Shown: positions 1-64,000 of the stretch, in pieces | How positions within the stretch are numbered: position 1 is the first letter of the stretch | Layout: every line of letters begins with the position of its first letter | Source of the DNA: an uncultured Clostridia bacterium | GTDB taxonomy: Bacteria > Bacillota > Clostridia > Christensenellales > UBA1242 | Direction: 5' to 3' | Length of the DNA stretch: 64,000 nt | Assembly (NCBI GenBank): GCA_934747805.1 | Contig: CAKVHC010000002.1 | Location: forward strand, 16,694 to 80,693 | Translations under genes and position numbers: made by a program | The notes under the pieces: model-generated | Databases searched by the model: none | Seen by the model: only the letters and a program-made list of their open reading frames with translations | What the model was told of the DNA's origin: nothing

Positions 1-83
1 ACGCTGTTCAATCAACAAGCGTAGGCACAACAGCTGATGCTGTTAATACAGCTATGGGTGGTTATGCGACAAATTGGGCATAA
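1..83 (+). CDS. 3-prime end of a TasA/camelysin-like paralog (partial, enters from window start)
   Basis: Open frame ...AVQSTSVGTTADAVNTAMGGYATNWA ends at TAA 81-83. The tail resembles the C-terminal ...VEAVQAAGGAATVADF... of the next gene. Confidence 0.3.
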   Translation, partial: AVQSTSVGTTADAVNTAMGGYATNWA

Positions 84-135
84 AATTTAACAATGCCTAT
101 AAAAAATAAATTAAAAGGAAATATGATAAGCGGAG

Positions 136-708
136 ATGAAAACTAAGAATAAGAGTTTTGTTACATTTGTCATTTGTGGCGCACTCGCACTGCTTGGCGT
201 AATCATTGGTCTGACTAGTGCTTGGTTTACATCAAATGCGTCAGCTAGCGGCACCATTACTACAGGTGTTTTGGACGTTGGCTTTAACAAGACCACTATT
301 TCCGTAGACAATGTGCTTCCAGGACAAACTGTGTTAAACGATTTAAAAATTCAGAATGGAACTAGCACTACAAATATACCTTGCTTTCTCCGTGTCACTA
401 TTACTGCCAAAGTTGGAAGTACAAATTCAAGCGTACTAACTTTTAACACGAGTTCAGGCTGGTTTGAAGATACTGCTGGCAGTGGCGTTTGGTATTATGG
501 TGAAAACTCTACAAAATTGACTACTGTTGCTCCGGGCACTTTGGCTAACGGCATTGCACTTGGCTCAATCAGTGTAGCACAGACAGTTGGAAATACAGCA
601 CAAGGACAAAGCATCACAGTTGGATTCAAAGTAGAAGCTGTTCAAGCAGCTGGTGGCGCTGCGACTGTAGCAGATTTTAAGAAGAAAGTTGGTCAGCAAA
701 CTATTTAA
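136..708 (+). CDS. TasA/CalY/camelysin (peptidase M73)-like secreted protein with SipW-cognate type signal peptide
   Basis: GGAG 5 nt upstream of the ATG. N-terminus KSFVTFVICGALALLGVIIGLTSAWFTSNASASGTITTGVLDV matches the remembered TasA pattern (hydrophobic core, T-x-A-x-F-x-[DSN], then sGtLDl). Confidence 0.6.
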   Translation: MKTKNKSFVTFVICGALALLGVIIGLTSAWFTSNASASGTITTGVLDVGFNKTTISVDNVLPGQTVLNDLKIQNGTSTTNIPCFLRVTITAKVGSTNSSVLTFNTSSGWFEDTAGSGVWYYGENSTKLTTVAPGTLANGIALGSISVAQTVGNTAQGQSITVGFKVEAVQAAGGAATVADFKKKVGQQTI

Positions 709-715
709 TTAAAAC

Positions 716-738
716 AAGACCTGAAAAGGTCTTTTTTT
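716..738 (+). terminator. rho-independent terminator
   Basis: AAGACC-tgaaaa-GGTCTT hairpin followed by a T-run. Confidence 0.6.
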
Positions 739-794
739 ATGCCTTGACAACGGATGAAATTGTGTTACAATATCTGCAATTAGGCAGGGGAGTT

Positions 795-1466
795 ATGGGT
801 CTTATTCAGAAAATGCGAGAAAAGTTGGCAGATATTACTATCGAGCACAGTGCAAGCAAGGAACGTCGTCAGAATGAAAAAGAAAAAAAGTTGGCAACGA
901 AAGAATCTATGCAAGGCTTGTACAAGTTGTGCACAATGGCGACTTGTTTTGGCATTGTTGGTGTGAGAATGGAATGCACTGAAAACGAAATTAGGTTTTG
1001 GGACGCATTTTCAGATCAGCGTGCAAAGTTCAATTTTACCAAGTTGGAAGACGTGGAACAAAGTATGAAAGCAATGACTGATTTTTTGTACGATATGTTT
1101 GTCAATCGTCAAGGATATTTAAGTCTGCCTAGATATGTTTGCGATGCTGATTTGTATCTAAAAATGATTAATCATTTCTATCAGCAATATCGTATGGACA
1201 AAGTCTATCGCAACATTATGGCTGGTGAAAATGGCGTGTTTAACATTAGTGGCAAAACGCAGTTTGTTCGCCACGATGTCGATTATCCATATCAATGGAC
1301 TATGGCAGAAGCGTATCAGCAAGTAGGCACGTTGTTTTCAAAGGCACTTGACGACGACATGACGAAAATATCCAAGAAAGACTACACCGCATGGATTGAT
1401 AAACTGCATAAACAAAACAAAGCAATTTTTGAGAAATATCACGGATACGAAAGTCCGATATTGTAG
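795..1466 (+). CDS. hypothetical protein
   Basis: Long ORF. ATG 795 is preceded by GGGGAG; the ORF-track start at 744 is a TTG inside the upstream terminator tail. No motif recognised. Confidence 0.5.
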   Translation: MGLIQKMREKLADITIEHSASKERRQNEKEKKLATKESMQGLYKLCTMATCFGIVGVRMECTENEIRFWDAFSDQRAKFNFTKLEDVEQSMKAMTDFLYDMFVNRQGYLSLPRYVCDADLYLKMINHFYQQYRMDKVYRNIMAGENGVFNISGKTQFVRHDVDYPYQWTMAEAYQQVGTLFSKALDDDMTKISKKDYTAWIDKLHKQNKAIFEKYHGYESPIL

Positions 1467-1512
1467 TTAATCGCCAATGGCTTTGAGGATTAAAAACAAA
1501 ATTTTTGATTAC

Positions 1513-1540
1513 AAAAAAACGGACACAAGTCCGTTTTTAT
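1513..1540. terminator. bidirectional rho-independent terminator between convergent genes
   Basis: AAACGGAC-acaa-GTCCGTTT, flanked by an A-run and a T-run. Confidence 0.65.
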
Positions 1541-1577
1541 TTGACTAATAATTGCATTAATCCAATCACCGTTTAAC

Positions 1578-2021
1578 TTATTCTGCATTGACGGCAAGGT
1601 TAATGTTGGTGCTGACTTCTTTGCAGAATTTGATAGTGACCTTGTACATTCCCACCGATTTGATTGGGTCGAAATCTAGAATCTGATTTTTGTCAAGTTT
1701 GATATTTTGCTGGCCAAGTTTAGCAACGACTTCGTTTTTAGTGATTGAGCCGAATGTCTTTCCAGTATTGCCAACTTTGATTGTGAAATTGAGCGTCATA
1801 TCTTTGATTTGGTCGGCAAGCTTCTGATAATCTGCCACCATTACACTGTGGTGATATGCCTGTGCAACTTTCTCATTCTTGTTGCGATTGAGTGCATCGC
1901 CCTGTGCCAGTGTGGCAATGCCCTGCGGAATGAGATAGTTGTTGGCATAACCGCCGTTGACTTCTACAATGTCACCTTTCTTGCCTTTGCCTTTAAGGTC
2001 TTTGAGTAAAATTACTTTCAT
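1578..2021 (-). CDS. rplI: 50S ribosomal protein L9
   Basis: [36 protein letters not shown]... is the canonical L9 N-terminus. Length is 147 aa. Confidence 0.93.
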
Positions 2022-2121
2022 TTTCCACCTCGTTTGCTTGAATTATACCTATTTTGCCGCAAGTTGTCAAACAATGCGTTTGGATTTGTCGCAACTGGAT
2101 AAACTATTTTGGGAGAATATT

Positions 2122-2433
2122 ATGGACGTTGTATGTAGAAAACAAAAATGTCAGTTTAACGATTGCACCAAATGTCAGCGTAAAAACCTTGACGTCAGTG
2201 CGGATGCGGTGTGCGAAAATATGGTGATTGACAAAAACAAGCCTGTGGCGGACATATCTAAGGATATGTTTGAGCAAGCCCCTAAAATTGCCCCATTCCG
2301 TCATTGCCTAACTATGAACATCAAGTGCCAAGCGGACTGCATTCACAACCGTGACGGCGAATGCTGGAGCAATGGCATTATCGTCAACTCGGTGGGCAAA
2401 GGAAACGAGTGCATTTCTTATGTGAAGAGATAA
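2122..2433 (+). CDS. Cys-rich DUF1540-like protein
   Basis: GGGAG RBS 7 nt upstream of ATG 2122. Two Cys-rich modules, e.g. IKCQADCIHNRDGECWSNGIIVNSVGKGNECISY, fit the remembered DUF1540 pattern C-x3-C-x2-N-...-C-...-I-x-V-...-C-x-[FY]. The ORF-track start at 1957 overlaps rplI and is rejected. Confidence 0.5.
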   Translation: MDVVCRKQKCQFNDCTKCQRKNLDVSADAVCENMVIDKNKPVADISKDMFEQAPKIAPFRHCLTMNIKCQADCIHNRDGECWSNGIIVNSVGKGNECISYVKR

Positions 2434-2500
2434 TTAACTGCTCTTAGCATCGTCTTAAAAGCGGTTATATTTTCACCAGATTTTCACAATGAGAAGAAAC

Positions 2501-2527
2501 AAAAAAGCAGTGTTCACTGCTTTTTTT
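2501..2527. terminator. bidirectional terminator
   Basis: AAAAAAGCAGTG-tt-CACTGCTTTTTTT palindrome between convergent genes. Confidence 0.6.
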
Positions 2528-3050
2528 AGTGAATGTTGTTATAAGCCTGCATTGCTTTCTTAATAGCTTTTTTCGCATAGCTGGCGGAATGGAATTTGGT
2601 GATTTCTGTATGCTTGTTTTCAAGTTGTTTGTACACTGTCAAGAAATGCATAAGTTCTTCCACAATGTGTGGTGGCATGTCTTTGACGTCCTTGTAGCCT
2701 GAGTATGTTGGGTCGCCAACTGGCACGCTGATAATCTTGGTGTCAATTTGGTTCTGGTCGACCATGTCAATCGCACCGATTGGCACAACGTCCACTAAAC
2801 TCATAGGCAAAATTTGTTCACTGCAATACACAAACACGTCAAGCGGGTCGCCGTCCTCACTCAGTGTGCGTGGCACAAAACCGTAGTTGGCAGGGTAGTG
2901 CGTGCTGGTGTACAAAATGCGGTCAAGTCTTAGCATTCCTGTTTCCTTGTCCAGTTCGTATTTGTTTTTGCTGTTTTTACTGATTTCAATCACCGCAACG
3001 AACTTGTCTGGCATGATTCTCTTAGGTGAAATATCGTGTAGAATATTCAT
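2526..3050 (-). CDS. ppa: family I inorganic pyrophosphatase
   Basis: NKYELDKETGMLRLDRILYTSTHYPANYGFVPRTLSEDGDPLDVFV is the typical soluble PPase core. Length is 174 aa. Confidence 0.92.
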   Translation of the reverse strand: MNILHDISPKRIMPDKFVAVIEISKNSKNKYELDKETGMLRLDRILYTSTHYPANYGFVPRTLSEDGDPLDVFVYCSEQILPMSLVDVVPIGAIDMVDQNQIDTKIISVPVGDPTYSGYKDVKDMPPHIVEELMHFLTVYKQLENKHTEITKFHSASYAKKAIKKAMQAYNNIH

Positions 3051-3175
3051 AATTTTTCCTTTTATGTCTTGATTGTTGTCTGTTTGCAGTTAAAGTATAA
3101 CACACAAAATTTGGCTCTAGCAAACATTTTGCGTTCATTTTTCTAAAAATTGCCCACTAATTTTGGCAATAATGG

Positions 3176-3204
3176 TTGACAATTAGCATCCAGTTTGGTA
3201 ATAT
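3176..3204 (+). promoter_or_regulatory. sigma-A type promoter for tRNA-Ser
   Basis: TTGACA (3176-3181), 17-nt spacer, TAATAT (3199-3204). Implies a leader of about 70 nt before the tRNA. Confidence 0.55.
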
Positions 3205-3280
3205 GGAATAGTCAGCATAAGAGAAACAAGGGCTAATGTGCTTCGGGATACTCCCTTAGCAGTGTCGCCTAACTAAATAT

Positions 3281-3371
3281 GGAGAAGTACTCAAGAGGTC
3301 GAAGAGGCTCCCCTGCTAAGGGAGTAGGCTTGTAACAGGGCGCGAGGGTCCGAATCCCTCCTTCTCCGCCA
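3281..3371 (+). tRNA. tRNA-Ser(GCU), class II with long variable arm and encoded CCA
   Basis: Acceptor GGAGAAG/CTTCTCC. Anticodon arm CTCCC-CTGCTAA-GGGAG gives anticodon GCT. T-arm is GAGGG-TCCGAAT-CCCTC, then G-CCA. Confidence 0.9.
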
Positions 3372-3405
3372 AAAATTGCATTCATATTTTGAATGCAATT
3401 TTTAT
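3372..3405 (+). terminator. rho-independent terminator after tRNA-Ser
   Basis: AAATTGCATTCA-tatt-TTGAATGCAATTT stem of about 12 bp followed by a T-run. Confidence 0.75.
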
Positions 3406-3462
3406 TTTTAATTGATTTTATTTTGACATTAGTTTATAATATTTACAAATCAAGGAGAATTT

Positions 3463-4026
3463 ATGAAGAGTTTAACCAAGGTGCAGAAGATTGCAAGAGT
3501 GTTGTATATTCTTTCACGCATTGCGTTTTGGTTCTGCATTGTGGGTTGCGCAATGTGTGTTTGCGGGGCAATCTGCGTAGGTGTTTTGGGTGACGACCCA
3601 GAAATCATTCAACTATTTGCCGAAGAAGGCATTGTCTACAGTGCGAAAGAAACATTGTGTCTGTGCATCATTTCCAGTGTTGAGTGTGCTGTGGGCATTG
3701 CAATGTTTGTGTTTGTCAAAAAGTTTTATAAAAAAGAACTCGAGGTCGGCACACCATTCAACAAGCAAGTTGCAAAAGAAGCAAAGCGTGTGGGGCTTAT
3801 CCGCTTGTTCTTGCCACTAGGTGCGATAATAGTGAATGCGATTATTGTTGAGTGCTTTCATCTTAAATTGGACGTTTCAAACTTTTTGGACATATCGATT
3901 GGAATTGTCTACCTAATTTTAGCGTGCGTGTTTGACTATGGTGCGGACGTAATCAATGTTAAGGTTGCACAATCGAAAGCCAACTTGCAGACAGAAACGG
4001 TGGTTGATGTGGAAAGTGACAAATAG
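3463..4026 (+). CDS. hypothetical multi-pass membrane protein
   Basis: AGGAG RBS. Several hydrophobic helices. No motif recognised. Confidence 0.55.
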   Translation: MKSLTKVQKIARVLYILSRIAFWFCIVGCAMCVCGAICVGVLGDDPEIIQLFAEEGIVYSAKETLCLCIISSVECAVGIAMFVFVKKFYKKELEVGTPFNKQVAKEAKRVGLIRLFLPLGAIIVNAIIVECFHLKLDVSNFLDISIGIVYLILACVFDYGADVINVKVAQSKANLQTETVVDVESDK

Positions 4027-4033
4027 GTGAACT

Positions 4034-4353
4034 ATGAGAATCTCATCAAAAGGTCGATATGCCGTGCGACTCATGGCAGAGCTGGCTCGCAGGGAAGGTG
4101 AAAACGTGTCTGTGACAGATATCGCCAACGTGCAGGACATAAGTGCAAAATATTTGGAAAAAATCATTTCAATTCTATCTAAAAAACGGCTTGATAGAGA
4201 GCAGCCGTGGAGTGAAAGGTGGCTATTGGGCTAAAACACGAAATCGCACACGGAAGTCTACGTTTAACACTTAGCAGATACACAACAGAAAAAGAAATCA
4301 ACGAAACAGTGAAGTCTGCTATCGAAGATTATTACGACAAAAAGCAAAAATAA
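4034..4353 (+). pseudogene. deletion scar: Rrf2-family (IscR/CymR-like) regulator N-terminus fused to the last ~38 codons of a NifS/IscS-type cysteine desulfurase
   Basis: Frame A (4034-4186) reads MRISSKGRYAVRLMAELARREGENVSVTDIANVQDISAKYLEKIISILSK. An A6 run at 4181-4186 breaks the frame. Frame B (4188-4236) reads GLIESSRGVKGGYWAKT. Frame C (4237-4353) reads HEIAHGSLRLTLSRYTTEKEINETVKSAIEDYYDKKQK*, a typical desulfurase C-terminus. Confidence 0.75.
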
Positions 4354-4426
4354 TTAGATAAAATTGGTAAAATTTGCATTGTATAATTGTGTAACTGTGA
4401 TATAATATAAGTGTCAGGATAATATT

Positions 4427-5449
4427 ATGTCTTTTTGGGAAATGCTTTTGGATGCGTTTATAGATAGCGCAAAAATATTGCCAGTTTTATTGGCAGTATA
4501 TTTTTTGATTGAGTTTTTGGAATATCGTAACGCATTCAGTTTCGCCAAATCCAAATTTTTGAAAGGCAAATACAGTCCAATCTTTGGCTCACTGTTTGGC
4601 TGTATACCACAATGTGGTTTTAGTGTCATTTCTAGCGACCTGTACACCAAAGGTAAAATGTCTATCGGAGCATTGTTAGCGGTGTTCATCGCCACGAGCG
4701 ACGAAGCCATTCCGATTATGCTTTCGAGCAAAAATGGGATAGAGCCATTGTTACTCATTATCGGCATAAAGTTGGTTTACGCTATCGCAATCGGCTATCT
4801 ATCAGTTGCATTGTATCGACTGATATTCAAAAAATCTGCCATACAAAATAGAGTTGATAGCGACAAGCAAACTAGCGACATCGCTCAAAAGAATGAAAAT
4901 CAGATTGCAACGAACGTATCCGACGCAAGTGTTCAACCGGCTGTGACAGAAGTTGCAAACCAAGAATATGCAACCACCGATCATGACGAACACGATCATG
5001 AACATGAGGATATTGTGGAGCCAGACGGCTGCTGCAAACATCATATTGAATCAAAACATTTTGACGTTGTGCATCCACTTGTGCACAGTTTGAAGATATT
5101 TGCCTTTATATTGCTCGCTAATGTGGTTATAGGTGCACTCACTTTGTGGGTGGGAGAAGACAAACTTACAAATGCATTGTCGTCAACATATGTGTTTCAG
5201 CCAATTGTGGCAGTGCTGATTGGACTCATTCCAAACTGCGTTTCGAGTGTAGTTCTCACTAAGCTATTTTTGGCTGGTGGAATGAGTTTTGGCTCTGTGG
5301 TGGCAGGTCTTTGTGTAAACGCAGGTCTTGGACTGTTAGTTTTGTTCAAGCAAAACAAAAATTGGAAAGAAAATCTGTTTATCACGCTCACACTTTTGCT
5401 GTCAGGTCTGGCAATAGGCTACGCACTTCATTTTATCCCAATATTTTAA
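4427..5449 (+). CDS. ArsP_2-type putative 10-TM heavy-metal/metalloid exporter
   Basis: Two homologous halves carry GCIPQCGFSV and LIPNCVSSVV motifs. The central loop is His/Asp/Glu-rich (TTDHDEHDHEHEDIVEPDGCCKHH). Confidence 0.6.
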   Translation: MSFWEMLLDAFIDSAKILPVLLAVYFLIEFLEYRNAFSFAKSKFLKGKYSPIFGSLFGCIPQCGFSVISSDLYTKGKMSIGALLAVFIATSDEAIPIMLSSKNGIEPLLLIIGIKLVYAIAIGYLSVALYRLIFKKSAIQNRVDSDKQTSDIAQKNENQIATNVSDASVQPAVTEVANQEYATTDHDEHDHEHEDIVEPDGCCKHHIESKHFDVVHPLVHSLKIFAFILLANVVIGALTLWVGEDKLTNALSSTYVFQPIVAVLIGLIPNCVSSVVLTKLFLAGGMSFGSVVAGLCVNAGLGLLVLFKQNKNWKENLFITLTLLLSGLAIGYALHFIPIF

Positions 5450-5451
5450 AA

Positions 5452-5484
5452 AACACTATACTTATTCGCATAGTGTTTTTTATT
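5452..5484 (+). terminator. rho-independent terminator
   Basis: AACACTAT-acttattcgc-ATAGTGTT followed by a T-run. Confidence 0.65.
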
Positions 5485-5653
5485 AAAAATCAAAGAGATC
5501 GTCAAGAGTTATATTCAGTGCTTCGGTTAATTTTTTGATAGTTATGACATCAGGCTCAGTGCCGAAAAATAAATCTTTCATATTTGACGATTCGTTCTAC
5601 CTATTCATAACGAAAAAGGGAAGTCTATTGGTTGCACTAAGAGTCAACGACAT
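5483..5653 (-). pseudogene. frameshifted small XRE (Cro/C1-type HTH) gene remnant
   Basis: Three frames carry consecutive HTH pieces: MSLTLSATNRLPFFVMNR*, then ..ERIVKYER.., then MKDLFFGTEPDVITIKKLTEALNITLDDLFDF*. The last is a classic XRE C-terminal helix. Confidence 0.45.
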
Positions 5654-5680
5654 TGAATATTTTAAATAATAAAATTTCTG

Positions 5681-6187
5681 CTACATAATTCTACATAGCC
5701 AGCAGGACATTACGCACGCCACGATGCTGCAGAGTAGGGCAATTGGAATTGCCAGCAGGGTCTTTTTCACGTTTGTGCCACTGAAATATATACTCACCAC
5801 ATAAAACACGGTGTCGCTTCCGCCCATAATGACGCAGGCGCAACGACTGATGTAACTATCCACGCCATATTGCGCAAAAATATTTTTGAGCATGACGATT
5901 GAGGCGTTGCCACTGAACGGACGAATGAGAATAAACTCGCTAAGTTCAATTGGAATGCCCAAAAGGTTGAAGACTGGTGCTAAAACTTTTCCGACCAAAT
6001 TTGCTAGTCCGCTCAAACGAAAAAGCTCTATGGCAACGAACATCGCCACGAGATAAGGAAATATTGAGAGTATAAGAGGTGCACTTGCTTTTGCACCTTG
6101 CACGAATGATTGATATGGGTCAACACGTCTTGTTTTGGCGTATACAATAAGGCCGACAATTAAAATTGGAATAAGAAGGTTAACCAT
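5681..6187 (-). CDS. spmB: spore maturation protein B-like nucleoside-recognition (Gate) membrane protein
   Basis: Membrane protein directly after spmA with an ATGGTTAA start/stop overlap. The start is taken at MVNLLIPIL. Confidence 0.65.
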   Translation of the reverse strand: MVNLLIPILIVGLIVYAKTRRVDPYQSFVQGAKASAPLILSIFPYLVAMFVAIELFRLSGLANLVGKVLAPVFNLLGIPIELSEFILIRPFSGNASIVMLKNIFAQYGVDSYISRCACVIMGGSDTVFYVVSIYFSGTNVKKTLLAIPIALLCSIVACVMSCWLCRIM

Positions 6188-6752
6188 TGTGAACCTTCTT
6201 TTTTCTAACATATATTGCACGAACTAGAAGCACGCCGATAATTGTTGGAATGATTGTTACAATAATGCTGGGCAACACGATATTTGACGGCGCCACACTG
6301 CCAGCCATTGCACGCAAACCGATTACGGTGGTGGGCAACAGTTGGATGCCGGTCGAGTTGATGACAACGAGCATAATCATTGCACCATTTGCTTTTATTG
6401 CGCCCGTGTCCAAACTCTTCATAGCTTTGATGCCATAAGGCGTGGCAGCTCCGCCCAGTCCAAGTAAGTTGCTGGCAATGTTAAGGCTGATATTCTGTTT
6501 TGCTTCCATATTGATTGCACCAAAACAAAAATCAATAGGTTTGTTCAGACCTTTTGATAGTAGGCGAGTGAGTTGAGTTTGTTCCATAATTTGCATAACG
6601 CCAAGCCACACGGCGTAGATCGCCATAAGTTCCAAACATAGCGAAATGGCGTTCTGACTGGCAGACATCATCACACTGACAATTTTATCAGGTGCGCTGA
6701 AACAGAGCATAATAATGCTCGCAACCACCATAAGACACCACATAATACTCAT
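6180..6752 (-). CDS. spmA: spore maturation protein A-like nucleoside-recognition membrane protein
   Basis: About 190-aa polytopic protein containing ...LLGLGGAATPYGIKAM.... Paired with spmB as in Bacillota. Confidence 0.65.
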   Translation of the reverse strand: MSIMWCLMVVASIIMLCFSAPDKIVSVMMSASQNAISLCLELMAIYAVWLGVMQIMEQTQLTRLLSKGLNKPIDFCFGAINMEAKQNISLNIASNLLGLGGAATPYGIKAMKSLDTGAIKANGAMIMLVVINSTGIQLLPTTVIGLRAMAGSVAPSNIVLPSIIVTIIPTIIGVLLVRAIYVRKKKVHNG

Positions 6753-6827
6753 ACTAAAATATATGGATGAGTCGAGTTAATTATGTCTATGATTGACTTA
6801 TCTAAGTGTAAGGTGTATTATGTAGTT

Positions 6828-7589
6828 ATGTTTGATACACATGCACATTTAACTGACGAAAAATTTGATGCCGACCGCAACGAAATGTATGTACGCTTTT
6901 TGGCATGCCCAAACCCTATGGCAGTGGTCATAGGCTGCGATATGGACGAAATTGATGAAGCGATAGATTTTGCGAGAGCACACGACGAACTTCATTATGC
7001 CATTGGCATTCATCCGTCGTATATAGATAAGTTCAATGAACAAGATTTTTTGAAGAAAGTGGACATTCATGACCCCAAACTCGTTGCCATAGGGGAAATA
7101 GGTTTGGACTATTATGAAGGGAATCCAGACAGAGAATCGCAGATAAAAGCATTCGATACTCAGATCAAAATTGCCAAGAGATTGGGGTTGCCTTTTTGTG
7201 TGCATTGCCGTGATGCTTATGGAGATTGTTTGCAGGTGCTTAAAGCGAACGCTCCGTATGAGCATGGTGGAATTATGCATTGTTACAGTGGCAGTGCCGA
7301 GTGGGCGAGTGAAGTGATTAAAATGGGGTTTTACATTTCATTCAGTGGCAACGTTACATTCAAAAACGCTAGCAGACTGCGTGAAGTGGCGAAGACCATT
7401 CCGTTAGACAGAATTCTTACCGAGACCGATTGCCCATATCTAGCGCCGGAAGGCAAACGTGGGAGTCGCAATGAACCTGCAAACGTTCAGTTCGTGATTG
7501 ATTGCCTTGCCAAATTGCACAACGTCAGTTATGAAGAAATGTTGCACATTACAGATGAGAATGGCAAACGTGCTTACAACATTCATTAA
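6828..7589 (+). CDS. tatD: TatD-family metal-dependent hydrolase (YabD-like)
   Basis: MFDTHAHL, GEIGLDY, FCVHCRDA and TETDCPYLAP motifs. An alternative in-frame ATG lies at 6783. Confidence 0.88.
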   Translation: MFDTHAHLTDEKFDADRNEMYVRFLACPNPMAVVIGCDMDEIDEAIDFARAHDELHYAIGIHPSYIDKFNEQDFLKKVDIHDPKLVAIGEIGLDYYEGNPDRESQIKAFDTQIKIAKRLGLPFCVHCRDAYGDCLQVLKANAPYEHGGIMHCYSGSAEWASEVIKMGFYISFSGNVTFKNASRLREVAKTIPLDRILTETDCPYLAPEGKRGSRNEPANVQFVIDCLAKLHNVSYEEMLHITDENGKRAYNIH

Positions 7590-7598
7590 CAAAAAAAT

Positions 7599-7619
7599 AA
7601 ACGCTCGTTAAGAGCGTTT
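7599..7619 (+). terminator. terminator-like hairpin after tatD
   Basis: AAACGCTC-gttaa-GAGCGTTT. The T-run is short. Confidence 0.45.
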
Positions 7620-7752
7620 CATCATTAGTATTGCTTTTGTGTTTTAAAGGGTTTATCTTTAGTACACTTGCATTATAGCATACGAAAAAAAATAATCAAT
7701 AGTTTTTTGACAAATTTTGTTGGAAAAAATTGTAAAAACGAGAAATAAAATT

Positions 7753-8580
7753 ATGAGAGAGAAAATTAAACTTAACAACAAAGATTTTTACTTTAATAAA
7801 GGCTATGGTCAAAATTTTATTTTTGACGAAAATTTGCTTAATGAAATTGTCAACGATGCCGCCATTTCTGATTGCGACGAAATATTGGAAATTGGTGCAG
7901 GTGCTGGAAGTCTTACACAAGTTCTTTGCCGTCGTGCAAAAAAAGTTGTATCATTTGAGATTGATCAAAATCTTTTTAGCCACCTAACTAAATTGCAAAA
8001 CGAAAATGAAAATTTAACAATGGTGTTCGCCGACTTTATGTCAAAGTCGAATGAAGAAATTTTTTCTCATTTCACTGGCAAAATAAAAGTTGTTGCGAAC
8101 ATTCCATATTACATCACCACGCCTATCATATTTAAACTTTTGGAAAGCATTGATAAGATTGATTCAATTACTATCATGGTGCAAAAAGAAGTGGCTGAAA
8201 GGATATCTTCCGTTCACTCGCAAGACAATTCAGTTTTGACCTACACTATTAACGCTGTTTGCGATTGCAAAATTAGTCGTGTCGTCCGCCGTGAAATGTT
8301 TACTCCGCCACCTAAAGTTGACAGTGCAATTTTGATACTCACTCCACACCACAATAAGTACAAAATTAACAACTTTGATGCTTTCAACAATCTCGTCAAA
8401 CAGGCGTTCACTTCTCGCAGAAAAACTTTGTCCAATAATCTTATCGGATATAATGGTCTAGATAAAATACAAATAGAAAATATTTTAATTGATTTATTTA
8501 ATAATAAATTAATTCGTGCTCAAGAATTAGATGTGGAAGATTATTTAAAATTATTAAAAAAATTAGAAAATAAAGCGTAA
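7753..8580 (+). CDS. rsmA: 16S rRNA (adenine1518/1519-N6)-dimethyltransferase
   Basis: GQNFIFDENLL, EIGAGAGSLTQ (SAM-binding site) and NIPYYITTPI motifs. Confidence 0.9.
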   Translation: MREKIKLNNKDFYFNKGYGQNFIFDENLLNEIVNDAAISDCDEILEIGAGAGSLTQVLCRRAKKVVSFEIDQNLFSHLTKLQNENENLTMVFADFMSKSNEEIFSHFTGKIKVVANIPYYITTPIIFKLLESIDKIDSITIMVQKEVAERISSVHSQDNSVLTYTINAVCDCKISRVVRREMFTPPPKVDSAILILTPHHNKYKINNFDAFNNLVKQAFTSRRKTLSNNLIGYNGLDKIQIENILIDLFNNKLIRAQELDVEDYLKLLKKLENKA

Positions 8581-8644
8581 AAACTTTATTTTTTTATTAT
8601 TTTTGCAGCAAATTATTTATTTTTTTAATTATTTATATTGTGCC

Positions 8645-8674
8645 ACATTTAATTTAAACAAAAAAATTAAATGT
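8645..8674. repeat. perfect 11-bp inverted repeat (hairpin) in an extremely AT-rich spacer
   Basis: ACATTTAATTT (8645-8655) and AAATTAAATGT (8664-8674), with an 8-nt loop. Confidence 0.6.
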
Positions 8675-8796
8675 AAAAATTAATTATTTAATTATTTTTT
8701 TTTAATTATTATTTGGCGGAAAAAAATAATTTTTTTAACATTTTTATTTTGCAAGAAATGGGCACTCAAATATGGTAAAATTAATTAAACAAATGT

Positions 8797-8825
8797 TTGA
8801 CTTAAAATTGGCTATTATATATAAT
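8797..8825 (+). promoter_or_regulatory. near-consensus sigma-A promoter of the giant gene
   Basis: TTGACT (8797-8802), 17-nt spacer, TATAAT (8820-8825). Confidence 0.6.
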
Positions 8826-8883
8826 TTATTTATAATAAAACGATTGCATTTTGCAGATAATAATTTAAACGAAAGAGGTTATT

Positions 8884-11800
8884 ATGTTCAAGAGAATAAT
8901 GAAGATTGTCGGCCTATCATTTTGTGGCGTAATTGGTGTGTTTGGCATCATCGCAGGAGTGATGGCAATACGTGGAGATTTTAAGCAAAAGAAGATCAAA
9001 CCAACAGGTTTGTATTTTTCTGCTGACGAAACATATTTTTCAGACAACCAGCTTTTGTTGTCCCCAGTGCAAGACACGGATTCATTCTACTTTCAGGTGA
9101 AGGCTGACAACGAAGATTGTAATGTGTTGGGCATAAAGCTCTCTATCACTTCCGGTGCAGATGTAATCAAAATCGTTGATAAAAACAACTCGCCAATCAC
9201 CGACGCTAAGATTTGGGGAGATGTGAAAATCATTCCACAAACGCAAGGCGGAATTAATGTGGGTGGCACAGCAAGAATATCTGCAATCAGTGATGACGGT
9301 TTGGTCGCAACCACACGTGACCTTGTCGTTCACGTGGACGTGCCAGTTCAAGATTTGACGCCAAGTGACGATGTCAAGAATACTGCTGGCGACAATACAT
9401 GCAAGACTCCAACTCGTGACAAAGGCCCAGTAGACAGCAAAAGATATTTTACATATGTTGCATCTACCAAGACATTTAATGAAGTTGACAACATATTGTA
9501 CGACGGCAAATATTATGACTTTGATGTAAACAAGGGCATATACAAACAAGTTACAACAACCGATTCTTCAACATATTTAAACTTTGCTGAACTGTATGAA
9601 GATTGTTATATGGCGACCATGTTCAATGATAATAGCCTGAACATTGACACGTTGTATAAATTCTATCCAAATAGCCCTAATTCACAAAATCCAATCAATC
9701 GTGACGGCTATGGCAATAAAAATGTGGAAGCTTTCATACTAGATGCAGACGATTTGCAACTTGCAACTCTCAGTGCGGACGGCAAGTCAATAATCTCTAA
9801 CGGCAAAGGACTCACGGGCGACGTCAGAGTGTTGCTCGCAGTGTATCCTACTTATGCCAAGCAAAAACTCGCTCAAGCTGACACTACAATCTCCAACAAA
9901 GAACGTATTGAAAAATATATGGTTAGCCGTGAGATAGTGATTCGTATTGGTGCAACTACTATCAAGGATATGTCTGTAAGTAGAAAATCGCTTAGCCTCA
10001 AATTGTTTGAATACATACCACTCCAACTCAACAATTCACTAGCAGAAAACAATTTAGGAATGGTGATTCGTGACACTGCTGACAATCCTATCAGCTCAAT
10101 TTACAAATATTTGAAATTCAGTTTCGTTGACGCAATGGGCAATGATGCCAATGATTTGGGAGCATATTTCACCATCACCAACGACCAAAGCACCACAGTG
10201 CCAGATTTGGCCGATGATGTTGAGAAAGAAGATTTGAGTGGCAACACCCAACTCTACATTTACGCTAAACGTTATATACCAAAGGCGTATATGAAAATCA
10301 GTTACGTGTCAGGCACAGAAACGCTAAAAGATGTTTATGTTGAGTTGTACACCACATTCGTAGAGCCAAGCATTAGCTTGAATGCTGGCACAGGTACAAT
10401 AGATAAACTCATTGATGACCGCTTGATAGGTGGTGTAAACAATGCGGCGAATATTATCGACCTTGCTGGTCACTACACTGTAACGTCGGAAGAAACAGTT
10501 TATCGCACAGTTCTCTATTTTGCGAAAAGCGATAATAAGAACCTTGCCCCTGAGAACTTCCCAGTTTGTGTATTCTCCAACAAAACTTACACGAATGGCG
10601 AAATAACCTATTACTTGGTGGGATACACCGAGAACGACGGAGAAGGAAATGTAACTGTCGTTACAGATAAACTAAAGGCAAATGTTGGAACCGGCAACAT
10701 TTCAATCATTGCTGTGGTTGTGAGAACGGACTACAAAGGCCGCATCATCAACCTTAATACGCCAAAAGTTGACGGCGAATATGTCGAACTTGACTTGGCA
10801 GACGGCAATGCTTACGAATTTAACACAGATTACTCTCAAGCCGACGGCGAAAGTGAGAAAAAATCCAGTGCGATGACAGCCAGCACGCAGCAGTTGTCAG
10901 TGTCAATCGCTTATAAAGTACAGAATGTGGATATATCACTGTCTGCCAAACTTGGCGACAATGATGTCACAACCGAAGGCGACCAAAAATATGTGGAAAA
11001 CACAATGGTCAAAGGCAAAAAATCCAACACATTCTACCTTAGAGAGAGTTTTGCTGGCACGATAACCTTGCTTTTGAACGACTGTTATGACAAGTCTGCT
11101 CTGCAAACTGCCAGCGACAAAGGTCTGATTTCATTAAGCGCAGTTATGTATGACCAAAATGGTGTATACAATCGTTATGGACAATACGAAAGTATTGCAA
11201 ACTACATTAATTTGAGAAATAAAACAGCAGTTTACGACGACAATGTATTTATTGGATACAGATATGATGTAGAATTGCTCAAAGCCACTCCACAAGACTG
11301 CTACATAACTTTTGCACTCTCTGTTTATGACTATAATGAATCATTCCCACGCACCATTCAAAATGCAGACAACACTTACGAGGAATATCGTCTTGACAAC
11401 ATTGTGATTTTGTCAGGTGCTGTTCAAAAGATTGATTTGGTGGACAAAAACGGCGATGATCTGCTCGAAAACAACAGCGTCGACAATCCACTCATCCTGT
11501 TGGCTAAGTGGAATGAAGATAAAAAACAATTCGACTACACACTAGATGGAAAGTCTGTAACCAATGGCGAAAACTTCCTATCTAAAGGCGAATTTAACAT
11601 TTTAATAAGTCCAAGTTACGCAAGCAACAAAAACTATTTATTGTCTTCGGCAAATGGCGCAGTATTGAGTATTGGCAGCAATAATGCCATTACTATCGGC
11701 AAAGAGTTAGGCAAAGTTAAACTTACTATAAGTTGCGATAATGTAGAAAGTTACATATACATTGAATTGCGATTGGACACTAGCTCGGATGCGACTATCA

Positions 11801-14800
11801 ACATAACCAAACCAGATGAGTTATCCACCGTAAATGGTTATATTGAAGTGCCAATCAGTGCAACTTATGGACTAGATAACTACACAGATTACATAATTAA
11901 AGTGGGCAACATTGAATACTCACACAGTAATCTGCTGGAATATAGCAATCTGATTGTCATGAATGACAAATTTGCGGATATAACCAATGACGAAAAAGTT
12001 GATGGGGAAAATAAGTTCCAACTCATTGGCAATGTTTTGAGCGTTAAAGGCACAATCAGTCAGGTGTATTATATAGAGATTAATGTTAAAGCACCTTATG
12101 CGTCAAGTGTAAAATTGAAACTATATCTGCACAGTGCAGTAAGCGTTGCATATGAAGATTACGCAACTAAGAATGATAAATATCAACAGATATATTCTGG
12201 CACAAGCTTTATTCTAATGGATCAATCTAGCGAGACAGCAGTTTCTCCATTCAAGATTTTTGTTGCCAAGAATTTGGCGAAGTTCGCTGATGCGAGTGGC
12301 ATCAAGTCAGTAACTGTTTCAACGTCGGCTGACGGGAAAACCTTCACTGCTGATGGAACAACCATTATTCCTACCAACGAAAGATATTTGTTCACTGTTG
12401 ACAGCGGCTATGTTGGAAAATATGTGAAATTCACAATCAGCTTCAACATTCCAGCTGACAATATTGAGTATATTGTTTATGTCAACGATAATCTGCTTGT
12501 GGAAGAAAAATCTACAGCGTTCATCCAGAACGGCACTCTTACAGCGTATTGCGGAGAAGGGTATAATCTCGCCGATTATATCACTCTCAATCAATTTGAC
12601 AACAATGAATATGCCGAATATTCTCTGTCAAACGCTAATAAAATTGCCGATCCTAGTTATCAGATTGAAGGTTTAGCAGATTTTGACCTGTCCAGCAGTT
12701 TCACATGCAATTGGGATTGGGAAGGTAAAGAACTAAACGTTACTTACAATGGCAAAAATGTTATTAAAATTGCAGTCACCAATCCTTATAAAATTATTCA
12801 ACAAAGTGCTGACAATTTGCATGTAAAGGCTTTGACTGTGGTTAAATTGGCAGACTTTATCAATGAAACAGGCATCAAAGTACTCAAGAAAGCCATCAGT
12901 TTTAACCCAACATTAACTTATTACAATGCTGAGGGCCGTGAAATCGTTAATGCAGTAGAATCAGGCATTGAAGATTACTACACAATGGTCGACAGGGCAG
13001 TTTACACTATTGCTTTTGCTGAAAGTGGGATTTTGTCTGACGCAGAAGTTCGCATTGGTGAATTGAACAACGAAACATATTTGTATGTTAATAAGCAAAC
13101 TGCTGCAGGCAGCATCACATATCAGATTACATATTATGATGAAGAGAACGAAAGTCGTCAAAATGCTAATGTGATTATGCTTGTGCAACCTAACTTGCCA
13201 GATGATTTCATCAAGGACAATAGACAAGGCACTAGCGGCGATACAATTGACTTGAAATCATTTATCAACACCACTTTCGAATATGATTTGTTTGAATGGA
13301 ACGATGAGTTAAATCAACCAGTCAAAGCTGCTGGCGAGATCAAACTATCAGAAGAAACGCCATTTACATCTAATGACACTGAGTTTTTGAAGAGTGATCC
13401 ATCCATGTTCGTGGCAGTTGAGCCTACTGACCCACGTGGCGACTCGATACTTACATTCACAGTTCACACTGACTTTGGCTACAGCCAAGAATTCACTGTG
13501 ACAATCAAGTCAGCCATTCAATTGATAGCCACTTATCCAACACATGTTTCTACTCAAAAACAAATTGACGGAGAAATTGTTGATATAGTTTATGAGCAAG
13601 TAACACCAGGTCAAACTGTGAATATGTTCGCCCCAGACGATGAGAATAAAATTACTCGCATTAAGGCAACCAGAAACGGCACTGAAACTATTACAACAGG
13701 CTTGAATATTGGATACAGCTATTTGGCTGGTCGTGACGATGTCAATGCGATGAGCCTTATCACTATTAATAATAACGGTTCAATCACATTCAAAGACACC
13801 AACACTACAGGATTGTTCGCAATGACAATCAGTGTAAGCAATCGTGAATTGCTGTACTATTTCTATTTAGCACCTAAGGCTAATATAGCATTTACACCAA
13901 ACTATAGTGGCGATGCGGAAATTGTCAAAGTGAACAAAGACAACAAAACACTTGACATTGCTAATCTCTACACACTCAAAATAGACGGCGTGGACGTTGA
14001 CAAGTCTAAGTTGCAGTATGAAATCTGTTATTCGACCAACACAAACACCACAATTGTGGATAGCATGCTCACATTTGAAGAATCGAATGTGATAAATGAC
14101 TACATCGTCGTAATATATGATAAAGAATATATATATGGCTATTATAAAGTACAAACAGCACCAGACGTAGTCACTGAGAACACAGAAATCAGTTGGACGC
14201 CTGACAAGATAGGCGAAACACTCAGCCCATTGCCAACATTTGAATATGACGGCGGTGCAATGGAAATATTGAGTGTGGTCGCAGATAGCAATTTAAGTGA
14301 GTATCTCAACATTAGTGCGGACAATGCTATCACGCTCAAACAGTTTGTTCCAAATGCTGTTACTGGCGTGCTGACGTACAAGTTGCGAATGATGTCTGAC
14401 GGAATAGAAATCGGCGAATACGAGCATAAAGTCGATTTGACAATCAGCCCAAGAGAGTATTTCGTGAACAACTACAATAGCACTAAGAATGCGTTAACAG
14501 TCATTGAAAATGACACATTCAGTCTGTTGGATAACGAATACAACCTTGCTGGCTTGACGGTGGCAGACAATGGCTTGAGTTACGAGCTCACACATATTGA
14601 CGGAATTTTGTACACGAACCAAGACCTGAGCAAATATTACGAAGAAAACGGCTTGAATTTCACATTCAAACCTGTGACAAAAGATGTTTTGTTGCAATTC
14701 GTTGTTAAGACCAACTTTGGCTATGAACAAGACTTGTACATTCGCATTTTGGCGAATATGAGTTCACCAAATTATCTAGAAAACATAGGTGCGACAGACG

Positions 14801-17800
14801 ACAGTGCTTTAGTTGTTGGCAACCAGTTTGTTGCAGGTGAAGACGGCAACAATGAGTTCGTATTCAAGCGTATGATCGACTTGAAAGATTATCTATCTAT
14901 TACAAACCGTGAAACACCTGCAGTTGAATTGCTAGTGGCAGACAATTTCCGTTTGAATGCGACAATATTGTCCAATTGGGCAATTGACGAAGGTTTGACA
15001 GCAGACAATCTTTATTCACTGAGCGGAACGATATTGACCTTCAAACCTCTTGCAAAAGACCTAGCACTCAAGTTCACAGTGCAAATTGTCATGAGTAAAG
15101 GCGAGAGCGGAGTCGAACCAGTATACTTTGAAAGAACAGTTGATTTCTTCATCAACCTTTCAGCAAACTATAGCGCAAAGGTGAATTATACCTTTGAGGG
15201 CGACGTGAGTGAACTAGTAGAAAACGGCGAGCATATCAATCTTAACGATGCTAATTTCTTGGAAAATAGAGATGCGCTATCAGGCATCACAACCTACAAC
15301 TCAAAGCGTATAACTTTCTATTACACCGCTGAAGATAACACTATAACTGAGTTTGACTATAGCAAGATTGCAGACAAGGATGTTAACAACCAGTTGGAAA
15401 TCTCGACTGAGAGCCAAACTAATGATAATATCCGTGCAACGTGGGATGATAGCAAGATCACTTTCTACAACAGAGAGTCTAGCGTCATTGGGTCAGTGAC
15501 TTTGAGATTTAAAAATCAAGTCGGCATCGACCTGACAATGACATTCAAAATCTATCCTGACAACACGCTTGATGCCATTAGTTCAATCAAATACAACGGA
15601 AAAGCTCCTAGCGAAACTAATGACCACGAATTAATCTTGGAAGGGGATTTGAACGAAAGTAACGACTTCGTCATCACCAGATTCGGCGAAAATTCGAAAG
15701 TTCAATTCAGATATCCTTCAGGCGAAATAACTGATTTTGTCAACTCGTTGAAAGAAAAGAGCGTAGTGGAATACGACGGCAAAATAGATAATGAATCATG
15801 CTTTAACATAATATTTAATGAATCAATAATTAGTATTCAGTTTGAAGACGCTAACGGCAATCCAATCTATCCAGCGCCTAAAATGTACACAATACACTTT
15901 ATGTCACGTGCAGGATACTTAGGCAGTTACAAGTTTACGTTTAGCAAAGACGTGACATTCACACACCTAAATCCAAACTACAACACAGTGACAGGAGAGT
16001 CAATTTACGGTTCAGCAACTGGTGAATATATCTTGGATAGAGTAAACATAATGTTGAATCCTTACACGGACGGCTACAGTGCTAACCAAGTAAACCTTTC
16101 TGATATGCTTAGAACTTCAAGTGAGTATAACAATTACACAATTGAATATAAGTCAAATTCAAACTACATTACTATTGGCACAAACGACGAAAAAACTCGC
16201 ACAGATTTGCTAACATTTGGCGAAGTGCCTAAGGACACTATTGCCAGTGTAACAATAAGGGTGCTTTATAAAGGCGTTGTAATAGCATCCCATGACTACA
16301 TTTTCACAATTAGAGAACACTTGATAGTCTCATTGGGTGATTACAATAGCGAGCTCACTAAAACGTCTCTCGACATCTATATGCGAGATTTCTACATTAA
16401 TGAATTTAATGCAGACAGTTTGCCGGAGTCAGTGGAGTACGATTTGACAAACAAAAATGACAATATCGATGGTTTGTACTTCACGCTCTTCGACGTTTAT
16501 AAAAATGAATACGCCGGTGTCAACGATCTCCGATTCGATATTGACACAGCCTCTAACGAGGGCATCACAGAATATGTACAACTCGACCAAGACAACAGAA
16601 AATTAATATTCTTAAAAGACGTAAAGGTTGAGACAAAACTCTACTTGAGAGCAAGACACCAACTTGGTGAATACAACACATTCACCATTACGATCAAACC
16701 AAGCATTGCAATTAGTCAATACTCGAACGGTGATAGTAACTACATTTATCCGGGCAATGAGTTTAATACGGTGTATTCGCTCGACGAACTAACACTCTCA
16801 AATACTACAAACAAAACTGATGCAGTTGGTACATTGCCAAGAATTAATTTTGACGATGTCAAAGATAAAGGAAAAGCACCATTGAGCATTTATGCAGTGT
16901 CCAATGGTATGTATGTTCCACTTGTTGATGCATCCGTCGAAAAGAAAGTAGTCTCTATGGGATATGCAATGTTTGACTCGGAAGAAGCACTGACTAATGT
17001 GTCAACAGGATATCTGAGAACTGCGTATATCAATTTGACAGTAAAATACGACGAAACACAGACTGTAATTACAAATACACAGACTGGAAATACAAATACT
17101 TGGTACAATGCTTACTCATTTACCGTTCCTAATGTGAACAAAGTAAAAATTATGGCAGTCAAGGTTAGTGTTCGCCTATTGGGTAACACGTACTACGATT
17201 CATACTATTTCATCAAAGTAAATCCTGTATTGGAAATTGGCACAAGTGACAAATATAGCACACTTACACAGATTTTAAAGGATGACTTGAAAAATAGTAC
17301 TACTAGAACCGCAAGCGAGTACACTTTGTTTAACAAAGATGGAAAGTTATCTGATACAGCGACTGGATTGTTCTATTGGTCTCCAAGAGCAAAAATGGAA
17401 TCGTTCGATTTCGATAAGTTTAGTGATAACGTTATTTTCGTAATCACTAGCGTTGATAACGGATTGACTAACAAACTAACCTTTGGACTTTCAAGCACCG
17501 TAGATAACATTGCTTTGACTATTGAGTCGGATAACGGCACACTATTCAACAATGCACTTAAATTCAGACTATATATTCTTGCTAAGGACAGTAGAAATGC
17601 GTTTGAGTTTGAAAACGAAGCCTCAATCAAGACGTACGACGCAGTTGATAAAGAAACCTTGACAAAGCTTGAAAACAACATGATATTTGCACAAGACATT
17701 GAAATCAAGCCTGAAAAGGCGCTGGGCATATATACAATCGACGACAAGGGCAACTGGACGGATATCAAACAAATTGACACTCTGAAGGAACTGGGACTGC

Positions 17801-18648
17801 CTACTAGTCAGACTTATATGATTGATTACGTAATAGCCAGCGGCATAACTGGAACAAGCCGAATTGTTGACTTAATTAAAAACAATTTCATTGGAGAAAA
17901 TCTCGAAGACTACATTACTGGTTCCGATAACGTCTCTCTAACTTTAAATAACACTGCTGATTACGATTGGGCTATCTATAGCGAGAATATAACAGTTACA
18001 TATGGCAACTTTATATTAACTCGTGAGTTCAAGCACATTGAAAGCAACAGCAATACGTTTGTTAGAGTAAATTACTCTACGTATGGTTATAGATTGGTAA
18101 TGACACCTGAGATTAAAGGCGAAAATTATATCAACAACTGGTACAAACTAAATGAATCAGTCAGTCTTGTATCTATTAACACCAATTATGGTGTGCATAT
18201 GAACACCATAACAGAGATTTCAGATGCTAACAAGGTAAATATCTCTTTAGTAAACGAGAACACTAAGGTACAAATATTCACTCAAGATACGAAGTGGTAC
18301 ACATTAGACGGCAACGGCAACTACGTGCAGTACAATGGCAATCAATTTGAAGAAGGTGTAGAATATTATTACTATGATAATTACATGGGCAACTATCGCA
18401 AGTTCGATTGGAGAGCCTACACGCTCTACAATTCTGATGGAGAAGTAACCACTAGTCTTGGAATCAATTTGTATATTGATCTAAAAGATTGCGTGAAAGA
18501 CAATGTATTCACACTTCCATACGAAGCGTGGGCTTCTGAATCTATGAGTCTTTCATTCAATGTAGAGATTATATATGGAGATAAGTCTTACAAATCTCAA
18601 ATTAGAATTCTAGAAATTTCTGCAAAGCCTAACAAATCTCAAGGCTAA
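8884..18648 (+). CDS. giant (3254 aa) N-terminally membrane-anchored surface protein, orphan
   Basis: Uninterrupted 9765-nt ORF with an AGAGG RBS. One N-terminal TM helix (IVGLSFCGVIGVFGIIAGVMAI). N/T/Y/D/I/S-rich, beta-type composition. No LPXTG motif and no recognisable catalytic motif. Confidence 0.85.
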   Translation: MFKRIMKIVGLSFCGVIGVFGIIAGVMAIRGDFKQKKIKPTGLYFSADETYFSDNQLLLSPVQDTDSFYFQVKADNEDCNVLGIKLSITSGADVIKIVDKNNSPITDAKIWGDVKIIPQTQGGINVGGTARISAISDDGLVATTRDLVVHVDVPVQDLTPSDDVKNTAGDNTCKTPTRDKGPVDSKRYFTYVASTKTFNEVDNILYDGKYYDFDVNKGIYKQVTTTDSSTYLNFAELYEDCYMATMFNDNSLNIDTLYKFYPNSPNSQNPINRDGYGNKNVEAFILDADDLQLATLSADGKSIISNGKGLTGDVRVLLAVYPTYAKQKLAQADTTISNKERIEKYMVSREIVIRIGATTIKDMSVSRKSLSLKLFEYIPLQLNNSLAENNLGMVIRDTADNPISSIYKYLKFSFVDAMGNDANDLGAYFTITNDQSTTVPDLADDVEKEDLSGNTQLYIYAKRYIPKAYMKISYVSGTETLKDVYVELYTTFVEPSISLNAGTGTIDKLIDDRLIGGVNNAANIIDLAGHYTVTSEETVYRTVLYFAKSDNKNLAPENFPVCVFSNKTYTNGEITYYLVGYTENDGEGNVTVVTDKLKANVGTGNISIIAVVVRTDYKGRIINLNTPKVDGEYVELDLADGNAYEFNTDYSQADGESEKKSSAMTASTQQLSVSIAYKVQNVDISLSAKLGDNDVTTEGDQKYVENTMVKGKKSNTFYLRESFAGTITLLLNDCYDKSALQTASDKGLISLSAVMYDQNGVYNRYGQYESIANYINLRNKTAVYDDNVFIGYRYDVELLKATPQDCYITFALSVYDYNESFPRTIQNADNTYEEYRLDNIVILSGAVQKIDLVDKNGDDLLENNSVDNPLILLAKWNEDKKQFDYTLDGKSVTNGENFLSKGEFNILISPSYASNKNYLLSSANGAVLSIGSNNAITIGKELGKVKLTISCDNVESYIYIELRLDTSSDATINITKPDELSTVNGYIEVPISATYGLDNYTDYIIKVGNIEYSHSNLLEYSNLIVMNDKFADITNDEKVDGENKFQLIGNVLSVKGTISQVYYIEINVKAPYASSVKLKLYLHSAVSVAYEDYATKNDKYQQIYSGTSFILMDQSSETAVSPFKIFVAKNLAKFADASGIKSVTVSTSADGKTFTADGTTIIPTNERYLFTVDSGYVGKYVKFTISFNIPADNIEYIVYVNDNLLVEEKSTAFIQNGTLTAYCGEGYNLADYITLNQFDNNEYAEYSLSNANKIADPSYQIEGLADFDLSSSFTCNWDWEGKELNVTYNGKNVIKIAVTNPYKIIQQSADNLHVKALTVVKLADFINETGIKVLKKAISFNPTLTYYNAEGREIVNAVESGIEDYYTMVDRAVYTIAFAESGILSDAEVRIGELNNETYLYVNKQTAAGSITYQITYYDEENESRQNANVIMLVQPNLPDDFIKDNRQGTSGDTIDLKSFINTTFEYDLFEWNDELNQPVKAAGEIKLSEETPFTSNDTEFLKSDPSMFVAVEPTDPRGDSILTFTVHTDFGYSQEFTVTIKSAIQLIATYPTHVSTQKQIDGEIVDIVYEQVTPGQTVNMFAPDDENKITRIKATRNGTETITTGLNIGYSYLAGRDDVNAMSLITINNNGSITFKDTNTTGLFAMTISVSNRELLYYFYLAPKANIAFTPNYSGDAEIVKVNKDNKTLDIANLYTLKIDGVDVDKSKLQYEICYSTNTNTTIVDSMLTFEESNVINDYIVVIYDKEYIYGYYKVQTAPDVVTENTEISWTPDKIGETLSPLPTFEYDGGAMEILSVVADSNLSEYLNISADNAITLKQFVPNAVTGVLTYKLRMMSDGIEIGEYEHKVDLTISPREYFVNNYNSTKNALTVIENDTFSLLDNEYNLAGLTVADNGLSYELTHIDGILYTNQDLSKYYEENGLNFTFKPVTKDVLLQFVVKTNFGYEQDLYIRILANMSSPNYLENIGATDDSALVVGNQFVAGEDGNNEFVFKRMIDLKDYLSITNRETPAVELLVADNFRLNATILSNWAIDEGLTADNLYSLSGTILTFKPLAKDLALKFTVQIVMSKGESGVEPVYFERTVDFFINLSANYSAKVNYTFEGDVSELVENGEHINLNDANFLENRDALSGITTYNSKRITFYYTAEDNTITEFDYSKIADKDVNNQLEISTESQTNDNIRATWDDSKITFYNRESSVIGSVTLRFKNQVGIDLTMTFKIYPDNTLDAISSIKYNGKAPSETNDHELILEGDLNESNDFVITRFGENSKVQFRYPSGEITDFVNSLKEKSVVEYDGKIDNESCFNIIFNESIISIQFEDANGNPIYPAPKMYTIHFMSRAGYLGSYKFTFSKDVTFTHLNPNYNTVTGESIYGSATGEYILDRVNIMLNPYTDGYSANQVNLSDMLRTSSEYNNYTIEYKSNSNYITIGTNDEKTRTDLLTFGEVPKDTIASVTIRVLYKGVVIASHDYIFTIREHLIVSLGDYNSELTKTSLDIYMRDFYINEFNADSLPESVEYDLTNKNDNIDGLYFTLFDVYKNEYAGVNDLRFDIDTASNEGITEYVQLDQDNRKLIFLKDVKVETKLYLRARHQLGEYNTFTITIKPSIAISQYSNGDSNYIYPGNEFNTVYSLDELTLSNTTNKTDAVGTLPRINFDDVKDKGKAPLSIYAVSNGMYVPLVDASVEKKVVSMGYAMFDSEEALTNVSTGYLRTAYINLTVKYDETQTVITNTQTGNTNTWYNAYSFTVPNVNKVKIMAVKVSVRLLGNTYYDSYYFIKVNPVLEIGTSDKYSTLTQILKDDLKNSTTRTASEYTLFNKDGKLSDTATGLFYWSPRAKMESFDFDKFSDNVIFVITSVDNGLTNKLTFGLSSTVDNIALTIESDNGTLFNNALKFRLYILAKDSRNAFEFENEASIKTYDAVDKETLTKLENNMIFAQDIEIKPEKALGIYTIDDKGNWTDIKQIDTLKELGLPTSQTYMIDYVIASGITGTSRIVDLIKNNFIGENLEDYITGSDNVSLTLNNTADYDWAIYSENITVTYGNFILTREFKHIESNSNTFVRVNYSTYGYRLVMTPEIKGENYINNWYKLNESVSLVSINTNYGVHMNTITEISDANKVNISLVNENTKVQIFTQDTKWYTLDGNGNYVQYNGNQFEEGVEYYYYDNYMGNYRKFDWRAYTLYNSDGEVTTSLGINLYIDLKDCVKDNVFTLPYEAWASESMSLSFNVEIIYGDKSYKSQIRILEISAKPNKSQG

Positions 18649-18658
18649 AACAAACAAA

Positions 18659-18684
18659 AAAGTCCAACATTTTGGACTTTTTTT
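18659..18684 (+). terminator. rho-independent terminator of the giant gene
   Basis: AAAGTCCAA-catt-TTGGACTTT followed by a T-run. Confidence 0.8.
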
Positions 18685-18694
18685 GATTTTGGTA

Positions 18695-18723
18695 TTGCAA
18701 ATTGTGGAATAATGTGCTAGAAT
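18695..18723 (+). promoter_or_regulatory. sigma-A promoter with extended -10
   Basis: TTGCAA (18695-18700), 17-nt spacer ending TGc, then TAGAAT (18718-18723). Confidence 0.5.
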
Positions 18724-18745
18724 AACACCAAAAGTGGAGGAAATT

Positions 18746-21700
18746 ATGGCATTTAATGATGAAGGACTTATGAGAGAGTTGGCACGTATCAATAGAGCGG
18801 AGATTGATCTTGACAACAAAAATGCTGTCAAAGCTTGGGTTGACAACACTTCGTACAAATATATGATAGACGCAAGTGATAATTCCTATGGTTTTGTTGA
18901 GAAAATCATCGTTGCATTATTGCTTTTGGGCGACGAAACAGAAACTACAGTTGGCTTGACTGCAGAAGAACGTAACACTGTTATGCGTATTGCCAACGAT
19001 GCATCACTATTGAGAGATAAAACGTATCTGACTAAAGTCTTGACAATGTTTTACAAAAAGGCTGACGGCAGAGATTTGACAAAACAGAGTGACGAACTTA
19101 ACTTGGATTTTGTTAAGTCATATCTTCATAACTATGGATTTAACGATTTGGCAGTTGACACAATCATTTCTCGTGGCAGAATTAGTGATAAAGCAAGTCT
19201 TGTTAACAATGCAGCTAAAGTAATTAGTGCAAACGTTGGAACCAAGACCATCATTAGCAAGGCTAGCGAAATATCTTCCGCAAAGAAAGATGTCATCAAA
19301 CTAGCTGAGAAAGTTTACGAGAACAGCGGTGTTCCGGCAGCTCACAGCATTGATAGCATTCCGAACAGAATTTGGACTGGCAGCGATGTTACGACCGATA
19401 AAGACGGACTAGCTACTTATGTAAAATCCGGTCAGCTGAAGAAAGCTGAAGAACGAATTGTGACTGACGATAAGAGTCATCCATTGACCGGCATTTTAAG
19501 AAGCTTTGTAACAGACAGCGACTCAGTTAAGGTTGAAACACCTGACCAGATCATAGACGACATTCAAGCATATTTGTCGATGAGTGATCGTTTGACTACG
19601 GTTAAAACCGAATCAGAATGGAAAGATATTCGTAAGAACATTGAAGTTCATGCTCAATTGGAAATTGACGAGGACGGCAATGGTGTCATCAGCACTCCAA
19701 TCAGTGGCAAAAAGTTAAAAACCAAAACCGCTGACGGAAAGAAGATTGTTAAAACCGTAGAACTAGGTACAGTTGGCATCGAACCAGGAGCAAGTTTCGT
19801 AGGTTATGACTTATCTGATTCTAAGGTTAAAAAGGCTTACGACTTGATGCAACAAGGTTCGCTCAGCATCCACAACCCTGACGACAGACTCGCAATCGAT
19901 TTGTTGAACGCACACAAATTGTATTCTAGTGCAGTTGGTTTGCCAGTTAGCCCAAAAACTACTACAGCCAACATCTATGCCAACATGATTGATCAACCTG
20001 AGGGCATCATTGCCGCAGACGGTTTGACCAGTGCAATGCGAGACTTTTTCAGTAAGATTATCAACAACTCTAACAGTCCATACAATCGTGTTGACATCAA
20101 CAATGGTGTAGTAGATTACGACAGCGACCACACCTTTAGCACTAACGTCAATAAATTGTTTAAAAACAAGACCAAAAAGATAACTGGTACTAAATTGAAA
20201 TTCAGTACACGCTTTATCAGTTATGACGAAAATGGAGAATTAAATGGTGCTGGCATTTTGAAGAGTGACGATGCCATCAAATTCTCTGTAATTCAATCAA
20301 TTGTGCTAGACTATGTCAGCGCTCTCGGAAAGAAAGTAAAGAATTCTAGTTTCAAGATTGTTGGCGCTGCAAAAGATAATGTCCGTGACCCTAACGAACG
20401 TGCTTTGATTGCCAACCTAGCCACACAATATGTAATGTTAGGTTATTCATTTGGTGAAGGCTCCGCACATAGAACTAACGAAGATATCATCAGCACATAT
20501 CTAATGGAAAACCAAGCTTCACTCATGGCAGGTCTTGCAAAATCTGGCAAGGATTATAAGTTGGTATTGCCACGTGCTTATAAACTAGCTTTGGAAATCG
20601 CAGAGACAGTTACTGATTGCCTTGGCGTAGATAAGACTATGAAACGTGATGAAAGAACAGGCCAAATCGTTGAAAAGAGCGAACTCGTTGCCAACTTTGA
20701 ACGTCACGGCTTCACATTCCCAAGAATGAACTCTAACGATCAGCCTTTGTTTATGTCGAATGACCAAAAAGCAAGACTTTCTGGCGCCGACTTGAAGAAA
20801 GTTAATGACGAAGAAAAGCGTTTGCGTGGATTGGATATCACATCACAAGATAGTTTGGGTGCACTTTTGGTAACCTGCATTGACACTCAACTCTCACCAA
20901 GAGAAATCACCATCGAACCAAAGGATGAAGCTATTAAACAAGCCGACGAAAGAAAATTCGCTGGTGGATTTAGTGTTGCAAGCAGCGGTGACGCTCCTGT
21001 ATTTATTGACATGGGCGTATTTACTAATAGTGATACTGCTGATACACCTAAAATTGACAAAGAAGATTTGGCTGCTACCAAAATCCCAGAAAAGACTGCC
21101 GACTATGAGAAGAATCCTACTGGCGAACCTTCTCCAAAGTCAACATTCGAATCTTTGTTTGATAAAATGCTTGGCGGCACCGGTACAGAAGAACCTGAAA
21201 AGAAAGCGGCTACTGAATCCGATCGAAGAGTTGGTCAACTTTGGGAAAGCACTGGAGACGCTCCATTCCCTGTACGTGTCTTTAGAGATGGAAGACCTCT
21301 AGAGACCAAACCTCTAGAAGCAACCAAAACTCCAGAAGAAACCAAAGCTTCAGGAACAATCTATTTGCCAGGCAAAGTGGAAAGCATGGAAGGTGCGAAT
21401 GTCCCAGCAATCAAAAAGTCCGCTAGCGAAAATCTTCCTGCAGGAATAATTGAGGTTTCGTTTAGTGGTGTTGAAGAAATTTCTCCTGCTTCTCATGATA
21501 GTAAGAAAAAAGTGAAGAAAATAGCAACGCAAGTATTATGCTCGTTGAACCTTGCTACTGGAGATTTGACTTACACTTTCAAATACAATGAAATTGGTGA
21601 TGATGTTGTTGTTGAAGAGAAATGGACTACAAAATTGACTAAAGATCAGCTAGATGACATTAACAATGCCATAAGTAAGAAAAAGAAAATAAGTGTTTTG

Positions 21701-21802
21701 GCCGAGTACGCTAGAAAGATTGGAAAAAACCGCTTTAAAGATTTTATGATGAGAAGTCTACACAATAGTGACGTTTCAATTGAAAATAACATCTCAAAAT
21801 AG
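18746..21802 (+). CDS. large (1018 aa) orphan protein without signal peptide or TM segment
   Basis: GGAGG RBS 6 nt upstream of ATG 18746; the ORF-track GTG at 18734 lies inside that RBS. A Pro/Glu/Lys/Thr-rich linker sits near aa 800-900. No family motif recognised. Confidence 0.8.
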   Translation: MAFNDEGLMRELARINRAEIDLDNKNAVKAWVDNTSYKYMIDASDNSYGFVEKIIVALLLLGDETETTVGLTAEERNTVMRIANDASLLRDKTYLTKVLTMFYKKADGRDLTKQSDELNLDFVKSYLHNYGFNDLAVDTIISRGRISDKASLVNNAAKVISANVGTKTIISKASEISSAKKDVIKLAEKVYENSGVPAAHSIDSIPNRIWTGSDVTTDKDGLATYVKSGQLKKAEERIVTDDKSHPLTGILRSFVTDSDSVKVETPDQIIDDIQAYLSMSDRLTTVKTESEWKDIRKNIEVHAQLEIDEDGNGVISTPISGKKLKTKTADGKKIVKTVELGTVGIEPGASFVGYDLSDSKVKKAYDLMQQGSLSIHNPDDRLAIDLLNAHKLYSSAVGLPVSPKTTTANIYANMIDQPEGIIAADGLTSAMRDFFSKIINNSNSPYNRVDINNGVVDYDSDHTFSTNVNKLFKNKTKKITGTKLKFSTRFISYDENGELNGAGILKSDDAIKFSVIQSIVLDYVSALGKKVKNSSFKIVGAAKDNVRDPNERALIANLATQYVMLGYSFGEGSAHRTNEDIISTYLMENQASLMAGLAKSGKDYKLVLPRAYKLALEIAETVTDCLGVDKTMKRDERTGQIVEKSELVANFERHGFTFPRMNSNDQPLFMSNDQKARLSGADLKKVNDEEKRLRGLDITSQDSLGALLVTCIDTQLSPREITIEPKDEAIKQADERKFAGGFSVASSGDAPVFIDMGVFTNSDTADTPKIDKEDLAATKIPEKTADYEKNPTGEPSPKSTFESLFDKMLGGTGTEEPEKKAATESDRRVGQLWESTGDAPFPVRVFRDGRPLETKPLEATKTPEETKASGTIYLPGKVESMEGANVPAIKKSASENLPAGIIEVSFSGVEEISPASHDSKKKVKKIATQVLCSLNLATGDLTYTFKYNEIGDDVVVEEKWTTKLTKDQLDDINNAISKKKKISVLAEYARKIGKNRFKDFMMRSLHNSDVSIENNISK

Positions 21803-21811
21803 GGGGAGAGT

Positions 21812-22054
21812 ATGGTATTAACGCAAAAGGAATTTGACGAAAAGTGCATTGACCTTATGGAAAAAATCGTTCGTCTCAAAATCTGCACAATCAAAGAACG
21901 TGCTTTGAGCGTGGCAGAAGAGATGATGGTGAAAGCCAAGGCTGAAAAGTGCGACGACGAAACCAAGAAAGTTTTTGAAAAGGTTATTGAAGAATTCACC
22001 AACGTTTCAGCTGAAGATTATGCGACACTTCGTAAACAAATTTTGAATAAATAA
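21812..22054 (+). CDS. small helical acidic/basic protein (80 aa), translationally coupled to the 1018-aa gene
   Basis: GGGGGAG RBS. The start lies 9 nt after the upstream stop. Confidence 0.6.
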   Translation: MVLTQKEFDEKCIDLMEKIVRLKICTIKERALSVAEEMMVKAKAEKCDDETKKVFEKVIEEFTNVSAEDYATLRKQILNK

Positions 22055-22063
22055 TAATAGAAA

Positions 22064-22096
22064 AGTAGGAATATATCTAATATTTCTACTTTTTTT
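22064..22096 (+). terminator. rho-independent terminator
   Basis: AGTAGGAATAT-atcta-ATATTTCTACT followed by a T-run. Confidence 0.7.
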
Positions 22097-22277
22097 GTTG
22101 TGAAATCGATAAAAATTTAAGGGGTCGTGCAGATTTATCAAAAAACAAATAACTTTATTAGCACTGCAAAAAGTCTTTGCGTTTACTTATACATAAAAAT
22201 TTTGTAATTTTTGTCAACAAATAAAAAATTGCTTTCCAAACTTTTTTTGCTATGATATAATACACACAGAGGCAATT

Positions 22278-22727
22278 ATGGGATTTTTTAGAAAACTTTT
22301 GCGTGGGTTGGGAATCGAGACGGAAAATGACAAGAAAAAACAACCCGAACAACCCACCGATAAATATGCCAACTTTAATATGCACCAGCGTGAAGGCGAG
22401 CAAATTGGAACGTATGCAGAAGATATGGTGAACGGCTTCAATTTCGGTCAATCAATGCCTAACATGATTGTACAGAAGCCAACTAGCCACCGTGACGTTC
22501 AACGTATTGCAGATTTTTTGCGTCAAGGTCAAGCGGAGATTATTGATTTGTCTGGCTTGCAGTCGCAAGATTGCGGACGCATTTTGGACTTTTTGAGCGG
22601 TGCAATCTACGCACTCAACGGCAGCATTTTGCGAATTAACGATAACCAGTTCGTTCTTATGCCAGCCGGTGCAAAGATTCTTGTGCCACAGGAAGAAAGC
22701 ACTGCCGTAACCACGACCAATAAATAA
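22278..22727 (+). CDS. sepF: cell division protein SepF
   Basis: MGFFRKLLRGLG N-terminal amphipathic helix. The C-terminal DUF552 core reads IVQKPTSHRDVQRIADFLRQGQAEIIDLSGL...LDFLSGAIYALNGSI. Confidence 0.85.
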   Translation: MGFFRKLLRGLGIETENDKKKQPEQPTDKYANFNMHQREGEQIGTYAEDMVNGFNFGQSMPNMIVQKPTSHRDVQRIADFLRQGQAEIIDLSGLQSQDCGRILDFLSGAIYALNGSILRINDNQFVLMPAGAKILVPQEESTAVTTTNK

Positions 22728-22729
22728 TT

Positions 22730-23269
22730 ATGAAGAAAAAATATATTACTATTTCAATTATTTTTATATTACTTTTAGCAGTTGACTTGATTACCAAGTC
22801 AACTTTTGTCGGTGCAGACTATGTGGTCATTCCGCATATTTTCAATTTCCACTACACTCAGAATACGGGCGCAGGCTTCAGCATTTTGGCGGACAAAACT
22901 TGGCTGCTGATTCTACTCAGCGTGGCAATGATAATAGGCATTGTTTTGTATGATATTTTCGCCAAACGAAAACACATGTTATACAATGTTTCGTTTGCCC
23001 TGATTTTGACAGGGGCAATCGGCAACCTCATTGACCGAGTGTCTTTGGGCTATGTGCGTGACTTTATTCAATTTGCCTTTTGGCAAGAGTTTCCAATCTT
23101 CAACGTGGCTGACATTTGCCTAACTATTGGCGTAATTCTTTTCGTCATATTTGTGCTATTTTTGGATAAAGACCCGTCAAAAGACATTTTATTGCAGCAA
23201 TCCAAAACGAAAAATAAAACAACGAACAACGAAGATAAAATCATAAAAAAGGATGAAGACGATGAGTGA
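22730..23269 (+). CDS. lspA: lipoprotein signal peptidase II
   Basis: NTGAGFS, GAIGNLIDRV, GYVRDFI and FNVADI motifs. Confidence 0.92.
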   Translation: MKKKYITISIIFILLLAVDLITKSTFVGADYVVIPHIFNFHYTQNTGAGFSILADKTWLLILLSVAMIIGIVLYDIFAKRKHMLYNVSFALILTGAIGNLIDRVSLGYVRDFIQFAFWQEFPIFNVADICLTIGVILFVIFVLFLDKDPSKDILLQQSKTKNKTTNNEDKIIKKDEDDE

Positions 23270-24170
23270 GAATTTTGTTTATCTTGGGGACGGCGAAAGG
23301 CTAGACACATTCCTATCTAAAAACATTCCCCAGTTCACTCGTTCGTACATCAAAAAGCTGATTGATGAAGGCAAAATCTTGGTCGAAGGCAAAAAAGTAA
23401 AAGCAGGCTACGAACTCAAAAATGGCACTGACATTTCGGTTGACTATGTCGCACCGAGCGAGCCGTCAGCCAAACCTGAAAATATCGACATTGACATAGT
23501 GTACGAAGACGACGATTTGGCCGTGATAAACAAGCCATATGGAATGGTGGTTCACCCTTGCACCACCACGCCTGAGCACACGCTCGTAAACGCTTTGCTC
23601 TACAAAATGAAGAACCTGAGTGGTGTGAACGGAGTGCTTCGTCCGGGCATTGTTCATCGCCTAGACAAAGACACCAGCGGACTGCTTTGCGTGGCGAAGA
23701 ATGACAAATCTCACCGCTTTTTGAGTGCACAGCTGGCTGACAAGACTATGTATCGTGAGTATTATGCCATATGCAACGGTGTGATTAAGCAGAATGAAAT
23801 GGAAATCGTTGGCAACATTGCTCGCTCAAAACGTGACCGCAAGAAAATGGACGTTGTGCCAGAAGGCGAAGGTAGATATGCGGAAACACATTTGACTGTG
23901 TTGAAACGCTTTTTGCGACACACGCTCATAAAACTACAACTCAAAACGGGTCGCACGCACCAAATACGTGTCCACACCGAACACATTGGGCACTCGCTTA
24001 TGGGCGACAAGATTTATGGCATCAAAAGTGATAAAACGGACAAACTCATGCTGGTGAGCAAGAAACTATCGTTCATTCATCCAACCACACGTGAACGAGT
24101 GACATTTGAGATTGACCTGCCAGATTATTTCACCAATATGGTGGAAAAGTTGGAACGAGAGTGCAAATAA
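23262..24170 (+). CDS. rluD: RluA/RluD-family 23S rRNA pseudouridine synthase
   Basis: S4-like N-terminus, HRLDKDTSGLL catalytic loop and KTGRTHQIRVH. An alternative ATG is at 23253. Overlaps the end of lspA. Confidence 0.88.
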   Translation: MSENFVYLGDGERLDTFLSKNIPQFTRSYIKKLIDEGKILVEGKKVKAGYELKNGTDISVDYVAPSEPSAKPENIDIDIVYEDDDLAVINKPYGMVVHPCTTTPEHTLVNALLYKMKNLSGVNGVLRPGIVHRLDKDTSGLLCVAKNDKSHRFLSAQLADKTMYREYYAICNGVIKQNEMEIVGNIARSKRDRKKMDVVPEGEGRYAETHLTVLKRFLRHTLIKLQLKTGRTHQIRVHTEHIGHSLMGDKIYGIKSDKTDKLMLVSKKLSFIHPTTRERVTFEIDLPDYFTNMVEKLERECK

Positions 24171-24234
24171 TGTTTGATATATTATTGACAGTCGCACTTT
24201 AAAAAAGTATAATAAGGACATTATTGGAGGAGTT

Positions 24235-24498
24235 ATGTCAGATTTTAATTGGAAAAAAGTTGTAAATCTACTAGCATATATTGCGCTCATTGCGGTGGCG
24301 GTTGCCTTGATTTTCGTCAAGATATTCCAAGGTGGATCAGTTGCCAACGCTCTCACAATCGTTGCCAACGCCATTGCTTACTTGGTTACAGCCATTTTCG
24401 CCTTTGTCTATGCTCGCAGCAAGCGTAATCCTTGGGTTATGATTTGTTATGTAGTAGCAGTCATTTTGGTTATCGTCTTTATGATTTTAGGCGCTTAA
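24235..24498 (+). CDS. small membrane protein (87 aa, about 3 TM)
   Basis: GGAGG RBS. Hydrophobic throughout. Confidence 0.6.
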   Translation: MSDFNWKKVVNLLAYIALIAVAVALIFVKIFQGGSVANALTIVANAIAYLVTAIFAFVYARSKRNPWVMICYVVAVILVIVFMILGA

Positions 24499-24500
24499 TG

Positions 24501-24523
24501 AAAAGAGCTTCGGCTCTTTTTTT
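24501..24523 (+). terminator. rho-independent terminator
   Basis: AAAAGAGC-ttcg-GCTCTTTT followed by a T-run. Confidence 0.8.
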
Positions 24524-24590
24524 GTTGGCTTTTAGCAGTAAATGTAACTAAACAAATGCAAATATGTTAAGATAAAGTCAATGCAATGTG

Positions 24591-24619
24591 TTGCCAAATT
24601 TAAATTAATGTGCTATAAT
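24591..24619 (+). promoter_or_regulatory. sigma-A promoter (extended -10) of tig-clpP-clpX
   Basis: TTGCCA (24591-24596), 17-nt spacer, TGcTATAAT (hexamer 24614-24619). Confidence 0.6.
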
Positions 24620-24694
24620 CATTTGCATTTTAATAGGGAAGTGTGTGCTTGGCACAGTTTGAAAGGCACTACACTCACTAAATAAGGAGAAAAT

Positions 24695-25981
24695 ATGAAA
24701 TACAAGATTGACAGAGAAACTAAAGGTTTAGTTAAAGTGAAAATCACCATTAAGGGTGACGAATTTAATAAATATGTTGATGAAGCATACGAGCAGAACA
24801 AAGGCCGTTATTCCGTTCAAGGCTTCCGCAAAGGTAAAGCACCACGCAGTGTAATCGAGGCTCAATATGGTGCCAACACTTTCACTCAAATTGCACTCGA
24901 CAACGCTTTTGACGCTAGCTACCATGAAATTATGGAGAAAGAGAAGAACATTGACCCAATCGACAGCCCAAAGGTTGTAATGGACAAATACACTGAAAAA
25001 GAAATTGTAATCTCAATGGAAATTCCAGTTTTGCCAGAATTTGAACTTGGTCAATACAAAGGTTTGACATTCAAACGCCCAGAGAACGTTGTTAGCGAAG
25101 AACACATTCAAGAACACATTGACCACAACTTGTTGCGTGGCAGCAAGCTTGTTGACAGCGAGAACCCAGTGGCCATGGATGACGTGGTCAACCTCAACTT
25201 TGAAGGTTTCGTTGACGGCAAGGCATTTGATGGCGGTAAGGCTGAGAACTATCAGTTGAAGATTGGTAGTCACACTTTCATCGACACATTCGAAGACCAA
25301 CTTATCGGTCTAAAGAAGGGTGACACCAAAGACGTTGTAGTTCGTTTCCCTAAAGAATATCACGAGAAGAGTTTGGCGGACAAGGAAGCCACTTTCAAAG
25401 TGCTTATCAACAACGTTCGCACTCGCATTATGCCAAAATTCGACGAAGAATTCGTTAAAAACACTAGCGAATTTGACACTATCGAAGCATATAAAGAAAA
25501 TATCAAGTCTATAATAACTAAGGAACAAGAAGCCAAGATTGAACGTGACCTTGAAAACCAAATTGTTGACGCTATTGTAAAAAATACTAATTTGGAAATT
25601 CCTACAGAACTCGTTGACCGTGAACAAGAGAGAATGATTTTGGGACTTCAAGACCAGCTTGCTCAACAAGGCTTGCGTCTAGAAGACTATCTTGCATACA
25701 TCGGCAAATCTATGGACGACTACAAGGCAGAACAAAGACAATATGCCGAAAAGAATGTTAAGACTAGATTTATTTTGGAAAGAATTATATCTACCGAAAA
25801 TATCACTGTCACTAACGAAGAGTTTAACGCTCGCCTTGAAGAATTTGCAAAAATGCAGAACGTCAGCCTAGACGAACTCAAGAAGCAAATGGGCGAACAC
25901 AACATGTCTCACATTTTGAACAACATGCTCATGGACAAGCTTTTCGCATTCTTAAAAGAGAATAATACAATCACTAAATAA
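24695..25981 (+). CDS. tig: trigger factor
   Basis: GFRKGKAP ribosome-docking signature, central FKBP-like domain, 428 aa. Confidence 0.93.
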
Positions 25982-25995
25982 TGGGAGAGAAAAAT

Positions 25996-26577
25996 ATGCT
26001 AATTCCTATGGTCGTTGACCAAGTAGGCAATAACGAACGCAGTTACGACATTTACAGCCGTTTGCTCGAAGACAGAATCATCTTTTTGACAGGCGAAATT
26101 AATGACCAAGTGGCCAACACTGTCGTGGCTCAGCTCATCTATTTGGAAGGTAAAAATCCAGATAAAGACATTTATATGTACATCAATAGTCCAGGTGGCA
26201 GTGTCAGTGCAGGCTTTGCCATCTATGACACCATGAACTACATCAAATGCGATGTCAGCACCATTTGCATAGGTCTCGCAGCCTCAATGGGAGCATTCTT
26301 GCTCAGCAGTGGCGCACGTGGCAAGCGTGTGGCCCTGCCAAACAGCAAGATTATGATTCACCAGCCACTCGGCGGAGCACAAGGTCAGGCTAGCGACATC
26401 GAGATTCAAGCACGAGAAATGCAAAAGACAAAACAAAAACTCAACGAGATTTTGGCTCGCAACACGGGTAAGTCTATTGAAGAAATCGCTCGTGACACCG
26501 ACCGAGATAATTATATGTCTGCCGAAGAGGCACAAAACTACGGTTTGGTGGACAAAATTTACGAACACAGAGTTTAA
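25996..26577 (+). CDS. clpP: ATP-dependent Clp protease proteolytic subunit
   Basis: [38 protein letters not shown] (Ser) and IMIHQP (His). GGGAGAG RBS before ATG 25996. Confidence 0.95.
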
Positions 26578-26592
26578 TTCTAGGAGAATATT

Positions 26593-27831
26593 TTGAAAGA
26601 TTTAGACACCGTTTGCTCTTTCTGCGGACGCACCATGGCCAGCGCCAGCGACATGGTGGCCAGTCCTGATGGCAACTGCTTTATTTGTAAAGATTGCATA
26701 GATATTTGCAAAGATTTGGTTGCTAAGAACAAAGCAAAAGACAAAAATTCAACACTTATTGACCTGCCAACTCCAAGCGAAATCAAGGCAAAATTGGACG
26801 AGTTTATCATCGACCAAGACGAAGCCAAGAAGGTTTTGAGTGTGGCGGTCTACAATCACTACAAGCGCATCAACAGCAATCTACAAAAGCAGGACAAGGA
26901 CGATGACGTCGTGCTCGAAAAGAGCAACGTATTGCTCATTGGACCTACTGGCACAGGCAAGACTTTGCTCGCTCGCACTTTGGCACGCACACTGAAAGTG
27001 CCTTTTGCCGTTGCTGACGCCACCACAATCACCGAGGCGGGTTATGTGGGCGACGATGTGGAGAATGTGCTATTGAAACTCATTCAAAACGCCGACTACG
27101 ACGTGAAGAAAGCCGAACGTGGAATTGTGTATATCGACGAAATTGACAAGATTGCTCGCAAAGGTGAGAACAAGTCCATTACACGTGACGTGTCGGGCGA
27201 GGGCGTTCAACAAGCATTGCTCAAAATTTTGGAAGGCACTATTGCCAGCGTTCCACCACAGGGCGGACGTAAGCACCCACAACAAGAGAACATTCAAATC
27301 GACACCACCAACATTTTGTTTATCTGTGGCGGTGCATTCGTGGGGCTAGATAAAGTCATCGCAATGCGCAATGGCAGTTCGGCACTCGGCTTTGGCGCCG
27401 ACGTGAAGAATAAGGACGATATGGAAAAGAATATCAATGTCAAAGATGTTCAGCCAACCGACTTGCACAAGTTTGGCATGATTCCAGAATTTGTAGGCCG
27501 TTTGCCAGTCGTGGTTTGCTTGCAAAGTTTGACTCAACAAGCACTCGAACGCATTTTGACCGAGCCAAAGAACTCAATCGTTCGCCAATACAAGAAACTC
27601 TTTTCAATGGACGGCGTGGAACTCGAAATCACGCCAGAAGCCGTGCAAGCCGTTGCCAAAAAGGCAATCGAATTGAAGACGGGCGCACGTGGACTGAGAG
27701 CCATTTTGGAAGAGAAAATGCTCGGCGTAATGTATGACTATCCAACAGACAAAACGATTAAGAAAATTGTAATCGACAAGGACTTTATCGATTGCAAATC
27801 TGACCCAACTGTCATCAAACAAGCAAGTTAA
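26593..27831 (+). CDS. clpX: ATP-dependent Clp protease ATP-binding subunit ClpX
   Basis: TTG start after AGGAG. C4 zinc finger (CSFCGR...CFICKDC), Walker A GPTGTGKT, Walker B YIDEIDK. Confidence 0.95.
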
Positions 27832-27860
27832 AAAAGTGCGTCAAATCGACGCATTTTTTC
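27832..27860 (+). terminator. rho-independent terminator after clpX
   Basis: TGCGTC-aaatc-GACGCA followed by a T-run. Confidence 0.7.
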
Positions 27861-27953
27861 TTGTCAAAATTAGACATAAAAAATGTTAAAAACCTATTTA
27901 CAAACGTATTTCTTTGTGCTATAATACGGCTATACAAAAGGAGATTTCCAATA

Positions 27954-28178
27954 ATGGCAACAGTTATATTTAATGGTAAAAAGCTTCCCGTTATAGACTT
28001 TAGTGAGATTGGGGCACATCAAGAATGCGCTTTTGAGTTTAAAGGTAAAATATTTTATCGCAACGGCAACGCAGTTACACCAATTACTGACAAACACTGC
28101 ACGCTTATTGAGACCAAAAAACGCATTGCAGCCATTAAAGAGAGACAAAACGAGAACGCCAAAGCAATGTCACGTTAA
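27954..28178 (+). CDS. small hypothetical protein (74 aa)
   Basis: Own promoter (TTTACA, 17 nt, TGcTATAAT), AAAGGAG RBS and own terminator at 28187-28213. Confidence 0.6.
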   Translation: MATVIFNGKKLPVIDFSEIGAHQECAFEFKGKIFYRNGNAVTPITDKHCTLIETKKRIAAIKERQNENAKAMSR

Positions 28179-28275
28179 TTAATTTTAAAAGAGTCTTTTT
28201 GGACTCTTTTTTTGTGCTCAAAATATTTTACAAATAATTTTCAATGTGTTAATATATAATTATATTGAGGTTATT

Positions 28276-28536
28276 ATGAGTGAATATGTTTATCCAGCAA
28301 TAATATATCCAGACAGCGAAGGTCGTGGCTTTACTATCAGCGTGCCGGACGTCAACATAGTGACAGAGGGCGAAACTGTGGAAGAGGCTTTTTTGCGTGC
28401 CAAAGATTTTTTGGCTAGCTATATCGAGGTTTGCAACGAACTAGACAGCGACATCGAAGGCTCAACCACTTTTGCTGAAACGGCTAAGAAGAACCCTAAA
28501 CGTATCATTTTATTGGTTGATGCAGACAACGAATAA
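28276..28536 (+). CDS. HicB-like antitoxin, N-terminal domain only (no DNA-binding domain)
   Basis: MSEYVYPAIIYPDSEGRGFTISVPDVNIVTEGETVEEAFLRAKDFLASYIE fits the remembered HicB_lk_antitox pattern (YxYPA....e.gGf.v.fPD....TeGeT.eEA...AkdaL). Confidence 0.65.
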   Translation: MSEYVYPAIIYPDSEGRGFTISVPDVNIVTEGETVEEAFLRAKDFLASYIEVCNELDSDIEGSTTFAETAKKNPKRIILLVDADNE

Positions 28537-28546
28537 GAGGTGAGCG

Positions 28547-29068
28547 ATGGAATACAAACTCTGTCATGAAAATTGGAGTCAATTCGATTTTCTAATCAAC
28601 AACTTTTACGAAATCGTGGAATACAAACGTGGACGTGGTGTGTATGGCGACAGAATCATTTTGCGCCGCCCACGCAATCCACAATCCGTGTTCGCCACTC
28701 CGGACAAGCAGTACGATTTTTACTACCTTGACGCACACAACACCAAAGAGTTGCCACGCACCACAGCCGAAAAGATTGTGCTCATCACCAAGTTCGTTTG
28801 CGACCCACAGGCAATGACCCAAATAATTCGTGCCGACGACGCCAACGTCATCAATTGGTCAATTAACTTGCGTAAAAATATTCGTTTGGCGAAATCTATC
28901 GACTACAACACTCTTAACGACATTTTGGTGGGGCAATATCACAAATTGTCAAACGAATTTTTGGCAAAACTGCACGCTCACCGACAAAAACAATACTTGC
29001 TGGCTAGCAGTGAAGCACTCGGTTTAGTTAGTCCAGAATTCGCCAACAATCAGATTAATGTTTTATAA
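28547..29068 (+). CDS. hypothetical 173-aa protein co-transcribed with the HicB-like gene
   Basis: GAGGTG RBS. Starts 10 nt after the HicB-like stop. No motif recognised and it is not HicA-like. Confidence 0.6.
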   Translation: MEYKLCHENWSQFDFLINNFYEIVEYKRGRGVYGDRIILRRPRNPQSVFATPDKQYDFYYLDAHNTKELPRTTAEKIVLITKFVCDPQAMTQIIRADDANVINWSINLRKNIRLAKSIDYNTLNDILVGQYHKLSNEFLAKLHAHRQKQYLLASSEALGLVSPEFANNQINVL

Positions 29069-29100
29069 AAGACACACACTTTGTGTCTTTTTTATTTTTT
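29067..29100 (+). terminator. rho-independent terminator
   Basis: AAGACACA-cactt-TGTGTCTT followed by a T-run. Confidence 0.75.
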
Positions 29101-29168
29101 TATTCAAATTCACTTGCTTAAAACTTATATTTTACGTTAAACTATATGTAATAAAAGGAGTATAACAA

Positions 29169-31875
29169 ATGAATTACAATCATGAAAGTCGCAGACTGAA
29201 GATCGTAATGTGGATACTAGTAGGGCTATTAATACTCAGTATCACCGGAGTCAGTCTGTGGTTCGCACTGTCATTACGTACTCCGTCCGAGACACTCAAC
29301 TCCGTGAACATAGGCTCACGAATCACGGGGGGGGGGCTTCAAAAGTAATATAACCAACGCTGACGTCTGGGACGGTACAACCTCGACCAATTGGTCGGGT
29401 AGCGGCACGTCATCTAGTCCATATCTTATCGGCACCGCTAGTCAACTGGCAGGGCTTGCGACCAATGTTAACGGTGGCACTAATTATGCGGGTAAATATT
29501 TTAAGTTGACCAGCAATTTGGACATGGCAGGCGAGGGATATAGCTATAGTACTGGCACCACAACATTACCTTACTCTCAGTACGGCAGCTATAAAGTAGG
29601 TGACACGTTTACAAACGGCTATTACACATACACAGTTACTAGCAAGTCTTATCCTAAAGAGGGCACAACCAAGACGTACTATTTATATTGGGATTATGGC
29701 TTTAATTACGCATCGGAAGATGGCAGCATTTCTCAAGAACCTGAATACAGTATTGGTGATTATATATTAAATTATAACACTGAAAAAGTAGAAGTATTGC
29801 AGGTCTACGATGCAGCTGAAGAAAAAGAATATACCACTGACTATGGCACATCCACCACCACAGGATATTATTTGAATGATCCGCAAGAAGTTTCAGGAAG
29901 TAATATAAGCTTTACAGGCTATAATGAATTAATTCACAACGCTGAAATCGATGATTATAGCCAAGATTTAACTAATTCTGTTTTCTACAATGATCAATAC
30001 TTTTGGATATATTATGTCAAGGCAACCATAGTAGAAGGTTATTCCGCCGGCAGCGTTACATGTAAATATGTTTATTCCAAAGGTAAAGCATTCACTTCAA
30101 TCGGAAATAGCTCTACTAATTATTTTGCAGGTAATTTTGATGGTGATGGGTATACAATTGGCAATATTGCGTTACTCAACAAAACGGGTGCAATAGGTTT
30201 GTTCGGTTATGTTCAATCACAGACTAGTAAAGTGACGTTTAAAAATTTAAACATAGTTTACGACTATAGTGCCAAGTACGACGACGCATTGTTTGGCGGC
30301 TTGTGTGGAACGATAACGGCGGCTAGTAATGCTAATGTTGATATAGAAAATGTAAATGTTACTTTTAATACTTCCACAACATTTACTGGAAAATCTTATA
30401 TCGGCGGCCTTGTGGGGAAGATAGAAGAATCCACATCTGCAAGGAGAGTGAATATCTCAAAATGCACTACGCCTAAGTTTAATGCGTCAACAAGCGGAAG
30501 TAATATTTCTGAGCTATATTTTGGTGGAATTTTAGCATATGGTTACAATGTAAATATCTCCGAGTGTAGCTCAGCAGCAACAATCTCAACGTCCGCAACA
30601 CTTGTTAAATATTTGGGTGGCATTGCAGGGTGTTTGAGATCAAGTTGCAACGTGGCTGATTGCTATTTTAATGGTTCATTAGATACAACAAGTTCGCACA
30701 GAGGAACAGGATACGGTTATTATGTTGGTGGCATAGTGGCATATATCGGTGCCTCTCCAACATGTGTTATAAGCAACAATCTTTTCCAAGGCAAAATTAC
30801 ATATTATTCCACTGCGACGAAAACGGAGGCTAATAGTGGAACATCAACTGGTTACTGGGCACCATGCGAAAGTATTGGTGGCATAGTTGGCGGTTTCTAT
30901 TGTGATGATGACAATTCTCCAACAGTGACAGTTATACACAATATAGCTAACGGCAGTTTGAAAAATCGTAGGTCGTCAAGTCTTTACGATATGGCTGGTG
31001 GCGTAGTTGGAGGAAAGCACGCACCAAATTCAATTAGTGAGAATGTGTACAATTCGGCGAAGATGACATTGACGAATAATTCTGAAACACCAGCCTTTTC
31101 TACAACAGGAGCGACAGCTGATGCTGACGTAAAATCGCTTTCTACTTATATTTCTTGGACGGACTTTAGCACTCACTGGTCTATAAACGACAAGCTCAAC
31201 AATGGCTACCCAATGCTTGCGGCATTTATTCCAATGGCGTTGGTTACAGGTTTTGAGGGCGACGGCAATTCGAACTCACCATATCTCATAAACACTCAAG
31301 CAGACATGATTGGTTTTGCAAACTATTACAACAACAACGCAAAGATACAATCGGGCGTTTATTGGAAACTAAATGCCGATATTGATATGGCAAAAGATGC
31401 TAGCAACGTTCTCATACACTTTACTCCAGTTTGCTATGGCAAATCATTCGACGGATATTTCGATGGCAATAGCAAAACAATCAGCAATATACTCATTGAT
31501 GACCAATATCAATATGCGGGGCTGTTCGGCACCATTGCCAGCGGAAGCTACATTAAAAATTTGACTGTAACAGGCAATATCTTTTGGGACGAAGCTTACG
31601 CTGTTGGTGGTGTTGCTGGCCGTGTGCTTGCTGGCGGATATTTGCAAAACTGCACATTCAATGGCAGTATTATTGGCGTGCTTAACACCAAATCAGCCAC
31701 AGAATGTAATGGCGTGGTTGGCAGGTACGAAATAAATGGAGCAATAGATTGTACAGCAACCTATATCGACCTAAAGTATGCCCAGATTGGTGGAACAGCG
31801 ACCGCTCCGTCATACACATATTACTTGTATGATTGGGCTCAAATAACCACGTATTTGTACAACAAGGCAAATTAA
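29169..31875 (+). pseudogene. GLUG-motif (beta-helix) surface protein gene interrupted by a frameshift in a poly-G tract (phase-OFF, or a homopolymer assembly error)
   Basis: ATG 29169 with AAGGAG RBS encodes a signal-anchor (MNYNHESRRLKIVMWILVGLLILSITGVSLWFALSL...), runs into G10 and stops at TAA 29346-29348. The +1 frame is open from 29314 to 31875 and reads ...GGGFKSNITNADVWDGTTSTNWSGSGTSSSPYLIGTASQLAGLATNVNGGTNYAGKYFKLTSNLDM..., followed by many GGL/GGI(V/A)G GLUG-like repeats. Confidence 0.75.
29327..29336 (+). repeat. G10 homopolymer tract at the junction of the two reading frames
   Basis: Counted directly: ...aatcac GGGGGGGGGG cttc. G9 or G12 would fuse the leader frame to the long frame. 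Confidence 0.9.
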
Positions 31876-31902
31876 AAAGGACTCGCAAGAGTTCTTTTTT
31901 TG
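31875..31902 (+). terminator. rho-independent terminator
   Basis: AGGACTC-gcaa-GAGTTCT followed by a T-run. Confidence 0.7.
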
Positions 31903-32017
31903 TGCATTCTATCGTTAGACTTTGAGTCTTATTGCCAAGCGAAAAAACTAAAGCATATTTTGACTGTAATTGTGTGCAAGAAGGCTGAATTTTTGGCAAT
32001 AATTTGTCAAAAACTGG

Positions 32018-32046
32018 TTGACACTAGGGTCGGTTAAGTGTATAAT
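32018..32046 (+). promoter_or_regulatory. consensus sigma-A promoter of the str operon
   Basis: TTGACA (32018-32023), 17-nt spacer, TATAAT (32041-32046). Confidence 0.7.
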
Positions 32047-32119
32047 AACTCTGTTATATAGTGAAATATGCTGCTTTGCACTATGTAAAGAGGTTGCAAA
32101 AATTTTACAAGGAGGAAAT

Positions 32120-32491
32120 ATGCCTACAATTAATCAGTTGGTAAGAAAGCCTAGAAAGAAGCAAACAGTTAAGAGTAAATCAGAGTTGTTGAAGGCTTGC
32201 CCACAAAAACGTGGTGTGTGCCTTTCAGTTACTACTACTACACCTAAAAAACCTAACTCAGCTATGCGTAAGATTGCACGTGTTAAACTTTCAAACAAGG
32301 CTGAGACTACATGCTATATCCCAGGCGAAGGACACAACTTGCAAGAGCACAGTGTCGTACTCGTTCGTGGTGGTAAAGTGAAAGACTTGCCAGGCGTACG
32401 TTATCACATTGTTCGTGGTTCTTTGGATACTGCGGGCGTTGCTAAACGTAAACAAGGTAGAAGTCGTTACGGCGCTAAGAAATCTAAATAA
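32120..32491 (+). CDS. rpsL: 30S ribosomal protein S12
   Basis: [14 protein letters not shown]..., [17 protein letters not shown]. The ORF-track start at 32018 is the promoter -35 element. Confidence 0.97.
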
Positions 32492-32522
32492 TGCGTCAAT
32501 AAAAAAAATATAAGGAGAAATT

Positions 32523-32993
32523 ATGTCTAGAAGAAATGCGGCAGAAATTAGAGAAGTACTTCCAGACCCAGTCTACAACAGCACAGTTGTTACTAAAGTT
32601 GTCAACCAAGTTATGCTAGATGGTAAGAAGGGTGTTGCTCAACGTATTGTTTATGGCGCTATGGAAGAAGCCGGCAAAAAGTTGGAAAAAGACCCACTCG
32701 AAGTATTTAACACTGCTATTGAAAATATTAAACCTAAACTTGAAACAAAGGCTCGTCGTGTAGGCGGAGCTACATATCAAGTTCCTATGGAAATCAGACC
32801 AGCACGTCAACAAACATTGGCAATCCGCTGGCTCGTTATGTTCGCTCGTAAACGTAGTGAACGTACAATGGACGAAAAATTGGCAAATGAATTGGTTGAT
32901 GCTTGCAACCTAACAGGTGGCGCAGTTAAGAAGCGTGATGAAATGCACCGTACTGCAGAAGCAAACAAGGCATTTGCTCACTTCAAATGGTAA
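32523..32993 (+). CDS. rpsG: 30S ribosomal protein S7
   Basis: [20 protein letters not shown]..., ...AFAHFKW C-terminus. Confidence 0.97.
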
Positions 32994-33005
32994 TCAGGAG
33001 TATAT

Positions 33006-35096
33006 ATGGAAAGACAAGTCCCACTCGAATTATGTAGAAATATCGGTATCATGGCTCACATCGATGCTGGTAAGACTACCACAACAGAGCGTATTTTGTA
33101 TTACACAGGTAAAGTTCACAAGATTGGTGAAGTTCACGACGGTCAAGCTACTATGGACTGGATGGTTCAAGAGCAAGAACGTGGTATTACAATCACTTCT
33201 GCTTGTACTACTTGTAAGTGGAAAAACCACAAAATCAACATTATTGATACCCCAGGACACGTTGACTTTACAGTCGAAGTTGAACGCAGTTTGAAAGTTT
33301 TGGACGGCGCCGTTGCAGTTTTCTGCGCACGTAGTGGTGTTCAAGCACAATCCGAAACAGTTTGGCGTCAGGCTAACGAGTACAAAGTTCCTCGTATTTG
33401 CTATGTCAACAAAATGGATATGAACGACGCCAATTTCTTGCGTGCCGTTGACCAAATGAAAAAGAACCTTAAGGCTAACGCTGTACCTATTCAGTTGCCT
33501 ATCGGTTCTGCTGACACTTTTGTTGGTATTGTTGACCTTATCAAGATGAATGCCATCTATTATATGGATGATATGGGCAATCAAGAAGAAATTCGTGAAA
33601 TCCCTGACGACATGAAAGATTTGGCTAACCAATATCGTACAAATTTGATTGAAGCAATCGCTGAAACAGACGATGCTTTGATGGAAAAATATTTCAGTGG
33701 TGAAGAATTCACTGAAGAAGAAATCCGCACTGCATTGCGTAAGGCAACTATTGAATTGAAAATTAACCCTGTACTTTGCGGTACATCATTCAAAAACAAG
33801 GGCGTTAAGGAATTGTTGGACGCAGTAGTTTACTACATGCCATCTCCAATCGACATTCCTGCTATCCGTGGTTTCTTGCCAGGTCACGAAGAAGAGGGCT
33901 TGACAGAAGTCCGCAACAGCGACGACAAAGAGCCATTCTCAGCATTGGCATTCAAAGTCGCTACTGACCCATACGTTGGTCGTATCACTTATGTACGTGT
34001 TTACAGTGGTACACTCGTTGCTGGTTCATACGTTATGAATTCCAGCAAGAACAAGAAAGAAAGAATTGGACGTATTCTTCAAATGCATGCTAACCACCGT
34101 GAAGATATTGATGAATTGTTCGCTGGTGACATCGCAGCCGTTGTCGGCTTGAAAGATACTACTACTGGTAACACCCTTTGCGATGAAGAACACCCAGTAA
34201 TTTTGGAATCTATGAAATTCCCTGAACCAGTTATCCGTGTTGCAATCGAACCAAAGAGCAAAGCAGCCCAAGAAAAGATGGCAATCGCACTTGGTAAGTT
34301 GGCAGAAGAAGACCCAACTTTCAAGCGCTACACTGACGAAGAAACTGGTCAAACAATTATCGCCGGAATGGGCGAGTTGCACTTGGAAATCATTGTTGAC
34401 CGACTCTTGCGTGAATTTAACGTAGAAGCCAATGTCGGCAGACCACAAGTTGCTTACAAAGAAACAATCAAGAACCGTGCCGAAGCCGAAGGCAAGTACA
34501 TCAAACAATCTGGTGGTAAAGGTCAATATGGTCATTGTAAGATTATTATCGAACCACTTGAAAGAGGCGAAGGTTACAAATTTGAAAACAAAATCGTTGG
34601 TGGTGCTATTCCTAAGGAATATATTCAACCAATTGACGACGGTATTCAAGAAGCCAAGAACAGCGGTATCGTAGCTGGCTATGAAACAATCGACTTCAAA
34701 GTTACTTTGGTCGATGGTTCATACCACGAAGTCGATTCAAGCGAAATGGCATTTAAGATTGCCGGCAGTTTGGCATTCAAAGACGGTTGCCAAAAGGCTG
34801 GTGCAGTATTGCTTGAACCTATGATGAAAGTTCAAGTTGACATTCCTGACGACTATCTAGGCGCAGTAATGGGCAACATCACTTCTCGTCGTGGCGTATT
34901 GCAAGGCACTGACACTATGGCTAGTGCAACTCGTGTTAACGCACTTGTTCCACTTTCAGAAATGTTCGGTTACGCAACTGACTTGCGTAGTGTAACTCAA
35001 GGTCGTGGCAACTATACTATGACTTTCTCACACTATCAAGAAGTTCCTAAGTCTATCGCTGAAAAAATCATCGGCGAAAGAGCAAAACGCAACTAA
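33006..35096 (+). CDS. fusA: elongation factor G
   Basis: [32 protein letters not shown]. Length is 696 aa. Confidence 0.97.
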
Positions 35097-35177
35097 TTTT
35101 TGACAAATTCTGTAATATAGCGAGCAAAGTTGTCTAATTTGGGCGGAAATAACTCGTCAAAATAATGGCAATTTTGC

Positions 35178-35206
35178 TTGACAATATTATAGAAAATGTA
35201 TATAGT
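35178..35206 (+). promoter_or_regulatory. internal sigma-A promoter upstream of tuf
   Basis: TTGACA (35178-35183), 17-nt spacer, TATAGT (35201-35206). Confidence 0.55.
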
Positions 35207-35236
35207 TTAATTATAAATTCTAGGAGGATTAATATT

Positions 35237-36430
<1,194 letters not shown>

Positions 36431-36435
36431 TAAGC

Positions 36436-36466
36436 AAAAAAAGAAGTCGTTTGACTTCTTTTTTTT
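36436..36466 (+). terminator. rho-independent terminator after tuf
   Basis: AAGAAGTC-gttt-GACTTCTT followed by a T-run. Confidence 0.85.
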
Positions 36467-36598
36467 CATCTCTAAATGTTGGAATGTGTCGAAATTATGA
36501 GCTTTTGTTTTTTATCACACAAATCAGTTGACGACGGAGCAATTTTATTGGTATAAATAATTAAGTAGATAATAGTTCTACGAAAAAGGAGTAAGTTT

Positions 36599-37534
36599 AT
36601 GAATAAAAGAGTATTATTGACCGCACTTTGCACGACGGCGTTGCTCGTTCCAGTGGCTGCAGGATTCGCAGGCTGCAAAAAGGACAATGGATTAAACATT
36701 AATGCCAAAGATGTTTATGCAATTTCAGCATCGGCCAGTGCTAATTATCTGAGTCATTTGGACGGCACAAAGTCAACGAAGAGCGTTGCAAGTTTGTCGC
36801 TGGAAGTGGCAACCACACGCCCATCAGCAATCACAGACGCCAATGTGACTGGTATGACAAATTGCTTGGCTATGTTTGATAACTTTATTCAAGGTGGCGG
36901 TGTCAATCAAACTACCAAGAAAAACGATGAAATGGGCGACCTAGGTGCTTATACATTCAAAATGACAATCACTACGCCAACAGGCAATGAGTCTATGACA
37001 ATGTATTACAACGAAACTGAAACAAAGACTGAGCGTGAGATAGAAGACGAGAAAGAAGAAGTAGAAGTGTCTTCAAAACTTGTTGGTGTTTTGGTTTTTG
37101 GCGACAATCAGTATGATGTTACTGGCGAACGTGAATTTGAAAGCGAGGGCGATGAAACCGAAGCATCAATCGAATTTACGACCAAAAGTAAGGTTAATCC
37201 TTTAAACTACATTGTAGTATCTCAATCAGTTGAAAACGAAACCGGCGAAACCGAAATTGAATATGAATACAAAATCTATCGTAATGGCGAACTTGTTCAA
37301 AAGACCGAAACCGAAATCGAAAATGAAAACGACAAATTTGAACTTGAATTCAAATTCAAAAACGGTGCTACACTTGAAAAGACCGTTTATAAAATGTACA
37401 AGGGTTCTGCTGAAAACTCATTCGTTATAAAATATACAATAGACGGCAGTACAGACACTATAAATGTAGTAAAGAGTGCAACAGGTTACACTTTCACATA
37501 CTCAAATGGCTACGTTGAAGAAATAAAGGCTTAA
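36599..37534 (+). CDS. lipoprotein, Glu/Thr-rich, hypothetical
   Basis: Signal peptide with lipobox ...AAGFAG|C. AAGGAG RBS. Confidence 0.7.
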   Translation: MNKRVLLTALCTTALLVPVAAGFAGCKKDNGLNINAKDVYAISASASANYLSHLDGTKSTKSVASLSLEVATTRPSAITDANVTGMTNCLAMFDNFIQGGGVNQTTKKNDEMGDLGAYTFKMTITTPTGNESMTMYYNETETKTEREIEDEKEEVEVSSKLVGVLVFGDNQYDVTGEREFESEGDETEASIEFTTKSKVNPLNYIVVSQSVENETGETEIEYEYKIYRNGELVQKTETEIENENDKFELEFKFKNGATLEKTVYKMYKGSAENSFVIKYTIDGSTDTINVVKSATGYTFTYSNGYVEEIKA

Positions 37535-37596
37535 TTAGTACTATTTTCCTTTGATTTTTCTAATATTTTTATTATAATAATGATAAGGAGTATAGT

Positions 37597-38343
37597 ATGA
37601 AAAACAAAATTTGGATAAAAAGTCTTGTATTAGCATTATGTTTGATTATCCCAGCATTGTTTTTATCAGCATGCGGTAGCGACAACTCTTCTACTGGAGG
37701 AAACTCTTCTGGTGGCAACTCTTCTTCTGGAAACAACTACGCATGGGGCAAAACATTTACTTATCAAGGCACAACATTGAATGATTATGATTCATTCGGC
37801 GGTAATAACGGTACGCCAAGAGCACAACTGTTAAAAGAGGAATTTGACAAGGGCAATTTAGACTTGGAAAATATAAATTTGTTTGGCAATCCGCAAGATT
37901 TGTCGATTATTTACGAAAGCAAGTCAGCGGATGAATTCCTTGCTGATCTCACCAGCAGGATGGAGTCAAAATTGCTTACTTTGTGCAGGGATGTGACTAT
38001 TGTTGTTGGCACAGAAGCCGAAAAGACAATCACAGTTAAAAACAAAACTTACACACTAGTTGAAGATGGAGAAGGCACAAATTTTTACAAATTGGTTGAC
38101 GAAAATGCAGCCGATAGCTCAGTTCTATATCAAGGTATGATGTGCTCAATTTTAACGTCTGATGCCAGCGGCCAAGATCTAAAGTCTGGTCTTAATATAT
38201 CTGTTTTTGATGGAGACATCGATGAAGTAATTATCAAGATTCCAACACTTACTAAAATTAATGATGGAACTGCTGAAACGGTTAATGACAGAAGTTTTAT
38301 TTCAATCAGTTTAAAACCTTACTTTAATGAACTAGTCGGTTAA
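37597..38343 (+). CDS. lipoprotein, hypothetical
   Basis: Lipobox ...LFLSA|CGSDN followed by a GGNSSGGNSSSGNN linker. AAGGAG RBS. Confidence 0.7.
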   Translation: MKNKIWIKSLVLALCLIIPALFLSACGSDNSSTGGNSSGGNSSSGNNYAWGKTFTYQGTTLNDYDSFGGNNGTPRAQLLKEEFDKGNLDLENINLFGNPQDLSIIYESKSADEFLADLTSRMESKLLTLCRDVTIVVGTEAEKTITVKNKTYTLVEDGEGTNFYKLVDENAADSSVLYQGMMCSILTSDASGQDLKSGLNISVFDGDIDEVIIKIPTLTKINDGTAETVNDRSFISISLKPYFNELVG

Positions 38344-38351
38344 TTGATTTT

Positions 38352-38388
38352 AAAAATGAGATTTGATTACAAAATCTCATTTTTTTTG
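38352..38388 (+). terminator. rho-independent terminator
   Basis: AATGAGATT-tgattaca-AAATCTCATT followed by a T-run. Confidence 0.7.
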
Positions 38389-38499
38389 TGGCATTTTGTC
38401 AGTTAATCGTTAGATTTTTAATTATTTTTACACATTATTAAAAATTTTGTTAAAAATCGATTGACAAATCAAAATAAATTATGCTAGCGTAAATTTGCT

Positions 38500-39489
38500 A
38501 TGTCTATAATAAAATTTAATGGTGTATCGAAAGAATTCAAGATTTCTATTCGAGAAAAGGGTATTTTAGGGGCTATTAAGGGTTTATTTAAGAGAAAATA
38601 CAAAATTGTAAAAGCTCTCAACAATGTGAGTTTTGAGATTGAAGAGGGCGACATTGTTGGCTATATCGGTCCGAACGGTGCTGGTAAGTCAACGACTATC
38701 AAGATTATGAGCGGAATTCTCACGCCAACAACAAGTCAAGAGTGCGTGATAGACGGTTATGTGCCGTGGAAAGACCGCAAAAATTATGTCCGCAATATTG
38801 GTGTAGTATTTGGGCAAAGGTCGCAATTATGGTGGGACGTGCCTGTCATTGAGAGTTTTGACTTGTTGAAGGACATTTACGGCATACCAGACGATGTGTA
38901 CAAGCAGAATTTGGATTTGTTGACAGAGACACTTAATCTGAATGATCTTCTCATTCGACCATTGCGACAGTTGAGTTTGGGACAAAAAATGAAGTGCGAG
39001 CTTGCCGGTGCACTACTTCATAAACCAAAAATTCTATTCTTGGATGAGCCAACAATTGGTTTGGATGCTGTGACTAAACTTGCAGTGCGAGATTTTATTA
39101 AGTATATAAACAAGGTGTGGGGCACAACGGTTATTTTGACCACACACGATATGAATGATATTGAAGCTTTGACCAACAAAATTATATTGATTGGTCGTGG
39201 CGAAATATTGTACAATGGTAGTTTCAATGCAATAAAGGAAAAATATGGCTCGACAAAGACTATTCGAGTTGAGTTTTCCAACGCATATGACGACATCAGT
39301 CTTGACGGATACACAACCGTAAGTCACGACCGAAACACTGCCGTTCTGAAAAATAACGAAGGCACAACCTTCCATGCAAAAGATTTTATTGCCCAATTAA
39401 GTGAAAAATACAACGTCGTTGACTTTTCAATTGAACCAATTAGCGTTGACGAAGTGCTTGCTGAACTTTATAAAGACTATAATTTATAG
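38500..39489 (+). CDS. ABC transporter ATP-binding protein (COG4586-like, ABC-2 type system)
   Basis: Walker A GPNGAGKST, signature LSLGQKM, Walker B ILFLDEPT. No SD sequence precedes the ATG. Confidence 0.88.
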   Translation: MSIIKFNGVSKEFKISIREKGILGAIKGLFKRKYKIVKALNNVSFEIEEGDIVGYIGPNGAGKSTTIKIMSGILTPTTSQECVIDGYVPWKDRKNYVRNIGVVFGQRSQLWWDVPVIESFDLLKDIYGIPDDVYKQNLDLLTETLNLNDLLIRPLRQLSLGQKMKCELAGALLHKPKILFLDEPTIGLDAVTKLAVRDFIKYINKVWGTTVILTTHDMNDIEALTNKIILIGRGEILYNGSFNAIKEKYGSTKTIRVEFSNAYDDISLDGYTTVSHDRNTAVLKNNEGTTFHAKDFIAQLSEKYNVVDFSIEPISVDEVLAELYKDYNL

Positions 39490-39499
39490 AGGAGAAAAT

Positions 39500-40297
39500 A
39501 TGGGGTCATACATTGGTATTTTTAAAATGCAATTTAAGGGTGAATTGCAATATCGTGCTAAAGCACTGTCAGGTGTGGCAACTCAGTTCTTTTGGGGAAT
39601 TATGTACATTTGCCTATATTCTGCCTTTATGAAGGACGGAATGGTGAATGGTTTCAACCTAACGCAAATGGCGTCTTACGTCTGGCTCGGTCAGGCGTTC
39701 TTTGCACTTAGATATTTTGGCATTGGTAAAAATGTCAGCAGTGAGATTATTTCAGGCGATGTTTGTTACAAATATGTCCGACCAATCAATATCTACAACC
39801 TTTGGTACGCAGAATATGCAGGCGAAAAATTGGCTGCCACACTGCTAAGATTTGCTCCAATTACATTAGTTGCATTCTGTCTGCCAAAAGGCTATGGACT
39901 TATGCTGCCAGTAAGTTTCACGGCATTTTTGTTATTTGTAATTTCACTAATATTAGGTCTTTTAATTTGCGTGGCGTTGTCAATGTTTGCCGTTAATTTA
40001 ATATTTAAAACCATGATGCCAAAGGGCGCAACGCAAATCGTTTTAACAGTATGCGGATTGCTGGGTGGAATGTATATTCCTTTGCCACTTTTGCCACAAA
40101 GCGTGCAGAATGTCGTAAACTATTTGCCGTTTAGATTTGTGTCAGATCTGCCACTGAGAATATATATTGGCAGCATCTCTATAAAGCAATCACTCATATA
40201 CATAAGCATTTCGTTAGCGTGGCTTGTTGTGCTTGTCGCAATAGGAAAATTGCTGATGCATCGCTCAATCAAAAAGACAATTATTCAGGGAGGTTAG
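39500..40297 (+). CDS. ABC-2 family permease (ABC2_membrane_6/DUF990-like)
   Basis: GGAG RBS. Six-TM-type protein directly after the ATPase. Confidence 0.7.
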   Translation: MGSYIGIFKMQFKGELQYRAKALSGVATQFFWGIMYICLYSAFMKDGMVNGFNLTQMASYVWLGQAFFALRYFGIGKNVSSEIISGDVCYKYVRPINIYNLWYAEYAGEKLAATLLRFAPITLVAFCLPKGYGLMLPVSFTAFLLFVISLILGLLICVALSMFAVNLIFKTMMPKGATQIVLTVCGLLGGMYIPLPLLPQSVQNVVNYLPFRFVSDLPLRIYIGSISIKQSLIYISISLAWLVVLVAIGKLLMHRSIKKTIIQGG

Positions 40298-40298
40298 A

Positions 40299-41075
40299 AT
40301 GTATAGAAAGTATGTTGGAATGCAGATAAAATCTTCGTTTGAATACAGGCTTAATATTCTTTTGGTCGCCATTTCTCAGGTAGTAGTGAGTTGTGCTGAA
40401 CTTCTCTCGGTCTACCTAATGTTTATGCAGTTTGAGAGTGTCGGCAGTTGGGGATTTTACGAGTCTGCTCTGATGTTCGGCATTGTGACAACAGTCTTTT
40501 CACTGGCGGAATGTTTCGCACGTGGTTATGACGAGTTTCCCAAATTGATTAAGCACGGTGATTTGGACAGAATGCTTGTGCGTCCTGTAAATATCCATAA
40601 ACAAATCTTTGGCTCAAAAACTGAATTCAACAAACTGGGCAGATCCATTTTGGGCATAGTGGTGTGCATAATTTCATTAACACACCTAAATATTGCGTGG
40701 AATGTTTGGAAAGTGGCGGTCTTTGCCCTTACCTTCGTTTGTGGATTCTTTGTCATACTTGGTTTGTTTATGATCGGTGCTGGCATTAGCGTGTTTAGCG
40801 TGGAGAATTTGGAGTTTATTAACATTATAACCAATGGCAGTAAGGAAATTGCGTTCTATCCGCTGGATATATATAAAAAGTGGTTATCTCGAATTTTTAC
40901 TTTTGTTATTCCTATCGCATGCTTCAACTATTTGCCAATAAATTTCATTTTGGGTAAGGGAAGTTTGTCGCCAGTGCTTTATGGATTGTCGCCATTACTG
41001 GGGATTGTATTTTTCATACCATGCTTGTTGTTTATGAATTGGAGTTTGACAAAATATAAAGGTACAGGAACGTAA
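40299..41075 (+). CDS. ABC-2 family permease (second subunit)
   Basis: GGGAGG RBS. Polytopic. Abuts the preceding permease gene. Confidence 0.7.
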   Translation: MYRKYVGMQIKSSFEYRLNILLVAISQVVVSCAELLSVYLMFMQFESVGSWGFYESALMFGIVTTVFSLAECFARGYDEFPKLIKHGDLDRMLVRPVNIHKQIFGSKTEFNKLGRSILGIVVCIISLTHLNIAWNVWKVAVFALTFVCGFFVILGLFMIGAGISVFSVENLEFINIITNGSKEIAFYPLDIYKKWLSRIFTFVIPIACFNYLPINFILGKGSLSPVLYGLSPLLGIVFFIPCLLFMNWSLTKYKGTGT

Positions 41076-41097
41076 TAGTTGACTGACAAAATTTAAT

Positions 41098-41127
41098 GAA
41101 AAAGTCCAAGCTTGTCTTGGACTTTTT
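41098..41127 (+). terminator. rho-independent terminator
   Basis: AAAGTCCAAG-cttgt-CTTGGACTTT followed by a T-run. Confidence 0.75.
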
Positions 41128-41227
41128 GCGTTTTATGACTTATTTTGATGGAATGTAGAACATGAATAAAAATTAGTAGACAGTTAAAACTAAATATGCT
41201 ATATTCAATGTAGTAAAGGAGAAAATT

Positions 41228-41911
41228 ATGAAAAAGTTTTTTAGTTTTTTGTTGGCGATATGCTTTATCGTTCCGCTAGCTTTTGTATTGTCGGCGTGTG
41301 GCGATAATGAAGTCGTGGTCAACGTTGCAACAATTGAAGAGTTGTTGACTGCAGTCGATGGTGACAATGACGTTATCAAATTGACTGAAGACATGGAAGC
41401 AACTAGTGCTATTGTTGTGAAGCGCAAAGTTACATTCGACCTTAATGGCAAAACACTTACAGGCGACGGCGATTATGGTGTGATTTATGCACAGGAAAAT
41501 GCTGACATCACAATCACTGGTAACGGCAAAATTGTTGCTAAGGAAAGTGCCGACCATTATGCAATGGTTATTTGGGCAAAGGATAACTCAAAAGTAAAGA
41601 TTGAAAACGGCACATTTACACAGGCAATCACTGGTAAAGATACGCAATATGATATGATTTATATCACGGGTAGTGCTCAGTTGACAATCGAAGGCGGCAA
41701 ATTTGACTGCCATACACCAAAATGGACGCTCAATATTCAAGACAAAGATGCTACAACTGCCAAATTTATCGTTAAAGGTGGAGAATTTAAATCTTACGAT
41801 CCTGCTAATGTCACTACAGAACCAAAAGAATCAAACGTAACAAGTTTCTTGCCAAAGGGTTATAAATCCACCTACAACGAGACTACACAATATTACACAG
41901 TTAGTAAATAA
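41228..41911 (+). CDS. lipoprotein with parallel beta-helix-like repeats, hypothetical
   Basis: Lipobox ...FVLSA|CGDNE. Repeats of the type ...TFDLNGKTLTG..., ...ITITGNGKIVA..., ...VKIENGTF..., ...LTIEGGKF..., ...FIVKGGEF.... Confidence 0.6.
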   Translation: MKKFFSFLLAICFIVPLAFVLSACGDNEVVVNVATIEELLTAVDGDNDVIKLTEDMEATSAIVVKRKVTFDLNGKTLTGDGDYGVIYAQENADITITGNGKIVAKESADHYAMVIWAKDNSKVKIENGTFTQAITGKDTQYDMIYITGSAQLTIEGGKFDCHTPKWTLNIQDKDATTAKFIVKGGEFKSYDPANVTTEPKESNVTSFLPKGYKSTYNETTQYYTVSK

Positions 41912-41940
41912 AAAAAGCCGATTTCGGCTTTTTTTATTTT
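41911..41940. terminator. bidirectional terminator between convergent genes
   Basis: AAGCCGA-ttt-TCGGCTT, flanked by an A-run and a T-run. Confidence 0.75.
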
Positions 41941-41965
41941 TTTCATAATTAATTAAAATAATTAA

Positions 41966-43090
41966 TTAGTTTTTGGATGCTGTATTTTCAGTTTGAATTT
42001 GATTTTGTTGTGACTTGGCATAGTCTTGAGCTAGGCTAACGAAGTTGGCTCCAAGCAAGGTTTGACATGCCTTGTCCACGGTCATCTCGTGTGTGTGGTC
42101 GAGATAGTTTTGGAAGGTGGTTAGCATCTGCTCTTTTTCAGTTTTAGTAGAATTGTTGAATTTATCAATCCACCTGTCTGCAACGACTCTGCCGACGACG
42201 TATCTAAACATATGTGAACTGTTACTTTCAGACACCATTTTTTCAATACGGCTGGCAAGTTGTTTCCTGCCCGTGCGCATGTAATTGGTATAGAGTTTGT
42301 TAAGTGATTTTTCGCTCATATCTCCATTTAGGTCACGAATGATGTCGCTCTCTTCACGAACGACGTTGATGTCGTGTTGTAGACTGTTGCGTGCTCCTTG
42401 CTCGTAGTTTTGCATGTCTTCTTGTGTATAAATATTATTAGACAAGAGGTATTGATTAAATAGGGCTTCCACAATATGGCTTTCAATTTCACCAACACTT
42501 TGAGCGTCGGCTTTGAATCTAGTGTAGTCCTCAATTTCCTTTTTGCTTGCTCCACTACGTATGAGCTGGATGAGATGTTGGTGGTGCGAACTGAGAGCAT
42601 GAGCGGTTTCGTGAGCCGTCGTTCGTAGGTCGTCTAGCGAGCCATGTATGTAAATGTCAAAATTTAAATGCATATTTGACCCATTTTGCCCAACACTACT
42701 TGATCGATGGTCACCTTTTGGAACTTGTATAAATTGTACATGGCTGTTGCCGTTTTCGTCAATGAAATAGGGGTGAGTCTTGTCCAAAATTTGTTTGGCT
42801 TCATCTGCTTTTTGTGGCATACACTTATCAAAAAAATCTTTCACTAAATCAGTCCATTTCTTCTCGTCGAATGGTAAATCTCGATCGTGTTTGCAAGGGC
42901 CGGTTTTCAAACTATCCTCGATAATTGCCAGTGATTGCAACTTGCTAATATCTCCATTCGTCGACGCAGTTAAAAAGTCTAAAAACTCTTTTGAATGTCT
43001 GCACTTGTCCGCAAAACGACGTGCAAATTCGGTGTCAAATTTTTTGCTTGGTACGAATATTGATTTAACTTTATCAATAATATTTGCCAT
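41966..43090 (-). CDS. putative cytoplasmic zinc metallopeptidase (HExxH), family not recognised
   Basis: LRTTAHETAHALSSHH (HExxH) with a downstream GEIESH. No signal peptide. Confidence 0.45.
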   Translation of the reverse strand: MANIIDKVKSIFVPSKKFDTEFARRFADKCRHSKEFLDFLTASTNGDISKLQSLAIIEDSLKTGPCKHDRDLPFDEKKWTDLVKDFFDKCMPQKADEAKQILDKTHPYFIDENGNSHVQFIQVPKGDHRSSSVGQNGSNMHLNFDIYIHGSLDDLRTTAHETAHALSSHHQHLIQLIRSGASKKEIEDYTRFKADAQSVGEIESHIVEALFNQYLLSNNIYTQEDMQNYEQGARNSLQHDINVVREESDIIRDLNGDMSEKSLNKLYTNYMRTGRKQLASRIEKMVSESNSSHMFRYVVGRVVADRWIDKFNNSTKTEKEQMLTTFQNYLDHTHEMTVDKACQTLLGANFVSLAQDYAKSQQNQIQTENTASKN

Positions 43091-43250
43091 TGTTTCATCC
43101 TTATACGCCCATTATACATTAGTTGGAGTGTTATGTCAACCTTAAAAATTTATAGTTTAATTTTGACCAATCTCAAATCTTTGCATAATTGTTTTGAATA
43201 GTTATCTCGATATGTTACAATTAAAATATTAAACATAAAGGAGAAACAAA

Positions 43251-43547
43251 ATGCAAAATAAAGTTAAAATTTTTAATGAAAGTATGCAATGTCACAGGAC
43301 GCCAATGCCTTGCTCTGCTAGATTGCTAGATATTGTTAGCGAATTGGGCGAATTAGGTAAGGAATATTTGAAGGCAACGAAATATGGCACACAACCAATG
43401 GAACTAACCGAAGACTTCATCTTGGAATTTGGCGATGTTTTATACTCCTTACTCAGTCTTGCCAATGAAATGAACATTGATGCGAATGACGCATTAGACA
43501 AAGTGATAACTAAATATCAAAATAGAATAAACAAAATGGTAACCTAG
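43251..43547 (+). CDS. MazG-like nucleotide pyrophosphohydrolase (small single-domain type)
   Basis: LLDIVSELGELGKEYLK...EFGDVLYSLLSLANEMNIDANDALDKVITKYQNR is the typical MazG helical pattern. AAGGAG RBS. Confidence 0.7.
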   Translation: MQNKVKIFNESMQCHRTPMPCSARLLDIVSELGELGKEYLKATKYGTQPMELTEDFILEFGDVLYSLLSLANEMNIDANDALDKVITKYQNRINKMVT

Positions 43548-43644
43548 GAAGCGGTAGATAGTTAGTTGTTTCTATATTCAGGCTAAATTAACATATAATT
43601 GGATTAAAATAAAAAAAACAGGTTAAACCTATTTTTTAGCATCG

Positions 43645-43792
43645 TGGTGTCGAAGGCGGGACTTGTCTATGCGACGATAGTCGTATATTTCGGGTGGCGT
43701 CGAAGACGACGGGACCCCGAATACAAGGTGAAAGTCTCTTGATAGAGTAATATGAATAAAAAAAACAGGTGCAACCTGTTTAATTATAAATC
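43645..43792 (-). repeat. unit A: degenerate 21-nt tRNA-Leu T-loop-to-CCA copy plus hairpin module plus terminator hairpin
   Basis: tggtgtcgaaggcgggacttg (43645-43665; 2 mismatches to the tRNA end). The body is about 90 percent identical to 47858-47999. The hairpin module lies at 43678-43722. Confidence 0.7.
43757..43780 (-). terminator. rho-independent terminator downstream (minus strand) of the partial tRNA-Leu copy
   Basis: Minus strand reads ACAGGT-tgc-ACCTGT followed by T8. Confidence 0.55.
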
Positions 43793-43848
43793 TGGTGCCG
43801 AAGGTGGGACTTGAACCCACATGAAGTTGCCCTCGCAAGATTTTGAGT
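43793..43848 (-). repeat. perfect 56-nt copy of the 3-prime part of tRNA-Leu(CAA), anticodon loop to CCA (att-like direct repeat)
   Basis: Identical to 48042-48097. Identity stops exactly at the 5-prime edge of the anticodon loop. Confidence 0.9.
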
Positions 43849-44467
43849 TATTTATATGGTGTTTTGTTTGGTGTTGTTTCTTACTGTTTTGCATTAGTTA
43901 AAGCCTTATAGAAGTCCTATAAATAAAGGGAGTTCCGCATATTGATTCGTTATTTTATGTTATATTGTGTTATATGATATTTAGTCGTTGTTTTTAAGAG
44001 TTTCTCAAAAAGAGAGGGGTGAGTGGATTTGAAGGCGAAGGCGGAATAGCCATTTATTATTTCGTTATGTGGGGCAAAGATAGAATAGTTTCACCATGGT
44101 GTGCAAAAAAAATTTGGTTTAAAATTTACACTAAGGTGGGGCAAACCATTGGATTTTTTACTGACAATATGCTAACATATAAAAACAATCACAAACAAAA
44201 AGATTAAACCGCTTAATATAAAAATCTATAAAAATTTGCAAAATATAGACAAGGTAACCAAACAGGGAATAAACCAAAACCACTTAAAATTACCCATTAG
44301 TGTGCAATATTTTGGGCTAATTTTACCAAATTTATAGTTCGCTGCACTCTGTTGGTGGCACAATTAGCTTTTGCAAGACGCAAAAACACAGCCCCAAAGC
44401 AGTTTTGTGATTTATAAAATATTTATAAAATGGATACAAACAAAAAAGTAAGAATGAGGTAAAATTA

Positions 44468-47400
44468 ATGAAAAATTTTGATAAAAAAATAAATGCCGCC
44501 ATAATAATTACCGTGATCCTCGTTTTTAGCTTTTTTGGTGTTGAAATAGTGAAATTTGGTACTAACTTAAATAATTCAGAATTCCAAAAAGTTGCAAACG
44601 TTCACAGTCTTTCGGTGAGAAATGAGGCAAAAACGACAACGCAAGTAAACCTTGGCGACTATATAATTCTTGGCAAATACAATGGTAAAGACATTGTATG
44701 GAGGTGTGTAAGTAATGATGAAAGTGGCACACTTATGCTTGCCGACAGTATAATAGATATTTTTCCGTATGACGCCATTACAAGCGACAATAATCGCTCA
44801 AAATCTCACAGTCGTGATTATAGACGTGACACCTACGGCTCTAACTATTGGAAGGATAGCAATATGCGTTCGTGGTTAAACTCTATCGCTGAAGTGGGCG
44901 AGGTAAAGTGGCTATGTGGTAATCCTCCAAAAGAGAACCATGTAGACGGCAACGCTTACGACCAGAAAGCGGGATTTTTGAATGATTTTTTAAGGGCGGA
45001 AATTGCCGCAATTAAAACCGTTACCCAGCGTTCGCTTGTGTCGCACCCAGAATATAAGCGAGGAATTTATGATGGAGATGGCCGTTCAGATTTAGAATTA
45101 AATGCAGATATTCAAAATGTTGCCAAAAACTATGATAGTGTTTATGGCGAAAACTCAACCGAAAAGGTTTTTTTGCTTGATGTTAAGCAAGTAAACACCG
45201 TTTGGAGAAACCTTGGTAGTTATTATGTTGGAAAAAATGAGCAAGGTGCAAATTGGCCATATTGGTTAAGAACTCCGGTAACCGATTGCAATCACGATAT
45301 GCGGTATGTTCACAACAATGGAACAATAGGCAGAGAGTCGCCACAACGCAGTTATATTGGAGTTAGGCCTGCCTTTTATCTTGATACAGACTATTATGTG
45401 GCAACTTCTGGTAGCGGAACTAAAGCAAGTCCGTATATAGGCTCCGCTCCTAATAAAGTTGAGGCCGATTATACCGTTGCAGAGCCAAATGACGACCCAA
45501 ACCAAGAGTGGGACATAAGCACAGACCAAAAACTTACGCTTGACCTTGGTCCATACTATTCTAGTGATGGCAAATACTCAAATCCAACAATTCCTGTATA
45601 CACCATTCAAAAAACAAGAAGCGACACAGAAAATATGGTAATTGTTATTTGTGGCGAAGGATATACCAAAAGTCAACAACAAAAATTTATAAACGATGTA
45701 AAAAAAGTGTGGAGAGGTGCCATGCAATACGAACCCTATCGCAGTTTTGCTGATAGATTTAATGTGTATGCTCTTTGCACGGCGTCTGAGTCTAGTTTTG
45801 AAAACGGCGGAAGCACATTTTTTGATGTGGTTGTAGGTTCTAACAATTCTTCGTCTATATCAACCAATTTGGGAAATCGTTGGAAAAACCATATTTTTGA
45901 AAGGTGTATTGGTCCTACATTTATAGAGCAAATTCATGATTCACATATTCCTAACAACACAGACCACAACACAATGTATTGGAATGACGACGAGCAATAT
46001 CCACCATATTATTATGTGCATAATTATATAAACCAGTTTGCCTTGCTGGTTAATACTAGTCGAAACTTTGGAGATGCATATAACAATTTAAAATTTGGTT
46101 TTCATTATTTTATAACTCCATCGGATAGTTATCGCGCCAAGCAAGCTTTTGCACATGAGCTTGGTCACGGGTTGCTAGGGCTTGGCGATGAATATATGAC
46201 CAGTGCCAAACCAGAAACGGACTATACTTCGCTAAATGTGGCATATACTCCTAACCCAGAGCAAGTAAAGTGGAAAAAATTGCTAGGATTTAGAAAAACT
46301 TTTACTTGTAAAACAGCGGAAACTAATACTACTTACAATTCTAGTTATGAGTGTATTATGCGAGATACAAACTACCAGTTTTGTGAAGTTTGCAAATTGC
46401 AAGGGTACAAAAGATTATCTCAACTTGTAAGTGGCAAAAGCCTTTATGTTGCCGACCCCGAAGTAAAAAAATACACCGGTCAATATTCAGATTTGTCTGC
46501 CTTTGCAGATACTACATACAACGGATATGCAAACTTTGCAAGTTATCGCAATACGGTATTGCTTAGTGGTGTAGACAAAAACAAATTTAACAAAAATTTG
46601 GCTGGCGAAAAAATTGAACTCCGCACAATTGTTCAAAATCTGTCAGATAGTATAACCCGTTACATTACTATCAAAGTGTGGATAAAGCGGACAGACGGAA
46701 GTATAGCAACTACAACTGGCGGACAAAGGCTAGAAACCTCGCAAACATTTACCATTCCTATATGGGAAGAAAAAAGTAAGTTTTGGCCAAGGGGTGCTCT
46801 AGAATACAATGGCAGTGTTTTGGATTCAGGACTAGAAAATTGCTCAATAATTTACCAAATTCCGGCAGATGCCGACCTAAAAGAGGGCGATACTATTGCC
46901 TTTTTGATATCTGATGAAAATGGAAATGTTTTATCGCACGACAATATCGAAACGCAGTCGTACGCAAATGTTAATATAGAGTACAGGTTTGAAGACGGTA
47001 GTGAAATTCCTAATGTTTCAAAGGCCGTAATTCCTATGGCTGTTGGAAGCAATCTAAATTGGGAACCAGCTCAATCTTTTTATGGGAATACATTAAGTAG
47101 AGTAGAGGGGCTAAATCAAGTAGTAAGCGGTAGTGGTCAAACGGTAACATTCTATTATATCAAGCAAATCAACAACCATATTCATGATTGGGGAAAATGG
47201 GTAAGCAATAACAACGGTACGCACACCCGAACTTGCAAAACAGATAGTAGCCACACCCAAACAACCAATTGTTTTGGCGGAAAGGCAACATGCACAACAA
47301 AAGCGGTTTGTGAAGGTTGTAAAGAGGCATATGGAGAAATTGTTGCGCACAACATAACAAAATATGGTGGAAAAGATAGCACGGGGCATTGGGATACCTG

Positions 47401-47638
47401 CTCTACTTGTAATGGCAAGTTTAATTTTGAAGGGCATACCTACGACAGAGAATCTCCAGACGAAACCAACTCTGTAAAATGTACAAAGTGCGGATTGCTA
47501 ATTGCACCTGCAAAACAAAGAAAAGGGCTTTCTGGCAAAGCGGTAGCGGGTATTATAATTGGCTCGGTAGCGGTTGTTGTACTGGGAGGATTTGTTATTT
47601 GGTTGCGGTTAAAAAAAAGCCGTTGTAGAGTTAAATAA
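44468..47638 (+). CDS. membrane-anchored multidomain protein: DUF6273-like domain + M64 (IgA-peptidase-like) metalloprotease domain + Cys/His-rich repeats + C-terminal TM anchor
   Basis: N-terminal signal/anchor. DUF6273 pattern: WRCVSN..., NYWKDSNMRSWLNS, VFLLDVKQV, YWLRTP, GVRPAFYLD. M64-like motif FAHELGHGLLGLGDEY (46154-46195). HDWGKW...C...C repeats. C-terminal AVAGIIIGSVAVVVLGGFVIWL-RLKK. Confidence 0.7.
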   Translation: MKNFDKKINAAIIITVILVFSFFGVEIVKFGTNLNNSEFQKVANVHSLSVRNEAKTTTQVNLGDYIILGKYNGKDIVWRCVSNDESGTLMLADSIIDIFPYDAITSDNNRSKSHSRDYRRDTYGSNYWKDSNMRSWLNSIAEVGEVKWLCGNPPKENHVDGNAYDQKAGFLNDFLRAEIAAIKTVTQRSLVSHPEYKRGIYDGDGRSDLELNADIQNVAKNYDSVYGENSTEKVFLLDVKQVNTVWRNLGSYYVGKNEQGANWPYWLRTPVTDCNHDMRYVHNNGTIGRESPQRSYIGVRPAFYLDTDYYVATSGSGTKASPYIGSAPNKVEADYTVAEPNDDPNQEWDISTDQKLTLDLGPYYSSDGKYSNPTIPVYTIQKTRSDTENMVIVICGEGYTKSQQQKFINDVKKVWRGAMQYEPYRSFADRFNVYALCTASESSFENGGSTFFDVVVGSNNSSSISTNLGNRWKNHIFERCIGPTFIEQIHDSHIPNNTDHNTMYWNDDEQYPPYYYVHNYINQFALLVNTSRNFGDAYNNLKFGFHYFITPSDSYRAKQAFAHELGHGLLGLGDEYMTSAKPETDYTSLNVAYTPNPEQVKWKKLLGFRKTFTCKTAETNTTYNSSYECIMRDTNYQFCEVCKLQGYKRLSQLVSGKSLYVADPEVKKYTGQYSDLSAFADTTYNGYANFASYRNTVLLSGVDKNKFNKNLAGEKIELRTIVQNLSDSITRYITIKVWIKRTDGSIATTTGGQRLETSQTFTIPIWEEKSKFWPRGALEYNGSVLDSGLENCSIIYQIPADADLKEGDTIAFLISDENGNVLSHDNIETQSYANVNIEYRFEDGSEIPNVSKAVIPMAVGSNLNWEPAQSFYGNTLSRVEGLNQVVSGSGQTVTFYYIKQINNHIHDWGKWVSNNNGTHTRTCKTDSSHTQTTNCFGGKATCTTKAVCEGCKEAYGEIVAHNITKYGGKDSTGHWDTCSTCNGKFNFEGHTYDRESPDETNSVKCTKCGLLIAPAKQRKGLSGKAVAGIIIGSVAVVVLGGFVIWLRLKKSRCRVK

Positions 47639-47836
47639 AAAACAAAACGAACTTCTATTTTTTTGAAGTGAACCTTATAAAGTTATCTAACTTTTGGGTT
47701 TGCTTCTTTTTTCTTGGGTTCGTTTTGTTTTACTGAAAAGCACTTTTTGTGACACACGCCGCCACTTTGCTTAGTTTGAATGAATAAAAAGCCCAAACTA
47801 AACGCTTAATTAAAAGTATTCAGTTTAGACTCATGT

Positions 47837-48041
47837 TGGTGCCGAAGGTGGGACTTGTCTATGCGACGGTAGTCGTATATTTCGGGTGGCGTCGAAGACG
47901 ACGGGGACCCGAATCTATCTAAATATAGTCGTATATTTCGGGTGGCAACGGAGTTGACGGGGACCCGAATACAAGGTGAAAGACCCTCGATATGCTAAGT
48001 AAAAATAAAAAAACAGGTTAAACCCATTTTTCCAGTGTTCG
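47837..48041 (-). repeat. unit B: perfect 21-nt tRNA-Leu T-loop-to-CCA copy plus two tandem hairpin modules plus weak terminator-like hairpin
   Basis: tggtgccgaaggtgggacttg (47837-47857) is identical to 48042-48062. Modules lie at 47870-47914 and 47926-47970, a period of 56 nt. Confidence 0.75.
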
Positions 48042-48127
48042 TGGTGCCGAAGGTGGGACTTGAACCCACATGAAGTTGCCCTCGCAAGATTTTGAGTCTT
48101 GTGCGTCTGCCATTTCGCCACTTCGGC
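48042..48127 (-). tRNA. tRNA-Leu(CAA), class II, encoded CCA
   Basis: Minus strand reads GCCGAAG...CAAGA-CTCAAAA-TCTTG (anticodon CAA)...GTGGG-TTCAAGT-CCCAC-CTTCGGC-A-CCA. Confidence 0.92.
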
Positions 48128-48146
48128 ATATATTGAATGCTTTTTT

Positions 48147-48175
48147 AATATATCACATTATGACGATATTTGCAA
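48147..48175 (-). promoter_or_regulatory. sigma-A promoter of tRNA-Leu
   Basis: On the minus strand: TTGCAA (48175-48170), 17-nt spacer, TATATT (48152-48147), about 19 nt before the tRNA 5-prime end. Confidence 0.5.
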
Positions 48176-48359
48176 GTATTTTTTAGCAAATTTTTTCTGT
48201 GTAACAGTAGAATTTGGAAAATATCACTAAAAATGCTGGTTTTGTACAACTATGCGAACGAAAAAGTGTGTCAATTATTTTGCTAAAACAATATTTTATT
48301 GTATAATAAACAAGAATGAATATAATGTTGGACTATGCCAATAATTGTAAGGAGTATCA

Positions 48360-49295
48360 ATGGTTAGCGAACAAAACAAACTTTTCAATTTAAATCACAT
48401 CATAAATTGCAGTAAATCTGACATCATAAAACTGGTGAAGTCCAGCGAAAATTATCTCAAGAAACAGCTTATTGAAGTTACACGTGAAATATGTTCAAAG
48501 AATAGTGACATCAAGGTTGTGTGCATTGCAGGCCCATCGTGTGCTGGAAAAACGACCTTTATGCGAATGCTGTGCGAAAAAATGGTGACATTCGGTGCTG
48601 AGCCAATCATGGTTTCAACGGATAATTTCTATATTGACCGTGACAAAACGCCATTTTTGGAAGACGGCGTGACACGAGATTTTGAGTCGCTCCGAGCACT
48701 CAACTTGGAGCAGATGAATGAGTGCTTCCATGTTTTGCGTACACAACGCAAGTGCAAGTTCCCAATTTACGATTTCGTTTCCGGCAAAAACATACCTGAC
48801 CAGATTCCGATGACTCTCACCAAAAATACTGTCATTGTAATGGAAGGCATACATGCACTCAACCCAGAGGTTATTAGTGCACTCGACTTCAAAAATGTGT
48901 ACAAGATTTTTATCTCGCCGAACTCAAGTTTTGTGCTCAACAAAAAGACAGTAATAACTGGTGAACAATTACGCTTTATGCGCCGAATTACACGTGACAG
49001 AGTGGCTCGTGGATATTCACCTGAAAAAACCTATCTCACTTGGCCAAACGTGTTGGCGGCTGAACAGATCTACATCAATAAATACAAATACACTGCCAAT
49101 GCTATAATCGACACTACGCACGCATACGAACTCGTTTTGTACAAATACTATCTCTACAAGACACTTGCTGAGATGAATTACAGTGCGGAAGCGTTGTATC
49201 TGCACTATATTTTGAAAGACATTAAAGGCTATAGCAAAAAGATTGTGCCAGACTTCTCTTTGATGTGGGAATTTATGGTAAACAAGGAGGACTAA
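48360..49295 (+). CDS. uridine kinase / phosphoribulokinase-family P-loop nucleoside kinase-like protein
   Basis: Walker A IAGPSCAGKTT, ...STDNFY..., ...VIVMEGIHALNP..., ...RRITRDRVARG.... Confidence 0.6.
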   Translation: MVSEQNKLFNLNHIINCSKSDIIKLVKSSENYLKKQLIEVTREICSKNSDIKVVCIAGPSCAGKTTFMRMLCEKMVTFGAEPIMVSTDNFYIDRDKTPFLEDGVTRDFESLRALNLEQMNECFHVLRTQRKCKFPIYDFVSGKNIPDQIPMTLTKNTVIVMEGIHALNPEVISALDFKNVYKIFISPNSSFVLNKKTVITGEQLRFMRRITRDRVARGYSPEKTYLTWPNVLAAEQIYINKYKYTANAIIDTTHAYELVLYKYYLYKTLAEMNYSAEALYLHYILKDIKGYSKKIVPDFSLMWEFMVNKED

Positions 49296-51826
49296 TGCGT
49301 AATATTCTCTTGATTGACGGCAACAACCTAATGTTTAGAGCGTATTATGCACTGCCACCACTTCGCTCGCTTTCTGGCAAGCTTTGTAATGCTGTCTATG
49401 GTTTTTGCAATATGCTGATCGGTGCGATCGACCAGCACAAACCAGACTACATTTTGGTTGCGTTTGACAAAGGCAAAAAGACTTTCCGTCATAAACTTTT
49501 TGCAGACTACAAGGCACAGCGTCATCCAACGCCTGAGGATTTGCTTGCACAGTTTCCTATCGTAAAGGAAATGCTGGAAACAATGGGCGTTAAGTATTAC
49601 GACGACGACCGCTATGAAGCGGATGATATTTTGGGCTGTCTATCCACGCAAAATTGCAAAGACAACGTAATCATCATGTCAGGTGATAGGGACCTTTTGC
49701 AATTGGTGGACAAGTCTGTTTCATTGCAAATGAATAAAAAAGGCGACAGCGAATTCAACCTTATTACGCCCGAAAACATTGTGGAGAATTTCGGCGTCCG
49801 AGCCGACCAAGTAGTCGATTTAAAGGCTCTTATGGGCGACACCAGTGATAACATTCCGGGTGTGGCAGGCGTTGGCGAGAAAACGGCATTAAACTTAATC
49901 CATGAGTATAATGACCTTGACAACGTCTATGCTCATATCGACGAAATTAAGGGTAAACTACACGAAAAACTGCTTAACGGTGTAGACTCTGCCAAGTTGT
50001 CTAAAACCCTCGCAACCATTGACCGAAACTGCGATTTGCCATTCAGCATCACCGACTGCACATATACCTATCCATTTGGCAACGAGGTGAAAGCATTTTT
50101 CACTGAGTACAATTTCAACTCTTTGCTTTCTAGGAGCAAATTGTTTGCCTCCAATGCTGGTGTGGCTGTCGAAGAAAATCAAGATGACGTAGAAGTCGTG
50201 CCTGTGGAGACTAAAGATGATTTGAACGCAATGTTCGACCAAATTTACAACACCAAACAGGTGGCAATCTGTTATTTGGACAAGGTTTGGCATTTCTCAT
50301 TTTCTAGATATTATGAATACACCATCAACTCGCTGGTTAGTGATAGCAACGATTTTGTTTTGGGACTAAAAAAACTGCTCGAAGACGGCGGCGTGGAAAA
50401 GATTTTGTTCGATGCAAAAGACTTTATGCATTTGCTTTCTGGTCAAGAAATTAACCACTTATTCGACCTCAGCATTGCCATATATTTGATTGAACAATCC
50501 GACCGCATTTTAAACGTAGTTGACGGACTAAAACTGATTAATATGAAAGCCAAATTCGTCGCCACAGATATGTTCATTTCTCACACCAAACTTATTGAAG
50601 AACTACAAAACCGTGACCAAAAAGAGCTGTATTACAACATTGAATTGCCGCTAGTAAAAGTGTTGTATGAAATGGAAGAACAGGGCTTCAAAGTGGACAA
50701 GTATGCGATGGCAGAACTTAATGATAAATACACGGCCGAACTGAAAGAGATTGAACAAAAAATTTATTCTCTAGTTGGTAATGAATTTAACATAAACTCG
50801 CCACAGCAGGTGAGCGACCTTTTGTTTAATCAGCTGCAGTTGAAATATCGTGGCAAAAAAAGTACAAGTGCAGACGTATTGGAAGCGATCAGTGACCAAC
50901 ATCCAGTGGTGAAAGAGATTTTACGCTATCGCAAGGTCAACAAATTGCTTAGCACTTACATTTCCGGCTTCTTGCCTTATCTCGACAGTCACGATAAAGT
51001 GCACACCACTTTCATGCAGTCAATCACCAGCACAGGCAGACTTGCCAGTCGTGCACCAAATTTGCAAAATATTCCAGTACGTGATGACGAAGGAAAAACA
51101 CTTAGAAAACTTTTCGTCAGCAGCTTTGACAATGGCAAAATTGTTAGTGCGGACTATAACCAGATCGAACTACGCCTTATGGCGCATTTCAGCCAAGACC
51201 AACTTATGCTTGCCGACTTTAACGCAGGCCATGACATTCACTCCGCCACCGCAAGCAAGGTGTTTGGTGTGCCAATAGATCAGATCACACCTAAACAAAG
51301 ACGTATAGCCAAGACGGTTAACTTCGGCATTATATATGGAATAAGCGAGTATGGTCTAGCCAAAACACTCGACATTAAGCCAAGCGAAGCCAAAGAATTT
51401 ATCGCCAAATATTTTGAAACCTTCCCAGCAGTCAAAGAGTGTATGAACAATAGCGTAATTTCTGCTAAAGAGAAGGGCTATTCACTCACACTTTTCAATC
51501 GCCGTCGTTATATCCCTGAACTCAGTTCTTCCAGTCCACTTGTACGTAAGTTCGGTGAGCGTGTGGCTATCAACGCCCCATTACAGGGCACAGCCAGCGA
51601 CATAATAAAAATTGCAATGCTCAAAGTGAGCAATGCAATTAAGGAAAGGGGCATTAACAGTCGACTGATATTGCAAATCCATGACGAACTTATCGTGGAT
51701 TGCTGTCCAGGCGAAGAAGAAATTGTTAAACAAATTTTACAAGAAAATATGAACGACGTTGTAAAAATCAGCGTTCCATTAAAAGTCGAAGTTTCTATGG
51801 GCAAAAGTTGGTTTGATTGTAAATAG
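49295..51826 (+). CDS. polA: DNA polymerase I
   Basis: 5-prime nuclease N-terminus (LIDGNNLMFRAYYALP). Pol motifs DYNQIELRL, RRIAKTVNFGIIYG and LQIHDEL. TAATG overlap with the upstream stop. Confidence 0.95.
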   Translation: MRNILLIDGNNLMFRAYYALPPLRSLSGKLCNAVYGFCNMLIGAIDQHKPDYILVAFDKGKKTFRHKLFADYKAQRHPTPEDLLAQFPIVKEMLETMGVKYYDDDRYEADDILGCLSTQNCKDNVIIMSGDRDLLQLVDKSVSLQMNKKGDSEFNLITPENIVENFGVRADQVVDLKALMGDTSDNIPGVAGVGEKTALNLIHEYNDLDNVYAHIDEIKGKLHEKLLNGVDSAKLSKTLATIDRNCDLPFSITDCTYTYPFGNEVKAFFTEYNFNSLLSRSKLFASNAGVAVEENQDDVEVVPVETKDDLNAMFDQIYNTKQVAICYLDKVWHFSFSRYYEYTINSLVSDSNDFVLGLKKLLEDGGVEKILFDAKDFMHLLSGQEINHLFDLSIAIYLIEQSDRILNVVDGLKLINMKAKFVATDMFISHTKLIEELQNRDQKELYYNIELPLVKVLYEMEEQGFKVDKYAMAELNDKYTAELKEIEQKIYSLVGNEFNINSPQQVSDLLFNQLQLKYRGKKSTSADVLEAISDQHPVVKEILRYRKVNKLLSTYISGFLPYLDSHDKVHTTFMQSITSTGRLASRAPNLQNIPVRDDEGKTLRKLFVSSFDNGKIVSADYNQIELRLMAHFSQDQLMLADFNAGHDIHSATASKVFGVPIDQITPKQRRIAKTVNFGIIYGISEYGLAKTLDIKPSEAKEFIAKYFETFPAVKECMNNSVISAKEKGYSLTLFNRRRYIPELSSSSPLVRKFGERVAINAPLQGTASDIIKIAMLKVSNAIKERGINSRLILQIHDELIVDCCPGEEEIVKQILQENMNDVVKISVPLKVEVSMGKSWFDCK

Positions 51827-51828
51827 AG

Positions 51829-51852
51829 AAAAGAGCATATGCTCTTTTTTTT
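51829..51852. terminator. terminator (palindromic) after polA
   Basis: AAAGAGCATATGCTCTTT followed by a T-run. Confidence 0.75.
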
Positions 51853-52051
51853 AGATGAAAGAACGATTTACACCAGGACAATTTGATGTGCAGTTGCCTG
51901 AATTTGAAGATGACGAATTGCCAGTGCGATATGCACCCAATGCCAACAGCAACAAAAGTAAAAAGTTGGTGTTGGTTGCCAGCTCGGTGTTGGTGGCTTG
52001 TGCGATAACTCCAATCAACAACACAATCAAAATATCTTGCGAAAATGTCAT
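51851..52051 (-). CDS. possible small membrane protein (66 aa)
   Basis: Minus strand GGAGGGAGAA-ATG is a good RBS. One hydrophobic helix. A plus-strand ORF at 51855-52115 competes but lacks an RBS. Confidence 0.3.
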   Translation of the reverse strand: MTFSQDILIVLLIGVIAQATNTELATNTNFLLLLLLALGAYRTGNSSSSNSGNCTSNCPGVNRSFI

Positions 52052-52154
52052 TTCTCCCTCCATAAAACAAAATAATTGGTTTTTCTTATATATTCCACAA
52101 AATATACTTTTGTGATAGTTTGGAAGAATCTCAAAAAGGTCTTATACTATAACT

Positions 52155-52508
52155 ATGTTAAGTTTACAAGAGTACACGAAAGACCAAGCAGAAAGAGCCA
52201 TTATTGAAGAGAATATGCCCAACGTGGAGAATGTAAAAAAGTTGTCAAACTACTTTTCCATTTTTGCCGATTGCACAAGGCTACGCATTCTAATTTTGCT
52301 ATCAATCAGGCAAATGCAAGTGGGCGATATCGCCGAGTATTTAGGCATCAATCAAACAACCACTAGTCACCAACTCAAAATTCTCAAATTTAACAATGTA
52401 GTCGACTACATACGAGAGGGCAAGAACATAACATATTTTCTAAAAGACGACTTTTTTGTGAAAATGATGAACTATGTTGTAGACGAAGTTGCGTCTATAG
52501 CTATATAA
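52155..52508 (+). CDS. ArsR/SmtB-family transcriptional regulator
   Basis: FSIFADCTRLRILILL...VGDIAEYLGINQTTTSHQLKILKFNNVV winged-HTH pattern. Confidence 0.8.
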   Translation: MLSLQEYTKDQAERAIIEENMPNVENVKKLSNYFSIFADCTRLRILILLSIRQMQVGDIAEYLGINQTTTSHQLKILKFNNVVDYIREGKNITYFLKDDFFVKMMNYVVDEVASIAI

Positions 52509-52621
52509 TAGTTTATGTCAAACATATTTTAAATAAATTTTAAATTTAAGGTCAATTTATTTGGCTTTTCTTTTATTTTATTGTAAAATAGAGTAAGCCT
52601 AGTTATGCGTGGAGGATATTG

Positions 52622-53803
52622 ATGAATGCAAAAACGTTAAAGGACATTGACGTTGAGAATAAAAAAGTCCTATTAAGAGTAGATTTTAATGTACCATTCC
52701 AAGAAGGCAAGATTGTTGATGATAGTCGCATTGTTGCCGCACTTGACACTATAAAATATTTAATTGACCACAATGCGATTGTTATTATTTGTTCGCACTT
52801 GGGTCGTCCAGACGGTAAAAAGGACAAAAAATATAGCCTTGAACCTGTTGCCAATTACCTTGCAAAATTGTTGCAAAAGGACGTTCTGTTCGTCGAGGAC
52901 ATTTTCGGCAAAAATACCAAGCCGTTAATTGAGAACCTTGAACCAAAAGACGTTGTACTTTTGGAGAATGTGCGTTTCTATAAGCAAGAAGAGGAATGTG
53001 AAAAAGAGTTTAGCAAGAAACTTGCAAGTCTTGCCGACATTTATGTGAATGATGCGTTCGGCACTATGCATCGTAAACATGCCAGCACTTATGGTGTGGC
53101 TGAATATTTGCCTAGCGCAGTTGGTCTTTTGGTTGAGAAAGAACTGTCCGCCTTTGACAAACTTAACAACCCAGAACGCCCACTTGTTGCCATTTTGGGC
53201 GGCGCAAAGGTCAAAGACAAATTGCCTATTGTAGAGAACCTATTGAACATTGCCGACACCATTTTGATTGGCGGTGGAATGAGTTATACTTTTGTGAAAG
53301 CCATCGGTGGAGAAGTTGGCGATTCACTTGTTGATGAAACCAAAGTTGAACTGGCAGGCAAGATTTTGGAGAAAGCCAAGGAAAAAGGCGTGAATATCGT
53401 GCTGCCAATTGACAACGTCTGTGCCAACGCATTTAGAATCGACGCAGAGAAAAAGAGCTTTAACAGTGCATTCATTCCAATGGGCTATCAGGGTATGGAC
53501 ATTGGCAAAAAGACTATCAAGCTTTTCAAAAAATACATTCGCTCAGCCAAGACAATTGTATGGAATGGACCAATGGGAGTGTATGAGTTCCCACGCTTTG
53601 CAAAAGGAACAATCAAGATTGCTAAAGCCGTTGCCAAGAGCCGAGCATATAGCATAATCGGCGGCGGAGATAGTGCTGCCAGCATCAAATCTTTGAAACT
53701 AAACAAAAAAGTAGGACACATTTCAACTGGTGGCGGTGTTTCACTTCGACTTTTGGAAGGAAAGACTTTACCAGCCGTAGACATTATTTCTAGTCAAAAC
53801 TAA
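52622..53803 (+). CDS. pgk: phosphoglycerate kinase
   Basis: VLLRVDFNVP, SHLGRP, GGGDS.... GGAGG RBS before ATG 52622. Confidence 0.95.
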   Translation: MNAKTLKDIDVENKKVLLRVDFNVPFQEGKIVDDSRIVAALDTIKYLIDHNAIVIICSHLGRPDGKKDKKYSLEPVANYLAKLLQKDVLFVEDIFGKNTKPLIENLEPKDVVLLENVRFYKQEEECEKEFSKKLASLADIYVNDAFGTMHRKHASTYGVAEYLPSAVGLLVEKELSAFDKLNNPERPLVAILGGAKVKDKLPIVENLLNIADTILIGGGMSYTFVKAIGGEVGDSLVDETKVELAGKILEKAKEKGVNIVLPIDNVCANAFRIDAEKKSFNSAFIPMGYQGMDIGKKTIKLFKKYIRSAKTIVWNGPMGVYEFPRFAKGTIKIAKAVAKSRAYSIIGGGDSAASIKSLKLNKKVGHISTGGGVSLRLLEGKTLPAVDIISSQN

Positions 53804-53828
53804 TGTTAAAAAAACGAAGGAGTTAAAT

Positions 53829-55343
53829 ATGACAAGTCGTAAAGGTGTTTTAGTTATTTTGGACGGCTATGGAGAAGCCGAAAAAACTGTCCGCAATCCA
53901 GCGTATGTGGCGTATACACCATTTTTGGACTATTTGAAAAGATATTGTCCAACCACATACATTCAGGCCAGCGGTGAAGCTGTTGGCGTCAAGCCGGGTC
54001 AAATGGGCAATAGTGAGATTGGGCACTTGAACATTGGCGGCGGACGTGTTGTAGAGCAAATAGGCGTTCGCATAACACGAGAACTTAACAACAACTATTT
54101 GTCCAAGAATAAGAAGTTCAATGCACTTATCAAGGACACCATTGATGGCAAGGGCGCAATGCATATTGTTGGGCTTTTGTCCGATATAGGCACGCATGCT
54201 GAGATTGCACATATGTACAAGTTGATTGATCATGCAGTCAAAATGAATGTGCCTCGTGTTTATCTGCACTTAATTACAGACGGCCGTGATGAAGCAACTG
54301 ACGGCGGTCTGCAACACCTTATCGACCTTGAGAACTATATTGCTCCATACAAGAATGTAAAAATCGCCAGCATAGGTGGTAGATATTTTGGCATGGATCG
54401 TGATAGATACATTGACCGCACCCAGCTCGCATTCAACTCTATGTTTATGCCTAATCAAGACGTCAGCAAGGTGAGTGCAGAGGAATATCTAAAGGCAAAT
54501 TATCAGGAAGGTGTGTCGGACGAATTTATTATTCCTGTTCGTCTTCTCAACGACAAGCAATTCAAGTCCTGTGCCAACGATATGGTCGTTTTCTATAACT
54601 TCCGTGCAGACCGTATGCGCCAGATTTGTCAAATGTGCATTGATACAATGCCAGAAAGCGTAAAATTGGTGTCTATGACACAATACAGTGAAGCAGAAGA
54701 TTTCAAACATTTCTTCGTGCTATTCCCAGAACAACTTATCCACAACGGATTGACTGAATATCTGACAAACAACGGCCATAAGGTGCTGAAAGTGGCAGAA
54801 ACAACCAAGTATGCTCACGTGACATATTTCTTCAACGGCGAAATCGAAAAGGCTTTTGACGGTGAAGACAGAGTGCTTATTCAAGGCAAAAATTTCAAAA
54901 CGACTAATATTCCACCTTCAATGCGTACTAGAGAGATCACAAACGCAGTTATCAAAGGCATTAAGCGTGACGAATACGATTTGATTGTTGTTAACTATGC
55001 CAGCCCTGACATCATTGGGCATACAGCTGATTTGAAACGTTGTATCAAGGCACTTGAAATCTTAGATGCTAATTTGCAAAAATTGGTCGCAAAAGCAGCG
55101 AATGCAGGCTATTTCGTAGCTGTCACAGCCGATCATGGCAACATTGAATATGTGCGTGACGAACGCAACAAGCCTTTCCCAGCCCACACGACCAACCCAG
55201 TAATGTTCACAATCGTTGACCAAACAATGCCAGATATCAAAATGGCAACTGGCGGCAAATTGGCCGACGTTGCACCAACAATTTTGAAACTGATGGGCGA
55301 AAAGCCAAATCCTGACTTTACAGGCACGCCATTGTATAAATAA
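53829..55343 (+). CDS. gpmI: 2,3-bisphosphoglycerate-independent phosphoglycerate mutase
   Basis: VLVILDGYG, GNSEIGHLNIGGGR, ADHGN. Length is 504 aa. Confidence 0.93.
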   Translation: MTSRKGVLVILDGYGEAEKTVRNPAYVAYTPFLDYLKRYCPTTYIQASGEAVGVKPGQMGNSEIGHLNIGGGRVVEQIGVRITRELNNNYLSKNKKFNALIKDTIDGKGAMHIVGLLSDIGTHAEIAHMYKLIDHAVKMNVPRVYLHLITDGRDEATDGGLQHLIDLENYIAPYKNVKIASIGGRYFGMDRDRYIDRTQLAFNSMFMPNQDVSKVSAEEYLKANYQEGVSDEFIIPVRLLNDKQFKSCANDMVVFYNFRADRMRQICQMCIDTMPESVKLVSMTQYSEAEDFKHFFVLFPEQLIHNGLTEYLTNNGHKVLKVAETTKYAHVTYFFNGEIEKAFDGEDRVLIQGKNFKTTNIPPSMRTREITNAVIKGIKRDEYDLIVVNYASPDIIGHTADLKRCIKALEILDANLQKLVAKAANAGYFVAVTADHGNIEYVRDERNKPFPAHTTNPVMFTIVDQTMPDIKMATGGKLADVAPTILKLMGEKPNPDFTGTPLYK

Positions 55344-55385
55344 ATTCAATCTTGACAACTGATAAATTGGTGATATAATGCGAGT

Positions 55386-55607
55386 ATGATTAGTACTTTG
55401 TTTAATTATATCACCGATTTTATTCGTGGACTCACTAGTTTTCAGTATGTGTTCATTATTTGCGTGATTTTCATCGTGTGTTTGACATTTATAAAGAACT
55501 TTTTGAAAGCAAACAAGGGCGACACTGACAAAGTAAACAAATTGCCTTGCATATTAGGTGTCGCAATTTGTCTAATTGTTTTAGTGAGTATTTCGTCAAT
55601 TAGATAG
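55386..55607 (+). CDS. small membrane protein (73 aa)
   Basis: Two hydrophobic helices. Preceded by a TTGACA-17-TATAAT promoter. Confidence 0.5.
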   Translation: MISTLFNYITDFIRGLTSFQYVFIICVIFIVCLTFIKNFLKANKGDTDKVNKLPCILGVAICLIVLVSISSIR

Positions 55608-55703
55608 TGAATTGCTTGATTAATTTGTGAGATTGTGGTAAAATCTCATAGTAACATAAATAAAGCGTTGGGTGAACTTGTTTCACCATTATAGGAGATA
55701 TAT

Positions 55704-56009
55704 ATGCTTAATTTTTTACTCGACCAACCAATCAGTGATTTTAGTGCGTGGTTTTTCCCAACCGCACGTATCATTTTAGTTGTGCTTATGAGTTTGTGTG
55801 CCATTGCTGTCATCGTTCTCACTTTCATGCAACTAGACAACAACAGCGATGTTGGTAACGTCATCACAGGCAACCGTGAGAGTTACTATTCTCAGAACAA
55901 AGGTAATAACAAACAAGGACGTTTAACCAAATGGATCATCATTTGTGGCATCATCATTGCAGTTAGCATCATTTTGTTCTTCTTGACCTATTTGGGCAAC
56001 ACAATTTAG
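55704..56009 (+). CDS. secG: preprotein translocase subunit SecG
   Basis: Two TM helices with a central ...LTFMQLDNNSDVGNVITG... loop. AGGAG RBS. Sits in the conserved secG-rnr-smpB-ssrA order known from Bacillus. Confidence 0.6.
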   Translation: MLNFLLDQPISDFSAWFFPTARIILVVLMSLCAIAVIVLTFMQLDNNSDVGNVITGNRESYYSQNKGNNKQGRLTKWIIICGIIIAVSIILFFLTYLGNTI

Positions 56010-56031
56010 ACACTTAATAGTGTCTTTTTTA
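56008..56031 (+). terminator. rho-independent terminator
   Basis: AGACACT-taat-AGTGTCT followed by a T-run. Confidence 0.75.
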
Positions 56032-56032
56032 T

Positions 56033-56061
56033 TTGCCAAAATTTGTGTGCTAGTGTAAAAT
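56033..56061 (+). promoter_or_regulatory. sigma-A promoter placing the transcription start at or next to the rnr ATG (leaderless candidate)
   Basis: TTGCCA (56033-56038), 17-nt spacer, TAAAAT (56056-56061). The ATG is at 56068 and there is no SD. Confidence 0.5.
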
Positions 56062-56067
56062 GATTAT

Positions 56068-58371
56068 ATGAAAGAAGAAATACTAGACTATATTACATCA
56101 AATCAATTGTTATATTTGAGAAAAAAAGAACTGACCTCGCTTTTAAAGGCACGTTTTGAATTTGTAAACGTTGACAAAATTATCGACGAGTTGCTTGACA
56201 GTGGCGACTTATTTTTAGATGCCAGCAACAAAATCTGTTCAACCAAGAGCAAAGGTTATTTGAAAGGCAAAATCATTGGCAACGCAAAAGGTTTTGGTTT
56301 TTGCAAGGTGGACGGCGAAGAGCAGGACGTGTTTATCCCTGCCAGCAAACTTAATGGCGCTGTAAACAACGACTTTGTGTTGATAAAGATTGACTATCGT
56401 CCGCAGGACAATAATCCAGAGGGCTGTGTAATTAAGGTTTTGAAACGTGGCACTAACGAAGTGGTCGGCAGATTTGAACGCACGAAGAGTTGCGGCTATG
56501 TTTTCAGCGATGACACCAAGTTTAGTGCAGGCGTTTATATCGCCAAGCAAAACTTTAAAACTGCGCAAGACGGCGATCGTGTCGTTGCACGAATTATAGA
56601 TTTTGGTGATGGCATGAACCGAAAAATTTGTGGCGAGATTGTTGAAGTGTTGGGCAGATACGATGACGAATCGGGTGAGGAAGATGCACTTATTAGGCAG
56701 TTCAAAGTACGCACCGAATTTGATCCAGCCACACTCGAAGAAGCCAAGCGAATTCGTTCGGTGGTCGTCGAAAAAGATTTTGCAGGCAGGGAAGACTTCC
56801 GTAACCTTAACATTTTTACAATCGACGGCAGTGATACACGTGATGTGGATGATGCCATAAGTGTTCGCAAGCTCAAAAAAGGCGTGTATCGTGTGGGTGT
56901 TCATATTGCTGACGTTAGCAACTATGTCAAGCCAGATAGTGCGTTGGATAAAGAAGCATTCGATCGTGGCACGAGCGTTTATTTCCCTGACCGTGTGTTG
57001 CCTATGCTCCCGGTCGAACTATCTAACGGAATTTGCTCGCTGAACGAAGGGGTTGACCGTTTGGCTTTGTCCGTGATTATGGATTTGGATGAAAACGCCA
57101 ATTTGCTCTATAGTGACGTCTGCGAAAGCATCGTCAATATAAAAAAGCACCTTGTTTACGATGACGTATATTTAGCATTGCAAGGCGACCCCATACAAGT
57201 GGAAAAATTGCAATCCGTTTTGCCAGACCTAAAGATTTTGGCTGACTTAACACTCAAACTTGAACAAAAGCGTCACAATCGTGGAGCAATCGACTTAGAC
57301 ATGCCAGAAGCGTATATTGAAGTGGACGACAAGGGCGACGTGACCAACATCACCAAGCGACCTCGCACTCTCGCTCATCGCCTTATTGAAAGCTTTATGA
57401 TTTTGGCTAATGAGACGGTTGCCAACAGATACTTTATTAAGAAGACGCCTTTTGTCTATCGTGTGCATGAGAAACCTGACCCAGCCAAGCTGAATAGATT
57501 TTTGAAATTTGCTGAGTTGCATGGTTATAACACTTTCAAAATTAACCCAGAAGAAGTTAAACCAATGGAGTTGCAAAAACTTTTGGAAAGCGTGAAGGAC
57601 AATGTCGTGCGTGAGACGATGAGCAGTGTGTTGTTACGTAGTCTTGCCAAGGCACGATACGCACCAGAGTGCTTAGGTCACTATGGCATTGCTAGTACGT
57701 ATTATTGTCACTTCACATCGCCAATTAGACGTTATCCAGACCTTGCAATTCATCGCATGATTAAGATGGATTTGCACGACAAAATTTCCAGCGAAAACAA
57801 ACCTTATCTTGAAGAATTTGTCAAGCAAGCGAGCGAGCGTTCAAGTGATATGGAAGTGGTGGCAGACGATGCTGAGCGTGCCGTTGACGATTTGAAAAAA
57901 TGTCAGTATATGAAGTCATTTGTCGGACAGAGTTTCCTTGCACGTGTTACAGGTGTTCAAGAGTTCGGCATATTTGTAATGCTAGACAATACGGTTGAAG
58001 GCTTGGTTCGACTTGAGGCCTTGCCTGACGACGATTACAGCTTTGACGACCTTGCCATAACGCTGAAAGGGAATAGTCATTCATACACTCTAGGCGATGA
58101 AGTAGAGGTGACACTTTTGTCATCGGATATCAAGGCTCGCAAGCTCAGCTTTGCAATCAAAGGCGTAGAGCCACGTCCACGTGAATTTGAAAGCCAAATT
58201 AAAAATGTAAATAAAATTAATAAAAAAAATAATAATTACAAAAATAATAAAAATGAAAAAATAAATAAAAATTTATCTAAAAAATCTAATAAATCTAATA
58301 AAAATAATGAGAAATTAAATAAATCAAATAAAAAATCTAATAAAAAAGATTCAAATAAAAAAAGAAAATAA
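56068..58371 (+). CDS. rnr: ribonuclease R with Lys/Asn-rich C-terminal tail
   Basis: RNB motifs TIDGSDTRDVDDAISV and HFTSPIRRYPDL, C-terminal S1 domain, then a KNVNKINKKNNNYKNNKNEK... tail. Confidence 0.93.
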   Translation: MKEEILDYITSNQLLYLRKKELTSLLKARFEFVNVDKIIDELLDSGDLFLDASNKICSTKSKGYLKGKIIGNAKGFGFCKVDGEEQDVFIPASKLNGAVNNDFVLIKIDYRPQDNNPEGCVIKVLKRGTNEVVGRFERTKSCGYVFSDDTKFSAGVYIAKQNFKTAQDGDRVVARIIDFGDGMNRKICGEIVEVLGRYDDESGEEDALIRQFKVRTEFDPATLEEAKRIRSVVVEKDFAGREDFRNLNIFTIDGSDTRDVDDAISVRKLKKGVYRVGVHIADVSNYVKPDSALDKEAFDRGTSVYFPDRVLPMLPVELSNGICSLNEGVDRLALSVIMDLDENANLLYSDVCESIVNIKKHLVYDDVYLALQGDPIQVEKLQSVLPDLKILADLTLKLEQKRHNRGAIDLDMPEAYIEVDDKGDVTNITKRPRTLAHRLIESFMILANETVANRYFIKKTPFVYRVHEKPDPAKLNRFLKFAELHGYNTFKINPEEVKPMELQKLLESVKDNVVRETMSSVLLRSLAKARYAPECLGHYGIASTYYCHFTSPIRRYPDLAIHRMIKMDLHDKISSENKPYLEEFVKQASERSSDMEVVADDAERAVDDLKKCQYMKSFVGQSFLARVTGVQEFGIFVMLDNTVEGLVRLEALPDDDYSFDDLAITLKGNSHSYTLGDEVEVTLLSSDIKARKLSFAIKGVEPRPREFESQIKNVNKINKKNNNYKNNKNEKINKNLSKKSNKSNKNNEKLNKSNKKSNKKDSNKKRK

Positions 58372-58373
58372 TT

Positions 58374-58401
58374 AAATAAACCTTTTTAGGTTTATTTTTT
58401 T
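58374..58401 (+). terminator. rho-independent terminator
   Basis: AAATAAACC-ttttta-GGTTTATTT followed by a T-run. Confidence 0.65.
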
Positions 58402-58441
58402 ACGTAAATAATTAAAAAATAAAATTAATTATTTTTATATA

Positions 58442-58470
58442 TTGATTTTAAAAATAATATTTGCTATAAT
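58442..58470 (+). promoter_or_regulatory. sigma-A promoter (extended -10) of smpB-ssrA
   Basis: TTGATT (58442-58447), 17-nt spacer, TGcTATAAT (hexamer 58465-58470). Confidence 0.55.
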
Positions 58471-58489
58471 TAATGCGTTAGGAGTTTTT

Positions 58490-58951
58490 GTGGAAAACAT
58501 TTGTCAGAACAAACGTGCATCATTTGATTACGAACTTTTGGACAGATATGAGGCTGGCGTTGTTTTGACTGGCGACGAGATTAAGTCGGTGCGTGCAGGT
58601 AGCATGTCATTGAATGACAGTTTTTGCCTTGTGCGTAATGGGCAAGTGATTTTGAAAAACGCATACATCAAGCCGTACACAAATGCTTACAGCGGATATC
58701 AAGGCAAGCACGATGCTCGTCAAGATAGAGTGTTGCTTTTGAATAAGTATGAGATTAAGCAAATCAAAAATGCGATCGAACAAAAAGCACTCACGATTGT
58801 ACCTACACGTGCATATTTTGTGAAGCATCTTGTCAAAGTGGAAATTGCAGTCGCACGTGGTAAAAAACTTTTTAACAAGAAAGACAGCATCAAGGAAAAA
58901 GACATAGCTCGCTCAAGCCAGCGAGCATTGGCGGACATGGGGATGAAATAG
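58490..58951 (+). CDS. smpB: SsrA-binding protein SmpB
   Basis: GTG start 5 nt after AGGAG. NKRASFDYELLDRYEAGVVLTGDEIKSVR. The stop TAG (58949-58951) lies inside the tmRNA 5-prime acceptor region. Confidence 0.9.
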   Translation: MENICQNKRASFDYELLDRYEAGVVLTGDEIKSVRAGSMSLNDSFCLVRNGQVILKNAYIKPYTNAYSGYQGKHDARQDRVLLLNKYEIKQIKNAIEQKALTIVPTRAYFVKHLVKVEIAVARGKKLFNKKDSIKEKDIARSSQRALADMGMK

Positions 58952-59282
58952 TTTCGACAGTGTTGGTTAGGTTAGAATACGCATGTAGTAGTAGGCGCTA
59001 CTATAAAAACCAAATCGTTTAATAAACGCAAACAATAATACTGTAGCTGTTGCTGCCTAGTCAGCCAGCCGTTGACCTACTTGCACCGAAAGGGTAGCCA
59101 TCAACGTCATAATTTCGGTGAACGGATACGTTCCATTTCTCTAAAACGTGTCGGCACTCAGAGAATAGCTTGGCACAAGTCGTTAGCAGACTTCACCAAG
59201 TGAAATTGATTGCTAACTAAACATGTAGTGTATTCAGCAGATTCAATATTGGACATGGGTGCAACTCCCATCATCTCCACCA
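58939..59282 (+). ncRNA. ssrA: tmRNA (ssrA), tag reading frame GCA..TAG 59028-59060 encoding ANNNTVAVAA
   Basis: 5-prime GGGGAUGAAAUAGUUUCGACAG pairs with 3-prime CAUCUCC-A-CCA, including the G3-U pair. T-arm is AUGGG-UGCAACU-CCCAU. The tag ends in the typical ...AVAA-stop. Confidence 0.9.
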
Positions 59283-59291
59283 CAATTTATA

Positions 59292-59324
59292 AAACTCACC
59301 AGAAGAATTTCTAGTGAGTTTTTT
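59292..59324 (+). terminator. rho-independent terminator after ssrA
   Basis: AAACTCAC...GTGAGTTT followed by a T-run. Confidence 0.7.
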
Positions 59325-59384
59325 GCTAAATTTATTTACAAATATTTGTTGTATTGTGTTATAATCTATGTAAGGTAAACATCT

Positions 59385-59672
59385 ATGGCTTCAAGCATTG
59401 ATTACAAAGATTTTATTATGGAACAATTGGTCAATTTGCATCCTAAATGCAGGCCTATGATGGGCGAGTTCTTGGTATATGTCGACGGCATTTATTTTGG
59501 TGGCATTTTTGACAACAGATTTCTGGTAAAGGTCACTGACACAAATGGCGGGTTTAATCTTAAAAAGACATTGCCATACGAGAATGCAAAACCGATGTAT
59601 TTGGTTGAAAATGTTGATGACAGAGAGTATTTGGAAGATTTAGTTTTGAAAACTATCATAGGTTTGAAATAA
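59385..59672 (+). CDS. TfoX N-terminal domain protein
   Basis: ...CRPMMGEFLVYVDGIYFGGIFDNRFLVKV... fits the remembered TfoX_N pattern (MfGgyglY.dG.iFa.i.dd.LylK). Confidence 0.6.
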   Translation: MASSIDYKDFIMEQLVNLHPKCRPMMGEFLVYVDGIYFGGIFDNRFLVKVTDTNGGFNLKKTLPYENAKPMYLVENVDDREYLEDLVLKTIIGLK

Positions 59673-59799
59673 TAGAAAAATATTTGAGCGGAGAAAATTA
59701 TGTGAGCATTTAATTACGTTGGTTTGATAATAGTGTACTTATTAAGAATGGAATGTATTTAAGCTCGAGAGAATAAAAGTTTAAAATTGGAAACGTTTT

Positions 59800-60147
59800 A
59801 TGATTAAAGAGATGATTGAAGGCAAATTTGAAGTTTTAAAATTTATGCAGCAGAACACTGATAATGCTTTGCTAAAAGAATGGAAATTTGCACTAAAAGA
59901 TGATTGGGTGACGGTCTATCGCTCCGAGTTTGGCGGACAAGTTAGTTATGAGAATGATGGTGTCCTAACCTTGTCGTTTAATAAGTTTATGGACGAAGAT
60001 TATTTTGAAGACACTAGAAACACAAGCTGCGAGGATTTAATGATAAAACTTAGATATGTAATGACTGTGTTGTCCAAGTTTTATTACAACAAGATTGACG
60101 AGCAAGAATATATTGAATTAGTTAGCATTTTAGATATTGCAAAATAA
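59800..60147 (+). CDS. hypothetical protein (115 aa)
   Basis: ORF followed by a bidirectional terminator at 60146-60171. No motif recognised. Confidence 0.45.
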   Translation: MIKEMIEGKFEVLKFMQQNTDNALLKEWKFALKDDWVTVYRSEFGGQVSYENDGVLTLSFNKFMDEDYFEDTRNTSCEDLMIKLRYVMTVLSKFYYNKIDEQEYIELVSILDIAK

Positions 60148-60168
60148 AAAGCCCGGATGGGCTCTTTT

Positions 60169-60603
60169 TTATTCAAACTTTACACCAATGAGATAGTCTA
60201 GCGAGCAAGTAAGGTTCTCTGCAATCAAAATTAAACGTGGCAGGGAGGGATTGTGTCCTTTTTGCCAATGACGATACGATGCCTCGCTACAATTAGTCTG
60301 TTTAGAGAGCTTCCAGTTAGAAGTATTATTCAATGCTAGCATCTCATTGTATCTTTTCATAAAATCAGTCATATCGTAGCCGACAATATTCACTTGTTTA
60401 AAATTGTCATCAATGCCAAACAAATAATCCAAAGTACAATGGAAATATTGTGCAATCTTCACAGAAATCTCTACAGACGGATAAATGCCACGAAAATATC
60501 TGCTAAACAAGGTAGCGGATACTCCACTCTCACGTCCAATTTGATTTATTGACTTATTTGTGTCTGTGATAAGGTCTTTCAAGATGTCAACAAAATTTTC
60601 CAT
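60169..60603 (-). CDS. XRE-family regulator with two HTH domains
   Basis: INQIGRESGVSATLFSRYFRG...IAQYFHCTLDYLFG and WKLSKQTNCSEASYRHWQKG...IAENLTCSLDYLIG. Confidence 0.75.
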   Translation of the reverse strand: MENFVDILKDLITDTNKSINQIGRESGVSATLFSRYFRGIYPSVEISVKIAQYFHCTLDYLFGIDDNFKQVNIVGYDMTDFMKRYNEMLALNNTSNWKLSKQTNCSEASYRHWQKGHNPSLPRLILIAENLTCSLDYLIGVKFE

Positions 60604-60756
60604 TTATATCTCCCACAAAATTTCGACAAAACTAAACACCGTGTGACAAAACTAGTGTTATTATTCCATTTAATTTTATTTTGTTATATTGTATGATTGT
60701 TATGCGTGTACTATTTTGCTAGTATAAATGTGCACGCTAAGAAAGGAGAAAACGAT

Positions 60757-60912
60757 ATGAAAAAACTAAGTGAAAACAATTTCAGTGAAGTTCTGAGCAA
60801 AATATTAATTGCGAATTATGAAAACAAAGTGATTGCGACCTCCGATAAAATTTATGTGACGCTTGACGATAATTTGTCCTTAATAATTAAAATTTCCAAA
60901 ATTGTTAGTTAA
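60757..60912 (+). CDS. small hypothetical protein (51 aa), divergent from the XRE gene
   Basis: AAAGGAG RBS 8 nt upstream of ATG 60757. Confidence 0.45.
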   Translation: MKKLSENNFSEVLSKILIANYENKVIATSDKIYVTLDDNLSLIIKISKIVS

Positions 60913-61055
60913 AAACAACAAAAACAGAAGAAAAAGTGTGCAAAAAGCTTTAAAAATGTAAAAATTTTAAAAAAAATTAAAAAAGAGTATTGAAAAATTT
61001 TGCATTCCGTGTATAATGATTGAGAACAAAACTCATTTTTAAGGAGAGTAGGGGA

Positions 61056-62384
61056 ATGTTTTGGAATGCATTTGTTAATGTTTTGGCCATAATTGCTATT
61101 ATTGTTGTTGCAGCTTTTGTGATGATTTTTGTTGGCGATTTGCTAATTAGCATTATTGACGGCAAGAGTGGCATTTTCTTTAAACGAAATAAAAAAGCGA
61201 AAGTTGAAGAATTGGAAGAAGAGGATAGATCCAATTTTGCAACACGTGAAGAACTAGAAAAATTGCAAGACTTGTATCGTAACAAGGAAAAGCAGACTGC
61301 TCCAGTTGCAATGGCTCAACCACAACCTGTTCAAAAAGATGTAACCGACGACTATCTAAATAACGCAGTTCCAGTGGATTACGATTTGGCAAAGAAAGAA
61401 GAAGAAATGATTAACGCCAAGAAGAACAGACTTTTGGTTCCAAAGGCGGAAGAAAAAGTTGAAGCCGGCATTAGTAAGGAAGAAGTTCTAGCACAGGTTA
61501 ACAAAGTCGCTGATGACATTTTGTCAAATTACGAATCTGAAAAGACGAATAAAGAAAAGATTGAAGATTACTCAAAAGAGTTGGACAATTACAAGATTGA
61601 GAAATCTCTTGCAGAAGTAACAGACGAAGATTTGGATGAAAATGACGACGACGATGATGACGATGATGATGGTGAAATTTTGGAACCAGCTCCAGTGCCT
61701 GAAAAAGTCGTAGAAAAAGAAGTTGTTAAGGAAGTGTTGGTTGATAACCCTGAGATTGTTGAACAAAACAAGAAATTGCAAAAACAACTAGAAGAACTCC
61801 GCAACGCATTGCACGAAGCTAACACTCGTGCTGACGAACTTGAACAAGAACGTGAAGAAGAAAAAGAGGCTGGCCCAATGATTTACTCAACAGTAGAAGA
61901 CTGCGAGGCACGTCTTGAAATTCTGGAAGAACGTTTGAGAGTGGCTAAGAAAGAACTCAAAATAAACGACAAAGAATTTAAGCCATTGTTCAAAGTTCGT
62001 AAGAATCTCAATAAATACAAAGAAAAACTTCGTCGTAAAGAAGTCAGCGTAGCTCGTCAAAAGGTCGTTTTGTATGGTGTCAACAACTATGTCGACATTG
62101 ACAAAGACCGTGCAGAGAAGTTGGCTAACGACATCGAATTGCTTGACGGTCTCCGTTTAAGCGTTCAAGATTGTGAAAACGTGGTTGAAGCAAGCAAAGA
62201 CCGTTATCCAATTTTGGAACAAACAAATCGCTTGTTGAAAACTAACATAGCTGATTTGGAACATGATATCGAAACTACAACACAAGTTCTGGAAGCTTTG
62301 AAAGCTGATGCTTTGGTTGACCTAGACGACAATGGCGTTGACGACCGAGCAGAAGGCGATGGCGACGACAAAAACAATAAATAA
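61056..62384 (+). CDS. N-terminally membrane-anchored, highly acidic coiled-coil protein
   Basis: AAGGAG RBS. TM helix VNVLAIIAIIVVAAFVMIFVGDLLI. Long E/K-rich heptad-like regions and a run of 9 Asp (61644-61670). Confidence 0.7.
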   Translation: MFWNAFVNVLAIIAIIVVAAFVMIFVGDLLISIIDGKSGIFFKRNKKAKVEELEEEDRSNFATREELEKLQDLYRNKEKQTAPVAMAQPQPVQKDVTDDYLNNAVPVDYDLAKKEEEMINAKKNRLLVPKAEEKVEAGISKEEVLAQVNKVADDILSNYESEKTNKEKIEDYSKELDNYKIEKSLAEVTDEDLDENDDDDDDDDDGEILEPAPVPEKVVEKEVVKEVLVDNPEIVEQNKKLQKQLEELRNALHEANTRADELEQEREEEKEAGPMIYSTVEDCEARLEILEERLRVAKKELKINDKEFKPLFKVRKNLNKYKEKLRRKEVSVARQKVVLYGVNNYVDIDKDRAEKLANDIELLDGLRLSVQDCENVVEASKDRYPILEQTNRLLKTNIADLEHDIETTTQVLEALKADALVDLDDNGVDDRAEGDGDDKNNK

Positions 62385-62437
62385 AAATAAGCACTAATTT
62401 AGTGCTTTTTTTATTCAAATATGCTAAAATAAATCGT

Positions 62438-63559
62438 ATGACAAGAAAAATTAAGGAAAATAAAGGAAAAAAGATTGCCACAATAGTAACATTTTCCATA
62501 CTGCTCATAATTTTTACGGCAGTATTATGTTTTTCTTCTTTAATTGAACAAGGTGTCAGAAAACTCTTGTTTAGACATAACGTCTTGGAGGACAATGCCA
62601 GTTTGCGTGTCCATTTCATAGATGTAGGACAGGGCGACTGCATTGCAATCAACTTGCCAGACGGCAAAATTATGCTGATAGATGCAGGCTCAAATGATTA
62701 TTCAAAACAGGTCAACGACTATTTGCTATCTAATGTTGTTAATCATCGAGCCAGCAAGAAGCTGGACTATGTTGTTCTGACTCACAGCGATGCAGATCAT
62801 ATTGGTGGCATGAGCAAGATTCTGACATCATTTAAGATAGGCACTGTATTCCGTCCAGCAATTGCTAGCACAGTGGACGATGACTATGGCGTGGCAAGTT
62901 GTTCTTCGTCAAGCGAGACGTATGCAAGCGTAATTACTAGAGTCAAACAGTTGAAATCCAATGGCACGAATGTCGTCACAAGCACACGTGGGCTTGAGAT
63001 TGAAGGCTCAGGATATACTATCCAATTTTTGTCACCATTTACTGATACTTACATAACAACCAACGAGTATTCACCTTATATATTGTTAACTTGCTTTGGT
63101 AAGTCATTTCTATTCACAGGTGATGCAACTAAAGAAAACGAAACCGAATTAATGACGTATGAGTCAAGTTTAAGTGTCGATGTTCTGAAAGTGGCTCACC
63201 ACGGCTCAAGTACATCCACATCAAGAGAGTTTATGGCATATCTGAGTCCTGAATATGCTGTTATTTCAGTCGGCAAAGACAACTCATTCGGGCATCCGAC
63301 TAGTGAAACGCTGGCAAATATCCGTTCGGTTGTGGATAGCGAAAACATTTTGCTAACAAGCGTACTAAACAATATTAGTTTCGTAATTGGCGATGGATAC
63401 GAGTTCTCATATTTGACTGGTACGATTTACACCACCATTAATGTTAGTTCTGAATTAATTATTATGATTGCCGTTGGCGTTGATGCAATTTGTGGTAGTA
63501 TTATTATAATTACTTGTGTTCGACAAAAGGCGACAAAAAATGGTCGTAAGAAAAGTTGA
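62438..63559 (+). CDS. ComEC/Rec2-related metallo-beta-lactamase-fold membrane protein
   Basis: VHFIDVGQGDC, VLTHSDADHIGG, KVAHHGS. TM helices at both ends. The ORF-track start at 62402 lies inside the upstream terminator. Confidence 0.75.
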   Translation: MTRKIKENKGKKIATIVTFSILLIIFTAVLCFSSLIEQGVRKLLFRHNVLEDNASLRVHFIDVGQGDCIAINLPDGKIMLIDAGSNDYSKQVNDYLLSNVVNHRASKKLDYVVLTHSDADHIGGMSKILTSFKIGTVFRPAIASTVDDDYGVASCSSSSETYASVITRVKQLKSNGTNVVTSTRGLEIEGSGYTIQFLSPFTDTYITTNEYSPYILLTCFGKSFLFTGDATKENETELMTYESSLSVDVLKVAHHGSSTSTSREFMAYLSPEYAVISVGKDNSFGHPTSETLANIRSVVDSENILLTSVLNNISFVIGDGYEFSYLTGTIYTTINVSSELIIMIAVGVDAICGSIIIITCVRQKATKNGRKKS

Positions 63560-63637
63560 TTAATGTATATAACTTTGTTAAAATTGGTAATTGTTTGTAA
63601 AATTCAAAAAACAATTACTCCCATTTAGGAGGTAAAT

Positions 63638-64000
63638 TTGGATAGAAACGTACTTATAATTGGACTGGCAGAATTCAATGTGAAAAACATTGCAATGAAG
63701 TTGGCAGAGAAGCTAAATCGTATGTATATGGACGTTGATGAACTGATCGAATATCAACTCGTAAACAAACAAGGGCTTAAAAAAGTTGGTCGTGAATATT
63801 TTGAAAAAATACAAAAAGGATGCATTCGTCAAGCGTGTGAATGTGTGAATACTGTGGCCACAATTTCTACGGATTTGTATTTATTTGGCGAATATGCCGA
63901 AATTTTGTCCAAATTTTATGTTATTTTTGTCAATTTTACAAAAAATGATTATTTATTCACCATAGAAAGTTATCCAAAAGAAAGACAATTAGAATTAAAA
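63638..64000 (+). CDS. shikimate-kinase-like protein with degenerate Walker A (partial, runs off window end)
   Basis: TTG start after AGGAGG. RNVLIIGLAEFNVKNIAMKLAEKLNRMYMDVDELIE aligns by eye with AroK [36 protein letters not shown], but GxxGxGKS/T is replaced by GLAEFNVKN. Confidence 0.3.
   Translation, partial: MDRNVLIIGLAEFNVKNIAMKLAEKLNRMYMDVDELIEYQLVNKQGLKKVGREYFEKIQKGCIRQACECVNTVATISTDLYLFGEYAEILSKFYVIFVNFTKNDYLFTIESYPKERQLELK

Follow-up and report, generated by a model that had tools for sequence, protein, structure and literature searches.

A ten-guanine tract places the gene of a predicted membrane-anchored beta-helix protein out of frame in an uncultured gut Clostridia bacterium: a probable OFF allele of a contingency-type locus

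We analyzed a 64-kb stretch of DNA (hereafter, the window) from an uncultured gut Clostridia bacterium, with a focus on a gene that occupies the clpX-hicB-like-173aa-GENE-rpsL position; all features described here are on the forward strand. The tig-clpP-clpX ... rpsL-rpsG-fusA synteny around this gene is conserved in several genomes, and the gene does not resemble mobile-element cargo. The upstream 173-aa gene ends with an intrinsic terminator (29067..29099; a 10-bp stem and a 5-nt loop, followed by a T-run) that marks where an independent transcription unit begins. This unit appears to start with a promoter-like element, TTGCTT-18 nt-TAAACT (29114..29143), which was not selected by a generic consensus promoter scan and is part of a conserved 5' cassette: in the alignment, the block CTTGCTTAAA...CGTTAAACTA is found, with equal spacing, also ahead of paralogues at other chromosomal sites. 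A Shine-Dalgarno sequence, AAGGAG (29155..29160), is located 8 nt before the ATG of a leader ORF of 59 aa (29169..29348; translation, MNYNHESRRLKIVMWILVGLLILSITGVSLWFALSLRTPSETLNSVNIGSRITGGGLQK*). The leader, conserved across every orthologue and paralogue, consists of a basic N-terminus, one predicted transmembrane helix (approximately nucleotides 29199-29273), a linker and the residues encoded by a homopolymer tract, and terminates with a TAA at 29346-29348.

The tract, as read from the sequence, is a G10 homopolymer at 29327..29336; it is a repeat of mutable length near the 5' end of the coding sequence, at codons 53-56 out of 901, and the frameshift site of this gene. It is the sole run of at least six G or C residues in the window, where G runs of lengths 3, 4, 5 and 10 occur 229, 38, 1 and 1 times, respectively, and the longest C run is 4. 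The GC content of the window is 39.1%, and the number of G runs of at least 10 expected per 64 kb is between 0.003 (first-order Markov model) and 0.008 (independent bases). When the tract length was changed in silico, G9 and G12 produced fused ORFs of 901 and 902 aa, respectively, whereas G10, G11 or G8 led to a TAA stop within 3-5 codons, that is, to an OFF state. These stops reside in the conserved sequence CTTCAAAAGTAATATAA (29337..29353) that follows the tract and encodes F-K-S-N-I in the ON frame, with one TAA in each OFF frame, at 29346-29348 in the current frame and at 29351-29353 in the other one; a protein made in the ON frame would read ...SRITGGGFKSN... across the junction. In agreement with the prediction from these stops, leader-only ORFs in the databases finish in ...LQK* or ...ASKVI*.

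The body of the gene lies in the +1 frame (29314..31875), which is bounded upstream by a TAG at 29311-29313 and comprises 854 open codons, 846 of these after the tract, with the stop at 31873-31875. Apart from the tract, there is no second stop or indel in the 846 body codons, and none of the remaining genes in the window appears to be frameshifted. Database gene callers assign to the body a 783-aa product that starts from the ATG at 29524. An internal start was rejected as a source of the body because there is no in-frame ATG, GTG or TTG between 29314 and 29506 and no Shine-Dalgarno sequence before 29506 or 29524; a product begun at either of these positions would be without the anchor, and the body has no signal sequence of its own. 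Overall, G10 has put the gene of this membrane-anchored, predicted surface protein out of frame. The preliminary description of the locus, which reported a highly unexpected run of ten G residues, a leader with an AAGGAG ribosome-binding site and a signal-anchor helix that stops soon past the tract, a +1 frame open from 29314 for about 850 codons, and restoration of a single ORF of about 900 aa by G9 or G12, is borne out in all these respects.

In the fused protein, a first “SPYLI...GKYFKL..LDM” cap segment (29416..29526; residues 83-119) precedes a hypervariable central part (29556..31129), predicted to consist of a beta-rich insertion and a GG[LIV]xG beta-helix, which is followed by a conserved C-terminal module (31129..31872) containing a second cap segment, “SPYLI...VYWKL..DIDM” (31276..31392; residues 703-741). 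Between the central part and the congeneric genome HGM11372, no nucleotide similarity could be detected, whereas the flanks are 89-92% identical; the C-terminal module, in particular, is ~ 92% identical to HGM11372 at the nucleotide level and nearly invariant across paralogues. The AlphaFold model of the fused protein (mean pLDDT 72.6) includes a helix at residues 6-36, a low-confidence linker at residues 29-59, and beta-helical strands across residues 320-630 and 760-835, which are modeled as a right-handed beta-helix of GG[LIV]xG turns, like the solved GLUG domains. In a Foldseek search with this model, the best PDB match was 3n6z, a “putative IgA1 protease” of Bacteroides ovatus (E=5e-4, probability 1.00), along with the IgA1 protease entries 6xja, 7uvl and 7uvk from S. 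pneumoniae and G. haemolysans (probability 0.99); pectate-lyase-like beta-helices ranked after these. Identity as an IgA1 protease (M26/Zmp) was rejected given that the protein contains no HExxH motif and does not match Peptidase_M26. At normal thresholds, Pfam assigned no family to the fused protein, with the Glug family (PF07581) falling under the gathering score (16.1 bits vs the 20.5 cut-off, E=0.015, two stretches), and a sequence-profile search of the PDB gave no match; orthologues that are 51% identical (P0002-P0005) have a precomputed PF07581 match. Thus, of the two modules with GLUG-like repeats proposed in the preliminary description, the modules themselves are evident, with the SPYLI segments starting at residues 83 and 703, and the repeats are supported by eight GG[LIV]x[GA] motifs and the GLUG-type fold matches but not by a Pfam score above the cut-off, so that the “GLUG” label is best regarded as one suggested by homologues and the predicted fold. 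The N-terminal transmembrane anchor, the modeled beta-helix and the hypervariable middle would fit a surface or host-interaction product; the protein has no LPxTG motif, and its exposure on the cell surface appears plausible from the sequence and a model of medium confidence. A domain boundary with the “NADVWDG...PYLI” junction is widespread among GLUG-type proteins, Bacteroidales ones included.

Intact orthologues are encoded at the same clpX-rpsL position in related genomes, namely, proteins of 901 aa with 98% and 95% identity to the fused protein, and further ones of 879-902 aa with 40-55% identity; these show that the gene was ancestrally intact. Two other conspecific strains carry A-interrupted 9-nt tracts, GGGAGGGGG and GGAAGGGAG, both in frame (ON), and the 40-55% identical orthologues lack the tract. 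Apart from the window strain, a pure G10 at this locus was seen in just one other contig (L003), which is probably from the same sample as the window; the identical allele is present in ENA assembly ERZ28614809, from sample SAMEA4766194. An exact scan with a 30-nt tract flank found nothing in genome_contigs or metagenome_contigs and accordingly yielded no further window-strain alleles. Because the two conspecific alleles are interrupted and the distant orthologues are tract-less, the pure G10 is specific to the strain and not a conserved property of the locus, and the window tract could be a recent accident instead of a maintained switch. The body of the gene, in contrast to what would be expected of a plain pseudogene, which the preliminary description had named as an opposing outcome, is under purifying selection as is the intact allele: we counted 20 synonymous and 9 non-synonymous changes (dN/dS 0.13) on the window branch, and 27 and 11 changes, respectively (dN/dS 0.12), on the branch of the intact L001. 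Given that the dN/dS values are equivalent and the ORF is open, without relaxed selection or a second lesion, an old pseudogene is ruled out.

The promoter-leader-G-tract cassette is common to paralogues at no fewer than four chromosomal sites in related gut MAGs. The preliminary description suggested tabulating tract lengths in related strains and metagenomes; at the level of the family, these are 8-12 nt, pure or interrupted, and vary between loci and samples, with both ON and OFF alleles represented. Paralogues at the truA-rplM locus (G6CG4), downstream of holA (G8) and downstream of gap (G4AG7) are ON, and two alleles at the truA-rplM locus, L094 (G10TGG) and L095 (G11), are OFF with open bodies. 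At two loci, near-identical alleles one G apart are ON and OFF. The first case is a matched pair, L088 (G5CG4, OFF) and L085 (G6CG4, ON), which share 99.67% identity across 3644 nt, with a one-G deletion as the sole gap; in the second one, L092 and L093 (G4TG4, OFF) share a SUFU-adjacent locus with L164 (G4TG5, ON). The OFF alleles derive from SRR31227469 (L094), SRR16961869 (L095), ERR13863514 (L088), SAMEA7000493 (L092) and SAMEA7000492 (L093). The bodies of the OFF relatives are fully open (511-848 codons). A leader-profile search, combined with the members of the leader clusters, identified 25 distinct leader-only ORFs of 57-62 aa, 14 with the +1 tail (...LQK*) and 11 with the +2 tail (...ASKVI*), compared to 21 distinct in-frame leader forms in public databases, and all three frame states were found inside single clusters of leaders at 90% identity. 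The records of an ON protein (P0013), an OFF leader (P0186) and a tract-less family member (P0168) all give a scaffold length of 536,588 bp, which points to several family copies per genome. Short interrupted tracts should slip slowly, so some of the copies that are OFF at such tracts (G4TG4, G5CG4) may be decaying rather than switching. As for the spread of the cassette, a degenerate scan of genome_contigs for NADVWDG-coding sequences gave 68 loci, and the 11 candidates inspected, from Clostridia and Bacteroidales, all lacked the leader cassette; among the GTDB species representatives reached, there was no tract-bearing cassette, only the tract-less congener HGM11372.

Beyond this family, distant homologues (24-33% identity) from other low-GC Clostridia MAGs (32-37% GC) contain G7-G9 tracts after the signal peptide or within the promoter spacer. 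One of these is ON with G9 after the signal peptide (L032), one is OFF with G7 (L043), and one is OFF with G9, where a change to G7 or G10 fuses a signal peptide of 31 aa with a protein of 554 aa (L080); in the fourth case (L024), G9 lies inside a TTGACA-N16-TATACT promoter spacer upstream of a GLUG-like gene. Across 84 loci (~ 700 kb), every G run of at least 8 in the low-GC loci is at the 5' end of a GLUG-like gene, with the G residues on the sense strand.

The same G tract occurs in relatives in both in-frame and out-of-frame states, so the window locus resembles a classical slipped-strand on/off switch. Judging from these sequence comparisons, the window probably contains the OFF allele of a contingency-type locus for a surface protein of about 900 aa that belongs to a multigene family, which looks like a known mechanism in a previously undescribed gene family. 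The proposal in the preliminary description of a contingency locus that is currently OFF accordingly holds for the tract polymorphism of the family, the ON/OFF pairs and the intact body, with the reservation that, at the window locus itself, the polymorphism is between the strain-specific G10 (OFF) and the interrupted 9-nt tracts (ON) of two strains, not between pure tracts.

The alternative that survives best, even if an unlikely one, is that the split is a short-read consensus artefact, with a true tract of G9 (or G12) and an intact gene. Short-read data are prone to errors in long G runs, those of at least 10 being a known weak point of this chemistry, so the window consensus could be off by one; a miscount would also account for the perfectly intact body under the same purifying selection as the intact alleles, and the sole other contig with the G10 allele may share the sample of the window. 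The 783-aa product is, however, found on contigs of several size classes in both NCBI and ENA, and therefore, more than one assembly reached the same frame; furthermore, the window contains no other gene that looks frameshifted. Among relatives, OFF alleles are found at tracts that are short, interrupted and not prone to such errors (G5CG4, G4TG4), which implies that one-G frameshifts at this site are real in nature. Even with a wrong count, the tract would remain a hypermutable site, and only the conclusion that the gene is currently OFF would fall.

It is also rather improbable that the tract is a non-adaptive hotspot, where a stretch of Gly codons drifted by A-to-G substitutions to a pure G9 and slipped once to G10, creating a recent null allele that is bound to decay, with no selected switching. 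Such a history would be compatible with the conspecific alleles, for which GGAAGGGAG to GGGAGGGGG to G10 is a plausible substitution series, with the absence of the tract from the 40-55% identical orthologues, and with the relatives that are OFF at tracts too short for quick reversion. It is harder to reconcile with the lack of relaxed selection or a second lesion on the window branch, the fully open OFF bodies elsewhere (511-848 codons), and the fact that paralogues and different species retain the tract at a single position and conserve a stop in each of the two alternative frames. Distant homologues, whose genomes have 32-37% GC, independently show G7-G9 at their 5' ends, and this recurrence is, likewise, hard to explain without selection for mutability. 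Finally, programmed recoding is highly improbable; here, the RNA polymerase would slip or the ribosome would shift frame on the G run, so that G10 would still give the full-length protein. Slippage during transcription can occur on long homopolymers (the best-documented cases being A/T runs of at least 9), and there are G10 and G11 alleles whose bodies are intact, but the OFF alleles include both wrong frames as well as interrupted tracts, such that no single recoding signal would rescue all of them, the many in-frame alleles make recoding unnecessary, a cursory look around the tract revealed no stimulatory structure, and recoding would at most make the OFF state leaky.

If the window indeed carries a slipped-strand switch, its product would be held in the membrane by its N-terminus, from which a flexible linker rich in Gly would lead to a right-handed beta-helix of the GLUG type, with the G tract encoding the linker and replication slippage adding or removing G residues. 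G9 or G12 would be read through and G10, G11 or G8 would meet a TAA, in which case the anchor-less body would not be made or not be exported. The paralogues would combine the common promoter-leader-G-tract cassette and the conserved C-terminal module around a hypervariable middle and, because each has its own cassette, the copies should be switchable independently, as are the Neisseria opa genes. Switching of this kind would be fast and reversible within a clone and might serve evasion of antibody (IgA) or phage.

The Neisseria opa genes, a multigene family of outer-membrane proteins, contain CTCTT repeats in the signal-peptide coding region. Like opa, the window family is multigene, with a conserved 5' leader, a variable, putatively exposed part and a repeat within the leader or directly after it, and its copies are independently in or out of frame, with many OFF at once. 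Unlike in opa, the repeat is a mononucleotide G tract rather than a pentamer, the host is a gut Clostridia bacterium of the Gram-positive lineage, the product is a predicted membrane-anchored beta-helix rather than a beta-barrel, and the switching is deduced from sequence. Homopolymers in promoter spacers act as switches in Bordetella fim and Neisseria porA and opc; the distant homologue with G9 in the promoter spacer (L024) resembles these systems, whereas the tract of the window locus is translational. Campylobacter jejuni and Helicobacter pylori possess poly-G/C contingency genes. Gardnerella spp. also carry poly-G tracts, and slipped-strand mispairing has been cited for the sialidase gene nanH3 (bioRxiv 10.1101/2023.01.13.523976). 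The window family shares with these bacteria G tracts of ~ 8-12 nt in genomes of low or moderate GC content, which lie in the promoter or 5' coding region of genes for surface or host-interaction products (putative ones in the window family), and ON and OFF alleles created by one-nucleotide indels; it differs in gene family and organism, and also in that the tract is one element of a cassette that the paralogues have in common, is often interrupted, and is seen a single time in the 64-kb window. With the GLUG proteins (PF07581), such as the N-terminal region of the streptococcal IgA1 M26 protease and Bacteroides BACOVA_03286 (3n6z), the window protein shares the GG[LIV]xG repeat beta-helix, but unlike the streptococcal IgA1 (M26) proteases, it is devoid of the HExxH motif, the M26 domain and LPxTG, and has an N-terminal transmembrane anchor.

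Our literature search found no paper tying GLUG proteins, or the lineage of the window, to repeat-mediated switching; the literature that we found on phase variation in gut commensals concerns DNA inversions in Bacteroides. To our knowledge, DNA inversion is also the main known phase-variation mechanism in gut Firmicutes. We consider it an even proposition that uncultured gut Clostridia with apparently small genomes possess an opa-like antigenic repertoire, that is, paralogous beta-helix proteins with one promoter-leader-poly-G cassette, a conserved C-terminus and a recombining hypervariable core, which are switched independently by slippage, and that analogous poly-G GLUG switches have arisen repeatedly in low-GC Clostridia, amounting to undescribed repeat-based phase and antigenic variation in gut Firmicutes. 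If this is the case, MAG annotation pipelines would systematically, and wrongly, label such genes as pseudogenes or truncated genes, as with the 783-aa fragment entry here. Strain-level surface heterogeneity in uncultured gut Clostridia would become readable from the tract lengths in metagenomic reads, and these lengths would make selection by IgA or phage testable in existing longitudinal cohorts. The family itself, with its conserved leader and C-terminus and a hypervariable beta-helix, would then be a candidate for a major antigen or adhesin in an otherwise uncharacterised lineage.

Positions 29327-29336 of the window consist of ten consecutive G residues, the only run of at least 6 G or C in the 64 kb (GC content 39%). 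G runs of length 3, 4 and 5 occur 229, 38 and 1 times, respectively, and only 0.003-0.008 runs of at least ten would be expected. The tract is reached at codon 53 of a leader ORF that starts at 29169, has an AAGGAG ribosome-binding site and stops at TAA 29346-29348; its 59-aa product comprises a basic N-terminus, a single hydrophobic helix and a short linker. The +1 frame is free of stop codons from 29314 to 31875 (854 codons), and in silico editing of the tract to G9 or G12 yields a single ORF of 901 or 902 aa. Thus, the preliminary description of this gene, as a leader severed from a long +1 frame by an exceptionally rare G10 tract and rejoined by loss of one G or gain of two, was borne out on the window DNA. 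Below, ON denotes leader and body in one frame, and OFF denotes a tract length that leaves a leader-only ORF.

A search with the fused protein retrieved a 901-aa homologue with 98% identity (P0001), whose cluster also contains a second 901-aa form (P0122, 95% identity) and a 783-aa fragment (P0121) that is identical to the window body and is the gene callers' product of the split gene. More distant full-length orthologues (879-902 aa, 40-55% identity) have the leader and the C-terminus in common. All these genes have rpsL-rpsG-fusA on one side and, on the other, clpX, a hicB-like gene and a 173-aa ORF; in its ancestral form, the gene is one ORF of about 900 aa. Between clpX and rpsL, the GLUG-like gene of related genomes is always preceded by three small conserved ORFs (27861-29068 in the window): one of 74-105 aa and the 173-aa ORF, both without a Pfam match, and a HicB-like antitoxin (28246-28536), for which no HicA-like partner was recognised. 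Directly after the GLUG-like gene, upstream of rpsL, there is a perfect sigma-70 consensus (32018-32046; TTGACA, 17 nt, TATAAT, 12/12 matches); terminator prediction gave no hit between the GLUG-like gene and rpsL.

The AlphaFold model of the 98% orthologue, built with a 16-sequence alignment (mean pLDDT 72.6, pTM 0.60), comprises an N-terminal helix (residues 6-36), a disordered linker that contains the tract (29-59), a cap with the SPYLI motif followed by a beta-rich variable insertion, a beta-helix (about 320-630), a helical linker, a second SPYLI cap with a beta-helical segment (about 700-835), and a conserved, low-confidence C-terminus. The top Foldseek matches were BACOVA_03286 (3n6z, E=5e-4) and streptococcal and Gemella IgA1-protease entries, followed by pectate-lyase-like beta-helices. 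The fused protein contains no HExxH motif, LPxTG motif or M26 domain and has no PDB sequence match; given that both HExxH and M26 are missing, we rejected a protease identity. The fold match to 3n6z supports the initial reading of the body as a GLUG-like beta-helix, which Pfam Glug, scoring below threshold, does not, and we call the product a putative GLUG-like beta-helix surface protein. In five Bacteroidales MAG loci (L106, L110, L112, L135 and L157), the junction "NADVWDG(T)…G.G….PYLIS" is encoded nearly identically after an unrelated N-terminal region; apparently, this motif widely marks the boundary of GLUG-type beta-helix domains across phyla.

Elsewhere in the window, an exact copy of the 3' 56 nt of a tRNA gene (48045-48127, minus strand) lies at 43793-43848, and an adjoining tRNA-like element of about 95 nt occurs twice, at 43645 and at 47837 (repeat regions 43645-43848 and 47837-48127). 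The roughly 4.2 kb in between, which look like an insertion at the tRNA 3' end, carry one gene (44468-47638, 1056 aa) matching Pfam Peptidase_M64 (IgA peptidase), DUF6273 and, weakly, MucBP; no integrase was found among the ORFs scanned beside this segment. A 3254-aa ORF (8884-18648), rich in N, T, I and D and with an N-terminal membrane anchor, and the next ORF of 1022 aa (18734-21802), neither with Pfam matches at E<=0.01, could represent additional giant surface proteins of the lineage.

At the GLUG-like locus itself, one conspecific allele (L001, L002) reads ATC ATG GGA GGG GGC TTT (GGGAGGGGG) and a second (L004) ATC ACG GAA GGG AGT TTT (GGAAGGGAG), both in frame, and the window and L003, the same allele, read ATC AC-G10-CTTC. 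Because the other alleles are interrupted, the pure tract is specific to the window strain; in the orthologues with 40-55% identity, the codons at the tract position are unrelated. Taken alone, this distribution would favour a recent accident. An old pseudogene was rejected: when changes were polarised with the 95% allele as the outgroup, 20 synonymous and 9 non-synonymous ones fell on the window branch (dN/dS 0.13), compared with 27 and 11 on the intact L001 branch (dN/dS 0.12), and no additional stop or indel interrupts the window gene. Within the species-representative collection, the nearest genome is the MAG 'Clostridia bacterium HGM11372', which has a 99.6% identical EF-G protein and flanks with 89-92% DNA identity. 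The leader and the last ~750 nt of the gene are conserved to the same degree as the flanks, and no DNA similarity is detectable over the central 1.6 kb (about 29556-31129), a hypervariable cassette with conserved ends on both sides, which suggests recombination or diversifying selection.

The tract site also recurs in paralogues. The first search also retrieved five shorter homologues (P0007, P0010, P0013, P0015 and P0016) that share a nearly identical leader (MNYEERRLKIVMW…NTVNIGSRIT) followed by GG, GRG, GRGG, RGRG or GGG, and their DNA has the same tract site at other chromosomal positions: CAC-G6CG4-CTTCAAAAG at the truA-rplM locus, G8 downstream of holA and G4AG7 downstream of gap, all ON. 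Between these paralogues, conservation at the DNA level (~70% identity to the window) covers a promoter-like block (TTGCTT, 18 nt, TAAACT) as well as the ribosome-binding site and the leader. A scaffold size of 536,588 bp is recorded for P0013 (ON), for the P0186 leader (OFF) and for P0168, which lacks the tract, and P0128 and P0135 likewise have a contig size of 433,352 bp in common; therefore, there appear to be several family copies per genome. In the truA-rplM paralogue L085 (147-330, aligned with window 29169-29360), the conserved CTTCAAAAG is read in another frame, as GGGASKAPGG… where other members have GFKSN…, and the gene is open throughout in that frame, which resembles the relic of an earlier frameshift at the tract, fixed along with a different downstream body.

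Close relatives differ in tract state. At truA-rplM, L088 (G5CG4, OFF) is 99.67% identical to L085 (G6CG4, ON) across 3644 nt, the sole gap being a one-G deletion, and its leader ends after 61 aa; L094 (G10TGG) and L095 (G11) are also OFF, with open bodies (848 codons in L095). Next to SUFU, L092/L093 (G4TG4) are OFF and L164 (G4TG5) is ON. Most matches of a leader-only profile search were ORFs of 57-62 aa. Among the 25 distinct leader-only sequences (profile matches and cluster members), 14 have a +1 tail (…LQK*, …IQK*, …IPK*, …SQK*) and 11 a +2 tail (…ASKVI*, …VSKVI*, …ASKVV*, and so on), precisely those predicted from the window sequence at G10 and G11. There are 21 distinct in-frame forms, and all three states occur inside single 90%-identity clusters.

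Across 84 surveyed loci (~700 kb; 80 fetched with the family alignment, plus L001-L004), only five have G runs of at least 8: the window's own allele (L003), a 60%-GC locus, and three from Clostridia MAGs of 32-37% GC, each with sense-strand G at the 5' end of a GLUG-like gene. In L032, G9 directly follows the signal peptide, in frame, and a second paralogue of the same genome (L043) has an out-of-frame G7 at the same leader position. In L080, G9 directly after a 31-aa signal peptide is out of frame, and G7 or G10 would give a 554/555-aa fusion; in L024, G9 lies in a TTGACA-N16-TATACT spacer ~190 nt upstream of the start.

The most economical reading of these sequence comparisons is a candidate switch based on slipped-strand mispairing at the linker G tract. 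Mispairing in the linker-coding region would shift the frame, and in both wrong frames translation would end at conserved stops, so that an anchor-less body would not be produced. A miscount of the tract by the assembler is unlikely, and a non-adaptive hotspot or a recent null allele quite improbable: against artefact and pure drift alike stand the family-wide one-G indels at short interrupted tracts, the occurrence of both wrong frames across the family, the open bodies and the conserved stops. Recoding we consider very improbable.

We found no literature linking GLUG proteins, or this lineage, with phase variation. The opa genes of Neisseria, members of a multigene family that carry their repeat in the leader, are nearest to the G-tract family in architecture. 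Poly-G tracts are known in Campylobacter and Helicobacter and, together with those of Gardnerella (bioRxiv 10.1101/2023.01.13.523976), are nearest to the window G10 in repeat type. Functionally, the locus would match classical contingency loci.

Follow-up and report, generated by a model that had tools for sequence, protein, structure and literature searches.

The window examined in the present study is a 64,000-nucleotide stretch of DNA from an uncultured human-gut Clostridia bacterium, in which an islet of about 4.2 kb with a single surface-protease gene lies inside tRNA-Leu(CAA). The intact tRNA gene (48042..48127, minus strand) was called by both ARAGORN and Rfam; it is preceded by a promoter-like site (48175-48147, minus strand) and immediately followed by a terminator hairpin, termB (48006..48034, minus strand), which is similar to the native terminator at the unoccupied site of L001, the closest genome available. 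The last 56 nt of the gene (48042-48097, minus strand), constituting the putative attL-side identity block, recur in direct orientation on the same strand as a displaced 3' fragment, the predicted attR core (43793..43848, minus strand), with a second terminator hairpin, termA (43763..43781, minus strand), after it. The two copies are identical at 56/56 nt, bearing out the mismatch-free recurrence described in an earlier note on this DNA. That note had set the end of the identity exactly at the edge of the anticodon loop, which is correct to within 1 nt; the exact base is tRNA position 31 (31/32), the last base of the 5' anticodon stem and one base before the loop. Its assignment of the boundary to a classical integrase sublocation of tRNA genes stands, the identity from position 31/32 belonging to the anticodon-loop class, and anticodon-centred and T-stem being the two standard att sublocation classes (PMC4383910). 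Tandem duplication of the tRNA gene is refuted, as nothing 5' of the 56-nt copy resembles a tRNA 5' half; the DNA upstream of the displaced copy shares homology with the arms of other islets. Short Logan contigs end at the repeats.

The only gene of the islet (44468..47638, plus strand, convergent on the tRNA) encodes a predicted 1056-aa surface metalloprotease with DUF6273 and Peptidase_M64 (HELGH) domains, a weak MucBP match and a C-terminal hydrophobic stretch resembling a membrane anchor. This agrees with the one large surface-protease-like gene and 620 bp of non-coding DNA reported earlier, the latter (43849-44467) measuring 619 bp and being wholly covered by an arm and a conserved M64 leader. 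The attR arm (43849..44003, minus strand) is 77% identical over 151 nt to the neighbour of the displaced copy in another islet (CAKVLP010000001.1), partly matches L054, and carries AACACCAWAYAAA twice, immediately beside the core; within ~700 kb this motif is restricted to these arms. The non-coding leader or promoter region of the M64 gene (43990..44467, plus strand) is conserved and common to the M64 loci of at least five other species. The junction between arm and leader is sharp, with arm homology stopping near 44003 and M64-locus homology beginning at 43985-43993. At the other end, the 3' flank of the gene (47639..47836, minus strand) leads into an internal tail (47837..47857, minus strand), identical to the final 21 nt of the tRNA (C56 to CCA). 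The end of this flank together with the tail (47783-47857) resembles the native tRNA-Leu(CAA) 3' end and terminator of L047 (85%) and L041 (83%), and the internal tail and terminator also match the native 3' regions of L046 and L049 as well as the displaced copy of the CAKVLP islet. The composition of the islet shows no anomaly. Its left chromosomal flank is a MazG-like gene (43251..43547, plus strand), present in L001 and missing in L005. On these homologies, the islet content is a mosaic of a short phage-type arm, the M64 cassette and a native-type tRNA-Leu(CAA) tail with terminator, and it resembles captured chromosomal DNA: the whole stretch from the arm to the tRNA is of chromosomal type, comprising the M64 cassette with its leader, the tail and terminator, and a structured unit.

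The last 21 nt of tRNA-Leu(CAA), from C56 in the T-loop to CCA, are present four times, at 48042, 47837, 43793 and 43645, where shuffled sequences are expected to yield none. This fourfold recurrence had been overlooked in the earlier note. The outermost copy (43645..43665, minus strand) has two mismatches and, with the terminator at 43612-43637, is the counterpart of the tRNA 3' end and terminator in the L001 empty site. The four tails together with the 56-nt repeat therefore give the locus a nested structure, in which a 21-nt repeat encloses one of 56 nt. A duplication continuing ~150 bp beyond the tRNA end, as previously claimed, was recovered (43645-43722 versus 47837-47914, 93.6% identical); the duplicated block spans ~200-260 bp, identity is only ~90% outside the 56 nt, and the tRNA side has one additional 56-nt hairpin module. 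The earlier view that this exceeds what an att core would duplicate was right as to the duplication; the additional DNA is a separate entity, a member of a family of structured repeats linked to tRNA tails.

These units, which are an entity separate from the islet, are structured stretches of ~80-190 nt that follow a tRNA terminator, close with a copy of the final 21 tRNA nucleotides and occur in 1-4 tandem copies. Unit B (47858..47990, minus strand) is built of a 5' segment (…GGGTCTTTCACCTTGTA), a pair of 56-nt hairpin modules (P4) and a hairpin P5, while unit A (43666..43745, minus strand), absent in L005, has one hairpin module and P5. In the unit alignment 93% of cells are paired, compared with 21-45% when partner columns are slid, and seven pairs are changed on both sides. 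Covariance-model matches lie solely downstream of tRNA genes (mostly Leu), on the same strand, in this clade. Unit periods were found in the window (1-2), L005, L020 (2.0), L033 (~1.95 and 1.2), L034 (~1.6) and L037 (~1.3). With modules varying from one to four, fractional periods in L037 and L034 and mixed tails in L036, the arrays clearly expand in tandem by unequal crossing-over or gene conversion. Their terminators have the orientation of the tRNA, and the units, inside which there is no promoter-like site, are probably read through from the tRNA promoter as a putative RNA. Rfam held no family for the units or the M64 leader, either at gathering thresholds or at E<=10, and no rtT match at E<=10 was obtained for the window region or L033. 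Neither an exact unit 21-mer nor a degenerate hairpin pattern had any match in genome contigs, viral contigs or JGI metagenomes; a broader core pattern matched at four genome loci and one metagenome locus only. A tRNA-like fold of unit plus tail was considered and rejected, the units having neither a 5' acceptor strand nor a T-stem partner.

The same tRNA gene was compared across related genomes. The empty site anticipated by the earlier note is found in L001, where the tRNA is followed by the terminator, ~120 bp and mazG; udk is 99% identical to that of the window at the amino-acid level and the flanks are 86-90% identical at the nucleotide level. Because flank identity is only 86-90%, this emptiness could reflect loss rather than the ancestral state. 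An independent ENA assembly (L003) has the identical arrangement and another assembly (L005) a variant of it, and the locus is therefore not an assembly artefact. The L005 islet is 97.8% identical to that of the window, has no unit A or mazG, and bears four modules in unit B. Two further islets were found in other species. In CAKVLP010000001.1 a perfect 56-nt repeat, 3.6 kb apart, encloses genes for a terminase small subunit, a DUF4417 protein and a radical SAM protein, and in DIPL01000011.1 a 47-nt identity, 4.2 kb apart, encloses two HisS/HisZ-like genes and a polyprenyl synthase gene, the duplication again continuing beyond the tRNA end, through the terminator. The tRNA repeat thus starts at the identical nucleotide in three species with differing cargo. 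By alignment and blastn, the ~120-150 nt beside the displaced copy are homologous in two of the islets and partly so in the third.

Outside the tRNA-Leu(CAA) locus, M64 homologues with 66-92% amino-acid identity occur in about 20 species, each time among other housekeeping genes. Of 21 M64 loci, 10 have a tRNA or tmRNA gene no more than ~700 bp away, and the cassette adjoins Leu/Ser tRNA ends in about ten related species, directly against the CCA end in L011 and L012 and against a tail copy in L010 and L020. The left edge of cassette homology is ragged between species. A sensitive search of the other M64 loci for displaced tRNA fragments returned none except the tail copies in L010, L020 and L031, and none of the loci recovered was a donor with M64 immediately following tRNA-Leu(CAA), the contexts seen being Leu(CAG), Leu(TAG) and Ser only. 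The M64 segment was also considered as an insertion with target-site duplication; this was rejected, the sequences directly beside it not being identical.

Searches for a recombinase or integrase in the islet and within ±10 kb of it found none, in keeping with the absence claimed for the intervening DNA, and there was likewise none among another 10 ORFs of the window, each 200 aa or longer. Nor was an integrase detected in the CAKVLP010000001.1 and DIPL01000011.1 islets (nine ORFs tested) or near 16 other tRNA-Leu(CAA) loci (10 downstream ORFs tested), and the 113 ORFs flanking M64 genes in 20 species contained no recurrent integrase family. The core, alone or with the arm, had no matches in IMG/VR, and distant DUF4417 relatives there lacked the tRNA-Leu core. 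The integrase with a matching attP that the earlier note had looked to elsewhere in the genome or in phages thus did not emerge; the window, the related loci and IMG/VR yielded neither a cognate integrase nor an attP or circular form. Matches to viral material were confined to three unverified, unannotated virome scaffolds without tRNA genes for the M64 protein and to weak gene-level matches to phage sequences for the CAKVLP islet DNA.

Taken together, the locus is probably a nested recombination scar at the 3' end of tRNA-Leu(CAA), a mosaic of an element arm and captured chromosomal DNA that is now immobile. The empty site, the shared start nucleotide in other species and the homologous arm identify the 56-nt repeat, by comparative sequence evidence, as the putative attL/attR scar of one phage-like element family crossing over at the 5' edge of the anticodon loop, and the ~120-150 nt beside the displaced copy as the predicted surviving attP arm of an integrative element. 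Because no integrase of this specificity was found anywhere, we infer integrase action at the locus from the scar only. In the most economical history, a related donor would have carried the M64 gene just downstream of tRNA-Leu(CAA); an element would have integrated at the donor tRNA, after which aberrant excision or recombination would have joined its arm and core to the downstream segment, as in specialised transduction. The resulting piece would then have entered the present lineage at the same tRNA, either with integrase supplied in trans or by homologous recombination via the shared 56 nt and downstream sequence. Such a capture would explain the sharp anticodon-loop boundary, the ~90% identical duplication reaching ~150-200 bp past the tRNA end and the missing mobility genes. 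In the mosaic event, either the M64 segment or the mazG-side segment with attR may have been the import. The earlier note had proposed an integrated element that had lost its mobility genes, or a satellite mobilised in trans; the att-type scar of integration is supported, and the content (an arm plus a chromosomal-type M64 cassette, tail and terminator) does not look like a self-contained element or satellite. The islet is most likely a fixed, immobile scar with the surface protease as cargo.

Several other origins were weighed against this capture history. It is unlikely that the 4.25-kb islet is an active, non-autonomous CIME-like or satellite-like element whose functional attL and attR are moved by the integrase of a co-resident phage or ICE. 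In its favour, the two att cores are perfect, the arm retains its repeated motif, the islet occurs in two left-flank backgrounds (the window and L005), and helper-dependent integrase-less islands are known (PMC4383910; PMC5704250). However, its tRNA-proximal side is of chromosomal type with no recognisable element arm; no attP, helper or IMG/VR copy, and no integrase in tested window ORFs or near related loci, accompanies it; and islet divergence between the window and L005 (97.8% identity) equals that of the flanks (96.8-97.9%), which fits vertical descent with flank indels. A decayed prophage, in which M64 was a lysogenic-conversion 'moron' and internal deletions of a complete element left the islet, appears quite unlikely: the CAKVLP islet at the same site still has phage genes and M64 homologues occur on the three virome scaffolds, but these are unverified, unannotated and without tRNA genes, in ~20 species the cassette has housekeeping neighbours, among which no phage or integrase gene recurs, and its tRNA-proximal end is a native-type tRNA tail and terminator.

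We regard as very unlikely a wholly integrase-free origin, in which homologous or illegitimate recombination duplicated the tRNA 3' half and downstream unit locally and the M64 gene was then inserted between the copies. The long duplicated block (~200-260 bp), only ~90% identical outside the 56 nt, would accord with it, as would the evolution of unit arrays by unequal crossing-over and gene conversion, yet chance would not place the same boundary nucleotide in three species with unrelated cargo, nor a homologous arm beside the displaced copy that in one case adjoins phage genes. Least credible, to the point of being extremely improbable, is a retro-type origin, with the 21-nt and 56-nt copies being reverse-transcribed tRNA 3' fragments or primer-binding-site-like sequences of a tRNA-primed element. 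The copies do begin in the T-loop and anticodon loop and contain CCA, their antisense strand is similar to a primer-binding site of 18-21 nt, and L038 has an RVT_1 gene 2 kb downstream of tRNA-Leu(CAA); against this, both boundaries are classical integrase sublocations, the arm homology indicates attP, and no reverse transcriptase was found among the tested window ORFs or beside any unit.

Among the closest known systems are islands and prophages integrated in tDNA, of the anticodon-centred attP class (Reiter 1989; Williams 2002; Islander, PMC4383910), with which the locus shares an intact tRNA with a direct-orientation 3' fragment, an identity block from anticodon loop to CCA (the 21-nt copies start at C56), an empty site in a relative and a homologous arm common to independent islets. 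It differs in its mostly chromosomal-type content and in a duplication running ~150-200 bp past the tRNA end, and the Islander definition requires an integrase gene (PF00589 tyrosine integrase; PMC4383910), which this islet does not have. CIMEs and integrase-less islets arising by decay of an ICE or phage (PMC5704250, PMC7563491) are likewise att-flanked, without recombination or transfer genes, and arranged in tandem or nested fashion at one tRNA site; in contrast, no cognate ICE or phage of the same att specificity was found for the present islet, and no mobilisation is indicated. Phage satellites (PICI/P4-like) have their own integrase, replication and packaging-hijack genes, whereas the islet has a single protease gene. 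In specialised-transducing derivatives of the lambda gal/bio type and their merodiploids, an element arm is likewise joined to att-flanking host DNA and reintegration duplicates the shared host segment, which is suggested here by the anatomy alone; unlike them, the islet retains no phage genes. The islet itself is ordinary, and an integrase-less scar of this kind is common.

The units form the mildly novel part, an undescribed, clade-restricted family of predicted structured repeats tied to tRNA 3' ends. The E. coli tyrT locus, with its 178-bp repeats and rtT RNA, reportedly described by Egan and Landy in 1978 and by Bösl and Kersten in 1991, offers a parallel. There too the period starts within the tRNA 3' end (about 19-21 nt), recurs in tandem downstream of the last tRNA gene and is present in fractional copies; however, it belongs to a different phylum and has no sequence or Rfam similarity to the units, whose periods each carry their own terminator hairpin and covarying helices. 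It is possible, if doubtful, that the units are a structured family specific to the 3' ends of class-II (Leu/Ser) tRNAs in gut Christensenellales-like Clostridia, each with a tail copy (~21 nt) and its own terminator, and that they act either as small RNAs showing the tRNA 3' tail (a decoy or processing substrate) or as attP-only mini-elements that a T-loop-specific recombinase mobilises; this mechanism might also carry the M64 cassette from one Leu/Ser tRNA end to another where no integrase is resident.

As the islet illustrates, a cargo gene bracketed by a clean att-type repeat is not necessarily part of a self-contained mobile element, the repeat here enclosing captured chromosomal DNA and a ~150-nt phage arm. 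A host-interaction gene, for a predicted IgA-protease-like M64 surface protease, is also seen here to be reshuffled among gut-commensal strains at tRNA ends. The unit family may matter more: it offers a candidate, open to testing, for a new kind of RNA or mini-element linked to tRNA genes, from an uncultured clade that has received little study.

In the window, tRNA-Leu(CAA) lies on the minus strand at 48042-48127, and its last 56 nt (48042-48097) recur at 43793-43848 with no mismatch, as the earlier note had claimed; its placing of the boundary exactly at the loop edge was close, the identity beginning at tRNA position 31, one base ahead of the anticodon loop. The sole long ORF between the two copies (44468-47638, plus strand) encodes a 1056-aa protein with DUF6273 and Peptidase_M64 domains and a HELGH motif, and its C-terminal hydrophobic stretch looks like a membrane anchor. 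The remainder of this islet includes 619 bp of non-coding DNA, and its GC content is not unusual. No recombinase was detected in the islet, within 10 kb of it, or in 10 other window ORFs that are 200 aa or longer, in agreement with the reported lack of an integrase. The duplication does reach past the tRNA end, 43645-43722 being 93.6% identical to 47837-47914, with one extra 56-nt hairpin module in the tRNA-side copy. Four copies of the tRNA 3'-terminal 21 nt (C56 to CCA) are present, at 48042, 47837, 43793 and, with two mismatches, 43645, versus an expectation of zero in shuffled sequence. Along the tRNA strand the order is tRNA, terminator B, unit B (a structured repeat), 21-nt tail, terminator and the convergent M64 gene, followed by leader, arm, 56-nt fragment, terminator A, unit A, outermost tail, terminator 0 and mazG. 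The ~470-nt non-coding region 5' of the M64 gene (43990-44467), which matches nothing in Rfam, is conserved in at least five species, better than many coding regions are, and could be a long regulatory leader. Elsewhere in the window, two adjacent very large ORFs of 3254 and 1022 aa (8884-21802, plus strand) presumably encode surface or adhesin-type proteins.

A 31-nt piece of the 56-nt core was present in 20 species-representative genomes, and twice in two of these. The perfect 56-nt repeat of CAKVLP010000001.1 starts at exactly the window's nucleotide (ACTCAAAATC...) and encloses 3.6 kb with terminase small subunit, DUF4417 and radical SAM genes. The repeat of DIPL01000011.1 (Christensenella sp. 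UBA5489) has 47 nt of identity from the same first nucleotide, likewise passes the tRNA end through the terminator, and encloses 4.2 kb with two HisS/HisZ-like genes and a polyprenyl synthase; neither islet contains an integrase. The arm, the non-tRNA DNA adjoining the displaced core (window 43854-44003), is homologous in the window, variant strain L005 and CAKVLP010000001.1 (77% over 151 nt) and partly in DIPL01000011.1, and directly beside the core it carries two copies of AACACCAWAYAAA, a motif absent from the rest of the ~700 kb fetched. The two standard classes of att site are the anticodon-centred and the T-stem one (PMC4383910). A common crossover nucleotide together with a common arm is the pattern of attR sites from one integrase family, and on these sequence comparisons the repeat reads as the att scar of one element family. 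The search for an integrase or attP matching the 56-mer did not turn up a source integrase, an attP or a copy of the islet in the viral sequences and related loci covered. A Christensenella MAG (L038) encodes a 403-aa reverse transcriptase (RVT_1, 2393-3604) ~2 kb downstream of tRNA-Leu(CAA), where locus L050 has a DUF5677 protein; the site seems to be a general hot spot of variation or of defence genes.

The source organism is an uncultured Clostridia bacterium of the human gut, and relatives that share this tRNA bear the label Christensenella or Catabacter. An empty site, which the earlier note had suggested seeking in relatives, occurs in the nearest genome within the species-representative collection (L001, CAAGAD010000005.1; udk 99% amino acid identity, flanks 86-90% nucleotide identity), where tRNA-Leu, its terminator and ~120 bp lead to mazG with neither a unit nor the M64 gene; the M64 search returned no homologue from this genome. 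The window's outermost tail and terminator 0 correspond to the tRNA end and terminator of L001. A tandem tRNA duplication, which might have left remnants of the 5' half, is refuted, as the DNA upstream of the displaced copy bears no resemblance to that half. An assembly artefact might be suspected at such repeats, where short Logan contigs end as expected, and is rejected since L005 carries the islet at 97.8% identity, the same as the flank divergence between the two strains. Unit B of L005 contains four modules, and unit A and mazG are missing from that strain, terminator 0 coming directly after the 56-nt fragment; the structure is therefore real and polymorphic. A 374-aa ORF (41966-43090, minus strand), whose only Pfam match is a weak Astacin-like one, is shared with L005 and absent from L001, in which mazG directly follows a 227-aa gene; the whole left flank is an indel hot spot.

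Homologues of the M64 protein (66-92% amino acid identity) occur in ~20 related species, in a different housekeeping neighbourhood in each, with no recurrent recombinase family among 113 flanking ORFs. At 10 of 21 loci, M64 lies within ~700 bp of a gene for a tRNA (Leu-CAA, Leu-CAG, Leu-TAG, Ser-GCT or Arg-TCG) or for tmRNA; the cassette 3' flank directly adjoins the CCA of tRNA-Leu(CAG) in L011 and L012 and a tail copy in L010 and L020. These loci are homologous to the window from 43985-44094, where arm homology stops, to 47845-47862, a stretch that thus covers leader, gene and 3' flank up to the internal tail. That tail and the next terminator (47783-47857) resemble the native tRNA-Leu(CAA) 3' end and terminator of L047 (85%) and L041 (83%), and also match those of L046 and L049 and the displaced copy of CAKVLP010000001.1. 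The tRNA-Leu(TAG) of L010 (2860-2942) has a 3' acceptor strand, CATACGAACCA, mismatched to its 5' strand GCGGATG, with a correct tail copy inverted beyond the M64 gene (6832-6852); recombination at the T-loop may have left this tRNA chimeric or decaying. Three short human faecal virome scaffolds titled 'UNVERIFIED Bacteriophage sp.' (L058-L060; MT838250.1, MT837587.1, MT836577.1), with no tRNA genes or annotation, encode M64 homologues at 50-60% amino acid identity; they could stem from bacterial DNA carried over into preparations of virus-like particles, or from transduction.

The arm, M64-locus and native-tail homologies therefore distinguish three islet components: a ~150-nt element arm, a chromosomal-type segment resembling a tRNA-Leu downstream region with M64, and the unit. 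The content reads as a mosaic, with no self-contained element. In the simplest history we infer, an element would have integrated at tRNA-Leu(CAA) in a donor with M64 downstream of that tRNA; an aberrant excision of the specialised-transduction type, or an equivalent illegitimate join, would have linked its arm and core to the DNA downstream; and the piece would have recombined through the core into the present lineage at the same tRNA, by an integrase in trans or homologous recombination. Such a capture would explain why the boundary at the anticodon loop is sharp, why a long but imperfect duplication extends past the tRNA, and why the integrase is missing. Of the earlier proposal of an element stripped of mobility genes, or a satellite, the integrase-less att-type scar stands, with no sign of a satellite or of present mobility. 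The islet is one more case of a well-known kind.

In its fold the unit core has an outer helix (TTCGGG...CCCGAA) and two hairpins, an inner one and P5; after these come ATAGACAAGTCC and a tail specific to the tRNA. Units related to it were found after tRNA-Leu(TAG) in L020, L033, L034 and L037, after tRNA-Leu(GAG) in L033 and probably L036, and after tRNA-Ser(GGA) in L027; units of similar architecture and unrelated sequence follow tRNA-Leu(CAG) in L031 and tRNA-Lys(CTT) in L020. Across an 11-sequence alignment, a small sample of ~5 independent lineages, 93% of cells are paired versus 21-45% in slid controls, and 7 of 20 pairs show both-side changes (e.g. CGAC/GTCG, TGAT/ATCA, TGTC/GACA). The covariance model matches solely at sites 3' of tRNA genes and on their strand, and at none of 16 other tRNA-Leu(CAA) loci. 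Downstream tail copies of at least 14 nt accompany 7 of 69 tRNAs in the fetched loci, and each tail is followed by a terminator in the tRNA's orientation. Fractional copy numbers (about 1.2 to 2.0 periods), one to four modules and the mixing of two Leu isoacceptor tails within one array point to unequal crossing-over and gene conversion. The array of L036 (2922-3296, minus strand) has a Leu-TAG-type then a Leu-GAG-type tail, on cores that do not differ from those at that genome's Leu-TAG locus (L034), which argues for gene conversion between tRNA loci. Upstream of tRNA-Lys(TTT) in L033 (4530-4700) and L037 (2920-3060, minus strand), a ~170-nt GC-rich insert (...GGCGCGACGCGTTAA...) with no Rfam match lies between two copies of that tRNA's first ~19 nt and leader, a 5'-end counterpart of the tail repeats. 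The units have no Rfam match and no internal promoter-like site, and they may work at the level of RNA, of single-stranded DNA, or as a minimal T-loop attP. Their architecture parallels that of the E. coli tyrT 178-bp/rtT repeats; a test for homology to these found none. These tRNA-tail-linked structured repeats are a less expected part of the locus than the islet.
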